A DNA stretch of 61,411 nt from an uncultured virus (IMG/VR IMGVR_UViG_3300007516_000009) (Duplodnaviria; Heunggongvirae; Uroviricota; Caudoviricetes). A program made the translations under genes and the position numbers. Under the pieces are notes generated by a model that worked only from the letters and a program-made list of their open reading frames with translations, was not told the DNA's origin and did no database searches. Positions 1 to 61,411 of the stretch are shown here, in pieces. How positions within the stretch are numbered: the stretch's first letter is position 1; each line of letters starts with the position of its first letter. Where the stretch lies: the IMG/VR virus record IMGVR_UViG_3300007516_000009; one strand, given 5' to 3'.

Positions 1-183
1 TGATGCCAGACTTGACGCCGGACTTGATACCGGACTTGATCACAGACCTGAGGCCAGATCTCAGGCCAGACTTGATTCCGGACTTGACACTCGACTTGAT
101 GTCAGACTTGATCCCAGACCTGATGCTGGACTTTATTATGGACATGATTCCAGATATATAATTCGATCTTTAACGGATTTCAT
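1..183 (-). pseudogene. Decayed MKSV-QV repeat mini-gene, running off the window edge
   Basis: MKSVKDR start, then a frameshift; TGA in a Trp slot of the QV frame. Confidence 0.7.
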
Positions 184-192
184 TGACTTAGT

Positions 193-447
193 CTATAGTT
201 CTTCATTTACTTCTACAAACAACTCAGTCATTTGCTCTGTAGTAGAAAAATGAGCAATAACAACCAACAAAGCGTCGCAGTATTTCAGATCATAGGCCAA
301 GTCTTCTTTCGTATGATCTTCCGTCGCGGGTTGCTTCTCAATGCGCGCAATAAGCTTCTTGGTACTCTTCAAAGAATCAATCAACGACAAGCGAGTAATA
401 ATATCCGCTGTTTCGTAATCCAGCCGAATTCCTTCTAAATAGATCAT
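193..447 (-). CDS. Hypothetical protein
   Basis: 84 aa ORF with upstream GGAGG RBS. Confidence 0.7.
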   Translation of the reverse strand: MIYLEGIRLDYETADIITRLSLIDSLKSTKKLIARIEKQPATEDHTKEDLAYDLKYCDALLVVIAHFSTTEQMTELFVEVNEEL

Positions 448-570
448 AGTATGTTCCTCCAGTTAGGTTTGGTTTATTTATTTGTCCATACTCTAAAGAT
501 ATCACGCCCGATCAGTTTATAAATCCTTTGTTTTTATTGAATAATACAGCTCATATTTAACGGATTTCGT

Positions 571-894
571 CTAGTTGCTCCAGCTTTGCTGCCAGACTCG
601 AGGCCGGACTTGACGATGGACTCGATCATAGACCTGATGCGTGACTCGAATCCTGACTTGACGCTCGACTTTATTATCGACTTGATGCAAGACCTGAGGC
701 CGAACTTGATTATAGACTTGTTCCAAGACTCGCTGCTTAACTCGATGCCGAACTTGATTATAGACTGAACCCCGAACTTGACACTGGACTTGATTATAGA
801 CTTGATCAAAGACTTGATCCCGGACTCGATCATAGACTTGACGCCGAGCTTGACCCAAGACTTGAAGCACGACCTGCTTTTTAACGGATTTCAT
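571..894 (-). CDS. MKSV-QV repeat mini-protein (107 aa)
   Basis: MKSVKKQV start, (xxQV)n body. Confidence 0.8.
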   Translation of the reverse strand: MKSVKKQVVLQVLGQARRQVYDRVRDQVFDQVYNQVQCQVRGSVYNQVRHRVKQRVLEQVYNQVRPQVLHQVDNKVERQVRIRVTHQVYDRVHRQVRPRVWQQSWSN

Positions 895-1051
895 TTAGTT
901 GCTCCTGGACCTGATTATAGACTTGATCACAGACTTGATCACAGACTTGACGCCAGACTTGATGACGGACTTGATCCCGGACTTGATCCCGCATTTGACG
1001 CTGGACTTGATGACGGACTTGATCATAGACTTGCTTTTTAACGGATTTCAT
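881..1051 (-). CDS. MKSV-QV repeat mini-protein (56 aa)
   Basis: MKSVKKQVYDQV...EQLNEIR*, stop overlaps the next start region. Confidence 0.8.
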   Translation of the reverse strand: MKSVKKQVYDQVRHQVQRQMRDQVRDQVRHQVWRQVCDQVCDQVYNQVQEQLNEIR

Positions 1052-1208
1052 GTAGTTGCTCCAAGACTCGATCCATGACTCGATATGTGGCTTGGTGCCA
1101 GACTCGATGCCAGATTTGATTAAAGACTTGATTTCCAGAGTCAACTTCGACTTGTCACGCGACTTTATCTAAGACTTGATTCCGGATTTGCTCTTTAACG
1201 GATTTCAT
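1038..1208 (-). pseudogene. MKSV-QV mini-gene with one internal in-frame TGA
   Basis: MKSVKEQIRNQVLDKVA*QV...EQLHEIR*. Confidence 0.7.
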
Positions 1209-1323
1209 TCTCGACTCGATTACGGATTTCATTTCCAGACTGGGCCCAGTAGGACAAGCCGGTTCGCGAACCGGCTTGTTATCTTACTCTCCTGTTTCAG
1301 TAAGAAAGTGCGTGTTCGGCGGC

Positions 1324-1581
1324 CTATACGGCGACGCCGCCCTGGGTCCATGCCTGGAACAGGCCTACCGGCGCCATGCCTTCGGTCCCATCCTCGTGCG
1401 TCCAGCCGGCGGGCGCCTCATAGACCGTGAACCCTCGGTCCATGAAGAAGTCCACCTCCTCGAAGGGGTCGACCTCTGCGGGCGCGACCAGGTGGCATGC
1501 GCGACTCGGTGATGTGGCGCGGACCGAGCTGATGACGCCGGTGGCGAAGTCGATCAGTACGTAGGTCTTGTTGGTATCCAT
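1324..1581 (-). CDS. Hypothetical protein, paralog of 28185-28418
   Basis: Directly behind a promoter cassette; shares TYxLIDF..SPxRA..VYxAPAxW with the paralog. Confidence 0.8.
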   Translation of the reverse strand: MDTNKTYVLIDFATGVISSVRATSPSRACHLVAPAEVDPFEEVDFFMDRGFTVYEAPAGWTHEDGTEGMAPVGLFQAWTQGGVAV

Positions 1582-1656
1582 AATCTGTCTCCTGTTTCAA
1601 TATAGTTACTATATCACACTCAGAAACGATGTTAACAATTATTTTTAAAATCTTTT
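1582..1656 (-). promoter_or_regulatory. Repeated early promoter+RBS cassette, copy 1
   Basis: TTAACA-17bp-TATAGT with TG extension, then AACTATATTGAAACAGGAGA-ATG. Confidence 0.85.
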
Positions 1657-1666
1657 ATAAAGCGTA

Positions 1667-2218
1667 TTAGCCCGCAACCGCAAATATTTCTGCGATGCTA
1701 TCATATAAGTCGAATTGCCCGCAAACTAACTCATGTTTACCCGCTTTAGGAAAGTCAACTATTTTAGAATAGGGCGATTTCCGCGCGTATATCACAACAC
1801 CGGCAGTCTTATATAGTTTATTCCATACATATCGGCCGCCAGGCGATTGGCTGTCACCCGCCTTGAGTGTGATATCTAGCTTAGTCAATATGAACTTATA
1901 GAGCTTAATAGCTAGGTTGTCGCCGCGGAACCGACTATCAACTTTTAGCACATTAATGCACCACACATTACGCGCTTTTGATAGTCCCACTAAAGCAACA
2001 ACTCGATGTTGAGTTTCCATCTCAGACGGAGACTCAACTAGCCAACTATCTCGTCGAACTCGCTTAGTTCTACAGTCATATGCCCGGACTATAATACTCC
2101 ATTGATCTACGGTTTCAATATAAATATCGTACCCAGAAACACGACCGATAAGTTTCTGATCGTCACGGCGATCATACCCAAGCGTGACTCTTTTGTCCAT
2201 CTCAATTCTGTCGACCAT
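1667..2218 (-). CDS. GNAT-like acetyltransferase-fold protein
   Basis: VDSRFRGDNLAIKLY (motif-A-like) and QSPGGRYVW. Confidence 0.5.
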   Translation of the reverse strand: MVDRIEMDKRVTLGYDRRDDQKLIGRVSGYDIYIETVDQWSIIVRAYDCRTKRVRRDSWLVESPSEMETQHRVVALVGLSKARNVWCINVLKVDSRFRGDNLAIKLYKFILTKLDITLKAGDSQSPGGRYVWNKLYKTAGVVIYARKSPYSKIVDFPKAGKHELVCGQFDLYDSIAEIFAVAG

Positions 2219-2285
2219 TGGACTTTTCTACTTTCTCAATATTAAGTATATCATAACTGACTGTTGGTAACAGAAATATGGCTGG

Positions 2286-2498
2286 TCATCCTCGGATTTC
2301 ATGTAGTTGCTCCCAGACCTGATGCCGGACTCGAATACTGACTTGACGCCAGACTTGCTGCAAGACTCGATCACAGACTCGATTGTGGACTTGATACAAG
2401 ACTTGATACTCACAGACTTGATCTCGGACTTGACGCTCGACTTGATCCCAGACTTGATATTGGACTTGATCCTGGAGTTGATATTTAACGGATTTCAT
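2286..2498 (-). CDS. MKSV-QV repeat mini-protein (70 aa)
   Basis: MKSVK start, xxQV repeats, EQLHEIRG end. Confidence 0.8.
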   Translation of the reverse strand: MKSVKYQLQDQVQYQVWDQVERQVRDQVCEYQVLYQVHNRVCDRVLQQVWRQVSIRVRHQVWEQLHEIRG

Positions 2499-2607
2499 TT
2501 AGTTGCTCCTGGACTCGACCTGTAACTTGCCGCCGAACTTGATGCCAGACTTGACGCTCGACTTGCTGCCAGACTTGATTATAAACTTGATCTGTAACAG
2601 ATTTCAT
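2485..2607 (-). CDS. MKSV-QV repeat mini-protein (40 aa)
   Basis: Hand-translated MKSVTDQVYNQVWQQV...EQLNEIR*; AGGAG RBS. Confidence 0.75.
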   Translation of the reverse strand: MKSVTDQVYNQVWQQVERQVWHQVRRQVTGRVQEQLNEIR

Positions 2608-2622
2608 CTAGTTCTCCTTGAC

Positions 2623-2811
2623 TTAACCCAAGACTTGATCCCGAACTCGATTTCCGATTCGATCCCAGACTCGATTTCCGATTCGATCCCAGACTCGATC
2701 ATCGACTCGATTCCAGACTTGATTCCGGACTTGACCCCGGACTTGATCATCGACTTTATCCCGGACTTGATACCGGACTTGATTATAAACTTGATCTTTA
2801 ACAGATTTCAT
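2623..2811 (-). CDS. MKSV-QV repeat mini-protein (62 aa)
   Basis: ORF track; AGGAG RBS. Confidence 0.8.
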   Translation of the reverse strand: MKSVKDQVYNQVRYQVRDKVDDQVRGQVRNQVWNRVDDRVWDRIGNRVWDRIGNRVRDQVLG

Positions 2812-2826
2812 CTAGTTCTCCTTGAC

Positions 2827-2931
2827 TTAACCCAAGACTTGACGCAAGACTTGATACCGGACTTGACGCTCGACTTGATTATAGACTTGATCCCAGATTT
2901 GATCCCAGACTTGCGCTTTAACGGATTTCAT
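2827..2931 (-). CDS. MKSV-QV repeat mini-protein (34 aa)
   Basis: Hand-translated MKSVKAQVWDQIWDQV...QVLG*. Confidence 0.75.
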   Translation of the reverse strand: MKSVKAQVWDQIWDQVYNQVERQVRYQVLRQVLG

Positions 2932-3136
2932 CTAGTTGCTCCCAGACTTGATCCCAGACTTGATACCGGACTTGATCCTCGACTTTATCCCGGACTCGAT
3001 TCCAGACTTGATTCCGGACTTGACCCCGGACTTGATCATCGACTTTATCCCGGACTCGATTCCAGACTTGATTCCGGACTTGACCCCGGACTTGATCATC
3101 GACTTGATCATGGACTTGATGTTTAACGGATTTCAT
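2918..3136 (-). CDS. MKSV-QV repeat mini-protein (72 aa)
   Basis: ORF track; contains an exact 60-bp tandem duplication. Confidence 0.8.
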   Translation of the reverse strand: MKSVKHQVHDQVDDQVRGQVRNQVWNRVRDKVDDQVRGQVRNQVWNRVRDKVEDQVRYQVWDQVWEQLDEIR

Positions 3137-3197
3137 CTAGTTGTTCCTTAACTTGATCATAGACTCGATCCCAGACTTGATGTTTAACGGATTTCAT
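3123..3197 (-). CDS. MKSV-QV repeat mini-protein (24 aa)
   Basis: MKSVKHQVWDRVYDQVKEQLDEIR*. Confidence 0.7.
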   Translation of the reverse strand: MKSVKHQVWDRVYDQVKEQLDEIR

Positions 3198-3212
3198 CTA
3201 GTTCTCCTTGAC

Positions 3213-3401
3213 TTAACCCCAGACTTGATGCCAGACTTGATGCCAGACTCGCTTACCGACTCGATGCCGAACTTGATTATAGACTGAATTCCGAACTTGA
3301 CGCTGGACTTGATTATAGGCTTGATTCCAGACTTGACGCTCGACTTGATGCCAGACTTGACGCTCGACTTGATTATAAACTTGATCTTTAACAGATTTCA
3401 T
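3213..3401 (-). CDS. MKSV-QV repeat mini-protein (62 aa)
   Basis: ORF track; AGGAG RBS. Confidence 0.8.
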   Translation of the reverse strand: MKSVKDQVYNQVERQVWHQVERQVWNQAYNQVQRQVRNSVYNQVRHRVGKRVWHQVWHQVWG

Positions 3402-3416
3402 CTAGTTCTCCTTGAC

Positions 3417-3557
3417 TTAACCCCAGACTTGATGCCAGACTTGATGCCAGACTCGCTTACCGACTTGATGCCGGACTTGATCATAGACTTGATACCGGAC
3501 TTGATCCTCGACTTGATGACGGACTTGATTATAAACTTGATCTTTAACAGATTTCAT
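3417..3557 (-). CDS. MKSV-QV repeat mini-protein (46 aa)
   Basis: Hand-translated MKSVKDQVYNQVRHQV...QVWG*. Confidence 0.75.
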   Translation of the reverse strand: MKSVKDQVYNQVRHQVEDQVRYQVYDQVRHQVGKRVWHQVWHQVWG

Positions 3558-3572
3558 CTAGTTCTCCTTGAC

Positions 3573-3809
3573 TTAACCCCAGACTTGACGCTGGACTTGA
3601 TCATAGACTCGATTCCCGACTTGACGCCAGACTTGATCATAGACTTGACGCTGGACTTGACGCTGGACTTGACCCCAGACTTGATCATCGACTTGATCCT
3701 GGACTTGACGCTGGACTTGATGCAAGACTTGATGCAAGACTTGACGCTCGACTTTATCATAGACCTGAGGCCGGACTTGATCCCGGATTTGCTTTTTAAC
3801 GGATTTCAT
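3573..3809 (-). CDS. MKSV-QV repeat mini-protein (78 aa)
   Basis: ORF track. Confidence 0.8.
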   Translation of the reverse strand: MKSVKKQIRDQVRPQVYDKVERQVLHQVLHQVQRQVQDQVDDQVWGQVQRQVQRQVYDQVWRQVGNRVYDQVQRQVWG

Positions 3810-3954
3810 TTATCTGATCCTTAACTTGATGCCAGACTTGATCCTGGACTTGATCCCGGACTTGATCATCGACTCGACCCAAGGCTTGATCCCAGACTTG
3901 ATGCCAGACTTGCTGCTCGACTCGATCATGGACTTGCGCTTTAACGGATTTCAT
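3796..3954 (-). CDS. MKSV-QV repeat mini-protein (52 aa)
   Basis: Hand-translated MKSVKAQVHDRV...DQINEIR*. Confidence 0.75.
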   Translation of the reverse strand: MKSVKAQVHDRVEQQVWHQVWDQALGRVDDQVRDQVQDQVWHQVKDQINEIR

Positions 3955-4039
3955 CTAGTTGCTCCCAGACTTGATCCCAGACTTGATCATAGACTTGACC
4001 CGTGACTTGATCCCGGATTTGCTTTTTAACGGATTTCAT
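3941..4039 (-). CDS. MKSV-QV repeat mini-protein (32 aa)
   Basis: MKSVKKQIRDQVTGQVYDQVWDQVWEQLDEIR*. Confidence 0.75.
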   Translation of the reverse strand: MKSVKKQIRDQVTGQVYDQVWDQVWEQLDEIR

Positions 4040-4257
4040 TTATCTGATCCCTGACTTAATCCCCAACTTGATCCATCGACTTGATCCCAGACTAGATCCC
4101 AGGCTTGACGCTGGACTTGCTCATGGACTTGATGCCGGACTTGATCCTCGACTCGATTCCCGACTCGATGCCAGACTTGATCCCCGACTCGATCATAGGT
4201 GCGAGGCCAGACTTGCTCCCGGCCTTGCTGCCAGACTTGCGTTTTAACGGATTTCAT
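4036..4257 (-). CDS. MKSV-QV repeat mini-protein, first gene of the array
   Basis: GAGG RBS, MKSVKTQV start; the C-terminus drifts out of the repeat frame. Confidence 0.8.
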   Translation of the reverse strand: MKSVKTQVWQQGREQVWPRTYDRVGDQVWHRVGNRVEDQVRHQVHEQVQRQAWDLVWDQVDGSSWGLSQGSDK

Positions 4258-4283
4258 AACAAACCTCATATAATCCTATGATA

Positions 4284-4312
4284 ACTATATCACACAGAGA
4301 TCGTAATGTCAA
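4284..4312 (-). promoter_or_regulatory. Sigma70-type early promoter driving the MKSV array
   Basis: TTGACA(4312-4307)-17bp-TATAGT(4289-4284) with TG extension. Confidence 0.8.
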
Positions 4313-4315
4313 TCT

Positions 4316-5170
4316 TTAGATTGGGCCAGACGTAGTATCAGATCCGAGCGTGTGGGTATGAGTTTTAAGACTAATTGCATCCACTATAATATCACCTGAA
4401 GCAGCAACTTCGGTAAGCGATCCAGCAATATTTGTTATAACATTACCGGCAACATCAGTAGTCATATTCCCAGCAACAGTCCATGTTATGTTACCGTCGA
4501 TTATTACTTCCATATCGCCAGTAATATGAAGCCGGTCATTACCAGTAACTGAGCGCCAGCCATTTTTATGCTGTGTAACTACATCTCCATTAGGGTGTAT
4601 CTCAATAAACGTACCAGAGTTATGATAAATATGGATTCGTTCCGCACCCGGAGTATCGTCAAATTCCAATAAGTGGCCAGACTCGGTCTGCATAGTATGA
4701 TTCCGCGGATACACAGCTGCATACGGATCATTGGGTTCATCAATAGTGGGGTCAGTGACTTTAGTTATGTTTTTAATACCGCGTGCTCGCCGAGAAACAT
4801 CCGGTTCTTCTATTCTAGTTGGGTAAGTCCCGGTTGGATCATTAAAGCCTTTTGTTATGTCTGCAAAGTCTGTAGGTATGCCAGCGATAGTTCCAAAGAC
4901 CATTGGTCGTTGTGCTTCGTGTCCATCAAGAAAGAATCCAATGACCCACGATCCTTCTACAAGACCAGAAGTTGAGCCGATATCGCCCATAGAAGCACTA
5001 GTGACCGGATTAATAGTCTGGGCCCATGGTAATGAGGCTGTTGGTACTTCGGTCTTATTAGCGGAATGAAAGCTAAAGCATCGCACTCGGACTCGACCAA
5101 GTTCAAGCGGATCATCTCGCGCTTCGACTACACCAAACCACCAGATAAATTCATCACCTAAGTTCTTCAT
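4316..5170 (-). CDS. gp5: Baseplate central spike gp5-like, without lysozyme domain
   Basis: WWFGVVE..DPLELGRVRVR OB-fold; TESGHLLEFDDTPGAERI; beta-helix repeats; C-terminal HTH motif. Confidence 0.92.
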   Translation of the reverse strand: MKNLGDEFIWWFGVVEARDDPLELGRVRVRCFSFHSANKTEVPTASLPWAQTINPVTSASMGDIGSTSGLVEGSWVIGFFLDGHEAQRPMVFGTIAGIPTDFADITKGFNDPTGTYPTRIEEPDVSRRARGIKNITKVTDPTIDEPNDPYAAVYPRNHTMQTESGHLLEFDDTPGAERIHIYHNSGTFIEIHPNGDVVTQHKNGWRSVTGNDRLHITGDMEVIIDGNITWTVAGNMTTDVAGNVITNIAGSLTEVAASGDIIVDAISLKTHTHTLGSDTTSGPI

Positions 5171-6603
5171 AGCAATATAGACTCCTCTTCCATTACAAGT
5201 TCCCTAGATTCTTCAAGTACTTTCTTAGCATATGTATCCTTAACACACTCAAGCACCGTAAAGAATGTATTATCCTTCTTATTATAAGTATGCCGAACAG
5301 CGGTAACAAAGAACTTCTTGCCATGAAGTAGATTCAATCGTGTCATATACTCATCTATTTCACTACTCTGAGGTATATGGAGATTAACAACAGCTCCAAT
5401 CTCTATATCAGTATTGCCAGGAATGCCAACAGTAACCACAATGTTATTGAGCTGAAGCCGTGAAACAACATCATACTTCATAAAGCGATGTAGCCTCCGT
5501 GGGTTCTGCAACTGCGGATCATTAGCTAACGCACCAGCCAGATAGCTCTTATTCGTATAGTTCTCACCAAGATTAGAAACAATGTAGTTCTTCGACCGAG
5601 CTTCATGCGGCCGACCGAAGATAGATTCATGTGAGTACGGTAGATTAAGCTCCAGATGACTAATCTTCTGATAATCTCGGCCGTACTGGAATGTATCTTC
5701 CGTGTACTTCTTGAGGATAGGATCGATAGTATCCACTCGGTGAGCATATAAGCCATTATGCATGTTCTCACGTGTATCTAACTGCTTCTCGAACGTGATG
5801 CTAGTGATCTTCTGATAGTCCCGGATAGTATCTTCGCCAGTATTCCGGCCCTCTTCGAGTAACGCATCTACCAGATAGAAATCCTCTACCGGCGGCATAG
5901 CCAGCAGAGAATCCAGTGTCCGGAAGTACCAGCCGTCGTATGACTCATAGAAGACGAAGTTAGATGCCCGTGAGCCATCTGAGAACGGCGTAGTTTCTAC
6001 CAGATGGCCAGTGTCGTTATAACAACGCACCAACCCCGAAGCGGCGGTTTCTGCTTCTGCACAGATTTGATTGATTTTTTGAAGTGGTGATGCTCTACTA
6101 AATAAGAAGTGATGTGTTCCAGAAGTTTCTTGGAGATACAGATTTTTTTTTCGTACGTGCATGTGATCAGTGGGAGTTGCCTTTAGATACCTATCATATA
6201 TAGAGCGAACTATGGATGTAGCTGGTAAGCCTGAGTATGTTGCGGAGAAACTGGTGTTTTCATTAGAAATAAGTTCTTGTGATGCTGCTCGGAGGATATA
6301 CACGTCAGAGCGGACGGTTTCTTTGCTTCTATTCTCTATCTTATATACTCGGAATACATAAGTTCTTAGTTTTTGTAGTGATGGAGTACGAAAGCTGAGA
6401 AGAATAGTTTCATCTCCTACTATTGGAGTCAGTTCTATAGTTCCATTAGAATCTACCATAAGAAGTTCTAGTTCAGTGCCCGAACCCATGATATCATGGA
6501 AGATCGTGTATTCGAGCATAAGGTCCCGAATATCAAGAAGATTTCTTCTATAGTTCATTAGAAAACATTGAACTAATTCTAAATCATATATCTTATACTC
6601 CAT
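5167..6603 (-). CDS. Baseplate hub protein (gp27-like)
   Basis: Lies between gp53 and gp5; FVFYESYDGWYFRTLDSL and IPGN..G motifs. Confidence 0.7.
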   Translation of the reverse strand: MEYKIYDLELVQCFLMNYRRNLLDIRDLMLEYTIFHDIMGSGTELELLMVDSNGTIELTPIVGDETILLSFRTPSLQKLRTYVFRVYKIENRSKETVRSDVYILRAASQELISNENTSFSATYSGLPATSIVRSIYDRYLKATPTDHMHVRKKNLYLQETSGTHHFLFSRASPLQKINQICAEAETAASGLVRCYNDTGHLVETTPFSDGSRASNFVFYESYDGWYFRTLDSLLAMPPVEDFYLVDALLEEGRNTGEDTIRDYQKITSITFEKQLDTRENMHNGLYAHRVDTIDPILKKYTEDTFQYGRDYQKISHLELNLPYSHESIFGRPHEARSKNYIVSNLGENYTNKSYLAGALANDPQLQNPRRLHRFMKYDVVSRLQLNNIVVTVGIPGNTDIEIGAVVNLHIPQSSEIDEYMTRLNLLHGKKFFVTAVRHTYNKKDNTFFTVLECVKDTYAKKVLEESRELVMEEESILL

Positions 6604-7160
6604 TATGCGAAAAGTCCAGTGGCTTCAGATAAAAAGCGCGATAGATAAGCAATATCCAATACCTTTATCGTCCGACGAGATTCGTTGAGCCGCTCCTCGT
6701 ACTCATACTGAGTTAATGTCCGGCGGTCATTAGCCGCAAGTGTAGCATACGTAGTTGCGTCTACCGTAATATAGCGCTCTGGAAGAACAACCCCATCATA
6801 CTGGACTGACTGGACCCGAAGTATCTGCTCATAACTGTGTATAGTCGTCATTGCACTGTCTACTGACCCATACTTACTTTTAATATAACTAAGGAAAACT
6901 GAATACGATAATGGTAAATCATACGCTGGATCAAGAATATCATTGACTACAAGCAAAACCCAATCCAATGTAGGATCACCGTAATACCTGTCAGCAATAT
7001 ACTCAAGGGACTGACCATCCGATAAATCATGCGTATAATAAAGCGCCGACCGAGTTCGTAATACATCCCTGAGCTTATACCGAGCAAATAAATTCCTGAC
7101 TGTTCGCGCTCCGCCTATATCGTAACTTATAACTGGATGTTTATTAAAAAAGAATGACAT
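6603..7160 (-). CDS. gp53: Baseplate wedge subunit gp53
   Basis: IADRYYGDPTLDWVLLVVNDI LysM-like motif; YEYEERLNE. Confidence 0.9.
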   Translation of the reverse strand: MSFFFNKHPVISYDIGGARTVRNLFARYKLRDVLRTRSALYYTHDLSDGQSLEYIADRYYGDPTLDWVLLVVNDILDPAYDLPLSYSVFLSYIKSKYGSVDSAMTTIHSYEQILRVQSVQYDGVVLPERYITVDATTYATLAANDRRTLTQYEYEERLNESRRTIKVLDIAYLSRFLSEATGLFA

Positions 7161-7164
7161 ATAC

Positions 7165-8127
7165 CTACCTATTATATTCGTTAATTTCATTTTTAGTAAT
7201 AATAGCAACTTCTTGGAAACTTAACGTAAGCTGAATAGCAACAGGCGCCTTCTGTGACGTTCCATCGTCATTCTCAACCGAATGATACAACGGAATGCCC
7301 TCTGCATGATAATTAACCTCTACCGACTTTAATACCGATGGCGCTACGTTAAATAGAAAATCGTCATGATGAAAATCAATATCAAACTGCTCTGGGTATT
7401 CGAAGAAATGCTGATTCAAGTTCCTTTCAAGGAAATAATCCGGCGCTGAATGATACTTGAGAAGCTTGATGATATCAAGAATAGCAACCGACTCAGTATA
7501 ATCTTTAGCAATAAGCTTCCAACTAAACTGATGCTCGCGCAGCTGAGGTGCGTTATATACCAGCGCCATGAACGGATTGCGCGCCAGACCAGCACCAACC
7601 ATAGCACCCGCTGCCATTACACCAACACCCGGTAATGCTTCAATAACTCCAAGGACCGCCGACGCGGCAAACCCACCAGCCGCCTGAGCAATTCCGGTTT
7701 TTCGTTGAAATGTTGCCGCCGCAGACGTAAGATCACCGCTTGAAAGTCCACCATTCCAAACATCGTCTGCTAGCGATTTGATACCAGCTCCACCGTTCTC
7801 AATTTCTCTTCGAGTAAACGCGCCTGCGCCCGCTGCAAGGTTGCCAATATTACTTAATCCAGTCGTTGAGTAGTCTTGACCGTATATAGTACCTACGTTT
7901 AGTGGCATAGGCAAGAAAATACGGGCGATGTCTTCTTTTATTGAATAATCATCCCGTTTTCTAAATACGCGATGGTTAATTCTAATCGCCATCCAATGGT
8001 CTATTTCTTCAATGTTAGCTGGAAAAAAATAACTCTTTTGTTTTTTTTCAAGCGCGAATTCTAAATCGCTTTTAGCATTACGAGCAAAGTTCAGCTTACC
8101 GCTTAATTTTGCATTACTCTTGGCCAT
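7165..8127 (-). CDS. gp48: Baseplate tail-tube cap gp48
   Basis: IFLPMP; NPFMALVY..PQLREHQFSWKL; LTLSFQE. Confidence 0.85.
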   Translation of the reverse strand: MAKSNAKLSGKLNFARNAKSDLEFALEKKQKSYFFPANIEEIDHWMAIRINHRVFRKRDDYSIKEDIARIFLPMPLNVGTIYGQDYSTTGLSNIGNLAAGAGAFTRREIENGGAGIKSLADDVWNGGLSSGDLTSAAATFQRKTGIAQAAGGFAASAVLGVIEALPGVGVMAAGAMVGAGLARNPFMALVYNAPQLREHQFSWKLIAKDYTESVAILDIIKLLKYHSAPDYFLERNLNQHFFEYPEQFDIDFHHDDFLFNVAPSVLKSVEVNYHAEGIPLYHSVENDDGTSQKAPVAIQLTLSFQEVAIITKNEINEYNR

Positions 8128-8128
8128 A

Positions 8129-8168
8129 TATAAATACCCTTGTAAGAAATTATCAATAGATATTTATA
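8129..8168. promoter_or_regulatory. Divergent T4-type late promoters
   Basis: TATAAATA at 8129-8136 (+) and 8161-8168 (-). Confidence 0.85.
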
Positions 8169-8612
8169 ATGAGAAAAACACTAAAGGGATGGTTCACGCC
8201 CGTAAATCCCAACAAATATAGAGGCGATCCAACCAATATTATTTATCGTTCTAGTTGGGAATTGCGCTTCATGAAGTACTGTGACTTGAATTCGTCTGTA
8301 CTTAGTTGGGAATCTGAAGAATTCTGTATCCAGTATCGCCACCCAATGGATTCTAAAATACACAGATACTTTCCAGATTTTAAAATCCAAATCAAAACCC
8401 GGGAAGGAATTACAGAAACTTGGGTTATCGAAATAAAACCGTACGCCCAGACCCAAGAGCCAAAGACACAGAAGAAAAAAACAAAACGCTTTGTTACTGA
8501 GGTCGTTACCTATGCGGTCAATAAAAAAAAATGGGAGGCAGCACAAATTTGGTGTGAGAATAGGAAATTTAAGTTCATGATTTTCACTGAGAATGAACTT
8601 GGGATCAAATAG
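8169..8612 (+). CDS. gp4: Head completion nuclease gp4 (TnsA-like)
   Basis: PNKYRGDPTNIIYRSSWE..HRYFPDF..IEIKP. Confidence 0.95.
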   Translation: MRKTLKGWFTPVNPNKYRGDPTNIIYRSSWELRFMKYCDLNSSVLSWESEEFCIQYRHPMDSKIHRYFPDFKIQIKTREGITETWVIEIKPYAQTQEPKTQKKKTKRFVTEVVTYAVNKKKWEAAQIWCENRKFKFMIFTENELGIK

Positions 8613-8617
8613 TTTAT

Positions 8618-8625
8618 TATAAATA
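8618..8625 (+). promoter_or_regulatory. T4-type late promoter
   Basis: TATAAATA upstream of gp2. Confidence 0.8.
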
Positions 8626-8638
8626 TTAAAAATAGGAG

Positions 8639-9247
8639 TTGACTTTGGCCGTATTCGATGAAATTTTACTGAAAGGTATACGTTCCGGCCAGGTTCCAGC
8701 TCGTACTCGAGCATCTAGAACATGGTTCAGAAATACAGCCGCAAAGGCATCCGTCGGTAAGGATTTGGACTCTATGTCTAAACTTATCAAAGAACAATCG
8801 CGTATAAAAAATACACCGGTCGCTGGGCGGATGTATTTTTTCTTCTATAATCCGAAGCATAAGAAAACACTACCATATTACGATAAGTTCCCGCTGATTT
8901 TTAAAATACGAAACGTCCCAGATGGGTTCCTTGGAATAAATCTTCATTATTTACCACATGCCGCCCGAGCAAAACTTATGGATGCGCTCTATTCATTAAC
9001 AACAGACAAGCGATATGACGAAAAGACAAAACTTCAGTTGAGTTATAGGTTATTAAATGGTGCTTCTAAATTTAAATATTTCAGACCAACAGTCAAGATG
9101 TATCTGAATAATCACGTAAAATCGAAATTTCTTTTAATCGATTCGGTTGAATGGGATATTGCACTCTTTCTTCCGGTTGAAAACTTCGCTAAAGCAAGCA
9201 AGGAAGACGTTTGGGCCGACAGTGTTAAAAAGATTAAGGGTAAATAA
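8639..9247 (+). CDS. gp2: DNA end protector gp2
   Basis: YNPKHKKTLPYYDKFPL..GINLHYLP. Confidence 0.93.
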   Translation: MTLAVFDEILLKGIRSGQVPARTRASRTWFRNTAAKASVGKDLDSMSKLIKEQSRIKNTPVAGRMYFFFYNPKHKKTLPYYDKFPLIFKIRNVPDGFLGINLHYLPHAARAKLMDALYSLTTDKRYDEKTKLQLSYRLLNGASKFKYFRPTVKMYLNNHVKSKFLLIDSVEWDIALFLPVENFAKASKEDVWADSVKKIKGK

Positions 9248-10005
9248 TGCCATTCAATATCAACAATTTTACGGCTGAAGTTCAAAAAACGGGCTTTGCT
9301 AAAGTAAGCGACTTTGAAGTCGAGATTAACGGAGAAATCCTTTCGAGGTTGAGTTCAGTTGTATATCCATATACCACTGCGCGCACCTTTAATTTTCGCA
9401 TTGACTCTACAGTACTACCACAGCGGTCGATCATCCCGATTGACTACAAGGACTATGGACCTCCGCTAAAAATTGGTGGGTTGGCGAACTATGTTGAAAT
9501 TGATTTCACTATTTTGTGTAGTCCAAATCTTGTCGAGCGCGAATTTTTTATGGCTTGGCAGGATTTAGTTACTGGGCATCATCGCAAAACCGGTCAAACG
9601 TCACAGCAACGTAAGAATCAATTCGATATTGGTTATTATAACGATTATGTAAGTAAAAGCGGAATAAGCATATATCAGCTCAGTCCTGATGGTTACAGAA
9701 CATATGCGGTCGATCTTATTGATGCGTATCCGCTTGGCATATCTCCAATATCGCTTAGTTGGTCGCAACCGGAAATTCAAAGAATGACTGTAACGATGAC
9801 TTATAGATATTTCGAGGAACGTAACGAGTCTGAAATTGGATATCAAGAGCTTCCAGAACCAGAAATATTTGGTATGCGACCACAAATAAATATATCCCTT
9901 CAACAAATTAGGGACCTACCGAGAACAATTCGGCGTCTGCCTAAAACGTTGGCGAGACGAGCAGCAAGTACCCTACATAAATCTGGCATTGATATTGGAT
10001 TTTAA
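9247..10005 (+). CDS. gp54: Baseplate tail-tube initiator gp54-like
   Basis: Tube-protein-like motifs (AYPLGISPISLSW, VTMTYRYF); synteny. Confidence 0.75.
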   Translation: MPFNINNFTAEVQKTGFAKVSDFEVEINGEILSRLSSVVYPYTTARTFNFRIDSTVLPQRSIIPIDYKDYGPPLKIGGLANYVEIDFTILCSPNLVEREFFMAWQDLVTGHHRKTGQTSQQRKNQFDIGYYNDYVSKSGISIYQLSPDGYRTYAVDLIDAYPLGISPISLSWSQPEIQRMTVTMTYRYFEERNESEIGYQELPEPEIFGMRPQINISLQQIRDLPRTIRRLPKTLARRAASTLHKSGIDIGF

Positions 10006-10024
10006 GTTAAAATGGAGTTTTTGA

Positions 10025-10738
10025 ATGGCATTACCTAAATTAATAGTACCCACGTTTACAGCAGTTATCCCGTCAACTAAGGAACCTATTAAGTTCCGGC
10101 CGTTTCTGGTTAAAGAAGAAAAGCTATTACTTATGGCGCTTGAGGGTAATGACCCCACTGAGATCGAAGAAGCGATCACTAATATCCTATCTGAGTGCAT
10201 CATCACACCCGGCTTTGATGTCCGTAAGCTTGCGTCGTATGATGTGGAGTATCTTTTCATCATGCTACGAGCTAAATCTGTTGGTGAATTCGTAGACCTA
10301 AACCTTAGGCACGGATCAGAAAGCAAGTGTACCCATATCACTAAGCACTCACTCGATCTCACGAAAATTAAAACTAAATTTAACCCAGAACACACCAACA
10401 TCATTCATATTACTGAAGAGCTTGGCTTAAAAATGCGCGATCCATCACTACACGATATTGCTAAAAATATGGACCAAACTCAGGATGAACTTGATAATAT
10501 TATTAGCATCATCGCTTCGTGTGTTGAGCACGTATTTGATATTGATACTGTATACGAAGAATTTTCACATAAAGAAATGGTAGAGTTGTTAAGTAATATG
10601 ACCCAAAAGCAATTCACTAACGTTCAAAAGTTCTTTGAGACTATTCCAGTCATGACTCATACAATTGATTGGACTTGCGAAGAATGTATGAAGACTGACA
10701 CGATAGTATTGGAGGGCCTGCAAAGTTTTTTTATGTAG
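10025..10738 (+). CDS. gp26: Baseplate hub assembly protein gp26-like
   Basis: MALPK..FRPFLVKEEKLLL..DVEYLF..LRAKSVGE..LEGLQSFF. Confidence 0.92.
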   Translation: MALPKLIVPTFTAVIPSTKEPIKFRPFLVKEEKLLLMALEGNDPTEIEEAITNILSECIITPGFDVRKLASYDVEYLFIMLRAKSVGEFVDLNLRHGSESKCTHITKHSLDLTKIKTKFNPEHTNIIHITEELGLKMRDPSLHDIAKNMDQTQDELDNIISIIASCVEHVFDIDTVYEEFSHKEMVELLSNMTQKQFTNVQKFFETIPVMTHTIDWTCEECMKTDTIVLEGLQSFFM

Positions 10739-10740
10739 TC

Positions 10741-10917
10741 CTCAGTCATGATTCGCTCGTTAATCATTATTATGTTAACTTTTCGTTGATGCAACACCAC
10801 AAATATTCATTGACTGAGCTCGAAACAATGATTCCCTTCGAACGCCAAGTTTATTTGCAATTGTTAATACAACACCTAGAAGAAGAAAAAGAAAGATTAG
10901 AGAAACCAAATGGCTGA
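10741..10917 (+). CDS. gp51: gp51-like baseplate hub assembly segment; start uncertain, possibly reached by -1 frameshift
   Basis: Hand-translated LSHDSLVNHYYVNFSLMQHHKYSLTELETMIPFERQVYLQLL; first in-frame ATG only at 10789. Confidence 0.85.
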   Translation, partial: LSHDSLVNHYYVNFSLMQHHKYSLTELETMIPFERQVYLQLLIQHLEEEKERLEKPNG

Positions 10918-12562
10918 TTTAAACGACGTAATCGCACGAATTAAAGCCGAAGGGCAACTTATCCGAAACACGGGTACGAACTCGATAAAGCGCTCGAACG
11001 AGCTTCTATCAGAACAAACTGATGTTCTTCGGACAATCGGTAGAAATCTTAATAAGATGACTATCGTTCAAGCAAGAGCCGATATCAACCAGAATGGCAT
11101 TAAACGGCCTGAGCGTGTGTCACCGGTATCAGAAACAAGCGGGTTTGGTATATTTAAGGCCCTAACTGCGGCGATCAGTGAGAAGACGATTGGACAGTTT
11201 GGTATCGGTAAGAGCCAGCGGGCCAGTAAAGTCCGAAGTGCGATTGCCTCACCATTTCAAAAAGCATATGCCGCCGTAACGGATCCGATTAAAGAAAAGC
11301 GTGAGCAGCTCATCGATAAACTTCTCGATATCGCTCGGCTCAAGCCAAAGTCGGGTGTAGAAGAAGACCAACAGCAACAGCAATTCGAAGAGTTCACTGG
11401 CACAGTTACCGATAATCTCGGTGAAGATGGATCAATCGCAACCGCAATCGGCAACCAAACCAACGTGATTACGTCAATTTATAATCTATTGGCCGACATG
11501 ATTACTACTGACCGGAATAAAGAGCTAGAACGACAGGATTTGGCGTTAACCGAAAACAGATTTCAGCCAACAAAAGAAGTAATAGCGCCGATGGATAAAG
11601 AAACAAAAAATCCATTTGTCGGAATATTAGATAAATTTGCAGGTATAGCCGCATTAGGTGCTGGTCTAGCCGCGCTGGCATCACTTGTTGGGTCGTTTGC
11701 AACAATCATTACAGTCGCCGGCACAGCCGCAATAGGCGCTGCTGCTGCTGTTATTGCGGCGGTTGCTGCCCCGGTTGTCTTGGGTCTAACAGCAGTTGGA
11801 GCAGCTATTGCGGGTGTTATTACAGGTGGTATTTTAGGTGCTGCGAAAGTCGGCGATTATATAGAAGATCTGCTAGGAATCAAAAAGAAAATAGAAAAAT
11901 ACACCAATACGCCCGAATTTAAACAGCGCGGCGCCGAGGTAAAAGAAGCTGGAAAAAAGTTCGGCGGGAATACTAAAATAGAGAAGGCAAAAAGCAACCG
12001 AGATATTATGCTCGAAGCAGGTAAGGCAGGAATTACTCAAAAAGATATCGGTAAGCTGTTTTATAAAGAACGCGATGATGATTTCTTGGTACTTAAGGGC
12101 GACAAGTTTGCTGGAAAACTATACCAGAAATCCACCGGCCAGATAATATCTAAAGATGAAGCAGGCCAGCTGACTATTCCAACTATTGTTCCGCAAACAC
12201 ATATTCTACCGGATCCAATAAAACTAATTAAACCATCAGCACGATTGAGTATTCCCCAGAAAAATGATCCGTCTCGCGGAGAATTATATAATACAGATGG
12301 CACTTTAAAATCTGATCTGGATAAGTTGGTACCATCGCCTATAATTTCGCCTAAAGGCATAGCTATTAGTCGCGGGTCTAAAGACGTTGAAGCGGCGAAA
12401 ACCAACACCGCAAACATCATCAACGCACCCACCGATGCCCGATCAAGCACCGTGAATAATACTGTTGTGAATAATTCTAGGGGTGGAATTTCTAAGGCAC
12501 CAGCCGCTCGTAAATCAATTTTACGGGGTGGAGTGTATGACTGGGGTATGTCATACCCATAA
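10910..12562 (+). CDS. Tape-measure-like protein (gp29-like)
   Basis: 550 aa, helical N-terminus, Ala/Gly-rich hydrophobic stretch; follows gp26/gp51. Confidence 0.65.
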   Translation: MADLNDVIARIKAEGQLIRNTGTNSIKRSNELLSEQTDVLRTIGRNLNKMTIVQARADINQNGIKRPERVSPVSETSGFGIFKALTAAISEKTIGQFGIGKSQRASKVRSAIASPFQKAYAAVTDPIKEKREQLIDKLLDIARLKPKSGVEEDQQQQQFEEFTGTVTDNLGEDGSIATAIGNQTNVITSIYNLLADMITTDRNKELERQDLALTENRFQPTKEVIAPMDKETKNPFVGILDKFAGIAALGAGLAALASLVGSFATIITVAGTAAIGAAAAVIAAVAAPVVLGLTAVGAAIAGVITGGILGAAKVGDYIEDLLGIKKKIEKYTNTPEFKQRGAEVKEAGKKFGGNTKIEKAKSNRDIMLEAGKAGITQKDIGKLFYKERDDDFLVLKGDKFAGKLYQKSTGQIISKDEAGQLTIPTIVPQTHILPDPIKLIKPSARLSIPQKNDPSRGELYNTDGTLKSDLDKLVPSPIISPKGIAISRGSKDVEAAKTNTANIINAPTDARSSTVNNTVVNNSRGGISKAPAARKSILRGGVYDWGMSYP

Positions 12563-12594
12563 AAAAATGGGGAGCCGAAGCTCCCCATTTTTTA
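12561..12594. terminator. Bidirectional intrinsic terminator
   Basis: AAAAAAATGGGGAGC-CGAA-GCTCCCCATTTTTT between convergent genes. Confidence 0.92.
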
Positions 12595-13482
12595 TTATTC
12601 GTTGGCTAGGGTTTTAAAGAAAGCCAAACTATCATCGTCATCATCAGCCCAAGGAGCCAATTCGGTTTTTGCTGTTTCTGTAGCAGGTTTGCTACGTGCA
12701 GCGACTGGCGCCACTTCTTCTTGTTCCGCTGTTCTGGTATTACCGGCTGGGCCTAGAGCGCGTGCCAACTTGGCAGCAAGTTCGGGGTACGACTTGAAGT
12801 TCTTCGGATCAAGCAGTTCCTGAAGCGCATACTGTGATTCCCATACCGTTTCAAGCACGGCATCGTCATTAAGCAGTGGGCCCGCCGCGTCGAACTCAGA
12901 CTTATCGTAATTTGGCCAACCCTCGACTTTGCGTATTTTGAGCTTGAAGTTAGCACCTTCCCACAGATCGTACGGATTAATCGGAGCTTCATCGTCAAAT
13001 TCCGGGTGCATTAAATCGTTAAGTTTATCATATATCTTCTTACCGAAACGATAAATGAATACCTTACCTTCATTTTCTGGGTGCGCCGGATCCTTTAGAA
13101 TATACACGTTTGCGTAATACGAAAGCTTGCGCTTCTGAGCCCGAGCCTGTTCCTTTCCAGCATCGTCTCCGCGGTTCCACAGCACACTATTGTATTCACC
13201 ACACGGATCATTCTGGTTTAGCGTGCTGAGAGAATTCTCGATATACCATCCGCCCTTACCCTGGAATCCATGAGAGAAGATGCGAACGAAAGGAACCGTT
13301 TCGCCCTTCGACGGAGGAAGGAATCGAATTACCGCGTATCCGTTACCGGCTTTATCGGTTTCTGGCGACCAAAGTCGTTCGTCTCGATCATATCCGCCAG
13401 AATTGTGTTTGTTGGTTTCTTCTACGATCTTGTCATAGAGAGACTTGCCGCCGCGTTTTAGTTCTGAGAAAGATGTAGTCAT
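12595..13482 (-). CDS. gp32: Single-stranded DNA-binding protein gp32
   Basis: DKAGNGYAVIRFLP..HGFQGKGGWYIENSL; acidic tail. Confidence 0.97.
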   Translation of the reverse strand: MTTSFSELKRGGKSLYDKIVEETNKHNSGGYDRDERLWSPETDKAGNGYAVIRFLPPSKGETVPFVRIFSHGFQGKGGWYIENSLSTLNQNDPCGEYNSVLWNRGDDAGKEQARAQKRKLSYYANVYILKDPAHPENEGKVFIYRFGKKIYDKLNDLMHPEFDDEAPINPYDLWEGANFKLKIRKVEGWPNYDKSEFDAAGPLLNDDAVLETVWESQYALQELLDPKNFKSYPELAAKLARALGPAGNTRTAEQEEVAPVAARSKPATETAKTELAPWADDDDDSLAFFKTLANE

Positions 13483-13574
13483 ATTTTATGTGCTCCATGT
13501 TTAAGTATTAACTGAATATTTTTTTGTCCACTTATACATCACGATATATTATATATAAGCGTTTTCGGTTACAT

Positions 13575-14192
13575 TTAAATATTGTTGATTGTTTCCTTGA
13601 TTATTTTACGGATTTCTCCGTGGTCGTATTGGAGGAATGGTGCGTATTTTAAGATAAAGGTTCGCCGATCACCCCAAATAATATCCGAGAGTTCGGACTC
13701 CCAGTAAACGAAAAAATTGAGCTCATTATTAAGCAGCACAATAAAATCAATCGTGATGCTACCCCGAAGTAACAGTTTGAAAAGTTCCGGGTGCTCGCTG
13801 TCATGTACCTTTAGAAGGTCGTCGAGTGAAAGTTCATTTATCCTGCAATAATCTATTAGTCCTAATAGCTCTTCTTTAAAATTATAGCATAGGGCCTCGT
13901 GATACCGCTTCCATTTTTTATATATTTCTTCACCGGCATCAGAAACCATGTTGCCTACCCACGCCTTATCGTCCGACGCGAAATTTGCAACAAAGAAGTT
14001 TACAAGATCACTATCATATTTTTTCTGGATTTTCTGAAAGAAGTATTTGTCGCGGCGCTTCAGAAAGGATTCTTCTGTAGCTCGAACCTTTCCCTTATAT
14101 TTGAAGAAATCATAGTTGCTCGAAAAATGTTGCTTTAGCGCTAAATATATCTTATATGTATCGAAGCCTCGCTTCGTGTCGTCATATATCAT
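13575..14192 (-). CDS. gp59: Helicase loader gp59
   Basis: YKIYLALKQHF..YDFFKYKGK..FLKRRDKYFF. Confidence 0.93.
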   Translation of the reverse strand: MIYDDTKRGFDTYKIYLALKQHFSSNYDFFKYKGKVRATEESFLKRRDKYFFQKIQKKYDSDLVNFFVANFASDDKAWVGNMVSDAGEEIYKKWKRYHEALCYNFKEELLGLIDYCRINELSLDDLLKVHDSEHPELFKLLLRGSITIDFIVLLNNELNFFVYWESELSDIIWGDRRTFILKYAPFLQYDHGEIRKIIKETINNI

Positions 14193-14407
14193 ATCGGAAG
14201 CTTATTGATTTTTTCCTTCATCATGTTCAGATCGCTAGCTTCGCCCGCGATGGTTTGCTTGATCCGAACGTTGATGAGTTTTGCGGCTGTTTCTACTTCT
14301 ATATCGTTCTGTTCGCAATAATGCACAATTGCTTCCATATAAGGAATATGGAGGTCTCGCACAATAGTTTCTATTTTGAGTGAAAATGTTTTCGTATCAT
14401 CTATCAT
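14189..14407 (-). CDS. gp33: Late transcription coactivator gp33
   Basis: YMEAIVHYCEQNDIEVE..KLI; synteny with gp59 and gp32. Confidence 0.9.
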   Translation of the reverse strand: MIDDTKTFSLKIETIVRDLHIPYMEAIVHYCEQNDIEVETAAKLINVRIKQTIAGEASDLNMMKEKINKLPI

Positions 14408-14613
14408 TTAGTTTCCTTAAAATCGGGTGATGTTGAAAAATGGTATCTACCATTTCGGATTTGATCGTGAATGATAAGCCGACATTCGGTAGAGCTCATA
14501 TGCTCAAACTTTATAAAGATTTGGTTTCTAGGATGATGATCTGTTTTGAGCCCGATGCTAGTCCATATTGGACTTTCTAGCCAATCCCATACCTGTGTTC
14601 TAACGGATTTCAT
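14404..14613 (-). CDS. Diverged MKSV-family small protein
   Basis: MKSVRTQVWDW start; ATGA overlap with upstream gene. Confidence 0.7.
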   Translation of the reverse strand: MKSVRTQVWDWLESPIWTSIGLKTDHHPRNQIFIKFEHMSSTECRLIIHDQIRNGRYHFSTSPDFKETK

Positions 14614-15095
14614 TTCAACCTATAAAAAATGTGTTCGCCAATAGCGACTGTACGATATTCCTTTTTTGCCCATACAGGTTTAATCGTCCGAGTATGATAA
14701 TGAGTAGCGCCTAGAGTAACGTCCCATACATAATATCTAATATACAAGATCGTTTTAGTGAGGATTTCTATTTGTTGCCAAGCAAATTTATTTCGTGGCC
14801 GATCGCTACGAGCATCACAGGTCCATGAGAATTGGCAGCCGTATTTTTGGCCTGTGTATTTGTTCTGATATACCACGGCGCAGATCGTCGTTGGATATTT
14901 GTCGCTTATCACTCTATTCATAGTGACAAACGCAACGGCCAACTGTCCCGCAATAGATTGATTTCTTGCCTCAAAATAGATGTTTAGTGCCATACATCGT
15001 TCGTCTTTTGATGATACCTTTCCGATCTGTGCATACATAGATTTTCCATATGCAGGGCCCGTAAAAAGTAACAAAAGAATGATAAAATATTTCAT
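14610..15095 (-). CDS. SleB-like cell wall hydrolase (Hydrolase_2) with signal peptide
   Basis: CMALNIYFEAR..VTMNRV..CQFSW..GATHYH..IGEHIFY. Confidence 0.92.
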   Translation of the reverse strand: MKYFIILLLLFTGPAYGKSMYAQIGKVSSKDERCMALNIYFEARNQSIAGQLAVAFVTMNRVISDKYPTTICAVVYQNKYTGQKYGCQFSWTCDARSDRPRNKFAWQQIEILTKTILYIRYYVWDVTLGATHYHTRTIKPVWAKKEYRTVAIGEHIFYRLK

Positions 15096-15101
15096 TTTAA
15101 G

Positions 15102-15130
15102 ATTATAACCTATGTTAGTTACGATGTCAA
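15102..15130 (-). promoter_or_regulatory. Consensus sigma70 promoter
   Basis: TTGACA-17bp-TATAAT. Confidence 0.85.
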
Positions 15131-15169
15131 TGAAAAAGTGGTCTTTTTTTCTGTTGCAAGGAAAAAAGA

Positions 15170-15438
15170 CCAAAACCCCGATTAAAATACAAGTAGGATT
15201 AAGCCGCTAGGCGAAGTTCCATTTTGTAATTATCATTGCTAACATTTAAGTTTGCATTTACTAATTTGACCCATAAGGCAGTCATCCCTGTAACTCCAGT
15301 CATCTACTAATTGCCCGTCGATCCTATTTCCCGCCCATCATAAGGACACATATCGACAGGATTTCTATGTGTCCTTATGGTGGACGGGTCGGGTACTGCC
15401 CCCGAGTCCGAGTCAATGTTGAACTTCCTTCAACGTTA
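15170..15438 (-). ncRNA. ssrA: Permuted two-piece tmRNA, tag (A)NLNVSNDNYKMELRLAA
   Basis: Acceptor piece ending CCCGUCCACCA (15378); 14-bp intervening hairpin; coding piece starting GGGCGGGAAAUAGGAUCGAC (15336); G3-U70 pair; tag frame 15255-15199. Confidence 0.92.
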
Positions 15439-15444
15439 CAAATA

Positions 15445-15452
15445 TATTTATA
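15445..15452 (-). promoter_or_regulatory. T4-type late promoter in front of the tmRNA
   Basis: TATAAATA. Confidence 0.75.
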
Positions 15453-15464
15453 CTATAAGCTAAT

Positions 15465-15491
15465 CCGGGAGGGACCGAAATCCCTCCCGAG
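15465..15491 (-). terminator. UUCG hairpin after the DUF932 gene
   Basis: CGGGAGGGA-TTTCGG-TCCCTCCCG. Confidence 0.65.
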
Positions 15492-15496
15492 TTTAG

Positions 15497-16438
15497 TTAC
15501 GCCGCATCTGCATATTCAACTGCAAGCTCGAGCGCTTCGATCTTCTTCTTCCGGTTTGCGCCGAACCAAGCCGACTGCATCCGGGTGTCAGCCGACCGAC
15601 CGAGTGTGTGGTCAGACATGTAAGTTACTGTGTTAAAAGCAGACCACCATGATCCGCGCCCAAACTCAGCGCCAGGCTGAGTTTCGAGATATTCCATCGC
15701 TGCCTTAGAGTTCCGAGAGATAACTGTTTCGGTACCCTTCGTTGATGTACGCGGAAATATCTTATTGAAGTATTCCACAATGTTCTCATTAGTGAAACGC
15801 TTCGATCCGAGGAAGCGCGCTGCCTCCTTATAGCTCTCAAGCTTTTCAGACGCAACACCGAGAGTTTTCTTGACGGATTCGGCATCGAACTCGTTCCGGT
15901 GGTTGACCTTTACCATGTGCTCCGATTTACCGGATAGTGAAAGCGCCAGGGTATTGGAGCACACGACCCGTGTCGGCGTCATTCGCACGTCAATCGACAT
16001 GCCATATTTGTGTGGATTCGAGAAGAGTAGATACTGCTCGATCACATCGCCCTTGAATACCTCAAAGGAATCATGAACCTTTGCGAGCGCCCAGATGCGC
16101 CGACCTTCTTCGAGTGACCCTGCCGTATGCATTTCCATATCTCCGGCACGGACGAAGTCGTTGAAGAACTGAAAGGCAGCTTCATTCTGAAGCGGATTCC
16201 AGTCCGCTCCGATCACGTCGAGAAGAGAATTATCGGTTTTGCGAACCAGCGCCATTTTGCCGGGCACGAACGTTTCTTCTTTCCCGGTCTTGTAAAACAA
16301 GTTTCGCTTCTCAACTTCCCAGTTGAGCCCAGCCGCATCAAGCATCTGGGATGGCGTCAGATCGGGAAGAACCTTTAATCCAAGGCCATGCCACGGAACT
16401 TCGCCGCTCCAGGCCATAGTTTCTACAAGTGCGCTCAT
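15497..16438 (-). CDS. DUF932 family phage/plasmid protein
   Basis: VETMAW..PWHGLG..TAGSL..GRRIW..TPTRVVCSNTL. Confidence 0.88.
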   Translation of the reverse strand: MSALVETMAWSGEVPWHGLGLKVLPDLTPSQMLDAAGLNWEVEKRNLFYKTGKEETFVPGKMALVRKTDNSLLDVIGADWNPLQNEAAFQFFNDFVRAGDMEMHTAGSLEEGRRIWALAKVHDSFEVFKGDVIEQYLLFSNPHKYGMSIDVRMTPTRVVCSNTLALSLSGKSEHMVKVNHRNEFDAESVKKTLGVASEKLESYKEAARFLGSKRFTNENIVEYFNKIFPRTSTKGTETVISRNSKAAMEYLETQPGAEFGRGSWWSAFNTVTYMSDHTLGRSADTRMQSAWFGANRKKKIEALELAVEYADAA

Positions 16439-16550
16439 TATATATTTTCCTTATGATGTCAAGTTTTATTTACATTATTAATATATCACAACAGACTTTA
16501 ACTGTCAACACTTATAATTTAAATTTTAGTTGTGATATCAGGGCATTTTT

Positions 16551-16742
16551 TTACGAATTAACCCGCGCATTGATTTTGTTCCACGCTGTAGCAAAAACAA
16601 CATCGCCTAGCATGCCCTGGACGTCGAGCCCAGGGCTCAATTGGTAGAACGCTTTACGTGTCACAGTAATAACTCCTTTATTGACACACCCACAAATTAA
16701 ATCTACTGGTATATGTTTGACTCTGCGACGGACCGATTTCAT
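16551..16742 (-). CDS. Diverged MKSV-family small protein
   Basis: MKSVRRRV start; ATGA overlap. Confidence 0.65.
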   Translation of the reverse strand: MKSVRRRVKHIPVDLICGCVNKGVITVTRKAFYQLSPGLDVQGMLGDVVFATAWNKINARVNS

Positions 16743-16933
16743 CTGATAACTTTCCAAATCTGCTGCTTGATGTCTTTTTGAATAGCGTTATTAATACGCG
16801 ATTCATTCGCCAACCAAACCCCGTCAAAAATCGTGTTCAAAGCATCACACCAAATTCGTTGATCGACACGAGCTAATATAAGATCATCCATATGTTGTCT
16901 GATATCTTTAATTTCGCGCCTGACCGATTTCAT
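16739..16933 (-). CDS. Diverged MKSV-family small protein
   Basis: MKSVRREI start; ATGA overlap. Confidence 0.7.
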   Translation of the reverse strand: MKSVRREIKDIRQHMDDLILARVDQRIWCDALNTIFDGVWLANESRINNAIQKDIKQQIWKVIR

Positions 16934-17076
16934 GTCACTTTCCGTATATATTTTTGCATGTCATCTTCGCTATATCTCGCCGTCGCCGCCCAATTACGAA
17001 AGGCGCGGCATTCTTGCCCAGTTTCTTCACACGGTTCTTTATTTGGACAAGTATCACACGGTATTTCGTCGTTCAT
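16930..17076 (-). CDS. Small Cys-rich hypothetical protein
   Basis: MNDEIPCDTCPNKEPC..EC; GAGGA RBS. Confidence 0.6.
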   Translation of the reverse strand: MNDEIPCDTCPNKEPCEETGQECRAFRNWAATARYSEDDMQKYIRKVT

Positions 17077-17258
17077 TTAATATCCTCGTATAGGTGTTTT
17101 TCTATCGGTTCGGCGAGCCGCTGCCAAATCCGCTCATAAATCGATGAGGCCGGTACTTTGAGACCGGCATATAAGATTCGATCATCGACTTGATCCCAGA
17201 CTCGATTCTTAACTTTATCCCAGGCCTGACCCCTAACTTCCCACCTAACGGATTTCAT
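17073..17258 (-). CDS. Partly diverged MKSV-QV protein
   Basis: MKSVRWEVRGQAWDKVKNRVWDQVDDRI, then unique sequence. Confidence 0.75.
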   Translation of the reverse strand: MKSVRWEVRGQAWDKVKNRVWDQVDDRILYAGLKVPASSIYERIWQRLAEPIEKHLYEDIK

Positions 17259-17362
17259 CGCGTTTATCTTTCCTTGTGTATATTTTCTTCGGCACTTCAA
17301 TCCGATGTCGGTAAGGACTGTCCTTTATGAACATCACCTTACCGATTCGGATTGCTTTTTTC

Positions 17363-17692
17363 TTAAGTAGCGGCATGACGTTTCGCTTGGTCCCCGAGAA
17401 ATTCTTTCACACCGGCCTGATTCGGCGAATATCCAGCCCGCACGAGGTTTATTTTTACACCAAGAGATACATAACCCCTTTCAGCCAAGATCGGAATGGG
17501 ACTCTTGCCCAGCGCCATCGCACCAAGATATTCCTCGACCGTGAAGTTTTTAATAAGAAACTTCATAAAGTGGGTTGCTTTGGCTTTACCGCTACCGTAC
17601 TTGAAGCGCGCAATGAAATGATTACCGTCACCGGTCTGGTACATCGTGTAATCACCAGAGAAGAAGAAATTCTTTTTATTAAAGGCGGTCAT
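17363..17692 (-). CDS. Hypothetical protein behind promoter cassette
   Basis: 109 aa ORF, AGGAG RBS. Confidence 0.8.
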   Translation of the reverse strand: MTAFNKKNFFFSGDYTMYQTGDGNHFIARFKYGSGKAKATHFMKFLIKNFTVEEYLGAMALGKSPIPILAERGYVSLGVKINLVRAGYSPNQAGVKEFLGDQAKRHAAT

Positions 17693-17765
17693 AATTTATC
17701 TCCTGTTTCAATATAATTACTATATCACATCCGGAAACGATGTTAACAATTATTTTTAAAATCTT
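17693..17765 (-). promoter_or_regulatory. Repeated early promoter+RBS cassette, copy 2
   Basis: Near-identical to 1582-1656; begins at the rtcB stop codon. Confidence 0.85.
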
Positions 17766-19004
17766 TTAACCCTTCATACAAACGACCTGTTTTAGCGTGT
17801 GAATGATCCAAACCAAATCAGACTGAGCCCTCATCACGGCGTCAATATCTTTATATGCGCCTGGGGTTTCGTCGATCACATCAAGGTCCTTCCTGCACTC
17901 AACTCCGTCCGTTGCTTTAATATGATCTTTTAAGCTGAATGTACGCTTTGCTTCTCCCCTAGACATAGCCCGTCCAGCTCCATGTGAACACGTATTGAAG
18001 CTATCCGCGTTGCCTTTACCTAAAACAATATATGATTTAGCACCCATGCTACCAGGAATGATGCCGAGATCACCAGTACGGGCACGGACCGCCCCTTTGC
18101 GTGTCAACCAAACATTTTTTCCAAAGTGGTTTTCCAACGACACATAGTTGTGGTGGCAGTTTACAGCGGTCTCATCGGTTGTGACATCTATTTTCATGAA
18201 TTTCTCGAATGCTTTAAGCGCAGCTGCCATCATAACTTCACGATTTGCGGTTGCAAACGACTGAGCCCAAGATACCCCAGCGATATAATCCTGGAAATGG
18301 TCGGTACCTTCTGGAAAATAAGCGAGATTTGTATCTGGAAGATTGATGAACCACTTCCGCATATCTTCCTTAGCCAGTTCTATAAAGTAAGAACCGATAG
18401 CATTTCCGATTCCTCGTGATCCAGAGTGAAGCATTACCCAAACTATGTTCTCCTCATCTAAACAAACCTCAACGAAATGATTCCCGGTTCCTAAAGTTCC
18501 GAGATGAGAAACGGATCGAGCCATAGCTGATCCGACTTTGATAATTTTTGGATGTCGATCAATAAGTTCGTTCATGCCCCGCGAAAGTTCGCCAAACTTT
18601 GTGTTGACCGCAGCTGGCACATCGCCCCAAGCACCTCGATCTCCGGGCTTTCCATTATTGGTACGGCCGTGCGGAATTGCGGTCTCAAGCTCAGTACGTA
18701 AACCGTGAAGATTATCGGGAAGCTGATCCGCAACAATGTTCGTCCGTACCGCCATCATGCCACACCCGATATCAACTCCAACCGCTGCAGGAATAATGGC
18801 ACCCAGAGTTGGGATTACTGACCCAACAGTAGCACCCATGCCCCAGTGAACATCAGGCATAACAGCAACGTGGCTGTGAATAAATGGCAGCGCAGCAACA
18901 TTCCGAAGCTGTTCTAGTGCAGCATCTTCAAGCGGAACTCCTTTCACCCAAGCTTTAATTGGTACATTTTTTCCCTCAATATATTCATATTCACGTTCCA
19001 TCAC
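17766..19004 (-). CDS. rtcB: RtcB RNA ligase
   Basis: MPDVHWG; VGVDIGCG; LGTLGTGNHF; HSGSRG; HHN; IPGSMG; SHGAGR; AYKDI. Confidence 0.97.
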   Translation of the reverse strand: MMEREYEYIEGKNVPIKAWVKGVPLEDAALEQLRNVAALPFIHSHVAVMPDVHWGMGATVGSVIPTLGAIIPAAVGVDIGCGMMAVRTNIVADQLPDNLHGLRTELETAIPHGRTNNGKPGDRGAWGDVPAAVNTKFGELSRGMNELIDRHPKIIKVGSAMARSVSHLGTLGTGNHFVEVCLDEENIVWVMLHSGSRGIGNAIGSYFIELAKEDMRKWFINLPDTNLAYFPEGTDHFQDYIAGVSWAQSFATANREVMMAAALKAFEKFMKIDVTTDETAVNCHHNYVSLENHFGKNVWLTRKGAVRARTGDLGIIPGSMGAKSYIVLGKGNADSFNTCSHGAGRAMSRGEAKRTFSLKDHIKATDGVECRKDLDVIDETPGAYKDIDAVMRAQSDLVWIIHTLKQVVCMKG

Positions 19005-19021
19005 AAAAGCTCCTCGGTTTA

Positions 19022-19249
19022 TTACACGGGCTGTGCCATTAGCGCCTTAAGTTGCTCCGCTTCAAGACAGAAAACACTTTTTAAATCTGCGCCCGGGCCT
19101 ACTTGACTAGCAAAATGAGAACCGAGCGGATAAGCATTATCAGTTACGTATTGTATACATTCTGCTGATGTTTTGAATGTCGGTTCTGTAAAAATATAAA
19201 CATCTGATTGTCCGGACATTGCAAAAAAAAGCAGGATAAACCAAGTCAT
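19022..19249 (-). CDS. Hypothetical exported protein
   Basis: Hydrophobic N-terminus, two Cys. Confidence 0.65.
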   Translation of the reverse strand: MTWFILLFFAMSGQSDVYIFTEPTFKTSAECIQYVTDNAYPLGSHFASQVGPGADLKSVFCLEAEQLKALMAQPV

Positions 19250-19250
19250 A

Positions 19251-19901
19251 TTACGTCCTTTCTAAGAAAAAAGTATCGGTAATATATTTATATGGATCAT
19301 CAGCAAATATCTGCGGCTTCCCATCTTCCACGGCGATCAAAATCAAAATCTGCTCTATCTTCTCTCCATACATTTCTTCGAACATAAACGAATAAGCAGA
19401 AGCTTGAAGAAAGTAGTCGTGTATCCAAGCTCTAGTTTTTTGCCTGCGCGAGGTTTTAAAATCAATGATAGTATTCTTTTTATTAACTTCAGCGATACAA
19501 TCACAGCGCCCGGCGAGTTTGAATTTAGTATTATATAATGGGCATTCCTGTAAGTAAACAACAGATATTGCTTTATCTAAAATGGGCTTGAGCTGATAAA
19601 ACATGCTGATTGCATCGGCCATATGTCCAACTAAGTGATTCGAGTCGTTTTTGAGATATTTTTCTGCTATATCATGGAGTGCAGTTCCTCGCTGGCCCGA
19701 TACTCTGAGTATCCGGGCTGCTTCTTTTTCTCCGATATTCAACCGCCATTGCTTGAGGCCTATTTTCTTTTCTTCGTTGCGACCGAGCGCGGTAGTGATA
19801 GACTCAAATAGACCCCCGGGAGTCTTATAATACCGACCCCCGGGAGTTTCTATCGCTTCAAACTCATACGCTTTAAATTTAGTACTATGTAAATATGCCA
19901 A
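19251..19901 (-). CDS. PD-(D/E)XK exonuclease
   Basis: RGTALH..LAGRCDCI..IIDFKTS..YFLQASAY. Confidence 0.9.
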   Translation of the reverse strand: MAYLHSTKFKAYEFEAIETPGGRYYKTPGGLFESITTALGRNEEKKIGLKQWRLNIGEKEAARILRVSGQRGTALHDIAEKYLKNDSNHLVGHMADAISMFYQLKPILDKAISVVYLQECPLYNTKFKLAGRCDCIAEVNKKNTIIDFKTSRRQKTRAWIHDYFLQASAYSFMFEEMYGEKIEQILILIAVEDGKPQIFADDPYKYITDTFFLERT

Positions 19902-20652
19902 GTTCTAATTTCGCCAATATATAATCTCTTACAAGTTTGCTTCTTACAATATCATCTTCATCAAAACTTATTGTTTTAAATGCACCGATAGTATTAATCA
20001 CTCGCATAAAATCCAGAATACCTCGTCTATCGCCCTGCCATTCAAGATCACTCTGCCTAAAATCACCGCAAAAAAGTATACGCGTATTTAAACCGATTCT
20101 AGTTACGATAGAATCTAATTCATGAAAGGAAAGATTTTGCATCTCATCAACTACAATAATACTGTCAGTAAGAGTAAGTCCGCGAATATAGGATGTGGAT
20201 ATAAAGTCAACCACACCTTTAGTTTTGAGATATTCATACGCATCACCCCTTCCAAACAATTCCGCAAAAATACTATAATATGGTGCTTCATATACTTTCT
20301 GTTTCTCTTTTTGACTGCCGGGCAAGAACCCCATGTCTCTTGTCGGGACAACAGATCGCACGATCACAACTTTTTTCTTTTCTGATTTTCCACTAAGCAC
20401 TTCATTAAGCGCGAGATATAGAGAGATGAATGTTTTGCCTGTACCAGCAACGCCCTGTAGAAGAAGATGATTACCGATTTCATATTCATCAAATGTTCTT
20501 ATTTGATTCTTTGTTTTTGGTAATATTTTTCTAAGATCGAAGTTGATTTGTTGCTGTATGTTTTCTCTTTTTGGCGCTCTTTTGTTTTTTTTGCCTCGTT
20601 TATTAGTTTCAAAAAAATCATTTTTAAGATCAGAGTTGATGTTGTTGTGCAT
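19885..20652 (-). CDS. phoH: PhoH-like ATPase
   Basis: GVAGTGKT; MGFLPG; YIRGLT; VDEMQN; GDFRQSDL; DIVRS. Confidence 0.96.
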   Translation of the reverse strand: MHNNINSDLKNDFFETNKRGKKNKRAPKRENIQQQINFDLRKILPKTKNQIRTFDEYEIGNHLLLQGVAGTGKTFISLYLALNEVLSGKSEKKKVVIVRSVVPTRDMGFLPGSQKEKQKVYEAPYYSIFAELFGRGDAYEYLKTKGVVDFISTSYIRGLTLTDSIIVVDEMQNLSFHELDSIVTRIGLNTRILFCGDFRQSDLEWQGDRRGILDFMRVINTIGAFKTISFDEDDIVRSKLVRDYILAKLELGIFT

Positions 20653-20692
20653 ATGATACCCTCGTTAAATTAGAGTTCCATATTAAAATGTC

Positions 20693-21001
20693 TTAGGCCA
20701 TCTTTTTACGCCACTTTTCCAATGCTTTTCTCGTCTTGACAGCCTTAATAGACTTATCACCATGCGAATCAGCAAGTGCGCTATTTGGGTGCGCCTCTGC
20801 TATCCTCGATAGATTTTCGCGCCAGCCGTCGTCGTTGCGGAGACTCTTTTGAGTTGATGTGCCCCGAACAATATTAATCTGAGTTGGCGGAAGTTGTTTG
20901 ATGTGTGAATTTTCTTTTAAAAGGAGTTCGCGTTCTGACATTGAAATCAGATCGTCCCATATCTCACCGGTCTTTTCATTTTTAAACGTGTATGTTGGCA
21001 T
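20693..21001 (-). CDS. Conserved T4-like small protein (FmdB-like N-terminus)
   Basis: MPTYTFKNEKTGE..NSHIKQL..DDGW. Confidence 0.7.
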   Translation of the reverse strand: MPTYTFKNEKTGEIWDDLISMSERELLLKENSHIKQLPPTQINIVRGTSTQKSLRNDDGWRENLSRIAEAHPNSALADSHGDKSIKAVKTRKALEKWRKKMA

Positions 21002-21168
21002 TAAATCCCCTTTGATTTATTTATTAAAGTGTGTATATCGTCTATAATATGCATCAAAAGATTTTCTGGGGCTTGAATCCAAAACCGGGATCTTGCAGCC
21101 CGAGCCAGATCCGGTAGCGGATGCAACTCATCATTGGCAGCGCAGAGCGCATTTTTCATTGATTTCAT
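21001..21168 (-). CDS. Small hypothetical protein with MKSMK start (possible MKSV derivative)
   Basis: ATGAAATCA start overlapping the upstream stop. Confidence 0.5.
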   Translation of the reverse strand: MKSMKNALCAANDELHPLPDLARAARSRFWIQAPENLLMHIIDDIHTLINKSKGI

Positions 21169-21500
21169 TTTATAAGCCAATCCATGCTCAACCAATCAGT
21201 ATCCTCTGACATAGCCGCGAGTTTGCCTTCTGCTCTCTCAATAAACGCAGATACAATATTGATCCCATAGGCAGTAGATCCGTACATTGTTTTGTTACAT
21301 GAATAACAACTGCCGCTACTTCCATAAAAGTTTATAAACTCGTCGCCGTCGGTCGAGCGCACGATACCGCTATTCATACGCCAAGAATCTCCGTAAAGAT
21401 ATCCGCCTGCCCAGACGCCGAATACTTTATAATGAGGATCGATGCCGCTTATTTTTAGAATGAGCCACTTATCCGGTGCATAATCCATAGGTCTCTCCAA
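21165..21500 (-). CDS. Conserved phage hypothetical protein
   Basis: PDKWLILKI..YKVFGVWAGGYL.GDSWRMNSGI. Confidence 0.8.
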   Translation of the reverse strand: MERPMDYAPDKWLILKISGIDPHYKVFGVWAGGYLYGDSWRMNSGIVRSTDGDEFINFYGSSGSCYSCNKTMYGSTAYGINIVSAFIERAEGKLAAMSEDTDWLSMDWLIK

Positions 21501-21709
21501 CTTTCATTTTGTTTTTTCTGCGGCGCGTGCCGCCTGATATGTGAGGAGCCCACTATAAATATGAGTTTCTCCGTTATCCATATCAATAATCTGGATGATC
21601 CGCCCCTCGTCCAAAACTTTAAGCGTAGCATTTTGCCCATGAGTTATGCCAATACGATGACCAAGCATAAGAGTCACTAGCACTAACAGCCCAGCATACA
21701 GAAAAAACA

Positions 21710-22324
21710 TTAGATAGCACCCATGAGCTTGTCGGAGTTGTAAATAAAACAATTGTCTGCTTCTGGTTTATAAACCTTTAGATCGGAAGGGAAGCAGAAA
21801 TGAAAATTGACGGTTGGGTTTTGCTCAATAATCCAAGCAAGATACTTCAGGCGATTGCGCGTATCGTTAAGATTTGCTCGAGTTTCCAACCCATAGCAGT
21901 TGCTGCCATCATAAACATTTGACATCGCAACATCGGCCTCAACTACAAGCGCATCAAACCCAAGAATATAGAGGTCGGTGAAGCCGCGTTTGATTGCTTC
22001 TAAAATAGCATTAGCGCCAGCGTTTGATCTTGGTCTTTGGCCGGTCCAGTTTTCATCCGCGGCTGCTGCCCAATGAAGCGATACTGGTTCCCACTTTTCC
22101 GCTTCAGGCGGGTTGATAAACCTATCCTTTGGAAAGTCAGAATTCAGTATTTCGGTGATGATAGCGGCATCAATTGCTACCAAAAAATCCGGAAGGGAAT
22201 TGTCCGGGTAGTCACGATATAGTGCATTGCAGCCGAACACTGTACCAACCAAACAACTGAGATTAAGATTTAATCGAGATGCACCGTTACCGATTATGAA
22301 GGCGGTCGTCATCGTCTTTGTCAA
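21710..22324 (-). CDS. Putative Maf/glycosyltransferase-like Rossmann protein
   Basis: AFIIGNGASR..GCNALYRD..DFLVAID..YILGFD. Confidence 0.6.
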   Translation of the reverse strand: MTKTMTTAFIIGNGASRLNLNLSCLVGTVFGCNALYRDYPDNSLPDFLVAIDAAIITEILNSDFPKDRFINPPEAEKWEPVSLHWAAAADENWTGQRPRSNAGANAILEAIKRGFTDLYILGFDALVVEADVAMSNVYDGSNCYGLETRANLNDTRNRLKYLAWIIEQNPTVNFHFCFPSDLKVYKPEADNCFIYNSDKLMGAI

Positions 22325-22527
22325 GTTCGAACTCCTTTATGCGCCGCTGCGGCGACGGGGGTTTCCGTTTTACATTTTTGTAACCCGGTGGCTTGCGGTC
22401 ATCATCGAAATACGTCTTTTCACGACGGTAGGTCTTGCCCATTTTAGTTTTCTCTTCTTTCTTAAACAGTTATAATGTATTAATAGTTTTATTATATCAT
22501 ATAAAATCGATTTGTCAACGAATTAAT

Positions 22528-22758
22528 TTACTCGATCAGATCACCGAGAGTAACTGGCGGTAACTTGTCCCAGCCGATTAATTCGCCTTTGGCTTCATCT
22601 ATGATTGCTGGTTGATATGCTGTATATGGCAACTCATCATAGCAATATTCACATATAGGAGCACCGTCCCAAATACGCACCATGTGAAGTGGATAACTTG
22701 TTTCTGTTGCACAATATTCGTTCTGACAACCTACAAGAGCAGTGATTTTTTTCAACAT
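22528..22758 (-). CDS. Hypothetical Cys-containing protein
   Basis: CQNEYC..CEYC. Confidence 0.6.
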   Translation of the reverse strand: MLKKITALVGCQNEYCATETSYPLHMVRIWDGAPICEYCYDELPYTAYQPAIIDEAKGELIGWDKLPPVTLGDLIE

Positions 22759-22833
22759 GTATTAGTCCGGATGAGTGAGTCGAGTAGTCCAGTCGTTTCT
22801 AGGCTCTGTAAGACCATTCGTTTCACTCCTATA

Positions 22834-23301
22834 TCACTCGTCAGTTTCTACTTCTGCTTCGCCCTCGATCTCCCAAGTTGCTGCCAATGCAGGCCATGCC
22901 CGGTTGAACATTTTCTTGGTGATGCCTTTATAGGGCATGATCTTGTCTTTAACTGAAACGACGAGCTTTGCGTCATCTGGATCTAGTGATTCTAGAAAAT
23001 TCACAAATTGAATTTCCCGGTTGAATTGCTTCATCGTTGGATAAGGCCCGCTTTCGATAAAAATACCAAATTTGCGAAGATTTGCAAATAGCACTGCTTG
23101 GTTATCCGATTCTTTTGGTTGCAACTTGAATGGCGGCTCGCCAGGCGGCAATGCCCACTTAATGTGTGGGTTAAAACACAAGTCGATGATAGTTTCTAGA
23201 GCTATGTTGTGCTGAGCACGAAGGGCCGCAATTCGGTCGTCTCGACTTTCAAGTTTGGAAATCTTATCTAGTAGCTCCGCAACACCTTCTTTATACGCCA
23301 T
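22834..23301 (-). CDS. Conserved T4-like hypothetical protein
   Basis: WALPPGEPPF..REIQFVNFLESLDPDDAKL..VKDK..YKGIT. Confidence 0.8.
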   Translation of the reverse strand: MAYKEGVAELLDKISKLESRDDRIAALRAQHNIALETIIDLCFNPHIKWALPPGEPPFKLQPKESDNQAVLFANLRKFGIFIESGPYPTMKQFNREIQFVNFLESLDPDDAKLVVSVKDKIMPYKGITKKMFNRAWPALAATWEIEGEAEVETDE

Positions 23302-23506
23302 GACCTGGCTCCTTTTCTTTTAAAATAAAAAATGCTAAAACATACACCAGAGTAAAAAATGGCCAAAGCCACATCACCCTTAAAATCATATTTATAGGAA
23401 GTCGTTTCTCAACTAACGCATGGCTTTCTTCGACCAACTGAAAAACAAGGCCCATCAACACGCCAGCTATGAGATAACTAAACCCTATTAGCAGAATGTC
23501 AACCAT
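23291..23506 (-). CDS. Small membrane protein
   Basis: Two hydrophobic segments. Confidence 0.6.
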   Translation of the reverse strand: MVDILLIGFSYLIAGVLMGLVFQLVEESHALVEKRLPINMILRVMWLWPFFTLVYVLAFFILKEKEPGHGV

Positions 23507-24375
23507 CAGAAATCTCCGATATCTTCCATAAGAATTCTAAGCTTATGAGTAATGAAATAATCGAATAACCCTGACTTATCATTATGCTTGCATGTATCAT
23601 ATGCCGATAAAATCTGTTCTGAAATATCTGCTGGTATACAATCAAGATCAACGAGTTGTTTGTTTCTGTAATAATTTTTGAGCGTTTCCTCTGTACAAAA
23701 ATCCTCTGGTTCCATCCCGTTCCACAAATCAATATTCTTCGTCGATACGGGTTTCTGCCGTTCTGGCGTACTGAAAATGTTATCGGCCGATCTGAAATTT
23801 GGAACTCCGTCACCGCGGTCTCCCTTCAGTATATGTTCATGGAGATATCGTGCTGGGTTGCTACACCTAACCCATTTTTCTTGGACGGTGCTGTATTGCT
23901 CAACGTTCGCATATTTTTGCAACTGCATGAAGTCTTTATCTGAAGATAGAATTAAGATTTGTTCGGCACCAGCGTTCATCAATCCGAGATGCCCATACCT
24001 ATGGCACAGCGTAGCGATGATGTCGTCTGCCTCCGCTCCATGTACCTGTAACACCTTATATGGAAACACTGCTACCAATTCGGCCTTGATCGTATTAATA
24101 CACTCGAAAATTTTCGACCAATCTAACCCAGAGTCATCTCTATCTGCTTTTCTGTGACTTTTATAGAACGGAAAAACTTCTTTGCGCCAGTTGTTTCGAT
24201 CATCAACACAAAATACCAGATCGCCGTATGTTCCACCGAATTTCTTTATAAAACTATGGATCGAATTGAGCGACATATGTCTAACAACACTTTCGTCTAA
24301 CTCCATACCCTGATGAAGCTTCAATGTAACCATAATGTTTGCCAACATCACATGATTAAAGTCGATTAATATCAT
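23506..24375 (-). CDS. rnh: T4-type RNase H (5'-3' exonuclease)
   Basis: MILIDF..WRKEVFPFYK..EADDIIA..SSDKDFMQL..GDRGDGVPN. Confidence 0.96.
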   Translation of the reverse strand: MILIDFNHVMLANIMVTLKLHQGMELDESVVRHMSLNSIHSFIKKFGGTYGDLVFCVDDRNNWRKEVFPFYKSHRKADRDDSGLDWSKIFECINTIKAELVAVFPYKVLQVHGAEADDIIATLCHRYGHLGLMNAGAEQILILSSDKDFMQLQKYANVEQYSTVQEKWVRCSNPARYLHEHILKGDRGDGVPNFRSADNIFSTPERQKPVSTKNIDLWNGMEPEDFCTEETLKNYYRNKQLVDLDCIPADISEQILSAYDTCKHNDKSGLFDYFITHKLRILMEDIGDF

Positions 24376-24392
24376 TTCACGCTCCACTCACA

Positions 24393-24725
24393 TTATTCTA
24401 TAGGTTCAGGCTTTTCTTCTTGGTTATAAACTCTGAGCAACTCGATAATCGCCGGTGTGCCTTCGTTTAAGGGGTGTTCTATGTTTAGGTTATTGTAAAG
24501 AGTCATACGCATAACCTCAGCCAAATACTGAAGATTATTAAGATATTCTTCTGCACCAACGTCAAACCCATGCCCCGCAAAACTATTAAACAATTGAGTC
24601 ATATAATGATCAACCAGAAAATCAGCAAATGCCATTTTATTTTCCAAGAATTTCTGCTGTAATTCTTCGTCGTTTTGCGGTGGCAACACAGACATATTTG
24701 GGAATTTAATTACGTTTGTAGTCAT
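24393..24725 (-). CDS. Hypothetical protein
   Basis: 110 aa, NVIKFP motif. Confidence 0.7.
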   Translation of the reverse strand: MTTNVIKFPNMSVLPPQNDEELQQKFLENKMAFADFLVDHYMTQLFNSFAGHGFDVGAEEYLNNLQYLAEVMRMTLYNNLNIEHPLNEGTPAIIELLRVYNQEEKPEPIE

Positions 24726-25846
24726 TTAATAACTCTCATTAAAATGGTGTCTCGGTTGAGCCGACCATTAGGGGTTTGCGCCTTGCTATTTATTCCGTCA
24801 AGGAGATTCTCGAGTACCCTTTTACCCCCACCAGAAACTTTAGGTAGAATATCCGCGGGTTTCCGCAGACGCTTGGCGCATGAGGTATTAGCCACATTCT
24901 GTAGGGTAGTTCCTTTAACACTAAATCCCAAGACGTCTGCGGCGTCGTAGCAAGTGAGCATCCGTTGTTTAGTGTTATACACCCACAACTGCCGAGCCCC
25001 GAGAATTGCTGTTGGGTTGATACTGACGAGCTTTAACTCGGTAAAGTCAGTCATAAACAGAACATGCGAGATCTGCTTCTCAACTGATAGCGGCTTTTTC
25101 ACACGCGTTTTTCGGACTGTTTTCTGGTTTTCGCCCCAGGTAGACGCATCACTAATGATGGTGGCGACGAACGCAATATAACGAGTGAGTTCGCGCGGCT
25201 TGATGAATGAATATCCTTCCATCAGCTGCTCGTCTTTTTTGGACTTCACGTCGTTGAGTTCAGCAAGTAACGGCCGATAATAACTCGCTACTGATTTTGC
25301 CTGTTGTGTCTTAACTCCCACCGTCTTGAGCCAAGCGTACATATTGAACTCAGACGAGAATGAGTTCGATACGAAGGAATCCACCTCAGACTCAATAGCA
25401 GCAATATAGTCACCGACCTGGTCCTTAATATAATCCTGGACGCTAACGGACGGTTCGTCTCTATTTTCTGCCTGCTCAACTCTAATATTTTCGGCCCTTT
25501 TCAGTAGCCCGTCCAAGGTTGAGTTGAAAAAATCCATATTCTTTTCGGGAAGTTTGCAACCACGGGAAAGCATCCGGCTCTGATAACAGATAACAGAACT
25601 AATGTGATTCGGATCGAGTTTCTTGAGCAGTTTCACTTCGACTATTGGCCGAGGATAGCTCTTAAAGAGCATCTCAACCAGCTCTTTTTTGCCGTGGAAA
25701 TAGTTATACCAGCTATACGCAGCCGCAATTGCAGTTTCGGTTGGTAGTGCATCGCTCCATTCTGGTTCTGTTCCCAGATATTTTTCGTCAAGCGACTTTG
25801 GAGTCCGCACAGTCTGTTTTTTCTTAGAAGGTCGAAGACTAATCAT
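24722..25846 (-). CDS. Conserved T4-like hypothetical protein
   Basis: YLGTEPEW..LVSINP..LWVYNTK..VKGTTL..KRLRKP..NGRLN. Confidence 0.8.
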   Translation of the reverse strand: MISLRPSKKKQTVRTPKSLDEKYLGTEPEWSDALPTETAIAAAYSWYNYFHGKKELVEMLFKSYPRPIVEVKLLKKLDPNHISSVICYQSRMLSRGCKLPEKNMDFFNSTLDGLLKRAENIRVEQAENRDEPSVSVQDYIKDQVGDYIAAIESEVDSFVSNSFSSEFNMYAWLKTVGVKTQQAKSVASYYRPLLAELNDVKSKKDEQLMEGYSFIKPRELTRYIAFVATIISDASTWGENQKTVRKTRVKKPLSVEKQISHVLFMTDFTELKLVSINPTAILGARQLWVYNTKQRMLTCYDAADVLGFSVKGTTLQNVANTSCAKRLRKPADILPKVSGGGKRVLENLLDGINSKAQTPNGRLNRDTILMRVIK

Positions 25847-25904
25847 GATATCCTCATGTTTTTGAATATTACAATATAACACATTCACAACGAAAAGTCA
25901 ATTT

Positions 25905-26864
25905 TTAAATTGACCGTAAAAAAGACTCCCACTCAACCACTCGTCTGTCCCATGAGTAGAAATTATCAACATACATTTTTTGAAATTGAAGTTTTGCTGT
26001 ATGCTGTTCTGACCAATAGTTGCGAATTAGATCGTCAAGCAATACCGCAAATTTGTTTGCGTGTATATTAACATTTTCATCCCACTGGTAGAGGTTAGCA
26101 AACTCGGCTGTAGTCTCTGGCAGTGCACCAAGATTAGGACAGATAACCGCACACCCAGCACTCATAGCCTCAAGCGCCGCAATGCATGAAGTTTCTATCC
26201 AAATTGATGGGTACGCGAAGATATGAGCACGTATAAGCGCTTCACGAATTTCAGAATTGGGAACTGTTCCGTGATAGTTAATTCCGGGATGAGCTTCGCA
26301 TCGCGCAAAAAGTTCTTTATATTGCTCATCCCGCTGTGGCCAACCGTAAATGTTAAATGACGAATAAACATCGAGCTCAATTTTCGATCCATATTTATCA
26401 TACAGAAATTCAAACACTGGCACCAACAGCTCAAGTCCGCGATGCGGTGTTGTGTGATAAATCAGACGTAACGACTCACCAGCTGTCTTCTCGTGTTTGG
26501 CGATTGGTTCTATCGCGTTATGCATAACCACCGATTTGGAAAACGGGATACCGTGTGCTAGATGATATGTCTGAAACTGATAGTTAGAAACGAAAACAAA
26601 TTTCGCGAATCGTTCCCGTGAAGTTTCATCACGAAGATGCTGAGCTTCTGGATCATCCCACGTATCGTGAAGAACCAAAATATTTTTCTTAGTCAGATCA
26701 AGCTCGCGTACTCGAGAATGAATAATGTTGAACTGATTTAGCAACTGCTTATCCAGGCGTTCGAGCAAACCAAGCTTGATCATCTCGGTCCCGCCCATAG
26801 CACCCTTCACTGCACCGTCGGACTGAACTTTTCCAGCATCGGAATCTGTAATTGTAAATTTCAT
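25905..26864 (-). CDS. GT-B (family 4-like) glycosyltransferase
   Basis: MGGTE; YHTTPHRGL; YPSIWIETSCIAALEAM (EX7E). Confidence 0.88.
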   Translation of the reverse strand: MKFTITDSDAGKVQSDGAVKGAMGGTEMIKLGLLERLDKQLLNQFNIIHSRVRELDLTKKNILVLHDTWDDPEAQHLRDETSRERFAKFVFVSNYQFQTYHLAHGIPFSKSVVMHNAIEPIAKHEKTAGESLRLIYHTTPHRGLELLVPVFEFLYDKYGSKIELDVYSSFNIYGWPQRDEQYKELFARCEAHPGINYHGTVPNSEIREALIRAHIFAYPSIWIETSCIAALEAMSAGCAVICPNLGALPETTAEFANLYQWDENVNIHANKFAVLLDDLIRNYWSEQHTAKLQFQKMYVDNFYSWDRRVVEWESFLRSI

Positions 26865-27160
26865 TACGCTGTCTCGGAATTAGAGCCCTTTGACTTCATA
26901 ACATAACGGCCCTTAGGATCACCCCAGACATCAGTGGCGAGAACCCGAATGAACGGCTTGTTGAGTTCCTTGTCGTTCGGGTTCGGAATCGAAAGCATCA
27001 CTCGCTTACCGACCGACCATGCACGCTGCTGGTCGATTTGTCGGCCGAGAATATCAGCGCGGCGCGCAGAGCGGACTGCAGTGCAAGTTTTACCCGACAC
27101 ATTTGCGCGCTCACCCTTTGAACTGGATTTCGTGCTGCTTGACTTCTTACCTTTTGCCAT
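26864..27160 (-). CDS. Basic hypothetical protein
   Basis: SKGER..NPN..NKPFIRV..VWG; GGAG RBS. Confidence 0.75.
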   Translation of the reverse strand: MAKGKKSSSTKSSSKGERANVSGKTCTAVRSARRADILGRQIDQQRAWSVGKRVMLSIPNPNDKELNKPFIRVLATDVWGDPKGRYVMKSKGSNSETA

Positions 27161-27187
27161 TTTATTCTCCTAGTTTATCATGAGAAG

Positions 27188-27212
27188 TGGGCGAGAGCCG
27201 AAACCCCCGCCC
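27188..27212 (-). terminator. UUCG hairpin after the DUF6745-like gene
   Basis: TGGGCGGGGG-TTTCGG-CTCTCGCCCA. Confidence 0.55.
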
Positions 27213-27219
27213 AGCTCGA

Positions 27220-28098
27220 TTAAGTGCGAACCTCGATGTTATATTCACCGGGCTTCAGATCATACGTCCACGCGTTCGCCTCCAGAGCGGTCGTCATTTC
27301 TGGAGGAACCGGCATTGCAAATTCCCGGCCAGTGGCGCAAACCACTTTAAGGAACTTTTCACGATCGTCGAAGTCGGGAAGCTGGACTTCGACGAGGGTC
27401 CCGATCATCGGGTCTTCATCGGCATCGATTACCGTTGCGTCGAGTTCGCGGAGGACTCGTGCCCAGCCGAGAATTTCGCAAGCGCACCGGCGCTGTTCGA
27501 CGTTTTCCCATGTCAGCGCAGTGACCGCGGCCAGTTCCGCCTTCTTGGTGATCCATTCCTCGGGGATCCGAGTACCGTGCCAGGAATAAATCGAATATCC
27601 ATCGCGATACCGAATTGCCGGGCCATCTTCGCAGTGAAGACGCTCGACTTCGTCGAATTTGATGTATTCCGGCCGGTCCTGGAAGACGACAACGTCTTCA
27701 TAGGCCGAAAGCCAGCCGCAATGACTCGCCAGGTCGATCAACCCATCGAGCTTGTGGCACTCCTCGATGTTGAGAACGTCCCGGAAATATTGGTAAAACC
27801 CGAGCCAATTGGCATCGTGGTTACCATAAAACATTTCCGACAAAATCTCGGAGTCGGTCATCTTGGTACCGTCGGCGAGGGCAATTTCCTTAATCAAGGC
27901 AATTGCCGACACCGGGCTCGCGGCTTTGTAGAACCGCGTCGGAGCAGGGAGGTCGGCGGAACGGTATGCAGAACATATAGCAGCCGTAGCCGCCGCCATA
28001 TCAACTGGCTCAGTCGCGAGCCCGACGGCGATCCACTTGTCTCGATATACATCGAGCATTTTTTCCTGCTCTGCCGTGAGTTCAGTGATCTTCTTCAT
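27220..28098 (-). CDS. DUF6745-like protein
   Basis: LTAEQ..KWIAVGLATEP..YGNHDANWL..RLHCEDGPAI.YRDG..WHG..NVEQRR..LKVVC.TGR..EVRT; family name from recollection. Confidence 0.8.
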   Translation of the reverse strand: MKKITELTAEQEKMLDVYRDKWIAVGLATEPVDMAAATAAICSAYRSADLPAPTRFYKAASPVSAIALIKEIALADGTKMTDSEILSEMFYGNHDANWLGFYQYFRDVLNIEECHKLDGLIDLASHCGWLSAYEDVVVFQDRPEYIKFDEVERLHCEDGPAIRYRDGYSIYSWHGTRIPEEWITKKAELAAVTALTWENVEQRRCACEILGWARVLRELDATVIDADEDPMIGTLVEVQLPDFDDREKFLKVVCATGREFAMPVPPEMTTALEANAWTYDLKPGEYNIEVRT

Positions 28099-28173
28099 AA
28101 TTTATCTCCTGTTTCAATATAGTTACTATATCACGTCTGGAAACGATGTCAACTATTATTTTTAAAATCTTTA
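28099..28173 (-). promoter_or_regulatory. Repeated early promoter+RBS cassette, copy 3
   Basis: TTGACA..TGATATAGTAACTATATTGAAACAGGAGA. Confidence 0.88.
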
Positions 28174-28184
28174 TCTTCCTGGGT

Positions 28185-28418
28185 TCATGCCTTGCACACG
28201 CCGAGGAGCGGCATATTCAGTTTAATCTCCTTGATGGATGCTTCGACATTCTTATCGGGCATCCAGTCGGCCGGTGCCTTATAAACAAAGTAGGTTCGCC
28301 GCCCGCCGAGACCACCGTCACCGGCGATGCGGGCGGCGGCTCGTCGCGGCGAGGCCTCGGTGGTTACGAAGACCTTGCGGCGGTCGAAGTCGATTAGTGC
28401 GTAGGTCTCGTTAGTCAT
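28185..28418 (-). CDS. Hypothetical protein, paralog of 1324-1581
   Basis: TYALIDF..SPRRA..VYKAPADW. Confidence 0.8.
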   Translation of the reverse strand: MTNETYALIDFDRRKVFVTTEASPRRAAARIAGDGGLGGRRTYFVYKAPADWMPDKNVEASIKEIKLNMPLLGVCKA

Positions 28419-28541
28419 GTTCTGTCTCCTGTGTCAATATAGTTACTATATCACACTCAGAAACGATGTCAACTATTATTTTTTAAAAAAAATGGCCCAT
28501 TTTAAGATTTGTGTTCTTAAAATGGACCATTTAGCCTAGCA
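28419..28541 (-). promoter_or_regulatory. Repeated promoter+RBS cassette, copy 4, with upstream stem-loop
   Basis: Cassette plus ATGGCCCATTTTAAGA-N7-TCTTAAAATGGACCAT inverted repeat, also present at about 31505-31552. Confidence 0.88.
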
Positions 28542-28546
28542 GTTAG

Positions 28547-28897
28547 TTAGTCAGCGGCCCGCCGAAACCCCTCGGGGATGTATTCGCGCTGGCGCTTGAT
28601 GATGTAATCACCAGGCGGTACCAGCAGAGCCTCATGAGTATCGTGCGACCGAAGATGCGTAATCTCAGTCGGCACGGCCACTTTAAGAAACATTTCGTAG
28701 AGATCGGCCGGCTTCACGTTGGGCTTCTGAAAAGCTTTGACGCGATCCATAGTCATCACGTGATTGTGGCCCGTTTCACTGTGAGCGACCACATAAACGC
28801 CGCCCTCGGGCTCGAACGGCACGAGGTCTGTCGGCAGCTCCTGCAGACGAATGATAACGAAATCGCCCTGAGCAGCCATCTTAGTAAAGGTCTTCAT
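28547..28897 (-). CDS. His-rich small protein, probable partner of the DUF6745-like gene
   Basis: QGD..HSETGHNH..H.RSHDTH..QREY motifs; AGGAG RBS. Confidence 0.75.
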   Translation of the reverse strand: MKTFTKMAAQGDFVIIRLQELPTDLVPFEPEGGVYVVAHSETGHNHVMTMDRVKAFQKPNVKPADLYEMFLKVAVPTEITHLRSHDTHEALLVPPGDYIIKRQREYIPEGFRRAAD

Positions 28898-29136
28898 AGT
28901 ATAGACTCCTTTTTTGTCCGTTTCAAGAATTGTAGTATACTCTATTCTCACATATATGTCAATGGACTTTCATTGCCCAGAGAACATAATTTTCGTCTTT
29001 CGTTGATTGATATAGTCTATAAATTTTCACTATATCGTTAAACACGTAACCAGTGGAGTGATAATTAATGACATCCCGAATTGTTTTCGGAAGTTCGTCA
29101 AATAAATCCATCTGAAAACTATGAACATGTTCTTTT

Positions 29137-29511
29137 TTAATTACAGCGGCCATGCCGGCCACATTTATAAGCTTCTTCTTCTTGGCGGCGCTGATATTCT
29201 CGGTTTCGTTCAGACACGCCGCGGTTACAAGCGCTCTGTGCGCCTGAGTTCTGAATATGACTGCACTCGCCATAGCCAGGATTCTGCACAATTACTGTTG
29301 GCCGGTCCATATTCTCACCCATCGCGTCGCCGGCCATCGCGCCAAGTAGAACTCCAAGCCCTATAGCTACAAGCTGACCCTGACCAGAGCCGAATTGACT
29401 ACCAAGCAATCCGCCGCCAGCCGCTCCTATTACGGTGCCGCGCTCTTGGTTATTTGTTACACAGCCACCGAGCGCAATAGACAGAATTAGAATTGAGAGT
29501 GTTTTATTCAT
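29137..29511 (-). CDS. Glycine-zipper lipoprotein
   Basis: Lipobox [26 protein letters not shown]. Confidence 0.85.
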
Positions 29512-29524
29512 TTTATTTCTCCTT

Positions 29525-29599
29525 TGGATACCCCACCTGGATTCGAACCAAGCCCTCCTGAGTCAGAGTCAAGCATTCTACCGACTGAACTATGGGGCA
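29525..29599 (-). tRNA. tRNA-Gln(CUG)
   Basis: Cloverleaf, loop CT-CTG-AC, CCA end. Confidence 0.9.
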
Positions 29600-29791
29600 A
29601 GCATTTCGTCCGTCATCTCTAACGAGTATAAACACAAAATAGCTTCTAGCCATGAAAACCAAAGAATGAAATGCCAGTCAGCCGAGAATAAATTCAATAT
29701 CCAATCGAAATCTCCACTGAGCGCCCAGCCAACCAGATATATGGCTGACCAAACGATCCCCGACGTCACGAATATAACCTGTGCAGAAAAC

Positions 29792-30040
29792 TTAGACATT
29801 TTCATGTTCCTGAATTCGATATAAATGATATCCGATATAGGTTCCGACGTGAACCGGCTCACACTGATAATAATCGCTGGTGAAATTTTCACCAGCTGGC
29901 GGATAGTGAAACTTCATATATGCGTCGGCCTCGGCTCGGTCGGGTTGATGAACTTCCACAATGTAGTGTCGAACTACACCCCGATGTTCTTCATCAGACG
30001 CTCGATAAACCCGTGCGGTCACTTCTGAAAGATCCATCAT
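29792..30040 (-). CDS. Hypothetical protein behind promoter cassette
   Basis: 82 aa, AGGAG RBS. Confidence 0.7.
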   Translation of the reverse strand: MMDLSEVTARVYRASDEEHRGVVRHYIVEVHQPDRAEADAYMKFHYPPAGENFTSDYYQCEPVHVGTYIGYHLYRIQEHENV

Positions 30041-30053
30041 TTTAAGACTCCTA

Positions 30054-30110
30054 TCAATATAGTTACTATATCACACCCGGAAACGATGTCAACTATTATT
30101 TTTAAAAAAA
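30054..30110 (-). promoter_or_regulatory. Repeated early promoter cassette, copy 5
   Basis: Same core; begins right after the tRNA-Ser CCA. Confidence 0.85.
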
Positions 30111-30111
30111 G

Positions 30112-30200
30112 TGGCGGATGAGCGAGGTAACGATCCCCAATCCATTCCTGGATCGCATTCCTTAGCGGGGAAGCCCAGAACCATTTCTAGTTGCTCATCC
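30112..30200 (-). tRNA. tRNA-Ser(GCU), atypical loops
   Basis: Long variable arm, loop CC-GCT-AA, GCCA end. Confidence 0.8.
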
Positions 30201-30205
30201 ATTAT

Positions 30206-30282
30206 TGGTGTCCACGGTCGGATTCGAACCGACACTTTACGGAATTTGAACCCGTTGACTCTACCGATTGGCCCACGTGGAC
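30206..30282 (-). tRNA. tRNA-Leu(CAA), short variable loop
   Basis: Loop TT-CAA-AT, GTTCGAATC, ACCA end. Confidence 0.85.
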
Positions 30283-30286
30283 ATGC

Positions 30287-30841
30287 TTAAGCTGCGATTT
30301 TAATTTCGCCCTCCCAGTCCCCAAGGAAATGAACCCAAGACTGATCCGACACATAAATTGGAAACTTGCGGCGCATTGTAAGAAGCTGATAATATGTCGG
30401 CTCAAATGGCTTTATCTTTGGGGCCCATTCTCCAACCGGAAGCCTCGAGCCTTTTCTGAAATTGCATAAATTACAGGCGCAGACTACATTATCCCAGTCA
30501 TGGCGGCCGCCCTTTGCTTTTGGGTGAACATGATCGAAAGTCACTTCCTTAATAGTAAGTGGTCGCTCACAATACACACAAATTCCGTGATCTCGATAAA
30601 AAAGAGACTCGCGGCGAAGCTTCACCTTCTCTTTAATTCGTAAATTATCGTTTCGAGCGATAACTGATGGCCATTTCATTTCTAGATTCGGCGTAAGGAT
30701 TTCCCGATCATATTCAAAAACAGCATGACATGTGCCGTTAAAAATACGCACTACTGCATCTTCCACTGGAATAGAATGTAGGGGAAAGAGGCTGATGGGA
30801 AGATATGTACTATTAAGTACAAGCGTTCTTAAGCCAAGCAC
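30287..30841 (-). CDS. HNH endonuclease (McrA-like)
   Basis: RDHGICVYC..TFDHVHP..GG..WDNVVCACNLCNFRKG. Confidence 0.93.
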   Translation of the reverse strand: MLGLRTLVLNSTYLPISLFPLHSIPVEDAVVRIFNGTCHAVFEYDREILTPNLEMKWPSVIARNDNLRIKEKVKLRRESLFYRDHGICVYCERPLTIKEVTFDHVHPKAKGGRHDWDNVVCACNLCNFRKGSRLPVGEWAPKIKPFEPTYYQLLTMRRKFPIYVSDQSWVHFLGDWEGEIKIAA

Positions 30842-31229
30842 GTGAGTTCTCCTTTACGTAACTAAGAATATAGTCGCGACTGTTGCAACTAATATAGAAA
30901 TGGTGATGTTCATAACCACAATCGGCAAAACAGATAGCACTAAAAATATCGACAAGAAAGATATGAACAGAAAGAAATATCCAACTGAAAACACGAATAT
31001 AGCTACCCAAATAACGAGTACTTCGAGCATATTAGAACTAATACAGCTGATTTTCATTTTATATCCATTCTGAGATATTCAAGTGCCTTTATATATTTAT
31101 CAATCGTTTTAGTCTTTTCTAGATAGTCCAGTTTAAGGCAAGAAAGATTATGCTCGATGTCGAATTGTTTTACTACTCGATTAAGAGTCCACTGTTACTC
31201 CATGTTGAACTTAAACGCTACTGGCCCAA

Positions 31230-31430
31230 TTATTTTCTCGGCTCCGCGACCAGGGTAATATACCCGGGCGTCGCCTCATCGATGTGAAAGACCATGCCGG
31301 CATAGTCTGCCTTGAACTTCTTCACGGCAGCAAGCGCCAGTGCCGGGAAAGCGCGTATCCAATAAAAATTGAATTCCAATTCGACCCGTGCCGTCGGCAG
31401 GTCGGTGTCGGTGTTCAGGTCGGTGTTCAT
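31230..31430 (-). CDS. Hypothetical protein behind promoter cassette
   Basis: 66 aa, AGGAG RBS. Confidence 0.75.
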   Translation of the reverse strand: MNTDLNTDTDLPTARVELEFNFYWIRAFPALALAAVKKFKADYAGMVFHIDEATPGYITLVAEPRK

Positions 31431-31552
31431 GGTTTATCTCCTGTTTCAATATAGTTACTATATCACACCCGGAAACGATGTCAACAATTATTTTTAAAAA
31501 AAAGTGGCCCATTTTAAGATTTGTGTTCTTAAAATGAGCCATTTAGCCTAGC
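31431..31552 (-). promoter_or_regulatory. Repeated promoter+RBS cassette, copy 6, with upstream stem-loop
   Basis: Near-identical to 28419-28541. Confidence 0.88.
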
Positions 31553-31562
31553 ATTTTGTACA

Positions 31563-31659
31563 CACGGCGCGGCGGGGTGGTTTAACGCAGCGGTCTTTAA
31601 AACCGAAGGGCCCGCCCTGAGAAGCACCCCCGTGGGTTCAAATCCCACCGTCTCCGCCA
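31563..31659 (+). pseudogene. Degenerate tRNA-Ser-like gene with UUA anticodon
   Basis: CGGT-CT-TTA-AA-ACCG arm, GTGGGTTCAAATCCCAC T-arm, GCCA end; top 3 bp of the acceptor stem unpaired. Confidence 0.6.
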
Positions 31660-31711
31660 TTGATAGTGGGTCAATTAGCACATAATTGCTAACAGGACAC
31701 TACCAAAAGTT

Positions 31712-31987
31712 TTACTTATATTCGTTAAACCATGCGCGCGGATAAATGACCCGAAAGCCTTCACCAACGTTGCGTGTGTTAACCTGGCTAACATCAACTC
31801 CGCGTGACGTAAGTGCCCGACGGAAATTCCGCACCATTTTCTCGGTCGGAGAAACGAAGCACGTCTTGATGTGTCGTGTAAGCGATGTCGGCGTGATGGG
31901 CTCGTTATAATCAACGGCGCCGAAATACCGCTTGAAAGTCTCGCGAATAGTGTCGTGAACTGTTTCTTCTCTCATTGTATTCTTCAT
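31712..31987 (-). CDS. Hypothetical protein
   Basis: ORF with AGGA RBS. Confidence 0.6.
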   Translation of the reverse strand: MKNTMREETVHDTIRETFKRYFGAVDYNEPITPTSLTRHIKTCFVSPTEKMVRNFRRALTSRGVDVSQVNTRNVGEGFRVIYPRAWFNEYK

Positions 31988-32120
31988 AAGTAGTCCTTTC
32001 ATATAAGTCAAGTTACACCGTATGGTGTTTCGGAACCCAGTTGGGTAATTCTATATATTTACTTGCTTGAACAAAATTTCAGAAAGTCGATTAAAAATTT
32101 GTCTTTAGGAATCGTAGATA

Positions 32121-32396
32121 TCAACTTTCTGAAAAAATAGCATCTACAATCATAGTTTCATTTGATGGCAATGTATCATACCAATTAAGGCGCTGGCGCA
32201 CGAGGTCATTAGTGTCCTGAAGTTTGATACGCTCCTCTTCTGGAGTATAACTCGAAACATTCAGTCGCCACCGGTCAAGATCTCTATACGGCTCATTACA
32301 AAAAACAAAAAGCTTACCGCGTAAATCATTTGCTCTCCACACCGAAACAGCCCACCAACCGCAAGCTACAACCATAAACAAAAGAAAATAACTCAT
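32121..32396 (-). CDS. Hypothetical membrane-anchored protein
   Basis: N-terminal hydrophobic helix. Confidence 0.6.
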   Translation of the reverse strand: MSYFLLFMVVACGWWAVSVWRANDLRGKLFVFCNEPYRDLDRWRLNVSSYTPEEERIKLQDTNDLVRQRLNWYDTLPSNETMIVDAIFSES

Positions 32397-32622
32397 AATA
32401 TCATCCCTTTAAAAAATCCAGGTTACTGCTATCCCGGGACCGCCTTTTCGCGCGGTCAGGTTTTAGTGAGCAAGACGTTCCTAAATGAAGAACTTTAGCC
32501 GTCTTCTAGCTATATCCGAAAAGTACTAGGAAAAATACTTATCGGCCTTTACCGGTGCTCAAATCCGGCAAATCTGTTTCGCCTCTTTGCAGAACTCATT
32601 TCATAATTCTCTCAAATCAAAT

Positions 32623-32699
32623 TGGTGCGACCGGTGAGATTCGAACTCACAACACACAGGGTTTAAATCTGTTGACTCTACCAATTGGCCCACGATCGC
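32623..32699 (-). tRNA. tRNA-Leu(UAA), short variable loop
   Basis: Loop TT-TAA-AC, ACCA end. Confidence 0.85.
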
Positions 32700-32704
32700 G
32701 ATTT

Positions 32705-32780
32705 TGGTGCACCCGCCAGGACTCGAACCCGGAAGTATGGAGTAGAAATCCATCAGTTTATCCAGTTAGCTTACGGGTGC
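32705..32780 (-). tRNA. tRNA-Arg(UCU)
   Basis: ATGGA-TT-TCT-AC-TCCAT. Confidence 0.92.
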
Positions 32781-33356
32781 AGTTACATCTATATAGTTAA
32801 GTTCTCCGAGACAGACAAACTTAGTCCCAAGAATAATAGCCATTCTGCTTGCATGCCAGTGCCCAAAAATCCAAAGTTCGGGCTTGTGTTGTTCCCACAT
32901 TGAACTTAGCGCTTGGCGTGTGCGGCTCGGATAAATTTCGTCACGGTACCAACTGAATAGTTGATTTGTGACTGCTTCTGGGCACTCGTGAGTCACCATG
33001 ACTCGCGGCTTTAAATCCAGATATTGCTGAACCAATAAATCAAGCTCTCGGATCGAAAGTTCTTCATCACGCCACCAAGAAACACCTTCTTTTCTCATTG
33101 CAACATCGATGCTTAAAGCACCGCCAATTAACATCATATCGTTCTCGATGGTTCCGTCGGGAATCCATGTGCTTAGATTAGCACACTCGCCTGGACTATC
33201 GTGATTCCCACGAATAAACCTGTGTTGGGGTCCTAGTTCAGGCGGCGCATCGCCGAACCCTATGCCGAAATCGCCAACTTGAATCGACTCTGGAACGGCT
33301 GATGCTATTAGCAAATATTCGTCAAACTTCCCGTGAACATCGCCAATATATCTCAT
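32766..33356 (-). CDS. Calcineurin-like metallophosphoesterase
   Basis: GDVHG; VGDFG; RGNHD; THE; FGHWH. Confidence 0.93.
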   Translation of the reverse strand: MRYIGDVHGKFDEYLLIASAVPESIQVGDFGIGFGDAPPELGPQHRFIRGNHDSPGECANLSTWIPDGTIENDMMLIGGALSIDVAMRKEGVSWWRDEELSIRELDLLVQQYLDLKPRVMVTHECPEAVTNQLFSWYRDEIYPSRTRQALSSMWEQHKPELWIFGHWHASRMAIILGTKFVCLGELNYIDVTAPVS

Positions 33357-33408
33357 CCCGAGTTCCTCTAATTAATTTAGTAATCATAACTTTCAGACCA
33401 AGCCTGTT

Positions 33409-33486
33409 TGGGGCATCTGAGAAGATTCGAACTTCCAACCTCTTGGTTCGAAGCCAAGCGCTCTAATCCAGTTGAGCTACAGATGC
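33409..33486 (-). tRNA. tRNA-Arg(UCG)
   Basis: CTTGG-CT-TCG-AA-CCAAG. Confidence 0.92.
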
Positions 33487-33498
33487 GAATTTAATCTC

Positions 33499-33855
33499 CT
33501 ATTTTTTTAGTTCTTTCAAAAGCCTCTGTCGGTCTTCGTTTAGTTTCTTTTCTTCACGAATTTTGATGAGTCTGGTTTTAAGCAAAGCTCGATATTCTTG
33601 GTCGAGATCCTTTCGGCTAAGTCGCTCGAGAATATCAAGTTCTTCTCGATTAATAACCGTCTGATTTGTCGCTAGGTTATATGACACAATCTCTTTAATC
33701 GGTTGTAGATCATTGCTAAGTTCGTTACTAAGCACTACAGTAGGGAAACCTAATGTAACCCAGCCGCCTGCTATAATACCCACTACAGTCAATGTACCGA
33801 TCGTAACTTTTATCGCCATATTATAATCCTCGAAAACCGCTTTGAGATTAGCCAT
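33499..33855 (-). CDS. Membrane-anchored coiled-coil hypothetical protein
   Basis: N-terminal TM segment; late promoter TATAAATA at 34011-34018. Confidence 0.65.
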   Translation of the reverse strand: MANLKAVFEDYNMAIKVTIGTLTVVGIIAGGWVTLGFPTVVLSNELSNDLQPIKEIVSYNLATNQTVINREELDILERLSRKDLDQEYRALLKTRLIKIREEKKLNEDRQRLLKELKK

Positions 33856-34020
33856 CTAGATTTACTGCTTCTTTCTCTCTGCATTTGCAGTTAACTCGAG
33901 CGGTTCCGCAATCGGCGCATGGCTCTTTTTCTTCAACTTTGGGCTCAAAAATTTCTTGTAAAAACTTAGATTCGTCCATTTAGAACTCCTTTATCATGTT
34001 CAATCAAAGTTATTTATAAC

Positions 34021-34095
34021 TGGTGCCTTCTCCCGGAATCGAACCGAATTCTGAGGTTTACAGGACCCCTGCATCGCCAGCAATGCTTAGAAGGC
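34021..34095 (-). tRNA. tRNA-Thr(UGU)
   Basis: Loop CC-TGT-AA, ACCA end. Confidence 0.88.
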
Positions 34096-34124
34096 ATTAT
34101 TCCAAATGACCTATACATAAGTTT

Positions 34125-34198
34125 TGGCAGCCCGTGACGGGATCGAACCGACGTATCTGGAGTCAAAGGCCAGCGCCCTACCATTGAGCGAACGGGCA
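34125..34198 (-). tRNA. tRNA-Gln(UUG)
   Basis: Loop CT-TTG-AC, GCCA end. Confidence 0.88.
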
Positions 34199-34215
34199 TT
34201 AAATAAAGAACCGAA

Positions 34216-34283
34216 CTGCATGTGCAGGAGTTGAACCTGATCTTCTTCTGCTGAAGCTGCTCTTCCGTTGAGCTACACATTAC
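34216..34283 (-). pseudogene. tRNA-like element with truncated anticodon loop
   Basis: D arm TAGCTCAACGGAAGAGC, CTTC-AGCA-GAAG, T arm CAGGTTCAACTCCTG, no CCA. Confidence 0.6.
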
Positions 34284-34369
34284 ACACTAATATTATATCG
34301 TTGATGCGACACAATTAATAGTGGCTCGGTTGTCTGTTCTTAAGCCATCAAACATAAGAGCAGACGCGT

Positions 34370-34452
34370 TGGAGGGCAGGGTCGGATTCGAACCGACGAT
34401 GTGTTATAACGGATTAAAAGTCCGCGCCTTCGGCCTCTCAGGTCACCTGCCC
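34370..34452 (-). tRNA. tRNA-Lys(UUU) with enlarged variable region
   Basis: GCGGA-CT-TTT-AA-TCCGT, about 11-nt variable loop. Confidence 0.82.
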
Positions 34453-34506
34453 GGTGGTTGTGGTCGAAGGCACTCACGAACTATCTCTATATCACATCTA
34501 TTTCTA

Positions 34507-34701
34507 CTAGCGGCCAGTGACGCAAATCACCCCGTGCGTTGCGGCCTCGGCTTCGTCACAGAGATTATTATAATCTCCGGCGATCATCCGCACCTGAATA
34601 TCGGGCCACTCGGCCGAGCGACCGACCTGTTTGAGAAGGGAACGCACCGTTCCCATGATAGCGAACGCATTTCCTTCGGGGCCGTTTGCATTGATGTTCA
34701 T
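34507..34701 (-). CDS. Conserved small phage protein behind promoter cassette
   Basis: GPEGNAFAIMG..GDYNNL. Confidence 0.8.
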   Translation of the reverse strand: MNINANGPEGNAFAIMGTVRSLLKQVGRSAEWPDIQVRMIAGDYNNLCDEAEAATHGVICVTGR

Positions 34702-34757
34702 GATTTATCTCCTGTTTCAATATAATTACTATATCACACCTAGAAACAATGTCAACA
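34702..34757 (-). promoter_or_regulatory. Repeated early promoter+RBS cassette, copy 7
   Basis: TTGACA..TGATATAGTAATTATATTGAAACAGGAGA. Confidence 0.85.
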
Positions 34758-34764
34758 AAAGATT

Positions 34765-34840
34765 TGGCGTCTCCTCACTGGATCGAACAGTGATATCCGG
34801 GGCTTCAATCCGGCGCATGAACCATCATTGCTAAAGAGAC
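34765..34840 (-). tRNA. tRNA-Phe(GAA)
   Basis: Loop TT-GAA-GC, GCCA end. Confidence 0.82.
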
Positions 34841-35169
34841 ATCCGTTATTAGTAAGTACGCAGATCCTTCTTCGAGCGTTGCCGCGCAGCAGAATTGCCA
34901 AGCTTCTTGCCCGACCCAGACTTAGCCTTAGCGTACTTCGAGATACAGCACGGACAGCGAGTCAAACGAATCTTATCGCTATACAGTGGTTTCATTTTAT
35001 GCGTTTCCTATCTTAAAATCCAACAAGCACACGGAGGTGCGCAAGAATTATTATAACACAAAAGAAAGCACTCATTACGCAAAAAGAGAACAATAAAAGC
35101 CTTGTTACATAATATAAACCGGTTTCAAGAAAGTCAATCATTATTGATCCTAAAGTTGGTGAGAAAGTC

Positions 35170-35354
35170 ATGTCCTTCTTTTAAATACCGAGTGTCCTAC
35201 CAGTTAGACGACATCCCATCTATCGACAGATTGCTAGGAATCGAACCTAGATTTCCCGGGTCTCCTTCAAAAGTTCTCCTATTATTGATTACCTGTCGCG
35301 CACAGTCGCGTTAATAGGATATGCGTGGTGTAACGCCTCGTTTTACTTCTGACA
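35170..35354 (-). ncRNA. Permuted tRNA-mimic RNA (YrlA/Y-RNA-like), copy 1
   Basis: T arm CTAGG-TTCGATT-CCTAG precedes D arm GTCTAACTGGTAGGAC; flanks shared with copy 2. Confidence 0.65.
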
Positions 35355-35360
35355 ATAACT

Positions 35361-35445
35361 TGGGGCCCTAGGACGGACTTGAACCGCCACGTCTTGCGAC
35401 ACTAGATCCTAAATCTAGCGTGTCTGCCAATTTCACCACTAGGGC
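35361..35445 (-). tRNA. tRNA-Leu(UAG)
   Basis: CTAGA-TT-TAG-GA-TCTAG, long variable arm. Confidence 0.93.
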
Positions 35446-35450
35446 ATATA

Positions 35451-35601
35451 TGTCCTTCTTTTATGCAGTTTGGTGTCCTACCACTTAGACGAACTCAACA
35501 TTGTTAAGTACTGGTACTTGAATCCAATATCTCCAAATCCATAAAAGTCCTCCTCAATTTTGAGGATAGGCGTGATCTGACACCTCGTTTTACTTCTGAC
35601 A
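35451..35601 (-). ncRNA. Permuted tRNA-mimic RNA (YrlA/Y-RNA-like), copy 2
   Basis: T-like arm, closed acceptor hairpin ACTTAAC-AAT-GTTGAGT, then D arm GTCTAAGTGGTAGGAC. Confidence 0.65.
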
Positions 35602-35607
35602 TATAAT

Positions 35608-35681
35608 TGGAGGAGCCGCCCGGAATCGAACCGGGATAGACAGTTTTGCAGACCGCCACATAGCCATTCTGACACGGCACC
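35608..35681 (-). tRNA. tRNA-Cys(GCA)
   Basis: Loop CT-GCA-AA, TCCA end. Confidence 0.9.
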
Positions 35682-35713
35682 ATTATTTTTTACACTACTC
35701 AAACGCTTTAAAG

Positions 35714-35788
35714 TGGTGCTCCCGGAGAGAATCGAACTCCCAACAGGTCTGTTATGAGCAGACAGTTCTACCATTGAACTACAGGAGC
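35714..35788 (-). tRNA. tRNA(CAU), Met or Ile2
   Basis: GTCTG-CT-CAT-AA-CAGAC. Confidence 0.9.
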
Positions 35789-35794
35789 TTAAAT

Positions 35795-35869
35795 TGGTAC
35801 CCAAGCAGAGAATCGAACTCATGATTTACCGGTAATCGGCCGGTCGTTCTACCATTGAACTACTAGGGC
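35795..35869 (-). tRNA. tRNA-Ile(GAU)
   Basis: ACCGG-CC-GAT-TA-CCGGT. Confidence 0.85.
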
Positions 35870-35875
35870 ATATGC

Positions 35876-35950
35876 TGGTGGAGAATATCGGACTCGAACC
35901 GATCAGGCTATCTGCGTGCAAGGCAAATCCGGGTACCCAGCCCATTCCCC
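35876..35950 (-). tRNA. tRNA-Ala(UGC)
   Basis: G3-U70, loop CT-TGC-AC, atypical D arm. Confidence 0.82.
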
Positions 35951-36007
35951 TAAATTAAGTTAAACCCTTATCACCTGTCTGAGAAACAAGCAAGATAGGG
36001 GCACAGT

Positions 36008-36081
36008 TGGTAGGGAATGAAGGTAACGCTCCCTCTTTTTCTGCATGTAACGCAGACACATTACTTTTATGTTAATCCCCC
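36008..36081 (-). tRNA. tRNA-Val(UAC), atypical T loop
   Basis: TCTGC-GT-TAC-AT-GCAGA, ACCA end. Confidence 0.78.
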
Positions 36082-36089
36082 GCGATAAG

Positions 36090-36164
36090 TGGTCTCCCAA
36101 CAGGGATTCGAACCCTGGTTCTAAGAGTGAAAATCTTAGTGTCCTTCCTGTAGACGACTGGGAG
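36090..36164 (-). tRNA. tRNA-Glu(UUC)
   Basis: TAAGA-TT-TTC-AC-TCTTA. Confidence 0.9.
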
Positions 36165-36170
36165 TTATAT

Positions 36171-36245
36171 TGGCGCGGGCACCCGGATTCGAACCGAGAC
36201 TTTCAGTTTGGAAAACTGAGACGCTACCATTACGCTCATACCCGC
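36171..36245 (-). tRNA. tRNA-Gly(UCC)
   Basis: TCAGT-TT-TCC-AA-ACTGA. Confidence 0.9.
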
Positions 36246-36393
36246 AAAAATATTCATTGGGTGACCTTTACCAGGTGCTTAGATTCCGACTGAATACGGT
36301 CCAATGAATGTAACCTATTCCCAAAAACCTTTTCAGTTATTTGGCCTGCGGTTCCCAGGCTTATCGACCACACCGAAGTGCCCGGCCGAATTT

Positions 36394-36470
36394 TGGTGCG
36401 GCGCCCCAGAATCGAACTGGATTTGCGTTGATTTACAGTCAAGACGAGATGCCAACCTCTCCCGCGCCGC
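36394..36470 (-). tRNA. tRNA-Tyr(GUA), short variable loop
   Basis: Loop CT-GTA-AA, ACCA end. Confidence 0.82.
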
Positions 36471-36545
36471 GATTAAACATATTTACGGTGTTGTTTGATT
36501 GGCCAGCTTTCGATCACCGGCATCGTTAATATTATTTTTAAAAAA

Positions 36546-36623
36546 TGGTCGGCGTGAGAGGATTCGAACCTCCGACCTCTCCGCTCCAAACGGAGCGCTC
36601 TAACCAAACTGAGCTACACGCCG
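36546..36623 (-). tRNA. tRNA-Pro(UGG)
   Basis: CTCCG-TT-TGG-AG-CGGAG. Confidence 0.95.
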
Positions 36624-36631
36624 ATAAAAAA

Positions 36632-36707
36632 TGGGGTGACTACCGGGAATTAAACCCAGGTCCAACGCATTCACAGTGCGTTATGCTATCACTACACTAT
36701 AGCCACC
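36632..36707 (-). tRNA. tRNA-His(GUG)
   Basis: Loop CT-GTG-AA, encoded G-1 and C73. Confidence 0.88.
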
Positions 36708-36717
36708 ATAGAATTGT

Positions 36718-36814
36718 TGGCGGATGGCGTAGGATTCGAACCCACACACCCCGAGAGGGGTTTACGGTTTTCAAGACCGCAGCCGTTACCCAGAATCTTT
36801 CGGCTTAGCCATCC
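36718..36814 (-). tRNA. tRNA-Ser(UGA)
   Basis: CGGT-CT-TGA-AA-ACCG, long variable arm. Confidence 0.9.
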
Positions 36815-36829
36815 GTATTTTGGTAGAAT

Positions 36830-36906
36830 TGGCTCCTCCTCGTGGTGTCGAACCACGCTCGAACACTGGTTAACAGCCAGCCGGCACGCCCCGTGCCTTA
36901 GGAGGA
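36830..36906 (-). tRNA. tRNA-Asn(GUU)
   Basis: GCTGG-CT-GTT-AA-CCAGT. Confidence 0.85.
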
Positions 36907-36922
36907 ATAAACTATATGTAAT

Positions 36923-36996
36923 TGGGACCGGCGGTCGGAGTCGAACCGAGCAACTTCGCGCGTATGAAGCGCAAATGAGTAGCCAACTCTACTGGC
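36923..36996 (-). tRNA. Degenerate tRNA(CAU)
   Basis: Loop TT-CAT-AC, T arm and CCA present; weak acceptor stem. Confidence 0.55.
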
Positions 36997-37114
36997 ATAA
37001 TAAGCTGGGAACAACCCTCCGTTGCGTTAACCCTTGGAGTCGATGTTCGGTTGAACTCGATAATCCTCAGCGCCCATCACTCGCCAGTCCCCATGAGTGA
37101 TCCTTATTTGATAT

Positions 37115-37189
37115 TGGGAGCGCAGGCCGGAATCGAACCGGCGACCATTTGGGTATGAGCCAAATAAGCTACCACTGCTACACCGCGCA
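37115..37189 (-). tRNA. Initiator-like tRNA-Met(CAU)
   Basis: 1:72 mismatch, fMet-like D arm, loop CT-CAT-AC. Confidence 0.85.
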
Positions 37190-37358
37190 ATAATTATGTC
37201 TGGCCGCGGTTAAACCCCCGCCAGCACTAGAGATATACCCCAGCTTTTGTCAATTATCGGTTTTTAATTTCTGTGTTATCTCCACAGATTTGATCCCCGA
37301 TCCCGCCCATTCGGTTTTTTAGAGTGGTCCAGCAGTCTCGTTCCGCATTCCACTTCTT

Positions 37359-37390
37359 AAAGAAAAAGCCCTCTAGTTTCCTTGAGGGCT
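37359..37390 (-). terminator. Intrinsic terminator of the putative tRNA-operon attenuator
   Basis: AGCCCTC-AAGGAAACTA-GAGGGCT-TTTTCTTT. Confidence 0.85.
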
Positions 37391-37414
37391 GCTACACGAA
37401 TATTTTATTCTTCG

Positions 37415-37519
37415 TTAATGTAGCAGCTTAGTACCTAGCGTATCAATTTCTCTATAATCACCCGATGTAATTTTCGAGAAATTGGCTTGTTCTATCATCC
37501 AGTTCGCTGAGGGCTTCAT
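37415..37519 (-). CDS. Putative leader peptide (34 aa)
   Basis: MKPSANWMIEQANFSKITSGDYREIDTLGTKLLH*, between promoter and terminator. Confidence 0.6.
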   Translation of the reverse strand: MKPSANWMIEQANFSKITSGDYREIDTLGTKLLH

Positions 37520-37546
37520 TCTTTATTCCGTTAGTTTAGAGTTTGT

Positions 37547-37575
37547 ATTATACCTTTATTTATACCATATGTCAA
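37547..37575 (-). promoter_or_regulatory. Nested early and late promoters for the tRNA operon
   Basis: TTGACA-17bp-TATAAT with TATAAATA (37557-37564) inside the spacer. Confidence 0.88.
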
Positions 37576-37648
37576 TATATTTCTCACGTTTTTTAGCTTT
37601 TTTCGCCAGTTACGCACCTTCTGGACTTTTCCTTCCGCCCGGAGCGCG

Positions 37649-37861
37649 TCATGTCGCCTTAACGACGCGCAGACTGATTGCGTGAGCGATAAGTGCTTCG
37701 GTCCACTCTTTGCCGATGTCGCGCAATTGTTCATCGGTCAGGTCGCCGATTGATGTTTTGGCGGCCTCTTTGAATCCGTCCTGCCGTCGCCCCGGCTCGG
37801 TTTCGTGAATGATAAAATTCGGCACCTTTGGCACCATCAGTTTTGTTTCAATTGTCGCCAT
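37649..37861 (-). CDS. Hypothetical protein (island)
   Basis: MATIETKLMVPKVPNFI; AAGGA RBS. Confidence 0.7.
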   Translation of the reverse strand: MATIETKLMVPKVPNFIIHETEPGRRQDGFKEAAKTSIGDLTDEQLRDIGKEWTEALIAHAISLRVVKAT

Positions 37862-37887
37862 GTTCGTTCCTTTCCGCCCGCAGGCTC

Positions 37888-38109
37888 CTATTCGACAGTC
37901 TTGATTACGGCCCGCACAGCGCGGTCCCCGCTCTCCCGGCACTTCCGCCAAGCCGCCTTTTGCGCGGCGTCCAGAGGGCCGGTGTGGTACGGGTGCCGCG
38001 TGTCGAAAAGCTCATGAACGTGGGTCGCGATGGCGTCCCTTCGGGTGATCCACCAGCCCGTGTAAATGCCGCCCGAATACGCGATTACCCATCCTGTCTC
38101 CTTGTTCAT
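37888..38109 (-). CDS. Hypothetical protein (island)
   Basis: GGAGG RBS. Confidence 0.7.
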   Translation of the reverse strand: MNKETGWVIAYSGGIYTGWWITRRDAIATHVHELFDTRHPYHTGPLDAAQKAAWRKCRESGDRAVRAVIKTVE

Positions 38110-38122
38110 TGGTCCCTCCAAT

Positions 38123-38446
38123 TCAGGAATAATTATTCAGTGTCCATGCGTCCCAATCGAATCCGCAGTCGCATTTCTGCGGCCACACGGATTCACCGGG
38201 CTTGCTGAACAGGTCTGCCATGCGAACCATTTTGCATTCCGGGCAGGCCGGCTCTTGAACGGTGACGATGGTTCCGGGCGGGAATGTCTTCGGATCGAGC
38301 GTTAGAGGGTCGAAACCCGGCCCGCTGTCTCTGTCGCCCACACAATACGACTGCCATGCGTGCTCGATCTCGTCGCAGCCGGGGCCGCCGTAGCAGGATG
38401 GTTCCAGCACGGCACGCATTGTTTCGAGTGTTTTGATATCGGTCAT
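38123..38446 (-). CDS. Cys-rich hypothetical protein (island)
   Basis: CPEC..CDCG; GGAGG RBS. Confidence 0.72.
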   Translation of the reverse strand: MTDIKTLETMRAVLEPSCYGGPGCDEIEHAWQSYCVGDRDSGPGFDPLTLDPKTFPPGTIVTVQEPACPECKMVRMADLFSKPGESVWPQKCDCGFDWDAWTLNNYS

Positions 38447-38688
38447 TTCACCCTCCTGCTACGTCGTCGTAAAAATAACGACGACGGTTAAAATGGCCGC
38501 AGCGAACCCCGCCGCGAACGCGAGCGTATGGGTTGCAATCAGTGCTGCTCTCATGTCTCGTTACTCCGGTTGGCCCGCGAAATCGGCGCGCGGGAACTTG
38601 TCTATCTCCGACATGAACGCGGACTTCCAGCCGAGCGGGTGCCAGGCAACCTCGGACGCGCCAATGCCGGAACAAACGGAACCGAAAA

Positions 38689-38928
38689 TCATTCCGTTTC
38701 TCCCGTATCAGCGAGCCGCCGCCGGATCACCTGTATTTTTTCCTCGGTCGTCATGGGCCGCTCGAAAAGCTGCCTGTGAATGGACTCGAGCAGGTCGCAA
38801 CCCGGGCAAATGCTGGGCAGGCCAAGCCGCCGCCAATCCGCGCACACCTCGAAATTGTCCGGCCCGACGGTGTTGGCGGCATTCCGCACCCGCGCGACCG
38901 CCTCTCTCATGTCCTCGGGTATGGGCAT
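38689..38928 (-). CDS. Hypothetical protein (island)
   Basis: GAGG RBS, CPGC motif. Confidence 0.55.
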   Translation of the reverse strand: MPIPEDMREAVARVRNAANTVGPDNFEVCADWRRLGLPSICPGCDLLESIHRQLFERPMTTEEKIQVIRRRLADTGETE

Positions 38929-39128
38929 CACCTCACCCTTCCGCTGAGCGCGGCGTCGGCGTTCATCTTGTCGATTCCCCTCCGAACCGTCTCCGGGTCG
39001 ACGCCCGGCGCGAGCCAGAACGCCTTGCGGACCCACCCCACGGCGCGCCGCACGGCCGAGCGCCGCGCCGTGCGCTCGGCGGGCGTGATCGTCTCGGGGT
39101 AGCGCCGCAGGGCGGCGCGGGGGTCGTG

Positions 39129-39470
39129 TCAGGCTTCGGCATTGTGTTTCTCCTTCGCGTCATGGTGCATGCAGATCGTTCGCGCGTACCCGGCGATATC
39201 GACCAGGCTGTCGAGGTGGTCCGGCGTCTGGATCAACCGGGCGATCTTTACCGCGATCACCGAGAGCGCGTGGCGCACCACCGGATCGGGGCAGTTGTTA
39301 ATGACCGCGATCATCTCCTGCGCCCGCGTGAAATCCACGGTCGGCGGGCCGTAGTCCGACCCTCGCCGCTGCGTGATCGTCGCCAGTTCGTCGTCGAAGC
39401 GATCCGCGAGGCCGACCCGATCCGGGGGCTTGTGGAGTTGAGAGATCCGAATGCCATCAGTAGACCACAT
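39129..39470 (-). CDS. DUF6378-like phage protein
   Basis: RGSDYGPP..DF..VKIARL..DHLDSLVDIAGYA; start uncertain. Confidence 0.75.
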   Translation of the reverse strand: MWSTDGIRISQLHKPPDRVGLADRFDDELATITQRRGSDYGPPTVDFTRAQEMIAVINNCPDPVVRHALSVIAVKIARLIQTPDHLDSLVDIAGYARTICMHHDAKEKHNAEA

Positions 39471-39708
39471 CGACCGGCGGGCCATCGGCGCGCGCCGCCA
39501 ACTCGTTGCGCAACGCCCGGATATCGTCGTTGAGTTCCTCGATCAGGTCGTCCTGGTTCTCCGGCTCACTGTCGCGCCCGGTCTGGAGTTCCTCCAGCAC
39601 GGCGACGAGCCACGGCAGGCTCTTGCCGAACGCCAGTTGCAGGCTGAGCAGGTCGGTATCCCCAACCGGCGTGAGGTCCAGAACAGGGTTGTAATTAATC
39701 GTGGTCAT
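39457..39708 (-). CDS. Hypothetical coiled-coil protein (island)
   Basis: AAGGAG RBS. Confidence 0.65.
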   Translation of the reverse strand: MTTINYNPVLDLTPVGDTDLLSLQLAFGKSLPWLVAVLEELQTGRDSEPENQDDLIEELNDDIRALRNELAARADGPPVDVVY

Positions 39709-39958
39709 GGCCGGCTTCTCCTTGATTGCTTGTGACGGTTGGCGGTTCATGCTGCGGTCCTCTATTTGTCCGATTTCTCGCGCGCTTCACGATAGAGACG
39801 ATCCTGATGTTCGCGGTGGCCCCGCTCACGTAGCACTCGCGCCGTCAGTGCAGTCATGCTCGTCGCTTGGAATGCGTGCCCCCACGGATCGGTTCCTCCG
39901 ATGACGGGCTGATGCACACCCGCTGTTTCGGGGTATCCACACTTGGCGCAACAGATCA

Positions 39959-40219
39959 TCATATCCATCCGTTTTGAAATGCCGCGTAGATAGCGGCGGC
40001 GGTGAGGGCTGTTGTGTAGCAGGGCAAAATATCTCGCCAAGCGCCTGTGCGAGACCGCGCCAGAACCGCCACCCATTCCTCGCCGTGGCGGTTCACAAGC
40101 TCGCGAACCTGTGTGTTTACGGCTTCATGGCGGAAATCGACAGCAGCCGCGATTGCAACATCCATTCCCCGGCTTCCCTCGGTCGCTGCTTCCAGCCGTG
40201 CGGCAAGGTCTTGCATCAC
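39959..40219 (-). CDS. Hypothetical protein, possibly truncated (island)
   Basis: LAARLEAATEGSR.MD.AI..PCYTT motif typical of small temperate-phage genes. Confidence 0.55.
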   Translation of the reverse strand: MMQDLAARLEAATEGSRGMDVAIAAAVDFRHEAVNTQVRELVNRHGEEWVAVLARSRTGAWRDILPCYTTALTAAAIYAAFQNGWI

Positions 40220-40548
40220 TTCCCCTCCGGGTTAGCGCGCCGCAGGGCGGCGCGGGCATCCGCGAGCGCGCCTCGGTAGTCCCGCAACATCATGTCGAAC
40301 ATCCGATCTGAAGGTGCCGCCTTCTTCGCGGCCTTACCTCCGTGCTCCAGCAGGCTGATGGCCGCCGCCAGACTTGCCGCAGAACCAATCAGCACCTCGC
40401 TCAGCGCGTCGATGGTGTCGGCTGCGTCGAGACATGCATTGCTGTGGCGGTCCCATACGGTCAGGCTGCCGTAAGCGACGCACGCCAGCTCTTGCGTCGT
40501 CCCCCGCAGCCGCTCCGCGATCCCCTTCGTCGCTTTCAGTTCGGTCAT
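40216..40548 (-). CDS. Hypothetical protein (island)
   Basis: IAERLR..AADTIDAL; AGGAG RBS. Confidence 0.7.
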   Translation of the reverse strand: MTELKATKGIAERLRGTTQELACVAYGSLTVWDRHSNACLDAADTIDALSEVLIGSAASLAAAISLLEHGGKAAKKAAPSDRMFDMMLRDYRGALADARAALRRANPEGK

Positions 40549-41080
40549 GGCTGGTTACTCCTTATCCCTTCATCGAGCATCTGCGTCAGCCGCTCGTTCT
40601 GCGCGCCCCATGCGGCATCCCGTGCGGCGCCCCGTGCGGCGTCGCGCAAACTCTCGTCGCCTGTCGTCAAGTACTTAACCACGACCGGATGCGCGCCCCA
40701 CAGGTGGGTCACGTCGAGAGCGCAGGACCGCGCGAAAACCCGAAGAGTGTCGGACACGTCGATACCCCCCGCGTCGTAGGTCCGACAAGATGCCACGTGT
40801 TTGTCGCCGTTCCGCACAACCTCGCCGGAGAGCGTCACGCGCCAGACGATTCCGCCGGGGGCGTATTGGAGCGCGTCGAGTGCGTTGACGCTCGCATGTA
40901 GCCCGCGCCTGCAAGGGACGATGGGCGGCTCAACCTCGTGGGTGACGCCCAGCGCGATCTTGCGGCCGTCGCCGTTTGCCAACTCGAAACCCCTCGAGAA
41001 GAACCACGCCTTGATGTTGTCGGTCATGGCTGGTTACTCCTTATCGCTTCATCGAGCATCTGCGTCAGCCGCTCGTTCTG
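40541..41080. repeat. 61-bp direct repeat (40541-40601 and 41020-41080, one mismatch)
   Basis: TCGGTCATGGCTGGTTACTCCTTATC[C/G]CTTCATCGAGCATCTGCGTCAGCCGCTCGTTCTG. Confidence 0.92.
40545..41027 (-). CDS. Phage protein with AARD/AAWG tetrapeptide tail (island)
   Basis: PCRRGLHAS..ALQYA..DKHVA..FARSCAL..YLTTGDESLRDAARGAARDAAWGAQ. Confidence 0.75.
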   Translation of the reverse strand: MTDNIKAWFFSRGFELANGDGRKIALGVTHEVEPPIVPCRRGLHASVNALDALQYAPGGIVWRVTLSGEVVRNGDKHVASCRTYDAGGIDVSDTLRVFARSCALDVTHLWGAHPVVVKYLTTGDESLRDAARGAARDAAWGAQNERLTQMLDEGIRSNQP

Positions 41081-41199
41081 TGCGGCCCGTGCGGCGGCCC
41101 ATGCCTCGGCCAATGCGTCTCTTGCTTGCATCGTCGTTCCCCTCCGCCCGTAGGCTCGTAGGTTCGTCTGTTACGCTTCTTTTCGGCTTTCAGAATCTC

Positions 41200-41496
41200 T
41201 TAATTTAGATACCTACTTTGCTCAAAAATGCTTGGAAGCTGAACGAGATACCCGTCGAATACGCATAGACGATTTATCTTTATTCCAAGAATTTCGCCGG
41301 TGTACATCAGTCGTCTCCGGCCAGATGCTACGCCAAGATCCGTAGGCGCCGCCGCCGAGATACCTAGACTTGGGTTATCAGATATCAGCTTATCGCATGC
41401 TATCTTCGCTGAATGTGCGGTAGGAAGCATCCCGTGAATCCAATACCCGCTTACCACGGCGGCGATGGCGAGCACTATAAGTTTTTTTGATATCAT
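41200..41496 (-). CDS. Hypothetical exported protein
   Basis: Signal-peptide-like N-terminus. Confidence 0.65.
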   Translation of the reverse strand: MISKKLIVLAIAAVVSGYWIHGMLPTAHSAKIACDKLISDNPSLGISAAAPTDLGVASGRRRLMYTGEILGIKINRLCVFDGYLVQLPSIFEQSRYLN

Positions 41497-41825
41497 TAGA
41501 CTGTCCTTTTTCTGAACACGGCTGCATTAGAAAAGTTGCCGAGAACCTCAATTTCGTAGTCCTCATTTTCGATCTGAACGATCACGCCGGCGACCAGCTG
41601 CTCTTGCGAAGCCAGCCGGATATTCTCGTTTTTGTCGGCATTAGAGTAATCTGACTTCATCTCCCCTCCGCGCTGTAGGGCCCAATAAATGCCATCATCT
41701 TTCTTTTCGTAATTCTGCATCAACGAGCATTTGATGCTCGTGAATGAATCTTTTTTCCGGCCAGGAACCATTATTTCGAATGTGTTAACCTGGTCGAAGG
41801 AACCGGCGGATTTTACGAGCTTCAT
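41496..41825 (-). CDS. Hypothetical protein
   Basis: AAGGA RBS; TTGACA promoter at about 41870-41898. Confidence 0.72.
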   Translation of the reverse strand: MKLVKSAGSFDQVNTFEIMVPGRKKDSFTSIKCSLMQNYEKKDDGIYWALQRGGEMKSDYSNADKNENIRLASQEQLVAGVIVQIENEDYEIEVLGNFSNAAVFRKRTV

Positions 41826-42096
41826 TTCGAATTATCCTTGGTTGATTTGGTATTTGTCACCATAAGACAAATATATACGGTTCAGATGCCAATGTCAACA
41901 TTTATTTTTTGTCCGAACTTGATATTATCCGGTCGTACCAGTTTTCTTGCGCTTCGATGAGTTAGACACATGATAGTCACTGATACTATCCTGCAATAAT
42001 TTCCTAAGAACAGCGGTCACGTCTGTGCACTCATTTTTTTTGTTCATCATTCGTTCCTTGCTAGTCAATCCCGGTCTGGTTATAACCACGTTATCT

Positions 42097-42621
42097 TCAC
42101 GCGGCGGCCGGCCCATGTAATCCCAATACGACTTCCCCTGCATTAAACCACTCTGGTATTGCTCTGCTCTTCCACTTTGCAAAGTCTGATTTTTCTACTA
42201 TGTAGTACTTCTGATAAGCAAGCACCGTGTCATTACCTTTGCACTCTTCGGGCATACACTGGGGTGGATCACTAAAGAATGTCTCGAAATCCATATTCTT
42301 GGGAGACTTAAACAATGGTACAATCAGACGTTCTGTAGCATGGTGTTTTCCATACCGATAAGTGTACTCTACCATGAGAGCAACCATATAGTCATACAAC
42401 CACGTATAATTTTGCAAACTGGAACGAACCCAGATTGTACTTGGATGATTCTTGTGAGCCAGTTTATACAGACCCCTACGATCAGCATACTCATCCCCAT
42501 CAAGAACACGATGCGCTGTAGAGAGCATTTGTGCGCTCTCTAGGATCATCTTTATACAATGTTTATCACAACTCATCTGTGCAGCAATAACTGGGTCACG
42601 GTCTAGATAAAAGATGTTCAC
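42097..42621 (-). CDS. Pyrimidine-dimer DNA glycosylase (DenV/Pyr_excise-like)
   Basis: NIFYLD.DP..AQ..CDKH..KMILESAQML..HKNHP..W..PQCMP; GTG start after GGAGG. Confidence 0.88.
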   Translation of the reverse strand: MNIFYLDRDPVIAAQMSCDKHCIKMILESAQMLSTAHRVLDGDEYADRRGLYKLAHKNHPSTIWVRSSLQNYTWLYDYMVALMVEYTYRYGKHHATERLIVPLFKSPKNMDFETFFSDPPQCMPEECKGNDTVLAYQKYYIVEKSDFAKWKSRAIPEWFNAGEVVLGLHGPAAA

Positions 42622-42821
42622 AACAAATCCTCCAAATATAATCCTGGTTCGCGTAGATAAGCTTATTCTACACCAATTGCACAGGGTTTGCAAAACTTTC
42701 AAACCTACTTTCTAAATCTGATAATTTATCACGCAGCTCTTCATTTTCACATTCAAGTTCATTAACTCTATCTTCAAGTTCACTCATTTTATTTTCTCCA
42801 TCGTATTCATAATAGCGCTCA

Positions 42822-43052
42822 TCATTCGTTCCTTGTATCATCTAACAGTAACAGTTTGTCTTTTTTTTCGCCAACGGTCAAAACTCGATCAGACTCAATC
42901 ATGTCAATAATTATCGTAGTAATACTAACTTCTGTATTCAATACGGCAATCTTTCGTGTTAATCTATCTAATGACTGTTTGTAGTACTCTATCTCTTGCT
43001 GTTTTCTAAACCTAGTCTCGATAAGCTCTGTTAGTGATATTATTTCAACCAT
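42822..43052 (-). CDS. Hypothetical coiled-coil protein
   Basis: 76 aa ORF. Confidence 0.65.
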   Translation of the reverse strand: MVEIISLTELIETRFRKQQEIEYYKQSLDRLTRKIAVLNTEVSITTIIIDMIESDRVLTVGEKKDKLLLLDDTRNE

Positions 43053-43081
43053 GATAAGATCTTTCCGCCAGTGGACTTTAA

Positions 43082-43333
43082 CTATATATTAGTTCTGAAT
43101 TTAAAGTCGACTGCAATAACAACTTTACCAGACTTGAAATATATAGATTCTGTCGGAAAATCAAGTTCTACTGGAATATCAAGCTTTAATTTATGCGTAA
43201 TATCTGCGGTGATTTTGTCAAGGTCTGCTCTGGTTTTCGGTAAATCGAATAGAACCGTCTTCGTGATAGTTTGCTGATGCGTATAAAAGACAATTTCTAG
43301 CACATCATACATATCTTTCATTTGGTACTCCAA
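43082..43333 (-). CDS. Hypothetical protein
   Basis: 83 aa ORF in operon. Confidence 0.55.
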   Translation of the reverse strand: MEYQMKDMYDVLEIVFYTHQQTITKTVLFDLPKTRADLDKITADITHKLKLDIPVELDFPTESIYFKSGKVVIAVDFKFRTNI

Positions 43334-43339
43334 TTCATT

Positions 43340-43678
43340 TCAGCTCGAATTCGAGATTTCATAACCGAACTTCCTCGCATGAGTAACAAATTTTGAGAAA
43401 TTCGAGCCATGATCTACTTTATAGCCGTTTAGTATCTGATATAAATGAACCATTTCGTGACATATCGTTTCTCTAAATTCTGTTTTATTCGGAAAGAAAG
43501 TTCGAATTCCGAATATGATTTTCCTATCTTCCTCAAAGCAAAAACCGTATTCCGTATCCATGTCCGAAATATCCAAAATATCAATATCAGATAGGTCTAA
43601 CAGCCCATCGAATACTTCGGCGCTGATTTTGGAAAATGCTTCTTCGACCTTCGGTGCGGACGCCTTGTACATAACCAA
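43340..43678 (-). CDS. SprT-like zincin protein
   Basis: TICHEMVHLYQ (HExxH) and HGSNF. Confidence 0.8.
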   Translation of the reverse strand: MVMYKASAPKVEEAFSKISAEVFDGLLDLSDIDILDISDMDTEYGFCFEEDRKIIFGIRTFFPNKTEFRETICHEMVHLYQILNGYKVDHGSNFSKFVTHARKFGYEISNSS

Positions 43679-43791
43679 TCCTATCTTATTGAGATTGGAT
43701 TATACCATAAAAACTTAAAATGTACATAATTTTGTTGACACATTAGTTTTAATAATATAATATGTAATTACGGTGAAATTGAGGAACACAA

Positions 43792-44040
43792 ATGACCGAC
43801 ACATATAAAGAGCTTGTTTACCGATACCGGGTGGTCCGGCACGAAGAGCTGCCGGAAGAACACAAATCAATTCTGCGCGGGGCCGGCATTAATCCAGACG
43901 ATAAGTGGGACTTGGTTTGTTCTTTTCGCGAAAAGGAAGATGCTCGCCGGTGCATCTGGCAAGAACAAGCGACGGCCGGGCGTTTTCAGACATACGCGCT
44001 GATTGATGAAGGTCATTCAACACGCATTGATCGGCGCTAG
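43792..44040 (+). CDS. Hypothetical early protein
   Basis: Own TTGACA..TATAAT promoter (about 43735-43762), GAGGA RBS. Confidence 0.75.
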   Translation: MTDTYKELVYRYRVVRHEELPEEHKSILRGAGINPDDKWDLVCSFREKEDARRCIWQEQATAGRFQTYALIDEGHSTRIDRR

Positions 44041-44054
44041 TCTCATTCTGAAAG

Positions 44055-44084
44055 AAATGACGGGCTCACTTGGCCCGTCATTTT
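44055..44084. terminator. Hairpin terminator between convergent genes
   Basis: AAATGACGGGC-N7-GCCCGTCATTT. Confidence 0.8.
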
Positions 44085-45348
44085 AGTATTTACCCCACGG
44101 CCGTTTGTGTTCTAAAAGCCCGAGCGGATGAGTTCTGGTATCTCCATAATGATACACAGTGATATTATCTCGACGAATCCCATACGCACTTAGCCCCTTA
44201 CATTGCCGCCAAGGATCCACGATGATTGATCCGGGCCAAAACGGGTAAACAGCAAAGTGATCCGGCCAACCAAGTAGATACGCAGTCTCTTGGCCGACCT
44301 GTGGTGCCGCGCCGTGATAGATAGAATCTTTTCGAACTTCCTTATCATACGATACGGTGTATCCTAGCTGCTCAAGATAATACCCAACGAGAATTGACGG
44401 GGATCCTTCGAGCTGATTTACGCCCGGCTTAAACCCGGCGCCGAGAATAACACACGGCATTGTCTTTGGAACTCCAATTTTCTCAAAAAACTTGGCCATA
44501 TTGTTCGCTTGTTCTTCCCGAGCCTTCATAATAGCATCAAACAGATCATATCCGAACGCGTGTCGATCTGCAAAAGAACGAAGCGCGATGTTGTCGCGCG
44601 GGTGACATCCCCCACCATCTCCTAGTCCAGCAGTCATATACGCCGGGCCCATAATCCTATCAGTCGAACGCTTAAGCGCGTTAGTAACAATATCAACGTT
44701 CATGTGCCCGATAGCCATCGCAGCATCTTGAACCATATTAACAAGACAAAGCTTCGCGGTGATGAACGTATTATAGAAAATTTTCATCGACTCTACTTCT
44801 TCCCAGGTGCCGATTTCAATCCTAGTTTCCCGCTCAAGCATGGGGTTATAGAAGTTAGAAAGGAACTCAGCATCACCTGTTTTCGATCCGTCTTCAGTTC
44901 CAATCATAATCATTTCCGGATTTTTCATATCCCACTTTACAGTCCCCTGTGCGATAAGATACGGGTTATAAATGAATCGGCCATTGGTGATGTGTGGTGC
45001 GATTTCGCGGCGGACGGTTCCTGGCAACATTGTCGAAATCATAACGATAAGAGTACCAGCGTCTACGAGCTTATCTACGAGTTTTGTGACTTCGATAGCA
45101 ATGGAATAATCAAAATCTTTCGCTGGTAAATGACTTGTAGCATACCGACCATCATATTCTGGATCATGTGCAGTTGGAACAGCAATAAAAACAATATCCT
45201 TATCTTCAACCGCCTCGCGTGTAGTGCGAGCCATAGAAACTGTTGTTTCGACCGGCCGGATATCGTATCCAATTACGTCATAATATTCCGCCAAAACTTC
45301 TGCGGCATCCTTTCCGAGTTTTCCTAAACCGACGAATCCTACTTTCAT
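44083..45348 (-). CDS. UDP-glucose/GDP-mannose dehydrogenase family
   Basis: VGLGKLG; FIAVPT; YNP; KIFYNTF; GDGGGCHPRD; GFKPG. Confidence 0.92.
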   Translation of the reverse strand: MKVGFVGLGKLGKDAAEVLAEYYDVIGYDIRPVETTVSMARTTREAVEDKDIVFIAVPTAHDPEYDGRYATSHLPAKDFDYSIAIEVTKLVDKLVDAGTLIVMISTMLPGTVRREIAPHITNGRFIYNPYLIAQGTVKWDMKNPEMIMIGTEDGSKTGDAEFLSNFYNPMLERETRIEIGTWEEVESMKIFYNTFITAKLCLVNMVQDAAMAIGHMNVDIVTNALKRSTDRIMGPAYMTAGLGDGGGCHPRDNIALRSFADRHAFGYDLFDAIMKAREEQANNMAKFFEKIGVPKTMPCVILGAGFKPGVNQLEGSPSILVGYYLEQLGYTVSYDKEVRKDSIYHGAAPQVGQETAYLLGWPDHFAVYPFWPGSIIVDPWRQCKGLSAYGIRRDNITVYHYGDTRTHPLGLLEHKRPWGKY

Positions 45349-45986
45349 ACTCGAATTCCCTTTTTATAGAATACTCCGTTAGCAAATGGGACATGTGCCC
45401 AATTCGGTTTAAAATAACCAGTATCCGCAATGCATTCAACTACACAGCCAGATTTAGTTATTTGATTTTTCCACCAAATTAAGTTCTCTCTAATCATGTG
45501 TGATTTATCATTCTCATACTCATCGATATAATACTCTGTTCCATTCCCGAGCGGCACTACGATAAAAACCGCACTCGATAAATTAGAAATTGTTTGGAGT
45601 ACAGACTTTAGCTCTGTTTTGCTTACGTGCTCTAGAACATCTTTACATATCACCAAATCATAATTCGCATCGTAAAAACTTGTTGTTATTTGGGGTAGTT
45701 GTCTAACATATTTTCTCACCAATGGATCACAATTATCAATTGCATAAGCAGATATGTCAACCCCATGAGCATCCATATCAAGCAACCGGAGTGCTTTAAC
45801 CAAATAGCCCTTAGCACAACCATAATCAAGAACCCGTGTACCGGGTTTTAATTCCATAAACTGAATAATGCGGTGGGCCAACTGCAACGTCGCCTCTGGC
45901 ATCCACCGATAATTCTTGTAAAGAGACTTCCCAGATTCGTTACCGGTTTCAAAATATTCAGAATCATAAAAATCACTATCTTGCAT
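45345..45986 (-). CDS. Class I SAM-dependent methyltransferase
   Basis: VLDYGCAKG..GVDIS..DVLEHV. Confidence 0.9.
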   Translation of the reverse strand: MQDSDFYDSEYFETGNESGKSLYKNYRWMPEATLQLAHRIIQFMELKPGTRVLDYGCAKGYLVKALRLLDMDAHGVDISAYAIDNCDPLVRKYVRQLPQITTSFYDANYDLVICKDVLEHVSKTELKSVLQTISNLSSAVFIVVPLGNGTEYYIDEYENDKSHMIRENLIWWKNQITKSGCVVECIADTGYFKPNWAHVPFANGVFYKKGIRV

Positions 45987-46419
45987 TAACTATATCCTTA
46001 TAGAGCACTGATGCCAGTTTCATATCAATAAGCGCGCCGTGGCGTTCTTTGAGAAGAGCCATAATCTTACCCATATCCTTCATACCAGAAGCGTCGGCAT
46101 CAGTAAAAGCAAGTGTAACTTCGTTAATAGTATCGGCCTCGGACATTACTGTTGGTACGTATACGAGGAGAATATCGATCTCGTCTTGAGTCGCTGAAAA
46201 ATCTCGGCCGGCGAGCTTAAGCATATCTCTGTTTGAGTTTAATGACTTGAGAAATCGGTCGAGAACTTTTGCTGCATCATCGTCTGTTGGTAGACGATTA
46301 CCATCGTTCTTAGCTCGCATCGTAATTTCAGCAATAAGAGTCACAAGAAGATTGGCCTGTGGAAGTTTATTCTTTCGGGCGTTCAGACTATCACTATTTA
46401 GTTGGTCGATTATTGTCAT
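45976..46419 (-). CDS. GatB/YqeY domain protein
   Basis: ARK..EIDILLVYVP..MSE..MKDMGKIMALLK..DMK. Confidence 0.88.
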   Translation of the reverse strand: MTIIDQLNSDSLNARKNKLPQANLLVTLIAEITMRAKNDGNRLPTDDDAAKVLDRFLKSLNSNRDMLKLAGRDFSATQDEIDILLVYVPTVMSEADTINEVTLAFTDADASGMKDMGKIMALLKERHGALIDMKLASVLYKDIVNAR

Positions 46420-46429
46420 AATTTGCTCC

Positions 46430-47473
46430 TTATACGAATTCCTCGTGTTGAAGCGGGGTCTTAAATTCATCAAAACGATTTACTCGTCCATTAACCCAAT
46501 CATCAAGCATATTAACGTTATCAGTAAACACACACCCCTTGCAGTTTTTAGTAGCATCGAATTTATGCCCAAACTCACCGTCGAGATACTTCAATACATC
46601 TTTTGCTTCACATATCTGATATGCCTTTCCAAAATGAGCAATAGCACCATTAAGCACTACACTATCACACGGGTAAACAGTTCCGCCATTTACTTCACTT
46701 AGATACGGCCTAAAATACGACTGATGACACTTAGATTGTGTTGGTGCGCCGTGGAGTTTATATTGATGGAAATAACGCGGATCATTGACCTGTACCAGAA
46801 CCTCATCAAGCGCTTCGTGTTGTTTGATGAGTTTATCCTGCGTAAGTAAACAATTAGGAAGCAGACGAATATACTTTGCGCCACAATTATCTGCTACTTT
46901 AGAAATCCTTCGATACATTTCAAGCTTGTCGACTGTATCTTCTGGTTTTTCATGATCTGCGGTGAACACGCTCGAACAACCAACAACACACTTATCAGAA
47001 ACTTTATCGTATGGGAATTTGATTTTATCTTCCCATCCGTCGAACATATTAACCGAAACTCGCACCCAAGTAAATAGTTTTAGAACATCATCGGCGAGTT
47101 TATGTGTAAGCGTTCCATTAGTAATCATAGCGACCGAAAGCCCCTCGCCATGAACAAACCTCACAAGCTCGTTGATGTGTTTATATGCGGTTGGTTCGCC
47201 ACCACCAGTAAGAATAACGGCCTTCAGACCTCGAGTTTTAAGATCAAGTACGTATTGCTTGATCACATCGAGCTCAATTCTCTCGTGCGTATCTCTATAA
47301 GTCACCGAGCAATATGGGCAAGATAGGTTACATGCACCTTCTGGTGAAATATGAGTTGAAATAATAGTGCTGCCGGAACCAGCCCGGTAGTTAATCATTT
47401 GCTCAGCGTGCCGCCAAAACTTAATTCCAGTACTAGTAAACTTATGTTCTTGTACACTTTTATCTCTAATCAT
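46430..47473 (-). CDS. Radical SAM protein with C-terminal Cys-rich (SPASM/twitch-like) domain
   Basis: CNLSCPYC; TGGGEP; ITNG; GTVYPC; CKGC. Confidence 0.92.
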   Translation of the reverse strand: MIRDKSVQEHKFTSTGIKFWRHAEQMINYRAGSGSTIISTHISPEGACNLSCPYCSVTYRDTHERIELDVIKQYVLDLKTRGLKAVILTGGGEPTAYKHINELVRFVHGEGLSVAMITNGTLTHKLADDVLKLFTWVRVSVNMFDGWEDKIKFPYDKVSDKCVVGCSSVFTADHEKPEDTVDKLEMYRRISKVADNCGAKYIRLLPNCLLTQDKLIKQHEALDEVLVQVNDPRYFHQYKLHGAPTQSKCHQSYFRPYLSEVNGGTVYPCDSVVLNGAIAHFGKAYQICEAKDVLKYLDGEFGHKFDATKNCKGCVFTDNVNMLDDWVNGRVNRFDEFKTPLQHEEFV

Positions 47474-48318
47474 TAGATACCTAACTTTTCTACAAGGTTG
47501 AATGTTATATCATATATATCTGCTTTTTTTATAGTATATCTCCATTTTTCGGCAATCTCCAAATCAATTTTATCTGGAGTCCAGTTCGTCCATTTATCTT
47601 CAAACCAAACATCTGACGGTATAGAATCGCCAATCTTCGCAGAAAATCCAATAGCTGTTAGGTGCTTATACAGCATCGTTTCCTTATTATAAAGAAACCC
47701 GACGTTATAATTCTCAATACCACCGAAAACCTCTGTGTTAGAATTATACGTTCCAAACTCAGTTGTCCAACTATCATCTTCATTCTTTGTATTCCAGCAA
47801 GTAGGACCCAACCGCGGCCGGCCTGGAATCCTATAAATGATCACTTTCTGGCGCGAATGATCAGCAAGTATCGACCAAAGTTCTATCTGATGAATAGATA
47901 AAGATTGAGCCGCTGAGTTAATTGTTGCTGTAATAAATTTGTCGGCATCATCATTAACAAAAATCATATCTGGTTCCATTAGTAACGCAGTTTCAATTTG
48001 CCGATAACCCATATGCTTAGCATGAACATTAGCAATATCGTATAAATTTCTAAACTGATTTCTCGGAGTCTCACACTCATATTGATGCCAAGTGACTTTT
48101 GATTTATTACTGAAATTCGCACACATCAGCGACCGAACATCTTCATGTAATGTCGGTATCGTTACAGTTTTACCGAGATATTGAATCTGTGTGCCCGTAC
48201 CACACCATGGACGCATAGAATAGAAAACAAACACATGATCGACCGACTCTATGATGCTATTAATAGACTGAATCAGAAACTCGGTTCCATAATGCATACG
48301 ATAGATCGCGACCTTCAT
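47473..48318 (-). CDS. Putative GT-A glycosyltransferase-like protein
   Basis: FLIQSINSI..VDHVFV..EPDMIF; cluster context. Confidence 0.5.
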   Translation of the reverse strand: MKVAIYRMHYGTEFLIQSINSIIESVDHVFVFYSMRPWCGTGTQIQYLGKTVTIPTLHEDVRSLMCANFSNKSKVTWHQYECETPRNQFRNLYDIANVHAKHMGYRQIETALLMEPDMIFVNDDADKFITATINSAAQSLSIHQIELWSILADHSRQKVIIYRIPGRPRLGPTCWNTKNEDDSWTTEFGTYNSNTEVFGGIENYNVGFLYNKETMLYKHLTAIGFSAKIGDSIPSDVWFEDKWTNWTPDKIDLEIAEKWRYTIKKADIYDITFNLVEKLGI

Positions 48319-49034
48319 TACAACATAATCTTTCTGAGTTTCTCTGCGTCCACTTCGCGCCGGTCCGCTGAATTTTCAAAAAGAATTTTGTCGAGGTCGT
48401 ATAGATTACCTCGTTCTTGGGTACGATTTCTATGATACGTGTCGTCTAGTTCAGATTTACCGGTAGTGAAGTGCATATGCTCATTTACAACTTCGGGTAT
48501 GAACCGAACACGATTTATCCGCTTAGCAATATCGTGTATCCAGGTGTCATTATAACCAAAATTGAAAATTCCTGGTGTGAAATATCCAAGTGTCTCATAC
48601 CACTTTCTAGAAACGATTGGAAAAGCACAGTGATCTGGCCCATTAATTTTGTCCTCGAACCACATACAATAGATATCGTCCGCGTATTCAGGCACGATTG
48701 AATCTAAAACTAGATCCCACCCTTTGGTACGATAAAGCAAATCATCGTTTCCCATAATCAGAATATCGGCGGGTGTTTCACGGAACGTCATAGCAGCTCC
48801 AGCGATAATATTCCACGACATTGATACTGAAATCGGTTCGCCGAAAATGATTGTCGAGTTCTTTGACTGTTTCTTTGAATAATCATCGTATGCGCGGATG
48901 CGCGGATCGTCGTTGTCAATGTAATTGTAGCAAAAAACTCGATCTGGATTTGCCGCCGTATTATAAACAGATTCTATAAAATTATCCAAACGACCAGGCC
49001 GACCTCGAGATGGAGTCAATATTGCAATATTCAT
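48318..49034 (-). CDS. Family 2 glycosyltransferase
   Basis: ILTPSRGRP..IDNDD..GNDD..FPIVS..YNDTW. Confidence 0.85.
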   Translation of the reverse strand: MNIAILTPSRGRPGRLDNFIESVYNTAANPDRVFCYNYIDNDDPRIRAYDDYSKKQSKNSTIIFGEPISVSMSWNIIAGAAMTFRETPADILIMGNDDLLYRTKGWDLVLDSIVPEYADDIYCMWFEDKINGPDHCAFPIVSRKWYETLGYFTPGIFNFGYNDTWIHDIAKRINRVRFIPEVVNEHMHFTTGKSELDDTYHRNRTQERGNLYDLDKILFENSADRREVDAEKLRKIML

Positions 49035-49438
49035 TCAGAAGAATCCTTATAAAACTCGCGCAAATCAATTACTTTAACGCCGTTAGTGTATGAGCGATTA
49101 ATCATATCAAGTGTTCCGCGACCACCCGCAAACGCAATTGTAATATCTGGGCGCGCTTCATCAATCATTCTCTGGTTTCGTACAGGTCCGGCGCCAGTAC
49201 CATGACGCTTCCAATCAGCCATAAAAACCTTTAGTTCCAGCCCGTTTAAATTAGCCCATTGAATAGCCAGCGTATCTGCCCCTTTAGCACCACCGCTCAC
49301 TATAACCGAAAAGCTGTAGATTGAATGTAAATGAACTAATGACTTTTCAAAAAAAGTGATTTGCTTCTTTGCCGGCGCGGGCTGCGCACATATCACTTCT
49401 GTGCCGAAATTTCTACCACCGCAAACAAGACCAATCAT
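49031..49438 (-). CDS. DUF2493/YspA-like SLOG protein
   Basis: VCGGRNF..SGGAKGAD..ADW..GAGPVRNQRM..GRGT.DM. Confidence 0.88.
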   Translation of the reverse strand: MIGLVCGGRNFGTEVICAQPAPAKKQITFFEKSLVHLHSIYSFSVIVSGGAKGADTLAIQWANLNGLELKVFMADWKRHGTGAGPVRNQRMIDEARPDITIAFAGGRGTLDMINRSYTNGVKVIDLREFYKDSSE

Positions 49439-50136
49439 AATTTCCAATAATCTCCTACCCACGGCGATGGAATAAATTCAATGCCCCATGGATATGTTGT
49501 TTCACTGATCGCTTGATGTGGCCGCGGAACCCCATGAAAACAAACGATTGCTGTGCCCGGAACAAGACCCTCGTCATAGCACTGGTACTTATACGACCGA
49601 AGCTTGTTTGGATAGATATGTTGCACCAAATCCGGTTTATTGCCCGTGTGCTGAAAGATATAATGAAGAAATTCGCCATCCCCATAGAATTTCTTCACGA
49701 TATCATCCTGGTGAGCTTCAAATAGTTTCCAGATCGGTGTGTTCTCTTTTTGATTCCAAGCCATAATACCGGATTGAAAACGGTTAGCATATGCTTCTGG
49801 ATTTTCAAATCTGTTATTAACTCCTAAGTTTTCAATTCCCATCATTAACCCATCGTATGACAGAAGCCAGTCAATATTATCCGTGATTATCGTATCAAGA
49901 TCAAAATACACAACACGTTCACTAAGAGCTGCCTTTTCGCTAAACAGATAAAGCTTATTCCACCAACCATTAAGCCCATCTGGCAGCCAACGCGTATCAA
50001 TTCCATCAATTATATTATCGGAAAAACAAACAAAATTATACTCAATCGTTGTGTTACGAGCAACCATCGCCTTCAGAATATGAACATAATCGTCCGAAAA
50101 CTCAGTTCCCCATTTTACACAAACTACATCAAGCAT
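49435..50136 (-). CDS. Glycosyltransferase (GT8-like)
   Basis: VCVKWG..GWWNKL..YFDLD..FHGVPRP. Confidence 0.85.
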   Translation of the reverse strand: MLDVVCVKWGTEFSDDYVHILKAMVARNTTIEYNFVCFSDNIIDGIDTRWLPDGLNGWWNKLYLFSEKAALSERVVYFDLDTIITDNIDWLLSYDGLMMGIENLGVNNRFENPEAYANRFQSGIMAWNQKENTPIWKLFEAHQDDIVKKFYGDGEFLHYIFQHTGNKPDLVQHIYPNKLRSYKYQCYDEGLVPGTAIVCFHGVPRPHQAISETTYPWGIEFIPSPWVGDYWKL

Positions 50137-50137
50137 A

Positions 50138-50542
50138 TCAATACCATAAATGTTTAAAATATTTAGCGAATAACATCAGCCCATTTTGTTGGCGCTCGTT
50201 CTCGTGAAGCGAACACATATAAGAAGAATCGTCTTCTGCCCGATGAGATTCAAACCCATAAATCATCTCGCCGAGGATCCAATCCCACGCATAAAAACAA
50301 GGATCGATAGACGGATCGAGCTCTAGTAAAAACGCAATTTCTTTCAATATATGATTTGGAAGTGAACTCCGAGTCACATCAGCTAATGGAGCGCCATGAG
50401 TAGTTGCCCGAAACTGCTTGAGCAATGGGACTATAATATATGAAATAGTCGTTGACACGTCATAAGTATCATGTTTGTCGAGCCTAATATATTCAGCACG
50501 CGGCACGTCGTCTTTCGGGTAATCACCTAAAAATACGTACAT
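50138..50542 (-). CDS. Conserved phage hypothetical protein
   Basis: WDWILGEMIYGF..GLMLFAKYF.HLW. Confidence 0.75.
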   Translation of the reverse strand: MYVFLGDYPKDDVPRAEYIRLDKHDTYDVSTTISYIIVPLLKQFRATTHGAPLADVTRSSLPNHILKEIAFLLELDPSIDPCFYAWDWILGEMIYGFESHRAEDDSSYMCSLHENERQQNGLMLFAKYFKHLWY

Positions 50543-50963
50543 TATATTTTCTCGCTTCCATGATGTGTCGCGGCTTCTTCATCCACTTACCGCTGATGTT
50601 ACCATTATACCAGCCGTCTTCTTCGAGAACATTATATAAAAACTGTTGCTTCACTTCTTCATAGTTAACATCGCCTCGCGTTATATGTAACGATAGGATA
50701 TGTCTCTCAAAATTTATAATACCCCGTTCTTCCACTAATGTCAACAAATCTTTTGACGACCCATAATATAATTTCCAATCGGACTCTATTTTCTGTCGAT
50801 TTCGCTTACCCTTAACTTTACGGATAGAATAGAAATACTTACGACCGATATACTTGAAGCCATTGGTTTTATCCAGAATAAGATAAACGAACCCAACGTA
50901 TTTGTCGATGTGCTCAGTATCAAATGGTTCTCCATTTAGAAGCCACGGATTTTCGTACACCAC
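50523..50963 (-). CDS. GIY-YIG-like nuclease
   Basis: GFVYLI..KYIGRK..SDWKLYYGSS..YNGNI. Confidence 0.82.
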   Translation of the reverse strand: MVYENPWLLNGEPFDTEHIDKYVGFVYLILDKTNGFKYIGRKYFYSIRKVKGKRNRQKIESDWKLYYGSSKDLLTLVEERGIINFERHILSLHITRGDVNYEEVKQQFLYNVLEEDGWYNGNISGKWMKKPRHIMEARKYNVRIFR

Positions 50964-51139
50964 TATTCTTCTGATAAGTAATCATCGTCATCCATAATAT
51001 AAAGATCGTCTTCTTCTTCAATTGAAAGATCGGCGCCGCAGACCGGGCAATGGTTAATTTCATCAGTATCGTCATGCGTTACTTCTGTTTCTGAACCGCA
51101 GTCTCCACATTCTAGTTGTTTTTTTAACTGATTTGCCAT
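50963..51139 (-). CDS. Small zinc-ribbon protein with acidic tail
   Basis: Hand-translated CGDC..CPVCG; AAGGA RBS. Confidence 0.72.
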   Translation of the reverse strand: MANQLKKQLECGDCGSETEVTHDDTDEINHCPVCGADLSIEEEDDLYIMDDDDYLSEE

Positions 51140-51154
51140 TTTTATTTCCTTTGT

Positions 51155-52123
51155 TTACTTAGCCCAAACATCATCCCAACTACCAGTCATCGCACCCTTA
51201 GCATAATCTGTTGATCTGTTTTCAAAAAAGTTGGTGTGTGTCGGCGCATTAATCATAGATTCTACCCACGGTAGCGGATTTTTCTTAACTTTAAAGATGC
51301 CCTTCATGCCCATAGAAATGAGGCGGCGGTCTGCAATATACCGGATATATTCCTTAACTTCTGTATCACGAAGCCCTTCTACTTTACCCATCTGAAAAGC
51401 AAGATCAACGAATTCATATTCAAGCTCAACCATTGTTGTTGCGATATTATATATCTGTCCCTTAGTATCATCGTTCCAGAGTTCTCTATTCTCCTCAATA
51501 TACGTGCGAAACAGTTTTATCATGCCCTCAGCGTGAATTGTTTCATCGATCAGGCTCCATGAAATTATCTGCCCCATACCGCGCATTTTACCGTGACGAG
51601 GAAAATTCAATAGCATAATGAACGATGAAAACAGAGCAAGACCTTCTGTAAAAGCAGATATCGCGGCGATCTTGATTGGCAAAGATGTCTCCTCACCAAC
51701 AGCAGATAGGAAATATTCGTGCTTCTTGCGCATAGCATCATACTCTAAAAACTCGTTGTATGTTGATTCTGGCATACCAAGTGATTCTATTAAATGAGAA
51801 TATGCCGCAATGTGAAGTGCTTCACGCGCGGCGAATCCCATAAGCATCATTCTAACTTCTGGCTGCGGGAAATTAGGAAGATAGTTTTTGATGTACCCGC
51901 CCGCAACATCAATGTCTGACTGAGTAAAGAAGCGGAAAATGTTCGTCAAAAAGTATTTTTCTTCGGTCGATAATCTATTCTTCCAGTCCTTAACATCCTC
52001 AAGCATTGGCACTTCTGTGTGTAGCCAATGAGATTGCTCGTGTTTCAACCAAAAATCAAAAGCCCACGGGTAATGAAATGGTTTGAAATAATTTCGTTCA
52101 TCCGTTAGTTTTAGTTTTGTCAT
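51155..52123 (-). CDS. nrdB: Ribonucleotide reductase beta subunit
   Basis: FRFFTQSD; EALH..YS; FTEG..LFSSF; DETIH; NFFE. Confidence 0.97.
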   Translation of the reverse strand: MTKLKLTDERNYFKPFHYPWAFDFWLKHEQSHWLHTEVPMLEDVKDWKNRLSTEEKYFLTNIFRFFTQSDIDVAGGYIKNYLPNFPQPEVRMMLMGFAAREALHIAAYSHLIESLGMPESTYNEFLEYDAMRKKHEYFLSAVGEETSLPIKIAAISAFTEGLALFSSFIMLLNFPRHGKMRGMGQIISWSLIDETIHAEGMIKLFRTYIEENRELWNDDTKGQIYNIATTMVELEYEFVDLAFQMGKVEGLRDTEVKEYIRYIADRRLISMGMKGIFKVKKNPLPWVESMINAPTHTNFFENRSTDYAKGAMTGSWDDVWAK

Positions 52124-52148
52124 TAAGTACCTTCTCTTTTTATGCTTT

Positions 52149-53939
52149 TCATCCCTCACATGCTAGACATTCTTCTCCTGCTACCAGGGCAGTCATATCT
52201 AACTCTTTAATAATATCACGCTCGATTGCTCGCGATATTTTGTCTGCTTTCCCAATCTTTTCTGAACGACAATAATACAATGTTTTCAGACCTGCTTTCC
52301 AAGCCATAAAGTGCACAGCATGGAGATATTTTATGTTTGCATCTGGTCTAAAGAAAACGTTGACCGACTGGCCCTGGTCGATAAACACTTGGCGGTCAGC
52401 TGCATGTTCGATCACCCAGCGTTGGTCAATTTCCATTGCTGTTTTGTATATGTCTTTTTCATAGTCATCAAGACACTTCAGATGCTGGACCGAACCATCA
52501 CTCGATATAATCGACGACCAGATTTTATCATAGTCAAGACCAGAATCTTCTTCACACCTTTTCTTGAGCAGAGCATCAAGATGCTTATTTTTATTCAAAA
52601 ACGAACCACTAAGTGTATCTTGCCGATATGCGTTTGCTCTCCAAGGTTCGATAGAAGGGGAGGTGTTTCCCATAATAATCGAGCTTGATGCGTTTGGTGC
52701 GACTGCCATAGTATGAGAACATCTAAGCCCTGTTCCTTCTGCATCCGGGGCTTCTCCTCTTTCGAGTCCAAGCTCTTTATTTGCAACATCAAGTCCTGCT
52801 TTGATGTGTTTGAAAATTCGCATATTGGTGGATTTTGCGAGGGCGGTTTCAAACGGCATTCCCTTTCGCTGTAGATAAGCATGGAAGCCGAGTGCGCCAA
52901 CTCCAACCGAGCGTTCTCGCTGTGCGCTATATACGGCACGAGCAATAGTATCGGGAGCAGTATCAATGAAAAGTTGTAGTACATTATCAAGCATTTCCAA
53001 TACATCTTTGAGAAACTTTTTATTTTTAGACCACTCGTCAAAGTACTCGATATTAACCGACGAAAGACAACACACAGCAGTTCTATTTTTGTCAGTCGGC
53101 AATATCACTTCTGAACATAAATTCGATTGCTGAATCTTCAGGCCCCTATCTTTAAGCCACCGTGGCAACTCACGGTTTGATTTATCTATAAAATGAATAT
53201 ATGGTTCTCCAGTTTGCATTCTCATATCAAGAATTCGTTGCCATAGATCGCGCGCAGAAATAACTTCGCGGACTTCGTCTGTATGCGGATCTTTAAGTTC
53301 CCACGAGTCATCAGCCGATGAGTCAATCATAGAATTCTCTACCAGCTGCATAAAATCATCGGTGATATTTAGTCCATGATGAAGATTTAAACATCTGAAA
53401 TTTTGGTCGCCAGTTGGCTTACGCATTTCAAGAAACATTAGAATATCAGGATGATCGATATCAAGATACGCAGCATAACTGCCGCGGCGCGTTTTGCCCT
53501 GTCTATATGCTAGAGATGAAGCATCATACATGCGGAGATGTGGCATTACGCCCGTTGATTTATCGTCCGCAGACCGAATACCAAAACCAATGCCGACGCC
53601 GCCGCCAAGCATCGAAAGCCAGTTTGTCTCCGATAGATTTTCTACTAAACCTTCTGCCGTGTCGTCTATCCAATTCAAAAAACAACTTATCGGCAGCCCT
53701 CGTTTTGATCGGCCGAATGAAAGAATCGGCGTTGAATATGAAAGCCAGTGTTTAGACGAATATTCATACAGTCGTTGTGCGTGTTCTGGGTTGCTACCAA
53801 AGGTCTTAGATACAAATGCAAATCTCTCTTGTGGTGATATTTCATCGTCGATCATATACGATTCTTTTAGTCGCTTGATTCCATAATCATCAAAAAGACT
53901 ATCTCTATTTGGATCGATATGTATCCCTAGGTGCTGCAT
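52149..53939 (-). CDS. nrdA: Class I ribonucleotide reductase alpha subunit (no ATP cone)
   Basis: ISCF; SNLCSE; AVCCLSS; APNASSS; LYYCR; C-terminal CLAC. Confidence 0.97.
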   Translation of the reverse strand: MQHLGIHIDPNRDSLFDDYGIKRLKESYMIDDEISPQERFAFVSKTFGSNPEHAQRLYEYSSKHWLSYSTPILSFGRSKRGLPISCFLNWIDDTAEGLVENLSETNWLSMLGGGVGIGFGIRSADDKSTGVMPHLRMYDASSLAYRQGKTRRGSYAAYLDIDHPDILMFLEMRKPTGDQNFRCLNLHHGLNITDDFMQLVENSMIDSSADDSWELKDPHTDEVREVISARDLWQRILDMRMQTGEPYIHFIDKSNRELPRWLKDRGLKIQQSNLCSEVILPTDKNRTAVCCLSSVNIEYFDEWSKNKKFLKDVLEMLDNVLQLFIDTAPDTIARAVYSAQRERSVGVGALGFHAYLQRKGMPFETALAKSTNMRIFKHIKAGLDVANKELGLERGEAPDAEGTGLRCSHTMAVAPNASSSIIMGNTSPSIEPWRANAYRQDTLSGSFLNKNKHLDALLKKRCEEDSGLDYDKIWSSIISSDGSVQHLKCLDDYEKDIYKTAMEIDQRWVIEHAADRQVFIDQGQSVNVFFRPDANIKYLHAVHFMAWKAGLKTLYYCRSEKIGKADKISRAIERDIIKELDMTALVAGEECLACEG

Positions 53940-54638
53940 TCAAATATCCTTGTTTATTGTTTTTATTACGGGAAACAGTTCTGCCACAATCTTTGCGATC
54001 AATAGCGCAATATCTCGATGTTCTTTTTGAGTACTTTCATCAAGTCTAGACTCTAGAAAATGTATCCACGAACGAACAGTCCCATTAATATACATCCGAG
54101 AAACAGTAAGACCCTCTGGCAGAACAGCACGGGCCTGTTCTTTTGCGATACCATTCTTAATCGCCCACTCGTATGCGTCTGTCGCGACCTCAATTACATG
54201 CTGTTGGGTCAACTCCCAATCAGACACTAATCCAGCAATATTCTCGCCGTCTCCTGGACTAATGGAAATGCTATTCTGCCTATTCTTTGGATCCTGAAGT
54301 CTTGCTTCTCTAGTAACAAACCCAAGTGATTTGGTTGGATCTGCATATCGTTGAGAAAATTCTTGGAAGTCCATTGATTGGTGTCTGAGAATCTGCCTAC
54401 CGATGTCACGCGTCGTGGTAACTTCAATAACAATATTTGCCATTGCGAACGGACTCCAGTGTTTCTTGCGGATCAAAAACTGAATGAGTTTATCAGATGT
54501 TTCAGTATTCATTTGATTGTCCGGATTAGAAACACGAGCACAATAAGCAATGAGTTCTTGAATATCGGCGGGGACATCACCGAATATAGCTTCTTCTGGT
54601 TTGGTTCGAGCAATAAGTTTAGCCGTCAATTCCGTCAT
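53940..54638 (-). CDS. thyX: Flavin-dependent thymidylate synthase
   Basis: ARVSNP; HWSP; RQILRH..FQEFSQRY; EQARAVLP; TQKEH. Confidence 0.96.
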   Translation of the reverse strand: MTELTAKLIARTKPEEAIFGDVPADIQELIAYCARVSNPDNQMNTETSDKLIQFLIRKKHWSPFAMANIVIEVTTTRDIGRQILRHQSMDFQEFSQRYADPTKSLGFVTREARLQDPKNRQNSISISPGDGENIAGLVSDWELTQQHVIEVATDAYEWAIKNGIAKEQARAVLPEGLTVSRMYINGTVRSWIHFLESRLDESTQKEHRDIALLIAKIVAELFPVIKTINKDI

Positions 54639-55668
54639 TGCATTTATTCCACGTGTTGAGTTTCAGTATAAGAGATAGGCCCGAGTAGGTGTTCTTATTT
54701 ATCAAGTCTAATACATCTGTAGATGTTCGCCCGGATAAAATCATTTCATTTATGTCTTTTTCTTCAACCGTATCTGGCCAAACAACTATTGACCAATCGT
54801 CTTTAGCCGCGCGCTTCATGATTCTCAAAAGTTCACTATTCCGCGGCTGGTTATCAACTATGAGCACAGCTTTATGTTTTGGGATATACGGCTCGATCTT
54901 CTTCATATCGCTCGAGCCGATCGCTATTGAGTTTGGAATAAATAGACTATCAATTGGCCCCTCAACACAATAAACAGTCTCAGTAAGATCAACTCGATCC
55001 AAATTATATATCATCGGCTGAGTATCATCTATCCGAATAGCGATATATCGTAGAGTTTCAGCACCAAGCGCACGACACGTAACGCCGACCAATTTCCCAT
55101 GTCGGCTATAAAATGGTAGCACTAGTTTTGGTTCTGATCCAACCATCTTGTCTTTATATTTAGCGGATAGTTGCTCGATCTTACGGACATCATCGATATA
55201 GTAAAGTTCCGAAAACTTAGCTTCCGGTATCTTTCGAGTCCGACAATATTTAACTGCTATATTATCATCGGGCAACGAATCTAATCTATCTAGTAGAGAG
55301 TCGAGAAGTGACTTTTCTTTAAACACTGGCTGACTAAAAGCAAAATCTGGCTTTGAGTGTGGTTTGGGTGCATTACCGATATCCAACCCCTGTGAATATC
55401 GCTCCATTACATACTGCTTATATAGCTCCGAATTGAGATCTTTTAAGAGCTTACCAAAACTAGTTCCTGCACTACAGTTGTGACATTTGTAGAATAATGC
55501 AGTACCCTTGGTGTAAAGGAAACCTCTTGCTTTCTTTTTGTTCTTTTTACTGTCCATGCAAAGTGGACATCTGAAGTTTGCTAGATAAGGATTTTGTTGT
55601 TTGATTGTGAAGTTCTCTAACTGAACTGATATCAAATTAGAGAACTTTATGTCAACCCATAAGTTCAT
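54619..55668 (-). CDS. gp61: DNA primase gp61
   Basis: FRCPLC.DS..KCHNC; VEGPIDSLF; DNQPRN; KDINEM. Confidence 0.96.
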   Translation of the reverse strand: MNLWVDIKFSNLISVQLENFTIKQQNPYLANFRCPLCMDSKKNKKKARGFLYTKGTALFYKCHNCSAGTSFGKLLKDLNSELYKQYVMERYSQGLDIGNAPKPHSKPDFAFSQPVFKEKSLLDSLLDRLDSLPDDNIAVKYCRTRKIPEAKFSELYYIDDVRKIEQLSAKYKDKMVGSEPKLVLPFYSRHGKLVGVTCRALGAETLRYIAIRIDDTQPMIYNLDRVDLTETVYCVEGPIDSLFIPNSIAIGSSDMKKIEPYIPKHKAVLIVDNQPRNSELLRIMKRAAKDDWSIVVWPDTVEEKDINEMILSGRTSTDVLDLINKNTYSGLSLILKLNTWNKCNDGIDG

Positions 55669-55757
55669 CTGTTAAACCACTTAATATGTTATTCAAAGGC
55701 GGCAAGGCCTATTATAACCATTTATATCAGTATGTAAATAGAAAAAAGATAAAAAGT

Positions 55758-56222
55758 TTACTTTATTTGAATTTTTACATTATTTGGTGGGTTTTTGATG
55801 GTTCTATTCTGTAATACGTGCGACTTATATGTCACAAGAGAAGTATAATAACAAAACTGATTCGGTTTAACTGCTTTTGGTATTATTATGCCAAGCTCGG
55901 CTATGAGCCGGAATCCGTTCATCCAAATCGGACTTAGTGTCTCGCCGCGCGCCAAACCAGGATTCCATAACGTGCCGTCGTCGCAGAATAGTTTTCTGTC
56001 AATAGCTAAAATAGCAGGCGGCTGAGCTTCACGACTATATTCAAACTTGATAACAACAGCTTCACCAGGGGTCACTGAATTATCATCTATCCAAGTCTTA
56101 TGTACAACGAGCGGAGCAACCATATCATAATAAATACCGAGCGCTACGAGCCCGACTACACTATATGTTATCAATAAAAACATCGTTACGCAAGTATAAA
56201 TTACGAAATGTTTTGTAAACAT
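55758..56222 (-). CDS. Membrane-anchored protein in lysis region
   Basis: N-terminal TM, soluble domain with two Cys. Confidence 0.6.
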   Translation of the reverse strand: MFTKHFVIYTCVTMFLLITYSVVGLVALGIYYDMVAPLVVHKTWIDDNSVTPGEAVVIKFEYSREAQPPAILAIDRKLFCDDGTLWNPGLARGETLSPIWMNGFRLIAELGIIIPKAVKPNQFCYYTSLVTYKSHVLQNRTIKNPPNNVKIQIK

Positions 56223-56527
56223 TATGTTTTCTTTCTCTTAGCTTGTTGTTTGAAGCACATCCACAGATACATGGATGTAAACAATGAAAGGTCTGCGGTT
56301 ATAAAAAGTATAATCATTTTTATAAATTCTATTTCTGCTGATAATTGAAATAGAAGTGCCACTATAGTAATAACATTAAAAATAGTCGATGCTATTAATA
56401 GTGCAAGCGACCAAGGATCGGTCAAAAGAATTTTTCTAAACGTATAATAAGTAACAGAAGTCATTAAATTAGACACGATAATCAATACACCAGAAAAAAC
56501 AATAACTAAACTGGTTAATGATAGCAT
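56222..56527 (-). CDS. Three-TM protein, holin candidate
   Basis: Three hydrophobic helices, basic C-terminus. Confidence 0.55.
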   Translation of the reverse strand: MLSLTSLVIVFSGVLIIVSNLMTSVTYYTFRKILLTDPWSLALLIASTIFNVITIVALLFQLSAEIEFIKMIILFITADLSLFTSMYLWMCFKQQAKRKKT

Positions 56528-56542
56528 TTAAGTTCGGTTCCT

Positions 56543-56842
56543 TTACATTATTATTTTTGACAAAAGCGCGCCAAAGACTGACGCCATAATCAGGCCTGCC
56601 ATACCAAAAACTATAATCTTGACTGGGCTGAATTCCTTTTGCGTGACATAATTATTGATGCTGGTCCAAAGTTGATCTATTTTTTTATTAGTATCCTCTG
56701 TTGATATTTGAACTTGTCGTTTTAAATCCGCGATAGAATCTCTTTGCATTGCTTCATTGCGCTCGATAGTTTGTTTAAGATTATCTGTTTGTGCTTGAAG
56801 AACAGCAAGCAGTACTTCGTGAGAAATAGGTTTCTGGTCCAT
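56543..56842 (-). CDS. Coiled-coil protein with C-terminal TM (lysis region)
   Basis: Coiled coil followed by TM. Confidence 0.65.
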   Translation of the reverse strand: MDQKPISHEVLLAVLQAQTDNLKQTIERNEAMQRDSIADLKRQVQISTEDTNKKIDQLWTSINNYVTQKEFSPVKIIVFGMAGLIMASVFGALLSKIIM

Positions 56843-56851
56843 GACAACCTC

Positions 56852-57139
56852 TTATCTTCTTGACATATATGCTGTAATGCCCATATAGGCACCAACTATA
56901 CTCGCCATAGATATGTAAAATAAATCTGAAATACTGCCAAGCAATTTTATCCGAGCATCTGGGATAATCGGGGTCAACAGTATAATCGTGAATAAAATCA
57001 TGCAAACAAGTGCAGTTGTGGCCATTCGGCGCTGTGCAGTTTGTCTTCGAATAAGCATTTCTGTCTCTTTCACTTTTATTTCATCATCAGACACTATGTT
57101 ATCATTATTCAAGTCAAGCTCATTATTGCCCTTTGACAT
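56852..57139 (-). CDS. Two-TM protein, holin candidate
   Basis: DLNNDNIVSDDE..QRRMA..IVGAYMG. Confidence 0.6.
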   Translation of the reverse strand: MSKGNNELDLNNDNIVSDDEIKVKETEMLIRRQTAQRRMATTALVCMILFTIILLTPIIPDARIKLLGSISDLFYISMASIVGAYMGITAYMSRR

Positions 57140-57518
57140 CTTCTGCCGATCCTTCGTAATAATCTTTGTACCGTTCTATCATAGAGTTATTCAAGATTAT
57201 ATACTTACGGATCTGTGCAAAATTTATAGAAAGAACTTCATAGTTATCATCCGTGAGACCAAAAAGGACCACATCTTTATTTTGCCTTTTAAGTAAAGCA
57301 AAAACTTCTTTATAGTTATCTTCTGTAATGAGAATCCAGCTCACTTTATTCAGTTTGAGCGCTGGAAGCGCGGCCAGATCCAAATGCTGGCGCTTCACCT
57401 CGACTGTAGAAACTTCAAGCTTCTTTACTGAGCTGCAACCGCTAATTAGAATAAGGGACGTAGCTAGGATTACTAAGCTCAGGACATTCAGAATTGATTT
57501 CTGATTTACGTGTAGCAT
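57123..57518 (-). CDS. Outer-membrane spanin candidate (lipoprotein)
   Basis: Lipobox ISGC; overlaps the i-spanin gene. Confidence 0.75.
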   Translation of the reverse strand: MLHVNQKSILNVLSLVILATSLILISGCSSVKKLEVSTVEVKRQHLDLAALPALKLNKVSWILITEDNYKEVFALLKRQNKDVVLFGLTDDNYEVLSINFAQIRKYIILNNSMIERYKDYYEGSAEDVKGQ

Positions 57519-57939
57519 TCTTTTCTTTCTCGGTTAATGGCGACCCAGTAGAAATTTCAAGACATCGCAAAGCGTTGGCTGTCCCTCTATTTATTATTCT
57601 CTGGATTGCGGCAGTTTTAACAGTTGCCAAGTTACCGACATCTCGTTTCTCACCAGATGCATTTGTCTTATTGAATTTATCCTTTAACCCATCAACGGAT
57701 TGTGTAAGTGCGGTTGTCAAGTCATTCTGTTGATTAATCGCAGAAACAATTTTTGTAGTATCCTCGCGCTGTTGTTTCACTACTTTCTTTTCACTATCAA
57801 GCGCTAACTCCAATTTTATGTTATTAGATTCACTTATCGCTAAATCTGACTGTAAAGATTTGATATATACATATAGTCCCATTACTGCTAATATGACAGC
57901 GATCACAAGTCCAACTTTAAGATAACTGAATACGAACAT
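57442..57939 (-). CDS. Inner-membrane spanin candidate
   Basis: N-terminal TM plus coiled coil, next to the endolysin. Confidence 0.75.
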   Translation of the reverse strand: MFVFSYLKVGLVIAVILAVMGLYVYIKSLQSDLAISESNNIKLELALDSEKKVVKQQREDTTKIVSAINQQNDLTTALTQSVDGLKDKFNKTNASGEKRDVGNLATVKTAAIQRIINRGTANALRCLEISTGSPLTEKEKNATRKSEINSECPELSNPSYVPYSN

Positions 57940-58379
57940 TACACCCCTCTCATGTACTGAACCAACCGCTCGGCGCGACTAGTAACCTGACGATACCAAT
58001 TAGAATCTACCATTTCGTCTGCAGCCAGGGCCCAGTCACCATCATCAACTGCATCTTTCATGCCACGGAATTTACTTAGCCTAGTGAGACCGAGATTAAA
58101 CATCATATTGGAGATAATCAATTGAACTTCTTCCGGGAGCGTCTCAAAGTCACTATACAATTTGTTACAATCAGCTACTACAGATTTAACATCGTGTGCA
58201 AACGCATCTTCAACGCGTTCCTTTGAAACACGAGTTCCAACCTTCTTACCAAATTCTTCGTCTGTCTGTAATATTAAATGTCCAATTCCCATCGTTGGAT
58301 AGCCCAAATGATCAAGATAAATTTCGTATTTTACACCCTCATCAAGCTCAAGCTGTTTTCTAAGTTTATCTATATTCAT
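57939..58379 (-). CDS. Endolysin, T4-lysozyme (GH24) family
   Basis: DEG..YLDHLGYPTMGIGH..MMFNLG..SNWYRQV. Confidence 0.94.
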   Translation of the reverse strand: MNIDKLRKQLELDEGVKYEIYLDHLGYPTMGIGHLILQTDEEFGKKVGTRVSKERVEDAFAHDVKSVVADCNKLYSDFETLPEEVQLIISNMMFNLGLTRLSKFRGMKDAVDDGDWALAADEMVDSNWYRQVTSRAERLVQYMRGV

Positions 58380-58389
58380 AATTATTCAC

Positions 58390-58959
58390 CTATTTAGTTT
58401 TAGCTGATTCCCTTGCTACACGTTTTAGGAAGGTCACCCCGTTAATATATCGGCCCTTTTTCTTTCTCTCGCCCGGCGGCCCAACCTTATATGGGATGTT
58501 TCGCCAAGTGGCTACATCGCTACCAGTTCCAGCAACAGATGGTCCAGTAACGTTCGCGATTTCTTCTTCTAGTTGCTTAAAGGTACGACTAGAGTTTTTT
58601 TCTAAATATTTAATCGTTTGGACTAATTCGAGTAATATTTCAGTTTCGTCTTTGAACCCCTCATCTACTAGTCGGCTTGTTTCTTTTCCTTGTTCCTTAA
58701 GCAAAAACAATGCAGCCGCGAACGTTGCTACTTTGCCGCCCAGACCAACCTTACTCATTAGTCGTTTGATGTTTCGAACAAATCTACTATAAAATGAAGT
58801 CGCTGCCTTTTCTTCAGGAGTTGATGCTGCTTTGAGTTTCTTGCCAGCATCATCTATAAGACCGAGCTTAAATGCGTCGGTTTCGTTAAATGGAGTTGAT
58901 AAGTCCTTAACGATTCTATATAGAATGTATATGTCAACGGCTTTTTTGAGTTCGGCCAT
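58390..58959 (-). CDS. Conserved T4-like hypothetical protein
   Basis: TPF..AFKLGLID..G..RNIKRL..AAALFLLKE. Confidence 0.8.
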   Translation of the reverse strand: MAELKKAVDIYILYRIVKDLSTPFNETDAFKLGLIDDAGKKLKAASTPEEKAATSFYSRFVRNIKRLMSKVGLGGKVATFAAALFLLKEQGKETSRLVDEGFKDETEILLELVQTIKYLEKNSSRTFKQLEEEIANVTGPSVAGTGSDVATWRNIPYKVGPPGERKKKGRYINGVTFLKRVARESAKTK

Positions 58960-59351
58960 TATAGATTCCTTAACATTTGAATGATATGCGGATCCATCTC
59001 GATATCAGAATCCCGAATCACAAACTTATTTATTCCGATTGGCGGAATCTGTTCTGGCCAATAATTGAGATAAACCAAGAACGGTTTTAGATACTCAAGA
59101 TGATCTTGTAATTTAAAACAGAGCATGCGTGTGCATGCTTCGTGGTAAAAAACGTTATATAGAACTATAATATGATTGAGTATAAGTCGTTCTCGTAAAT
59201 TCTTACCACCATCATATTTACGAAATAGTCGTTTTAGATATTTAATACGATTCAAATCTTCTTCGAATTCTAGTTGATCTGCACAATTAGAATTCTCATA
59301 ATGTTTGGCTGCGTATAATAAAAAGTTGGATTCATCAAGCGTTTCAAACAT
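58959..59351 (-). CDS. Conserved T4-like hypothetical protein
   Basis: NFLLYAAKHY..EFEEDLNRIKYLKRL..ERLILNH. Confidence 0.85.
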   Translation of the reverse strand: MFETLDESNFLLYAAKHYENSNCADQLEFEEDLNRIKYLKRLFRKYDGGKNLRERLILNHIIVLYNVFYHEACTRMLCFKLQDHLEYLKPFLVYLNYWPEQIPPIGINKFVIRDSDIEMDPHIIQMLRNL

Positions 59352-60877
59352 TACGTATACTGCATTAATTCTTGCCAGTTAGGAATACCAGAAGAATAGA
59401 TTCGCATCGCAGCAATAAACGACCGCATATTTGGATTCTTCAGTGAACCAAGCTTGTTCATTTTCTCGAGTGTAGCAAGTACCTCTTTCTTTGCGTCGTA
59501 AGAAACCCCGCTAAATTCGCCTGAACCTATATTATCTACAATAGAAGCCATTCGTTTGAATACTTCGGCATCTGTAAGCGTCATGTCAATTTTAAACCCG
59601 CGGGACAAAATGGCTGGCTCAATTTTGCCTTCTGATAGGTTTGAAATAAAGATGATTTTTCCCGTATATTCGAACGAAGATGGCAATTTGACACTCTCGT
59701 CGCCGCCAGCTTTAAGAATACCTTCCACTTCTACTGTAAAGGCTTCTCTTTCGTCTTTACTCATAGACGTGACGTTTGTAGTTCTATTCGAAATCCAAGA
59801 GAGTTCTTTGACTTTTTTACTATCAAGAGCGGCTTTGATTAGATTTCTGGAATCCTGATCATTGAACACACTATCACTATCATCAAATACAATCATGCGT
59901 TTTCTATTAAGAAACAGCGTACGATAAACGCCAACCGGAGTTGTTTTACCGCTAATTATTGTAAAATCGACCCCCTGTTTTTTTAGTTCTTCCTCAACCG
60001 TATATGACTTGCCAATGCCCGGGCCACCAAAGACCAAAAGACTTGGCTGCCCGCCTTTTACTACAACTCGAATAAGCTTAACGAGATTACCGAAAAGTGT
60101 ATCTGCATCTTTAAGCTCAAGTTTGTTTGGTAGTGTATCTGGGTCTGCAGCTAGGTCTAGATGTTTTTCAAGCGCCTTTTCAACTTGATCATATGATGGC
60201 TTGAACATTCTACCAGACGGCGCTCGGCCGAGCACGAAAAGTTCCGGTTCTTTATCTTTTACGGCCGCCGGTGTAGCCGCCGGTGAAAATGCACGGGGTA
60301 CCGCATTTTGGTCTGTGCCAATATTAAATTTGCCCTTTCCACCAGTCCCACGAAGTTGGTGGATAGTAGAAGGAATGCCCACTCCGTGATTTCTTGCTGT
60401 TTTTTTAATTTGATCCATAGTGAGAGACGAAATATTGCCATGATCGGCTAAGGCGAGAGTAGAAAAATCTGAGTGACTTACTCGCTTGGCTTCATATAGA
60501 ATACTTTCTTTAATTGCAGTCTTGCCGAGCATAGGTTTCTTAACAATATTAGCGATAGTTTTAACTATCTGAACTGCGTTGTGCCCTTTCAGGTCAATAA
60601 AAAAATCGGGATCCTTATAAACTTCCCATTGCTTCCAGATATACAGACTATCGATTATACCTAAACGATAAGTTAACTGATATGCATAGCGCCGAGGTGT
60701 AAAAAATAGATACCCCGTTGCACTATGATCAAGCGATACATATCCTTTTTTGCCGCCATACCGATAGAAGGTTTGTCCAACTGCTCGGCCGACTATATTT
60801 GCGATTAGCGTCACGGCTTTATCTATTTTACCGGAAGAGAAGCCCGCCTCTATTAGATAGGATGAAAATTGCAACAT
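59351..60877 (-). CDS. AAA+ ATPase with capsid-targeting-like N-terminus
   Basis: MLQFSSYLIEA; Walker A GGPGIGKS; Walker B IVFDDSD; IIFISN; SR. Confidence 0.8.
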   Translation of the reverse strand: MLQFSSYLIEAGFSSGKIDKAVTLIANIVGRAVGQTFYRYGGKKGYVSLDHSATGYLFFTPRRYAYQLTYRLGIIDSLYIWKQWEVYKDPDFFIDLKGHNAVQIVKTIANIVKKPMLGKTAIKESILYEAKRVSHSDFSTLALADHGNISSLTMDQIKKTARNHGVGIPSTIHQLRGTGGKGKFNIGTDQNAVPRAFSPAATPAAVKDKEPELFVLGRAPSGRMFKPSYDQVEKALEKHLDLAADPDTLPNKLELKDADTLFGNLVKLIRVVVKGGQPSLLVFGGPGIGKSYTVEEELKKQGVDFTIISGKTTPVGVYRTLFLNRKRMIVFDDSDSVFNDQDSRNLIKAALDSKKVKELSWISNRTTNVTSMSKDEREAFTVEVEGILKAGGDESVKLPSSFEYTGKIIFISNLSEGKIEPAILSRGFKIDMTLTDAEVFKRMASIVDNIGSGEFSGVSYDAKKEVLATLEKMNKLGSLKNPNMRSFIAAMRIYSSGIPNWQELMQYT

Positions 60878-60893
60878 ACGTATAATTCCTGTT

Positions 60894-61307
60894 TTAGAAG
60901 TCGCTTAAAGCAACTCGTTTGATTACGGTGTTTGATGTTGCTACGTATATATAGGAACTATCCCATAATATGGAACCCTGCATCCCACCACCGAGTTCGG
61001 TGGTTGCATTATTAGAAACAGATCCAGTTGACTTACCAAAAGTGAAATATCTGGAAACCAAACGGGGTCCGCGCGTTGCTGTTATATTGACGTTTGCTGA
61101 GATTACTGTATTACTACCAGAAAACGTAGTATTAGAAGCAACAGTAAGAGTGCCAGCAATAGCTGTATTAGGCATGTTGCCGGCAAGATTCTTAACCGTT
61201 ACTTTTTTGCTTACTGGTGTTCCACTTGGATCATCAATAATGAGAAACAAGTCTTCTGCTGCAGGACTAGCAAGATTAGTTAATTGCGATATTTTTAGAT
61301 CAGCCAT
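60894..61307 (-). CDS. Virion structural / fibre-associated protein
   Basis: MADLKISQLT..DDPSGTPVSKK..WDSSYIYVA..KRVAL. Confidence 0.7.
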   Translation of the reverse strand: MADLKISQLTNLASPAAEDLFLIIDDPSGTPVSKKVTVKNLAGNMPNTAIAGTLTVASNTTFSGSNTVISANVNITATRGPRLVSRYFTFGKSTGSVSNNATTELGGGMQGSILWDSSYIYVATSNTVIKRVALSDF

Positions 61308-61317
61308 TTATATCACC

Positions 61318-61411
61318 TTACGCTGCGGTGATTGTGATGGTTCCAACGGTGTTAGATACAGCACCGGTGATCACGAGATTAGCAGCCTGCCATCCTGCGT
61401 TGAGAGATACA
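61318..61411 (-). CDS. 3' end of a probable structural protein (partial)
   Basis: Open frame ending ..VGTITITAA*. Confidence 0.5.
   Translation of the reverse strand, partial: VSLNAGWQAANLVITGAVSNTVGTITITAA

Follow-up and report, generated by a model that had tools for sequence, protein, structure and literature searches.

The repeat genes at one end of this phage sequence very probably are genuine protein-coding genes derived from DUF6745, as judged from their sequence, and we favor, at a probability of roughly 50%, the explanation that they constitute a recombination-shuffled set of helical binding peptides that replaces an arm of DUF6745. The source is an uncultured T4-like freshwater phage, and the window, i.e., the whole analyzed stretch of 61,411 nucleotides, contains an MKSV(xxQV)n array of 14 open genes and five remnants, with a sigma-70-type promoter at its head. 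The repeat of these mini-genes equals the helical internal tract of phage DUF6745 proteins, which lies between the N-terminal helices and the YGxHDxxW motif, and the phage's own DUF6745, encoded at a distance of 23 kb from the array, has no QV tract. The features of the window are as follows:

4284..4312, minus strand: sigma-70-type promoter at the array head, with the TGTGATATAGT motif; consensus score 11/12
4036..4257, minus strand: mini-gene 1, 73 aa; one inserted nt close to the 3' end; overlaps the next gene by 4 nt
3941..4039, minus strand: mini-gene 2, 32 aa; overlaps the next gene by 14 nt
3796..3954, minus strand: mini-gene 3, 52 aa; 14-nt overlap
3573..3809, minus strand: mini-gene 4, 78 aa; a Gln codon replaced by TAA; 15-nt spacer carrying AAGGAG
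3417..3557, minus strand: mini-gene 5, 46 aa; spacer junction
3213..3401, minus strand: mini-gene 6, 62 aa; spacer junction
3123..3197, minus strand: mini-gene 7, 24 aa; 14-nt overlap
2918..3136, minus strand: mini-gene 8, 72 aa; 14-nt overlap; 64 identical bases in common with mini-gene 10
2827..2931, minus strand: mini-gene 9, 34 aa; spacer junction
2623..2811, minus strand: mini-gene 10, 62 aa; spacer junction
2485..2607, minus strand: mini-gene 11, 40 aa, MKSVT start; 14-nt overlap
2286..2498, minus strand: mini-gene 12, 70 aa; single 3-nt insertion; end of the main block
2228..2302, minus strand: remnant start (MKSE...), 24-aa ORF without repeats
1667..2218, minus strand: unrelated 183-aa ORF within the array; no Pfam, PHROG or NCBIfam match
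1608..1635, minus strand: second promoter, same class as the array-head promoter; 5' of the 85-aa ORF and the second block
1324..1581, minus strand: unrelated 85-aa ORF; no family match
1254..1279, no strand assigned: stem-loop, perfect 11-bp stem without U run; z −2.26, 3/200 shuffles
1052..1232, minus strand: start remnant (1232), then a broken copy (from 1208) interrupted by an internal TGA behind its 17th codon
881..1051, minus strand: mini-gene 13, 56 aa; 14-nt overlap
571..894, minus strand: mini-gene 14, 107 aa; shifted by 1 nt at the 3' end; next to it, at 570, a dead ACG start
193..447, minus strand: unrelated 84-aa ORF; no family match
1..183, minus strand: frameshifted copy, repeats continuing past the window edge
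27220..28098, minus strand: DUF6745 gene, 292 aa, without tetrapeptide tract; PF20530, 120.1 bits (cut-off 27)
28547..28897, minus strand: His-rich all-beta partner gene, 116 aa (phrog_27831), the usual neighbor of DUF6745
17073-17258, minus strand: degenerate single mini-gene; profile E 1.5e-8
16739-16933, minus strand: degenerate single mini-gene; profile E 1.4e-4
14404..14613, minus strand: degenerate mini-gene, weak match; profile E 9e-4

The three degenerate mini-genes outside the array were found with a profile from 29 non-window mini-genes that was run against 556 ORFs. A sequence-only reading of the DNA had counted about 19 copies, and this number stands, as the minus strand of positions 1-4257 contains 18 ATGAAATCYG starts in addition to the dead ACG start. 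Copy-by-copy comparison also bore out the claim of 14 open copies of 24-107 aa, no two of which are identical, and the promoter that had been placed ahead of them is indeed found at 4312-4284 (TTGACA-17-TATAGT, 11/12). Of the minus-strand anchors C[AG][AG]GTC, 151 fall into the first three 2-kb bins, and each bin elsewhere holds 0-3. However, the array is not the single chain of ORFs that had been described: the main block comprises 12 copies (2286-4257), and after it come a 1.05-kb insert, which contains two unrelated ORFs, the second promoter and the hairpin, then a second block (571-1232), a further ORF (193-447), and the frameshifted remnant (1-183). One public contig extends the array by 185 bases past window position 1, and 128 of these are array-like. 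Of the 12 junctions between open mini-genes, only seven overlap, whereas at the other five the stop lies 15 nt upstream and there is an own AAGGAG. In a similar way, lengths that change in four-codon steps were confirmed within a junction class for 11 of the 14 copies, but two copies are shifted by 1 nt close to the 3' end and a third contains 3 inserted nt, and one copy opens with MKSVT instead of the MKSVK start assigned to each. Each mini-gene is composed of a 4-5 residue cap, the repeats, and a short tail. Five of the 19 copies are dead and the ends of two others are shifted, so that single copies are dispensable.

The near-fixation of Q-V or R-V in 12-bp units that had been noticed from the letters is reflected in the 150 in-frame units, in which position 3 is Q in 114, R in 28, K in 6, and S in 2 cases, and position 4 is V in 143, while the variable positions hold 48 types of di-residues. 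The anchor spacing is 12 nt in 155 of 181 cases. Codon usage in the array is highly uniform (CAA for 109/114 Gln, GTC for 132/143 Val, T at unit position 6 in 140/150), and the 12-nt register continues beyond TAA stops, which could indicate that the working molecule is RNA or DNA, such as a guide-like array in which CAAGTC is fixed and six variable bases specify the target. We consider this extremely improbable. The fixed hexamer changes synonymously among lineages, with QV codons that are uniform per locus and different among loci (CAAGTC, CAGGTT, CAGGTA, CAAGTG, CAGGTG, CAAGTT, CAAGTA), an Rfam search of the array gave no match, and RNA folding of two array segments was inconsistent (z −0.23 vs −2.25). 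Moreover, stops are purged: a stop at the first variable codon occurs in 0/150 in-frame units, and one stop was observed in the window vs 6.8 expected from a frame-independent point-mutation null (P 0.009), which was used in place of an independence null (18.4 expected) that inflates the effect. With the point-mutation null, 2120 units of 33 other loci had one stop vs 65.8 expected. A structured or guide RNA array was therefore rejected, given the reading-frame constraint, the lack of hexamer conservation at the nucleotide level, and the absence of an Rfam family. As stops are purged and QV codons are lineage-specific, it is the protein level that is conserved. Positive selection was not seen, with 16 non-synonymous vs 7 synonymous differences in matched genes.

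An assembly artefact was rejected, as no sign of one was found in public contig pieces or in two other assemblies: the main block is reproduced without gaps with 100% identity in L147 and 99.95% identity in L132. Within the source phage no variation was seen, and the public contig pieces in place, among those listed, show 0 differences. Between close strains, 13 length differences were found in 27 matched gene pairs, and all of them are multiples of 12, so that the sign of a plain minisatellite named in the sequence-only reading, indels other than multiples of 3, is not seen. Four strain pairs with 99.5-99.6% identical flanks have no identical mini-gene in common; lineages E-H, in which the gene finder detected no genes, contribute only flank identity. 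These sequence comparisons show that close strains gain, lose, and exchange units and entire copies in 12-bp steps, which supports the recombination-driven diversification assumed in the sequence-only reading in the form of whole-unit shuffling. A coding minisatellite that itself does little, spread by recombination and kept open just for ribosome run-on to downstream genes, would account for the dead and shifted copies, the near-neutral substitution ratio, the unrelated ORFs that come after each repeat block, and a start signal that is itself made from the repeat unit. We nevertheless regard it as unlikely: the QV amino acids are kept although their codons change between lineages, a separate ribosome-binding site is present at five of the 12 junctions and a separate promoter in the insert, the W/R-D/N spectrum equals that of the DUF6745 tract, and a mere joint would need no tie to a tract-less DUF6745.

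A period-4 xxQV unit with variable residues rich in W/R and then D/N characterizes the DUF6745 internal tract, and it is also found in the mini-genes; example proteins with a tract are P0027, L010, L017, and L078, and the family also corresponds to phrog_31813. A PF20530 scan of five array copies gave no match, and sub-threshold Pfam and PHROG matches of the mini-gene copies were set aside as weak. Among 31 mini-gene-bearing viral records, 17 hold DUF6745, and the QV tract is present in 0/17 (11 distinct proteins). Likewise, 10 of 15 scanned metagenome loci (9 contigs) hold a tract-less DUF6745 that often adjoins the array. Conversely, in 15 of 20 records with a tract-bearing DUF6745, all mini-gene pattern matches fall within the tract, and 3/20 have matches of unplaced position (L092 was excluded from this set, as its DUF6745 identity was not established). 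Six loci had been scored with both forms (L131 being a repeat of L130), of which five were rejected as classifier errors and the remaining one, L142, is a fusion. On the sequence level, therefore, tract-bearing phages are mostly without mini-genes, and free genes accompany the tract-less DUF6745. In a FastTree analysis, array-linked tract-less proteins occupy at least three places, and as 10 of 12 belong to one clade, the association represents few independent events and may reflect mere descent from a split gene. Absence of the tract is also seen without an array, as phage LMM01 has a tract-less DUF6745 and zero mini-gene profile matches in 162 kb. Among 150 DUF6745 representatives, irrespective of context, 103 have no clear tract (9168 representatives were obtained at E ≤0.001).

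The copies might also serve as donor cassettes, i.e., as a reservoir from which tract variants enter the DUF6745 arm by recombination, the cassettes' own products being of minor importance. Arrays often adjoin DUF6745, and the array end of L142 carries an MKSVK-capped tract that continues in frame into the C-terminal domain of DUF6745, with the 14-nt overlap known from the array; this single contig of 1086 bp could be a chimera across repeats. We judge the donor function to be distinctly unlikely, as the DUF6745 of the source phage and 17/17 in array-bearing viral records offer no tract to recombine with, silent donors would not show such a strong purging of stops, and only 4 among the 120 relatives listed start near the tract, none of them with an MKSV cap.

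Helical peptides had been proposed from the sequence, and modeling agrees with this. The AlphaFold model of the tract-bearing DUF6745 P0027 (pLDDT 91.7) shows helices at 60-86 and 94-132, and thus the tract as a pair of long alpha-helices in this prediction. The Val/Gln stripe is continuous along the predicted helices, and in 14/14 copies the hydrophobic moment is higher at 90 than at 100 degrees. Such Gln/Val-rich helices could also assemble by themselves into bundles or fibers, and variation would then tune the solubility or the properties of a mixed polymer without any specific target. The unbroken stripe, the hydrophobic moments, and the long-helix model are compatible with such a material, but the peptide net charge spreads from −2 to +14 across copies, and the early-type promoter is common to small non-structural genes, and we regard self-assembly as quite improbable. 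No solved relatives of DUF6745 were found by sequence, and the search for similar folds yielded nothing clear, either for DUF6745 (best Foldseek E 0.47, best Z 4.0) or for the His-rich partner (E 0.18, Z 3.1); an identity of the latter as UreE was set aside, as the match is too weak (E 0.08). A viral structure library gave just 3 rows at E ≤0.001, all DUF6745-like or uncharacterized, and in a protein atlas the mini-gene led to unnamed viral clusters and one DUF6745 row below the naming bar.

The TGTGATATAGT promoter motif occurs at 10 sites vs 1.04 expected, and one of them (28125-28135) is located 5' of the DUF6745 gene, so that the array and DUF6745 have a motif in common. The promoter class of the array is also found at other small, non-structural genes. 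We see the array as a multigene family in which each short peptide would be the free-standing form of the DUF6745 tetrapeptide tract. One early transcript could give rise to the whole set, with translation either coupled or re-initiated; helices would pack against each other along the Val/Gln stripe, and the two variable residues would face the binding partner. The arm would be required by the phage in one of two forms, within DUF6745 or as individual peptides, and separate genes would permit many variants to be offered simultaneously. The likeliest job would be the binding of host proteins in phage-host conflict, for example to block defence, possibly in concert with the tract-less DUF6745 and the His-rich protein next to it; for such a variable host-binding, counter-defence-type role we see even odds, its counter-defence part being an analogy to the unrelated Tweety gp54. 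A far bolder idea, to which we assign little probability, is that xxQV represents a one-turn protein code in which each variable di-residue reads one target element (a base or a partner-helix step), with DUF6745 and the His-rich partner as effector and the array as recombination-programmed specificity modules in trans that direct one effector to many targets. Should the peptides act as counter-defence or specificity modules, phages would have a means to diversify proteins without reverse transcriptase and to provide many variants per infection. As single peptides of 24-107 aa can be produced and assayed individually, the split form makes the long-standing puzzle of variable tetrapeptide repeats in phages testable.

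The system had not been recognized as a described one, and a literature search did not find a free-standing array of this kind in print, but the repeat is that of the DUF6745 internal tract, and uncultured phages commonly carry arrays of this type according to pattern matches: the exact mini-gene start pattern was found in 0 viral contigs, and looser patterns matched many. One copy, used as the query of a word-based protein search, matched 1 of 5 candidates, and direct BLAST of the array against cultured phages gave no match, an outcome that the low-complexity filter makes uninformative. The module appears widespread and unstudied, with a variable helical arm that is either built in or supplied by a gene library, the two forms being mutually exclusive. 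The internal tract resembles the array in its 12-bp unit, QV anchor, W/R and then D/N residues, and locus-uniform codons; the array differs in being split into 14 genes, each with a start cap and junctions, and by more di-residue types (6.1 vs 4.5 per 8 units).

Diversity-generating retroelements also produce hypervariable coding sequences in phages, by adenine-specific variation relative to an invariant template. In the array, all bases and the unit number vary, and no reverse transcriptase was found in 10 array-bearing records (4 of them ≥90% complete) or among 80 window proteins. This reading was rejected, as variable positions switch among T, C, G, and A, and none of the 15 compared ORFs is an invariant copy. 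TALE repeats have about 34 residues with one variable di-residue each, and with a unit of 4 residues, the variable di-residue is the sole likeness. The insert within the array, flanked by a repeated early-type promoter and a stem-loop, may resemble the PeSL (promoter/stem-loop) cassettes of T4-type phages, as far as the accessible parts of their descriptions go (PMC2839356, PMC4122927); the stem-loop at 1254-1279 is not predicted as a terminator and lies 330 nt off the second promoter, and the comparison concerns the insert alone, leaving the repeat genes unexplained. The mini-genes also resemble gp54 of mycobacteriophage Tweety (with Che8 gp57 and PMC gp51), in which, according to the accessible part of its description, two residues of each 12-bp unit are fixed and two are variable, the first and second codon positions vary, and the repeat number differs (PMC2884959). 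Tweety gp54 differs in being a single gene with an Ala-Ala fixed pair and unique N- and C-terminal regions, and such terminal domains are absent from the mini-genes; a comparison with the DUF6745 profile gave no homology (hhalign probability 0.1%), and a Pfam scan of gp54 no match. The repeat number of gp54 tunes the escape from the Phrann gp29/gp30 defence, according to the accessible part of that study (PMC9262239).

The array lies in a part of a T4-like phage, the window carrying Pfam matches to gp5, gp53, a baseplate protein, gp32, gp59, RNase H and ribonucleotide reductase, and it comprises 14 open genes and five remnants, in keeping with the sequence-only reading of about 19 MKSV mini-genes, 14 of them open.

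Features of the array and its genomic setting
4312–4284, minus strand: promoter TTGACA-17-TATAGT, upstream of the main block
4257–2286, minus strand: main block, 12 open copies
Between main and second block, minus strand: 1.05-kb insert; contains two ORFs unrelated to the mini-genes, another promoter and a hairpin of 11 bp
1232–571, minus strand: second block, one broken copy followed by two open copies
3' of the second block: unrelated ORF, then a frameshifted copy running past the window edge
15140–15484, minus strand: permuted tmRNA of alphaproteobacterial type (RF04321, 95.8 bits; RF01849, 83.8 bits)
17766–19004: RtcB ligase
29528–37189: 20 tRNA matches

In every copy, an MKSV cap leads into a run of 12-bp units, NNNNNN-CAA-GTC, and the regularity claimed for these units was borne out by an anchor spacing of 12 nt in 155 of 181 cases. 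The promoter proposed to head the array was likewise found in its place, and its sigma-70 consensus would suggest early transcription. The copies are connected by two types of junction, each made out of a repeat unit: in six cases the QL(D/N)EIR end of the upstream gene spans the next start in a 14-nt overlap (one further junction overlaps by 4 nt), and in five cases TAA replaces a Gln codon and is followed by a 15-nt spacer carrying AAGGAG. Ten sites carry the motif TGTGATATAGT, where 1.04 would be expected; among them are sites in the array, the insert and the gene for the phage protein DUF6745 (PF20530). Two small minus-strand ORFs 3' of promoter motifs of this type (1324–1581 and 28185–28418) have similar starts by eye, the second sitting between DUF6745 and its usual neighbor, a His-rich all-beta partner; public contigs have loose ends at 1579–1657, as a repeated promoter cassette would give. 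The 183-aa ORF of the insert (1667–2218, minus strand), which by eye may be acetyltransferase-like, had no family match.

The tmRNA type gives a hint of the host group, and the stretch is present in three freshwater DNA runs, each from a separate study. A G+C-rich minus-strand block at about 37900–41030 (0.56–0.62 vs about 0.42) may be foreign DNA or a chimera; it encodes DUF6378 and a DUF7666-like ORF (40545–41027, slightly below the cut-off) that terminates in a short Ala-Ala tetrapeptide run, the second tetrapeptide type in the window.

An assembly artefact is unlikely to underlie the array, as two metagenome contigs, one of which may be the window's own source, match the window without gaps at 1345–3574 (100%) and 3506–7291 (99.95%) and jointly span the main block with unchanged copy order. 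Among the in-place contig pieces listed from the three public runs, each covering part of the stretch, no differences were found, and one piece extends 185 bases beyond position 1 into more array-like DNA. Within-phage variation was seen neither in these pieces nor in the two metagenome contigs. Identical stretches of up to 64 nt are common to different copies, as expected from exchange among them.

The conserved object of the array is, judging by its codons, the peptide. A single base change turns any of five common first codons (TGG, TAT, GAG, CAG and TTG) into TAG, yet a frame-independent count found one stop in 151 window units against 6.8 expected, and one against 65.8 in 2120 units from 33 other loci, some of them related. 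Gln-Val codons are almost uniform inside one locus, with seven codon pairs across loci; since the locus-finding patterns specified these codons, this demonstrates that synonymous versions exist and are homogenized, not how frequent they are. By these counts, the mini-genes show themselves to be genes of the translated type; an array acting at the RNA level is very improbable, and the window scan assigned the array to no Rfam family.

Comparison of relatives shows, as far as assembled repeats can be trusted, that the array changes by whole units and that copies are born and lost. Four strain pairs with flanks 99.5–99.6% identical shared no identical mini-gene, and one pair with 99.9% identical flanks shared five of six. 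Lengths differed in 13 of 27 matched gene pairs, and all 13 differences were multiples of 12 nt, counting open genes only and with repeats being prone to misassembly. Positive selection was not seen in the codon differences of matched genes (16 non-synonymous, 7 synonymous). Di-residue types per eight units numbered 6.1 in mini-genes (33 loci) vs 4.5 in internal DUF6745 tracts (18 loci; p 1.6e-4, uncorrected for kinship), a diversity that relaxed constraint could equally cause. We regard a near-neutral coding minisatellite as rather unlikely.

The xxQV unit is, as sequence comparison shows, common to the mini-genes and DUF6745. Pattern scans yielded two viral sets, of 68 and 24 loci, and a set of 45 distinct metagenome loci, overlapping and with several per contig or lineage; by a rough classifier, at least two free mini-genes occur in 51/68, 5/24 and 27/45, respectively, and the repeat lies within a long protein in 7/68 and 14/24 viral loci, which is DUF6745 in the cases displayed. 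The window's own DUF6745 (27220–28098) has no tract. Among its best 150 representatives, 47 have a period-4 tract at a single site, with anchors QV, QL, SV, SL, AT, AV and others, and the rule used detected none in 103.

In the records covered, free mini-genes and tract-bearing DUF6745 proved mutually exclusive. A PF20530 search of 31 mini-gene-bearing viral records, picked for greater length, found DUF6745 in 17, none with a QV tract (11 distinct proteins); the 14 without a match are mostly fragments, two being 87% and 92% complete. Tract-less DUF6745 was present in 10 of 15 metagenome loci scanned (9 contigs), often adjoining the array together with the partner. Conversely, in 15 of 20 records with tract-bearing DUF6745 every pattern match fell inside the tract; in two the other matches are accounted for by the gene spanning the record ends, and in three the matches could not be placed. 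In a FastTree analysis of the DUF6745 C-terminal part, 10 of 12 array-linked proteins and the window's own fell into one 13-row clade (support 97), and the other two were placed apart, each adjoining a QV-tract protein, so that the association amounts to about three events. A tract-less DUF6745 need not go with mini-genes, as Microcystis phage LMM01 has such a protein and gave no hit with the mini-gene profile. In this phage (L113, 4950–6086, plus strand), DUF6745 and its neighbor lie amid replication genes; being cultured, it offers an experimental handle on the family.

One fusion gene (contig L142, 278–1084, plus strand) has an MKSVK start, a tract and an in-frame DUF6745 domain (132 bits), and closes a mini-gene array through the same 14-nt overlap type, on a lone 1086-bp contig that could be a chimera. 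Among 120 relatives listed, four start near the tract and none has the MKSV cap. Elsewhere, a short MKSV repeat start is in frame with an unrelated protein bearing a signal-peptide-like stretch (L120, 140–619, plus strand), and partner and DUF6745 form a single 361-aa ORF in L103 (1048–2133, plus strand), separate in the near-identical L104, through either deletion or assembly error. In the window, four single MKSV-start genes flank a DUF932 gene (14404–14613 and 16551–17258, minus strand), three of them matching the mini-gene profile weakly; a DUF932 homologue adjoins partner, DUF6745 and array in three relatives (L117, L125, L143), and the window's DUF932 region may therefore be an older site of the array.

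In the AlphaFold model of a tract-bearing DUF6745 protein (P0027; 136 sequences, pLDDT 91.7), the tract forms two long helices (60–86 and 94–132), the middle being less confident. Neither DUF6745 nor the partner had a clear match among solved folds; the invariant Q10, D12, E41, H44, H88, E105 and D116 of the partner (116 aa; 28547–28897, minus strand; 3784 relatives) suggest a putative metal site. We infer, with a probability of about one half, that an early transcript yields a mixed set of helical peptides, which would stand in for the arm of DUF6745 and bind proteins of the host. That the copies serve as donor cassettes is unlikely. Assembly of the peptides into a polymer appears quite improbable.

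In agreement with the earlier impression that this is not a described system, no description of such mini-gene arrays was found in the literature searched, most subscription papers lying outside its reach. According to the reports on Tweety gp54, that gene has a 12-bp repeat with variation at codon positions one and two (PMC2884959), and its repeat number tunes escape from prophage defence (PMC9262239), which makes it the sole functional precedent seen there for variable 12-bp repeat genes, although it is not homologous to DUF6745. The repeat unit is part of a named but uncharacterised family with a studied analogue, and its arrangement as a library of separate genes has not been described.
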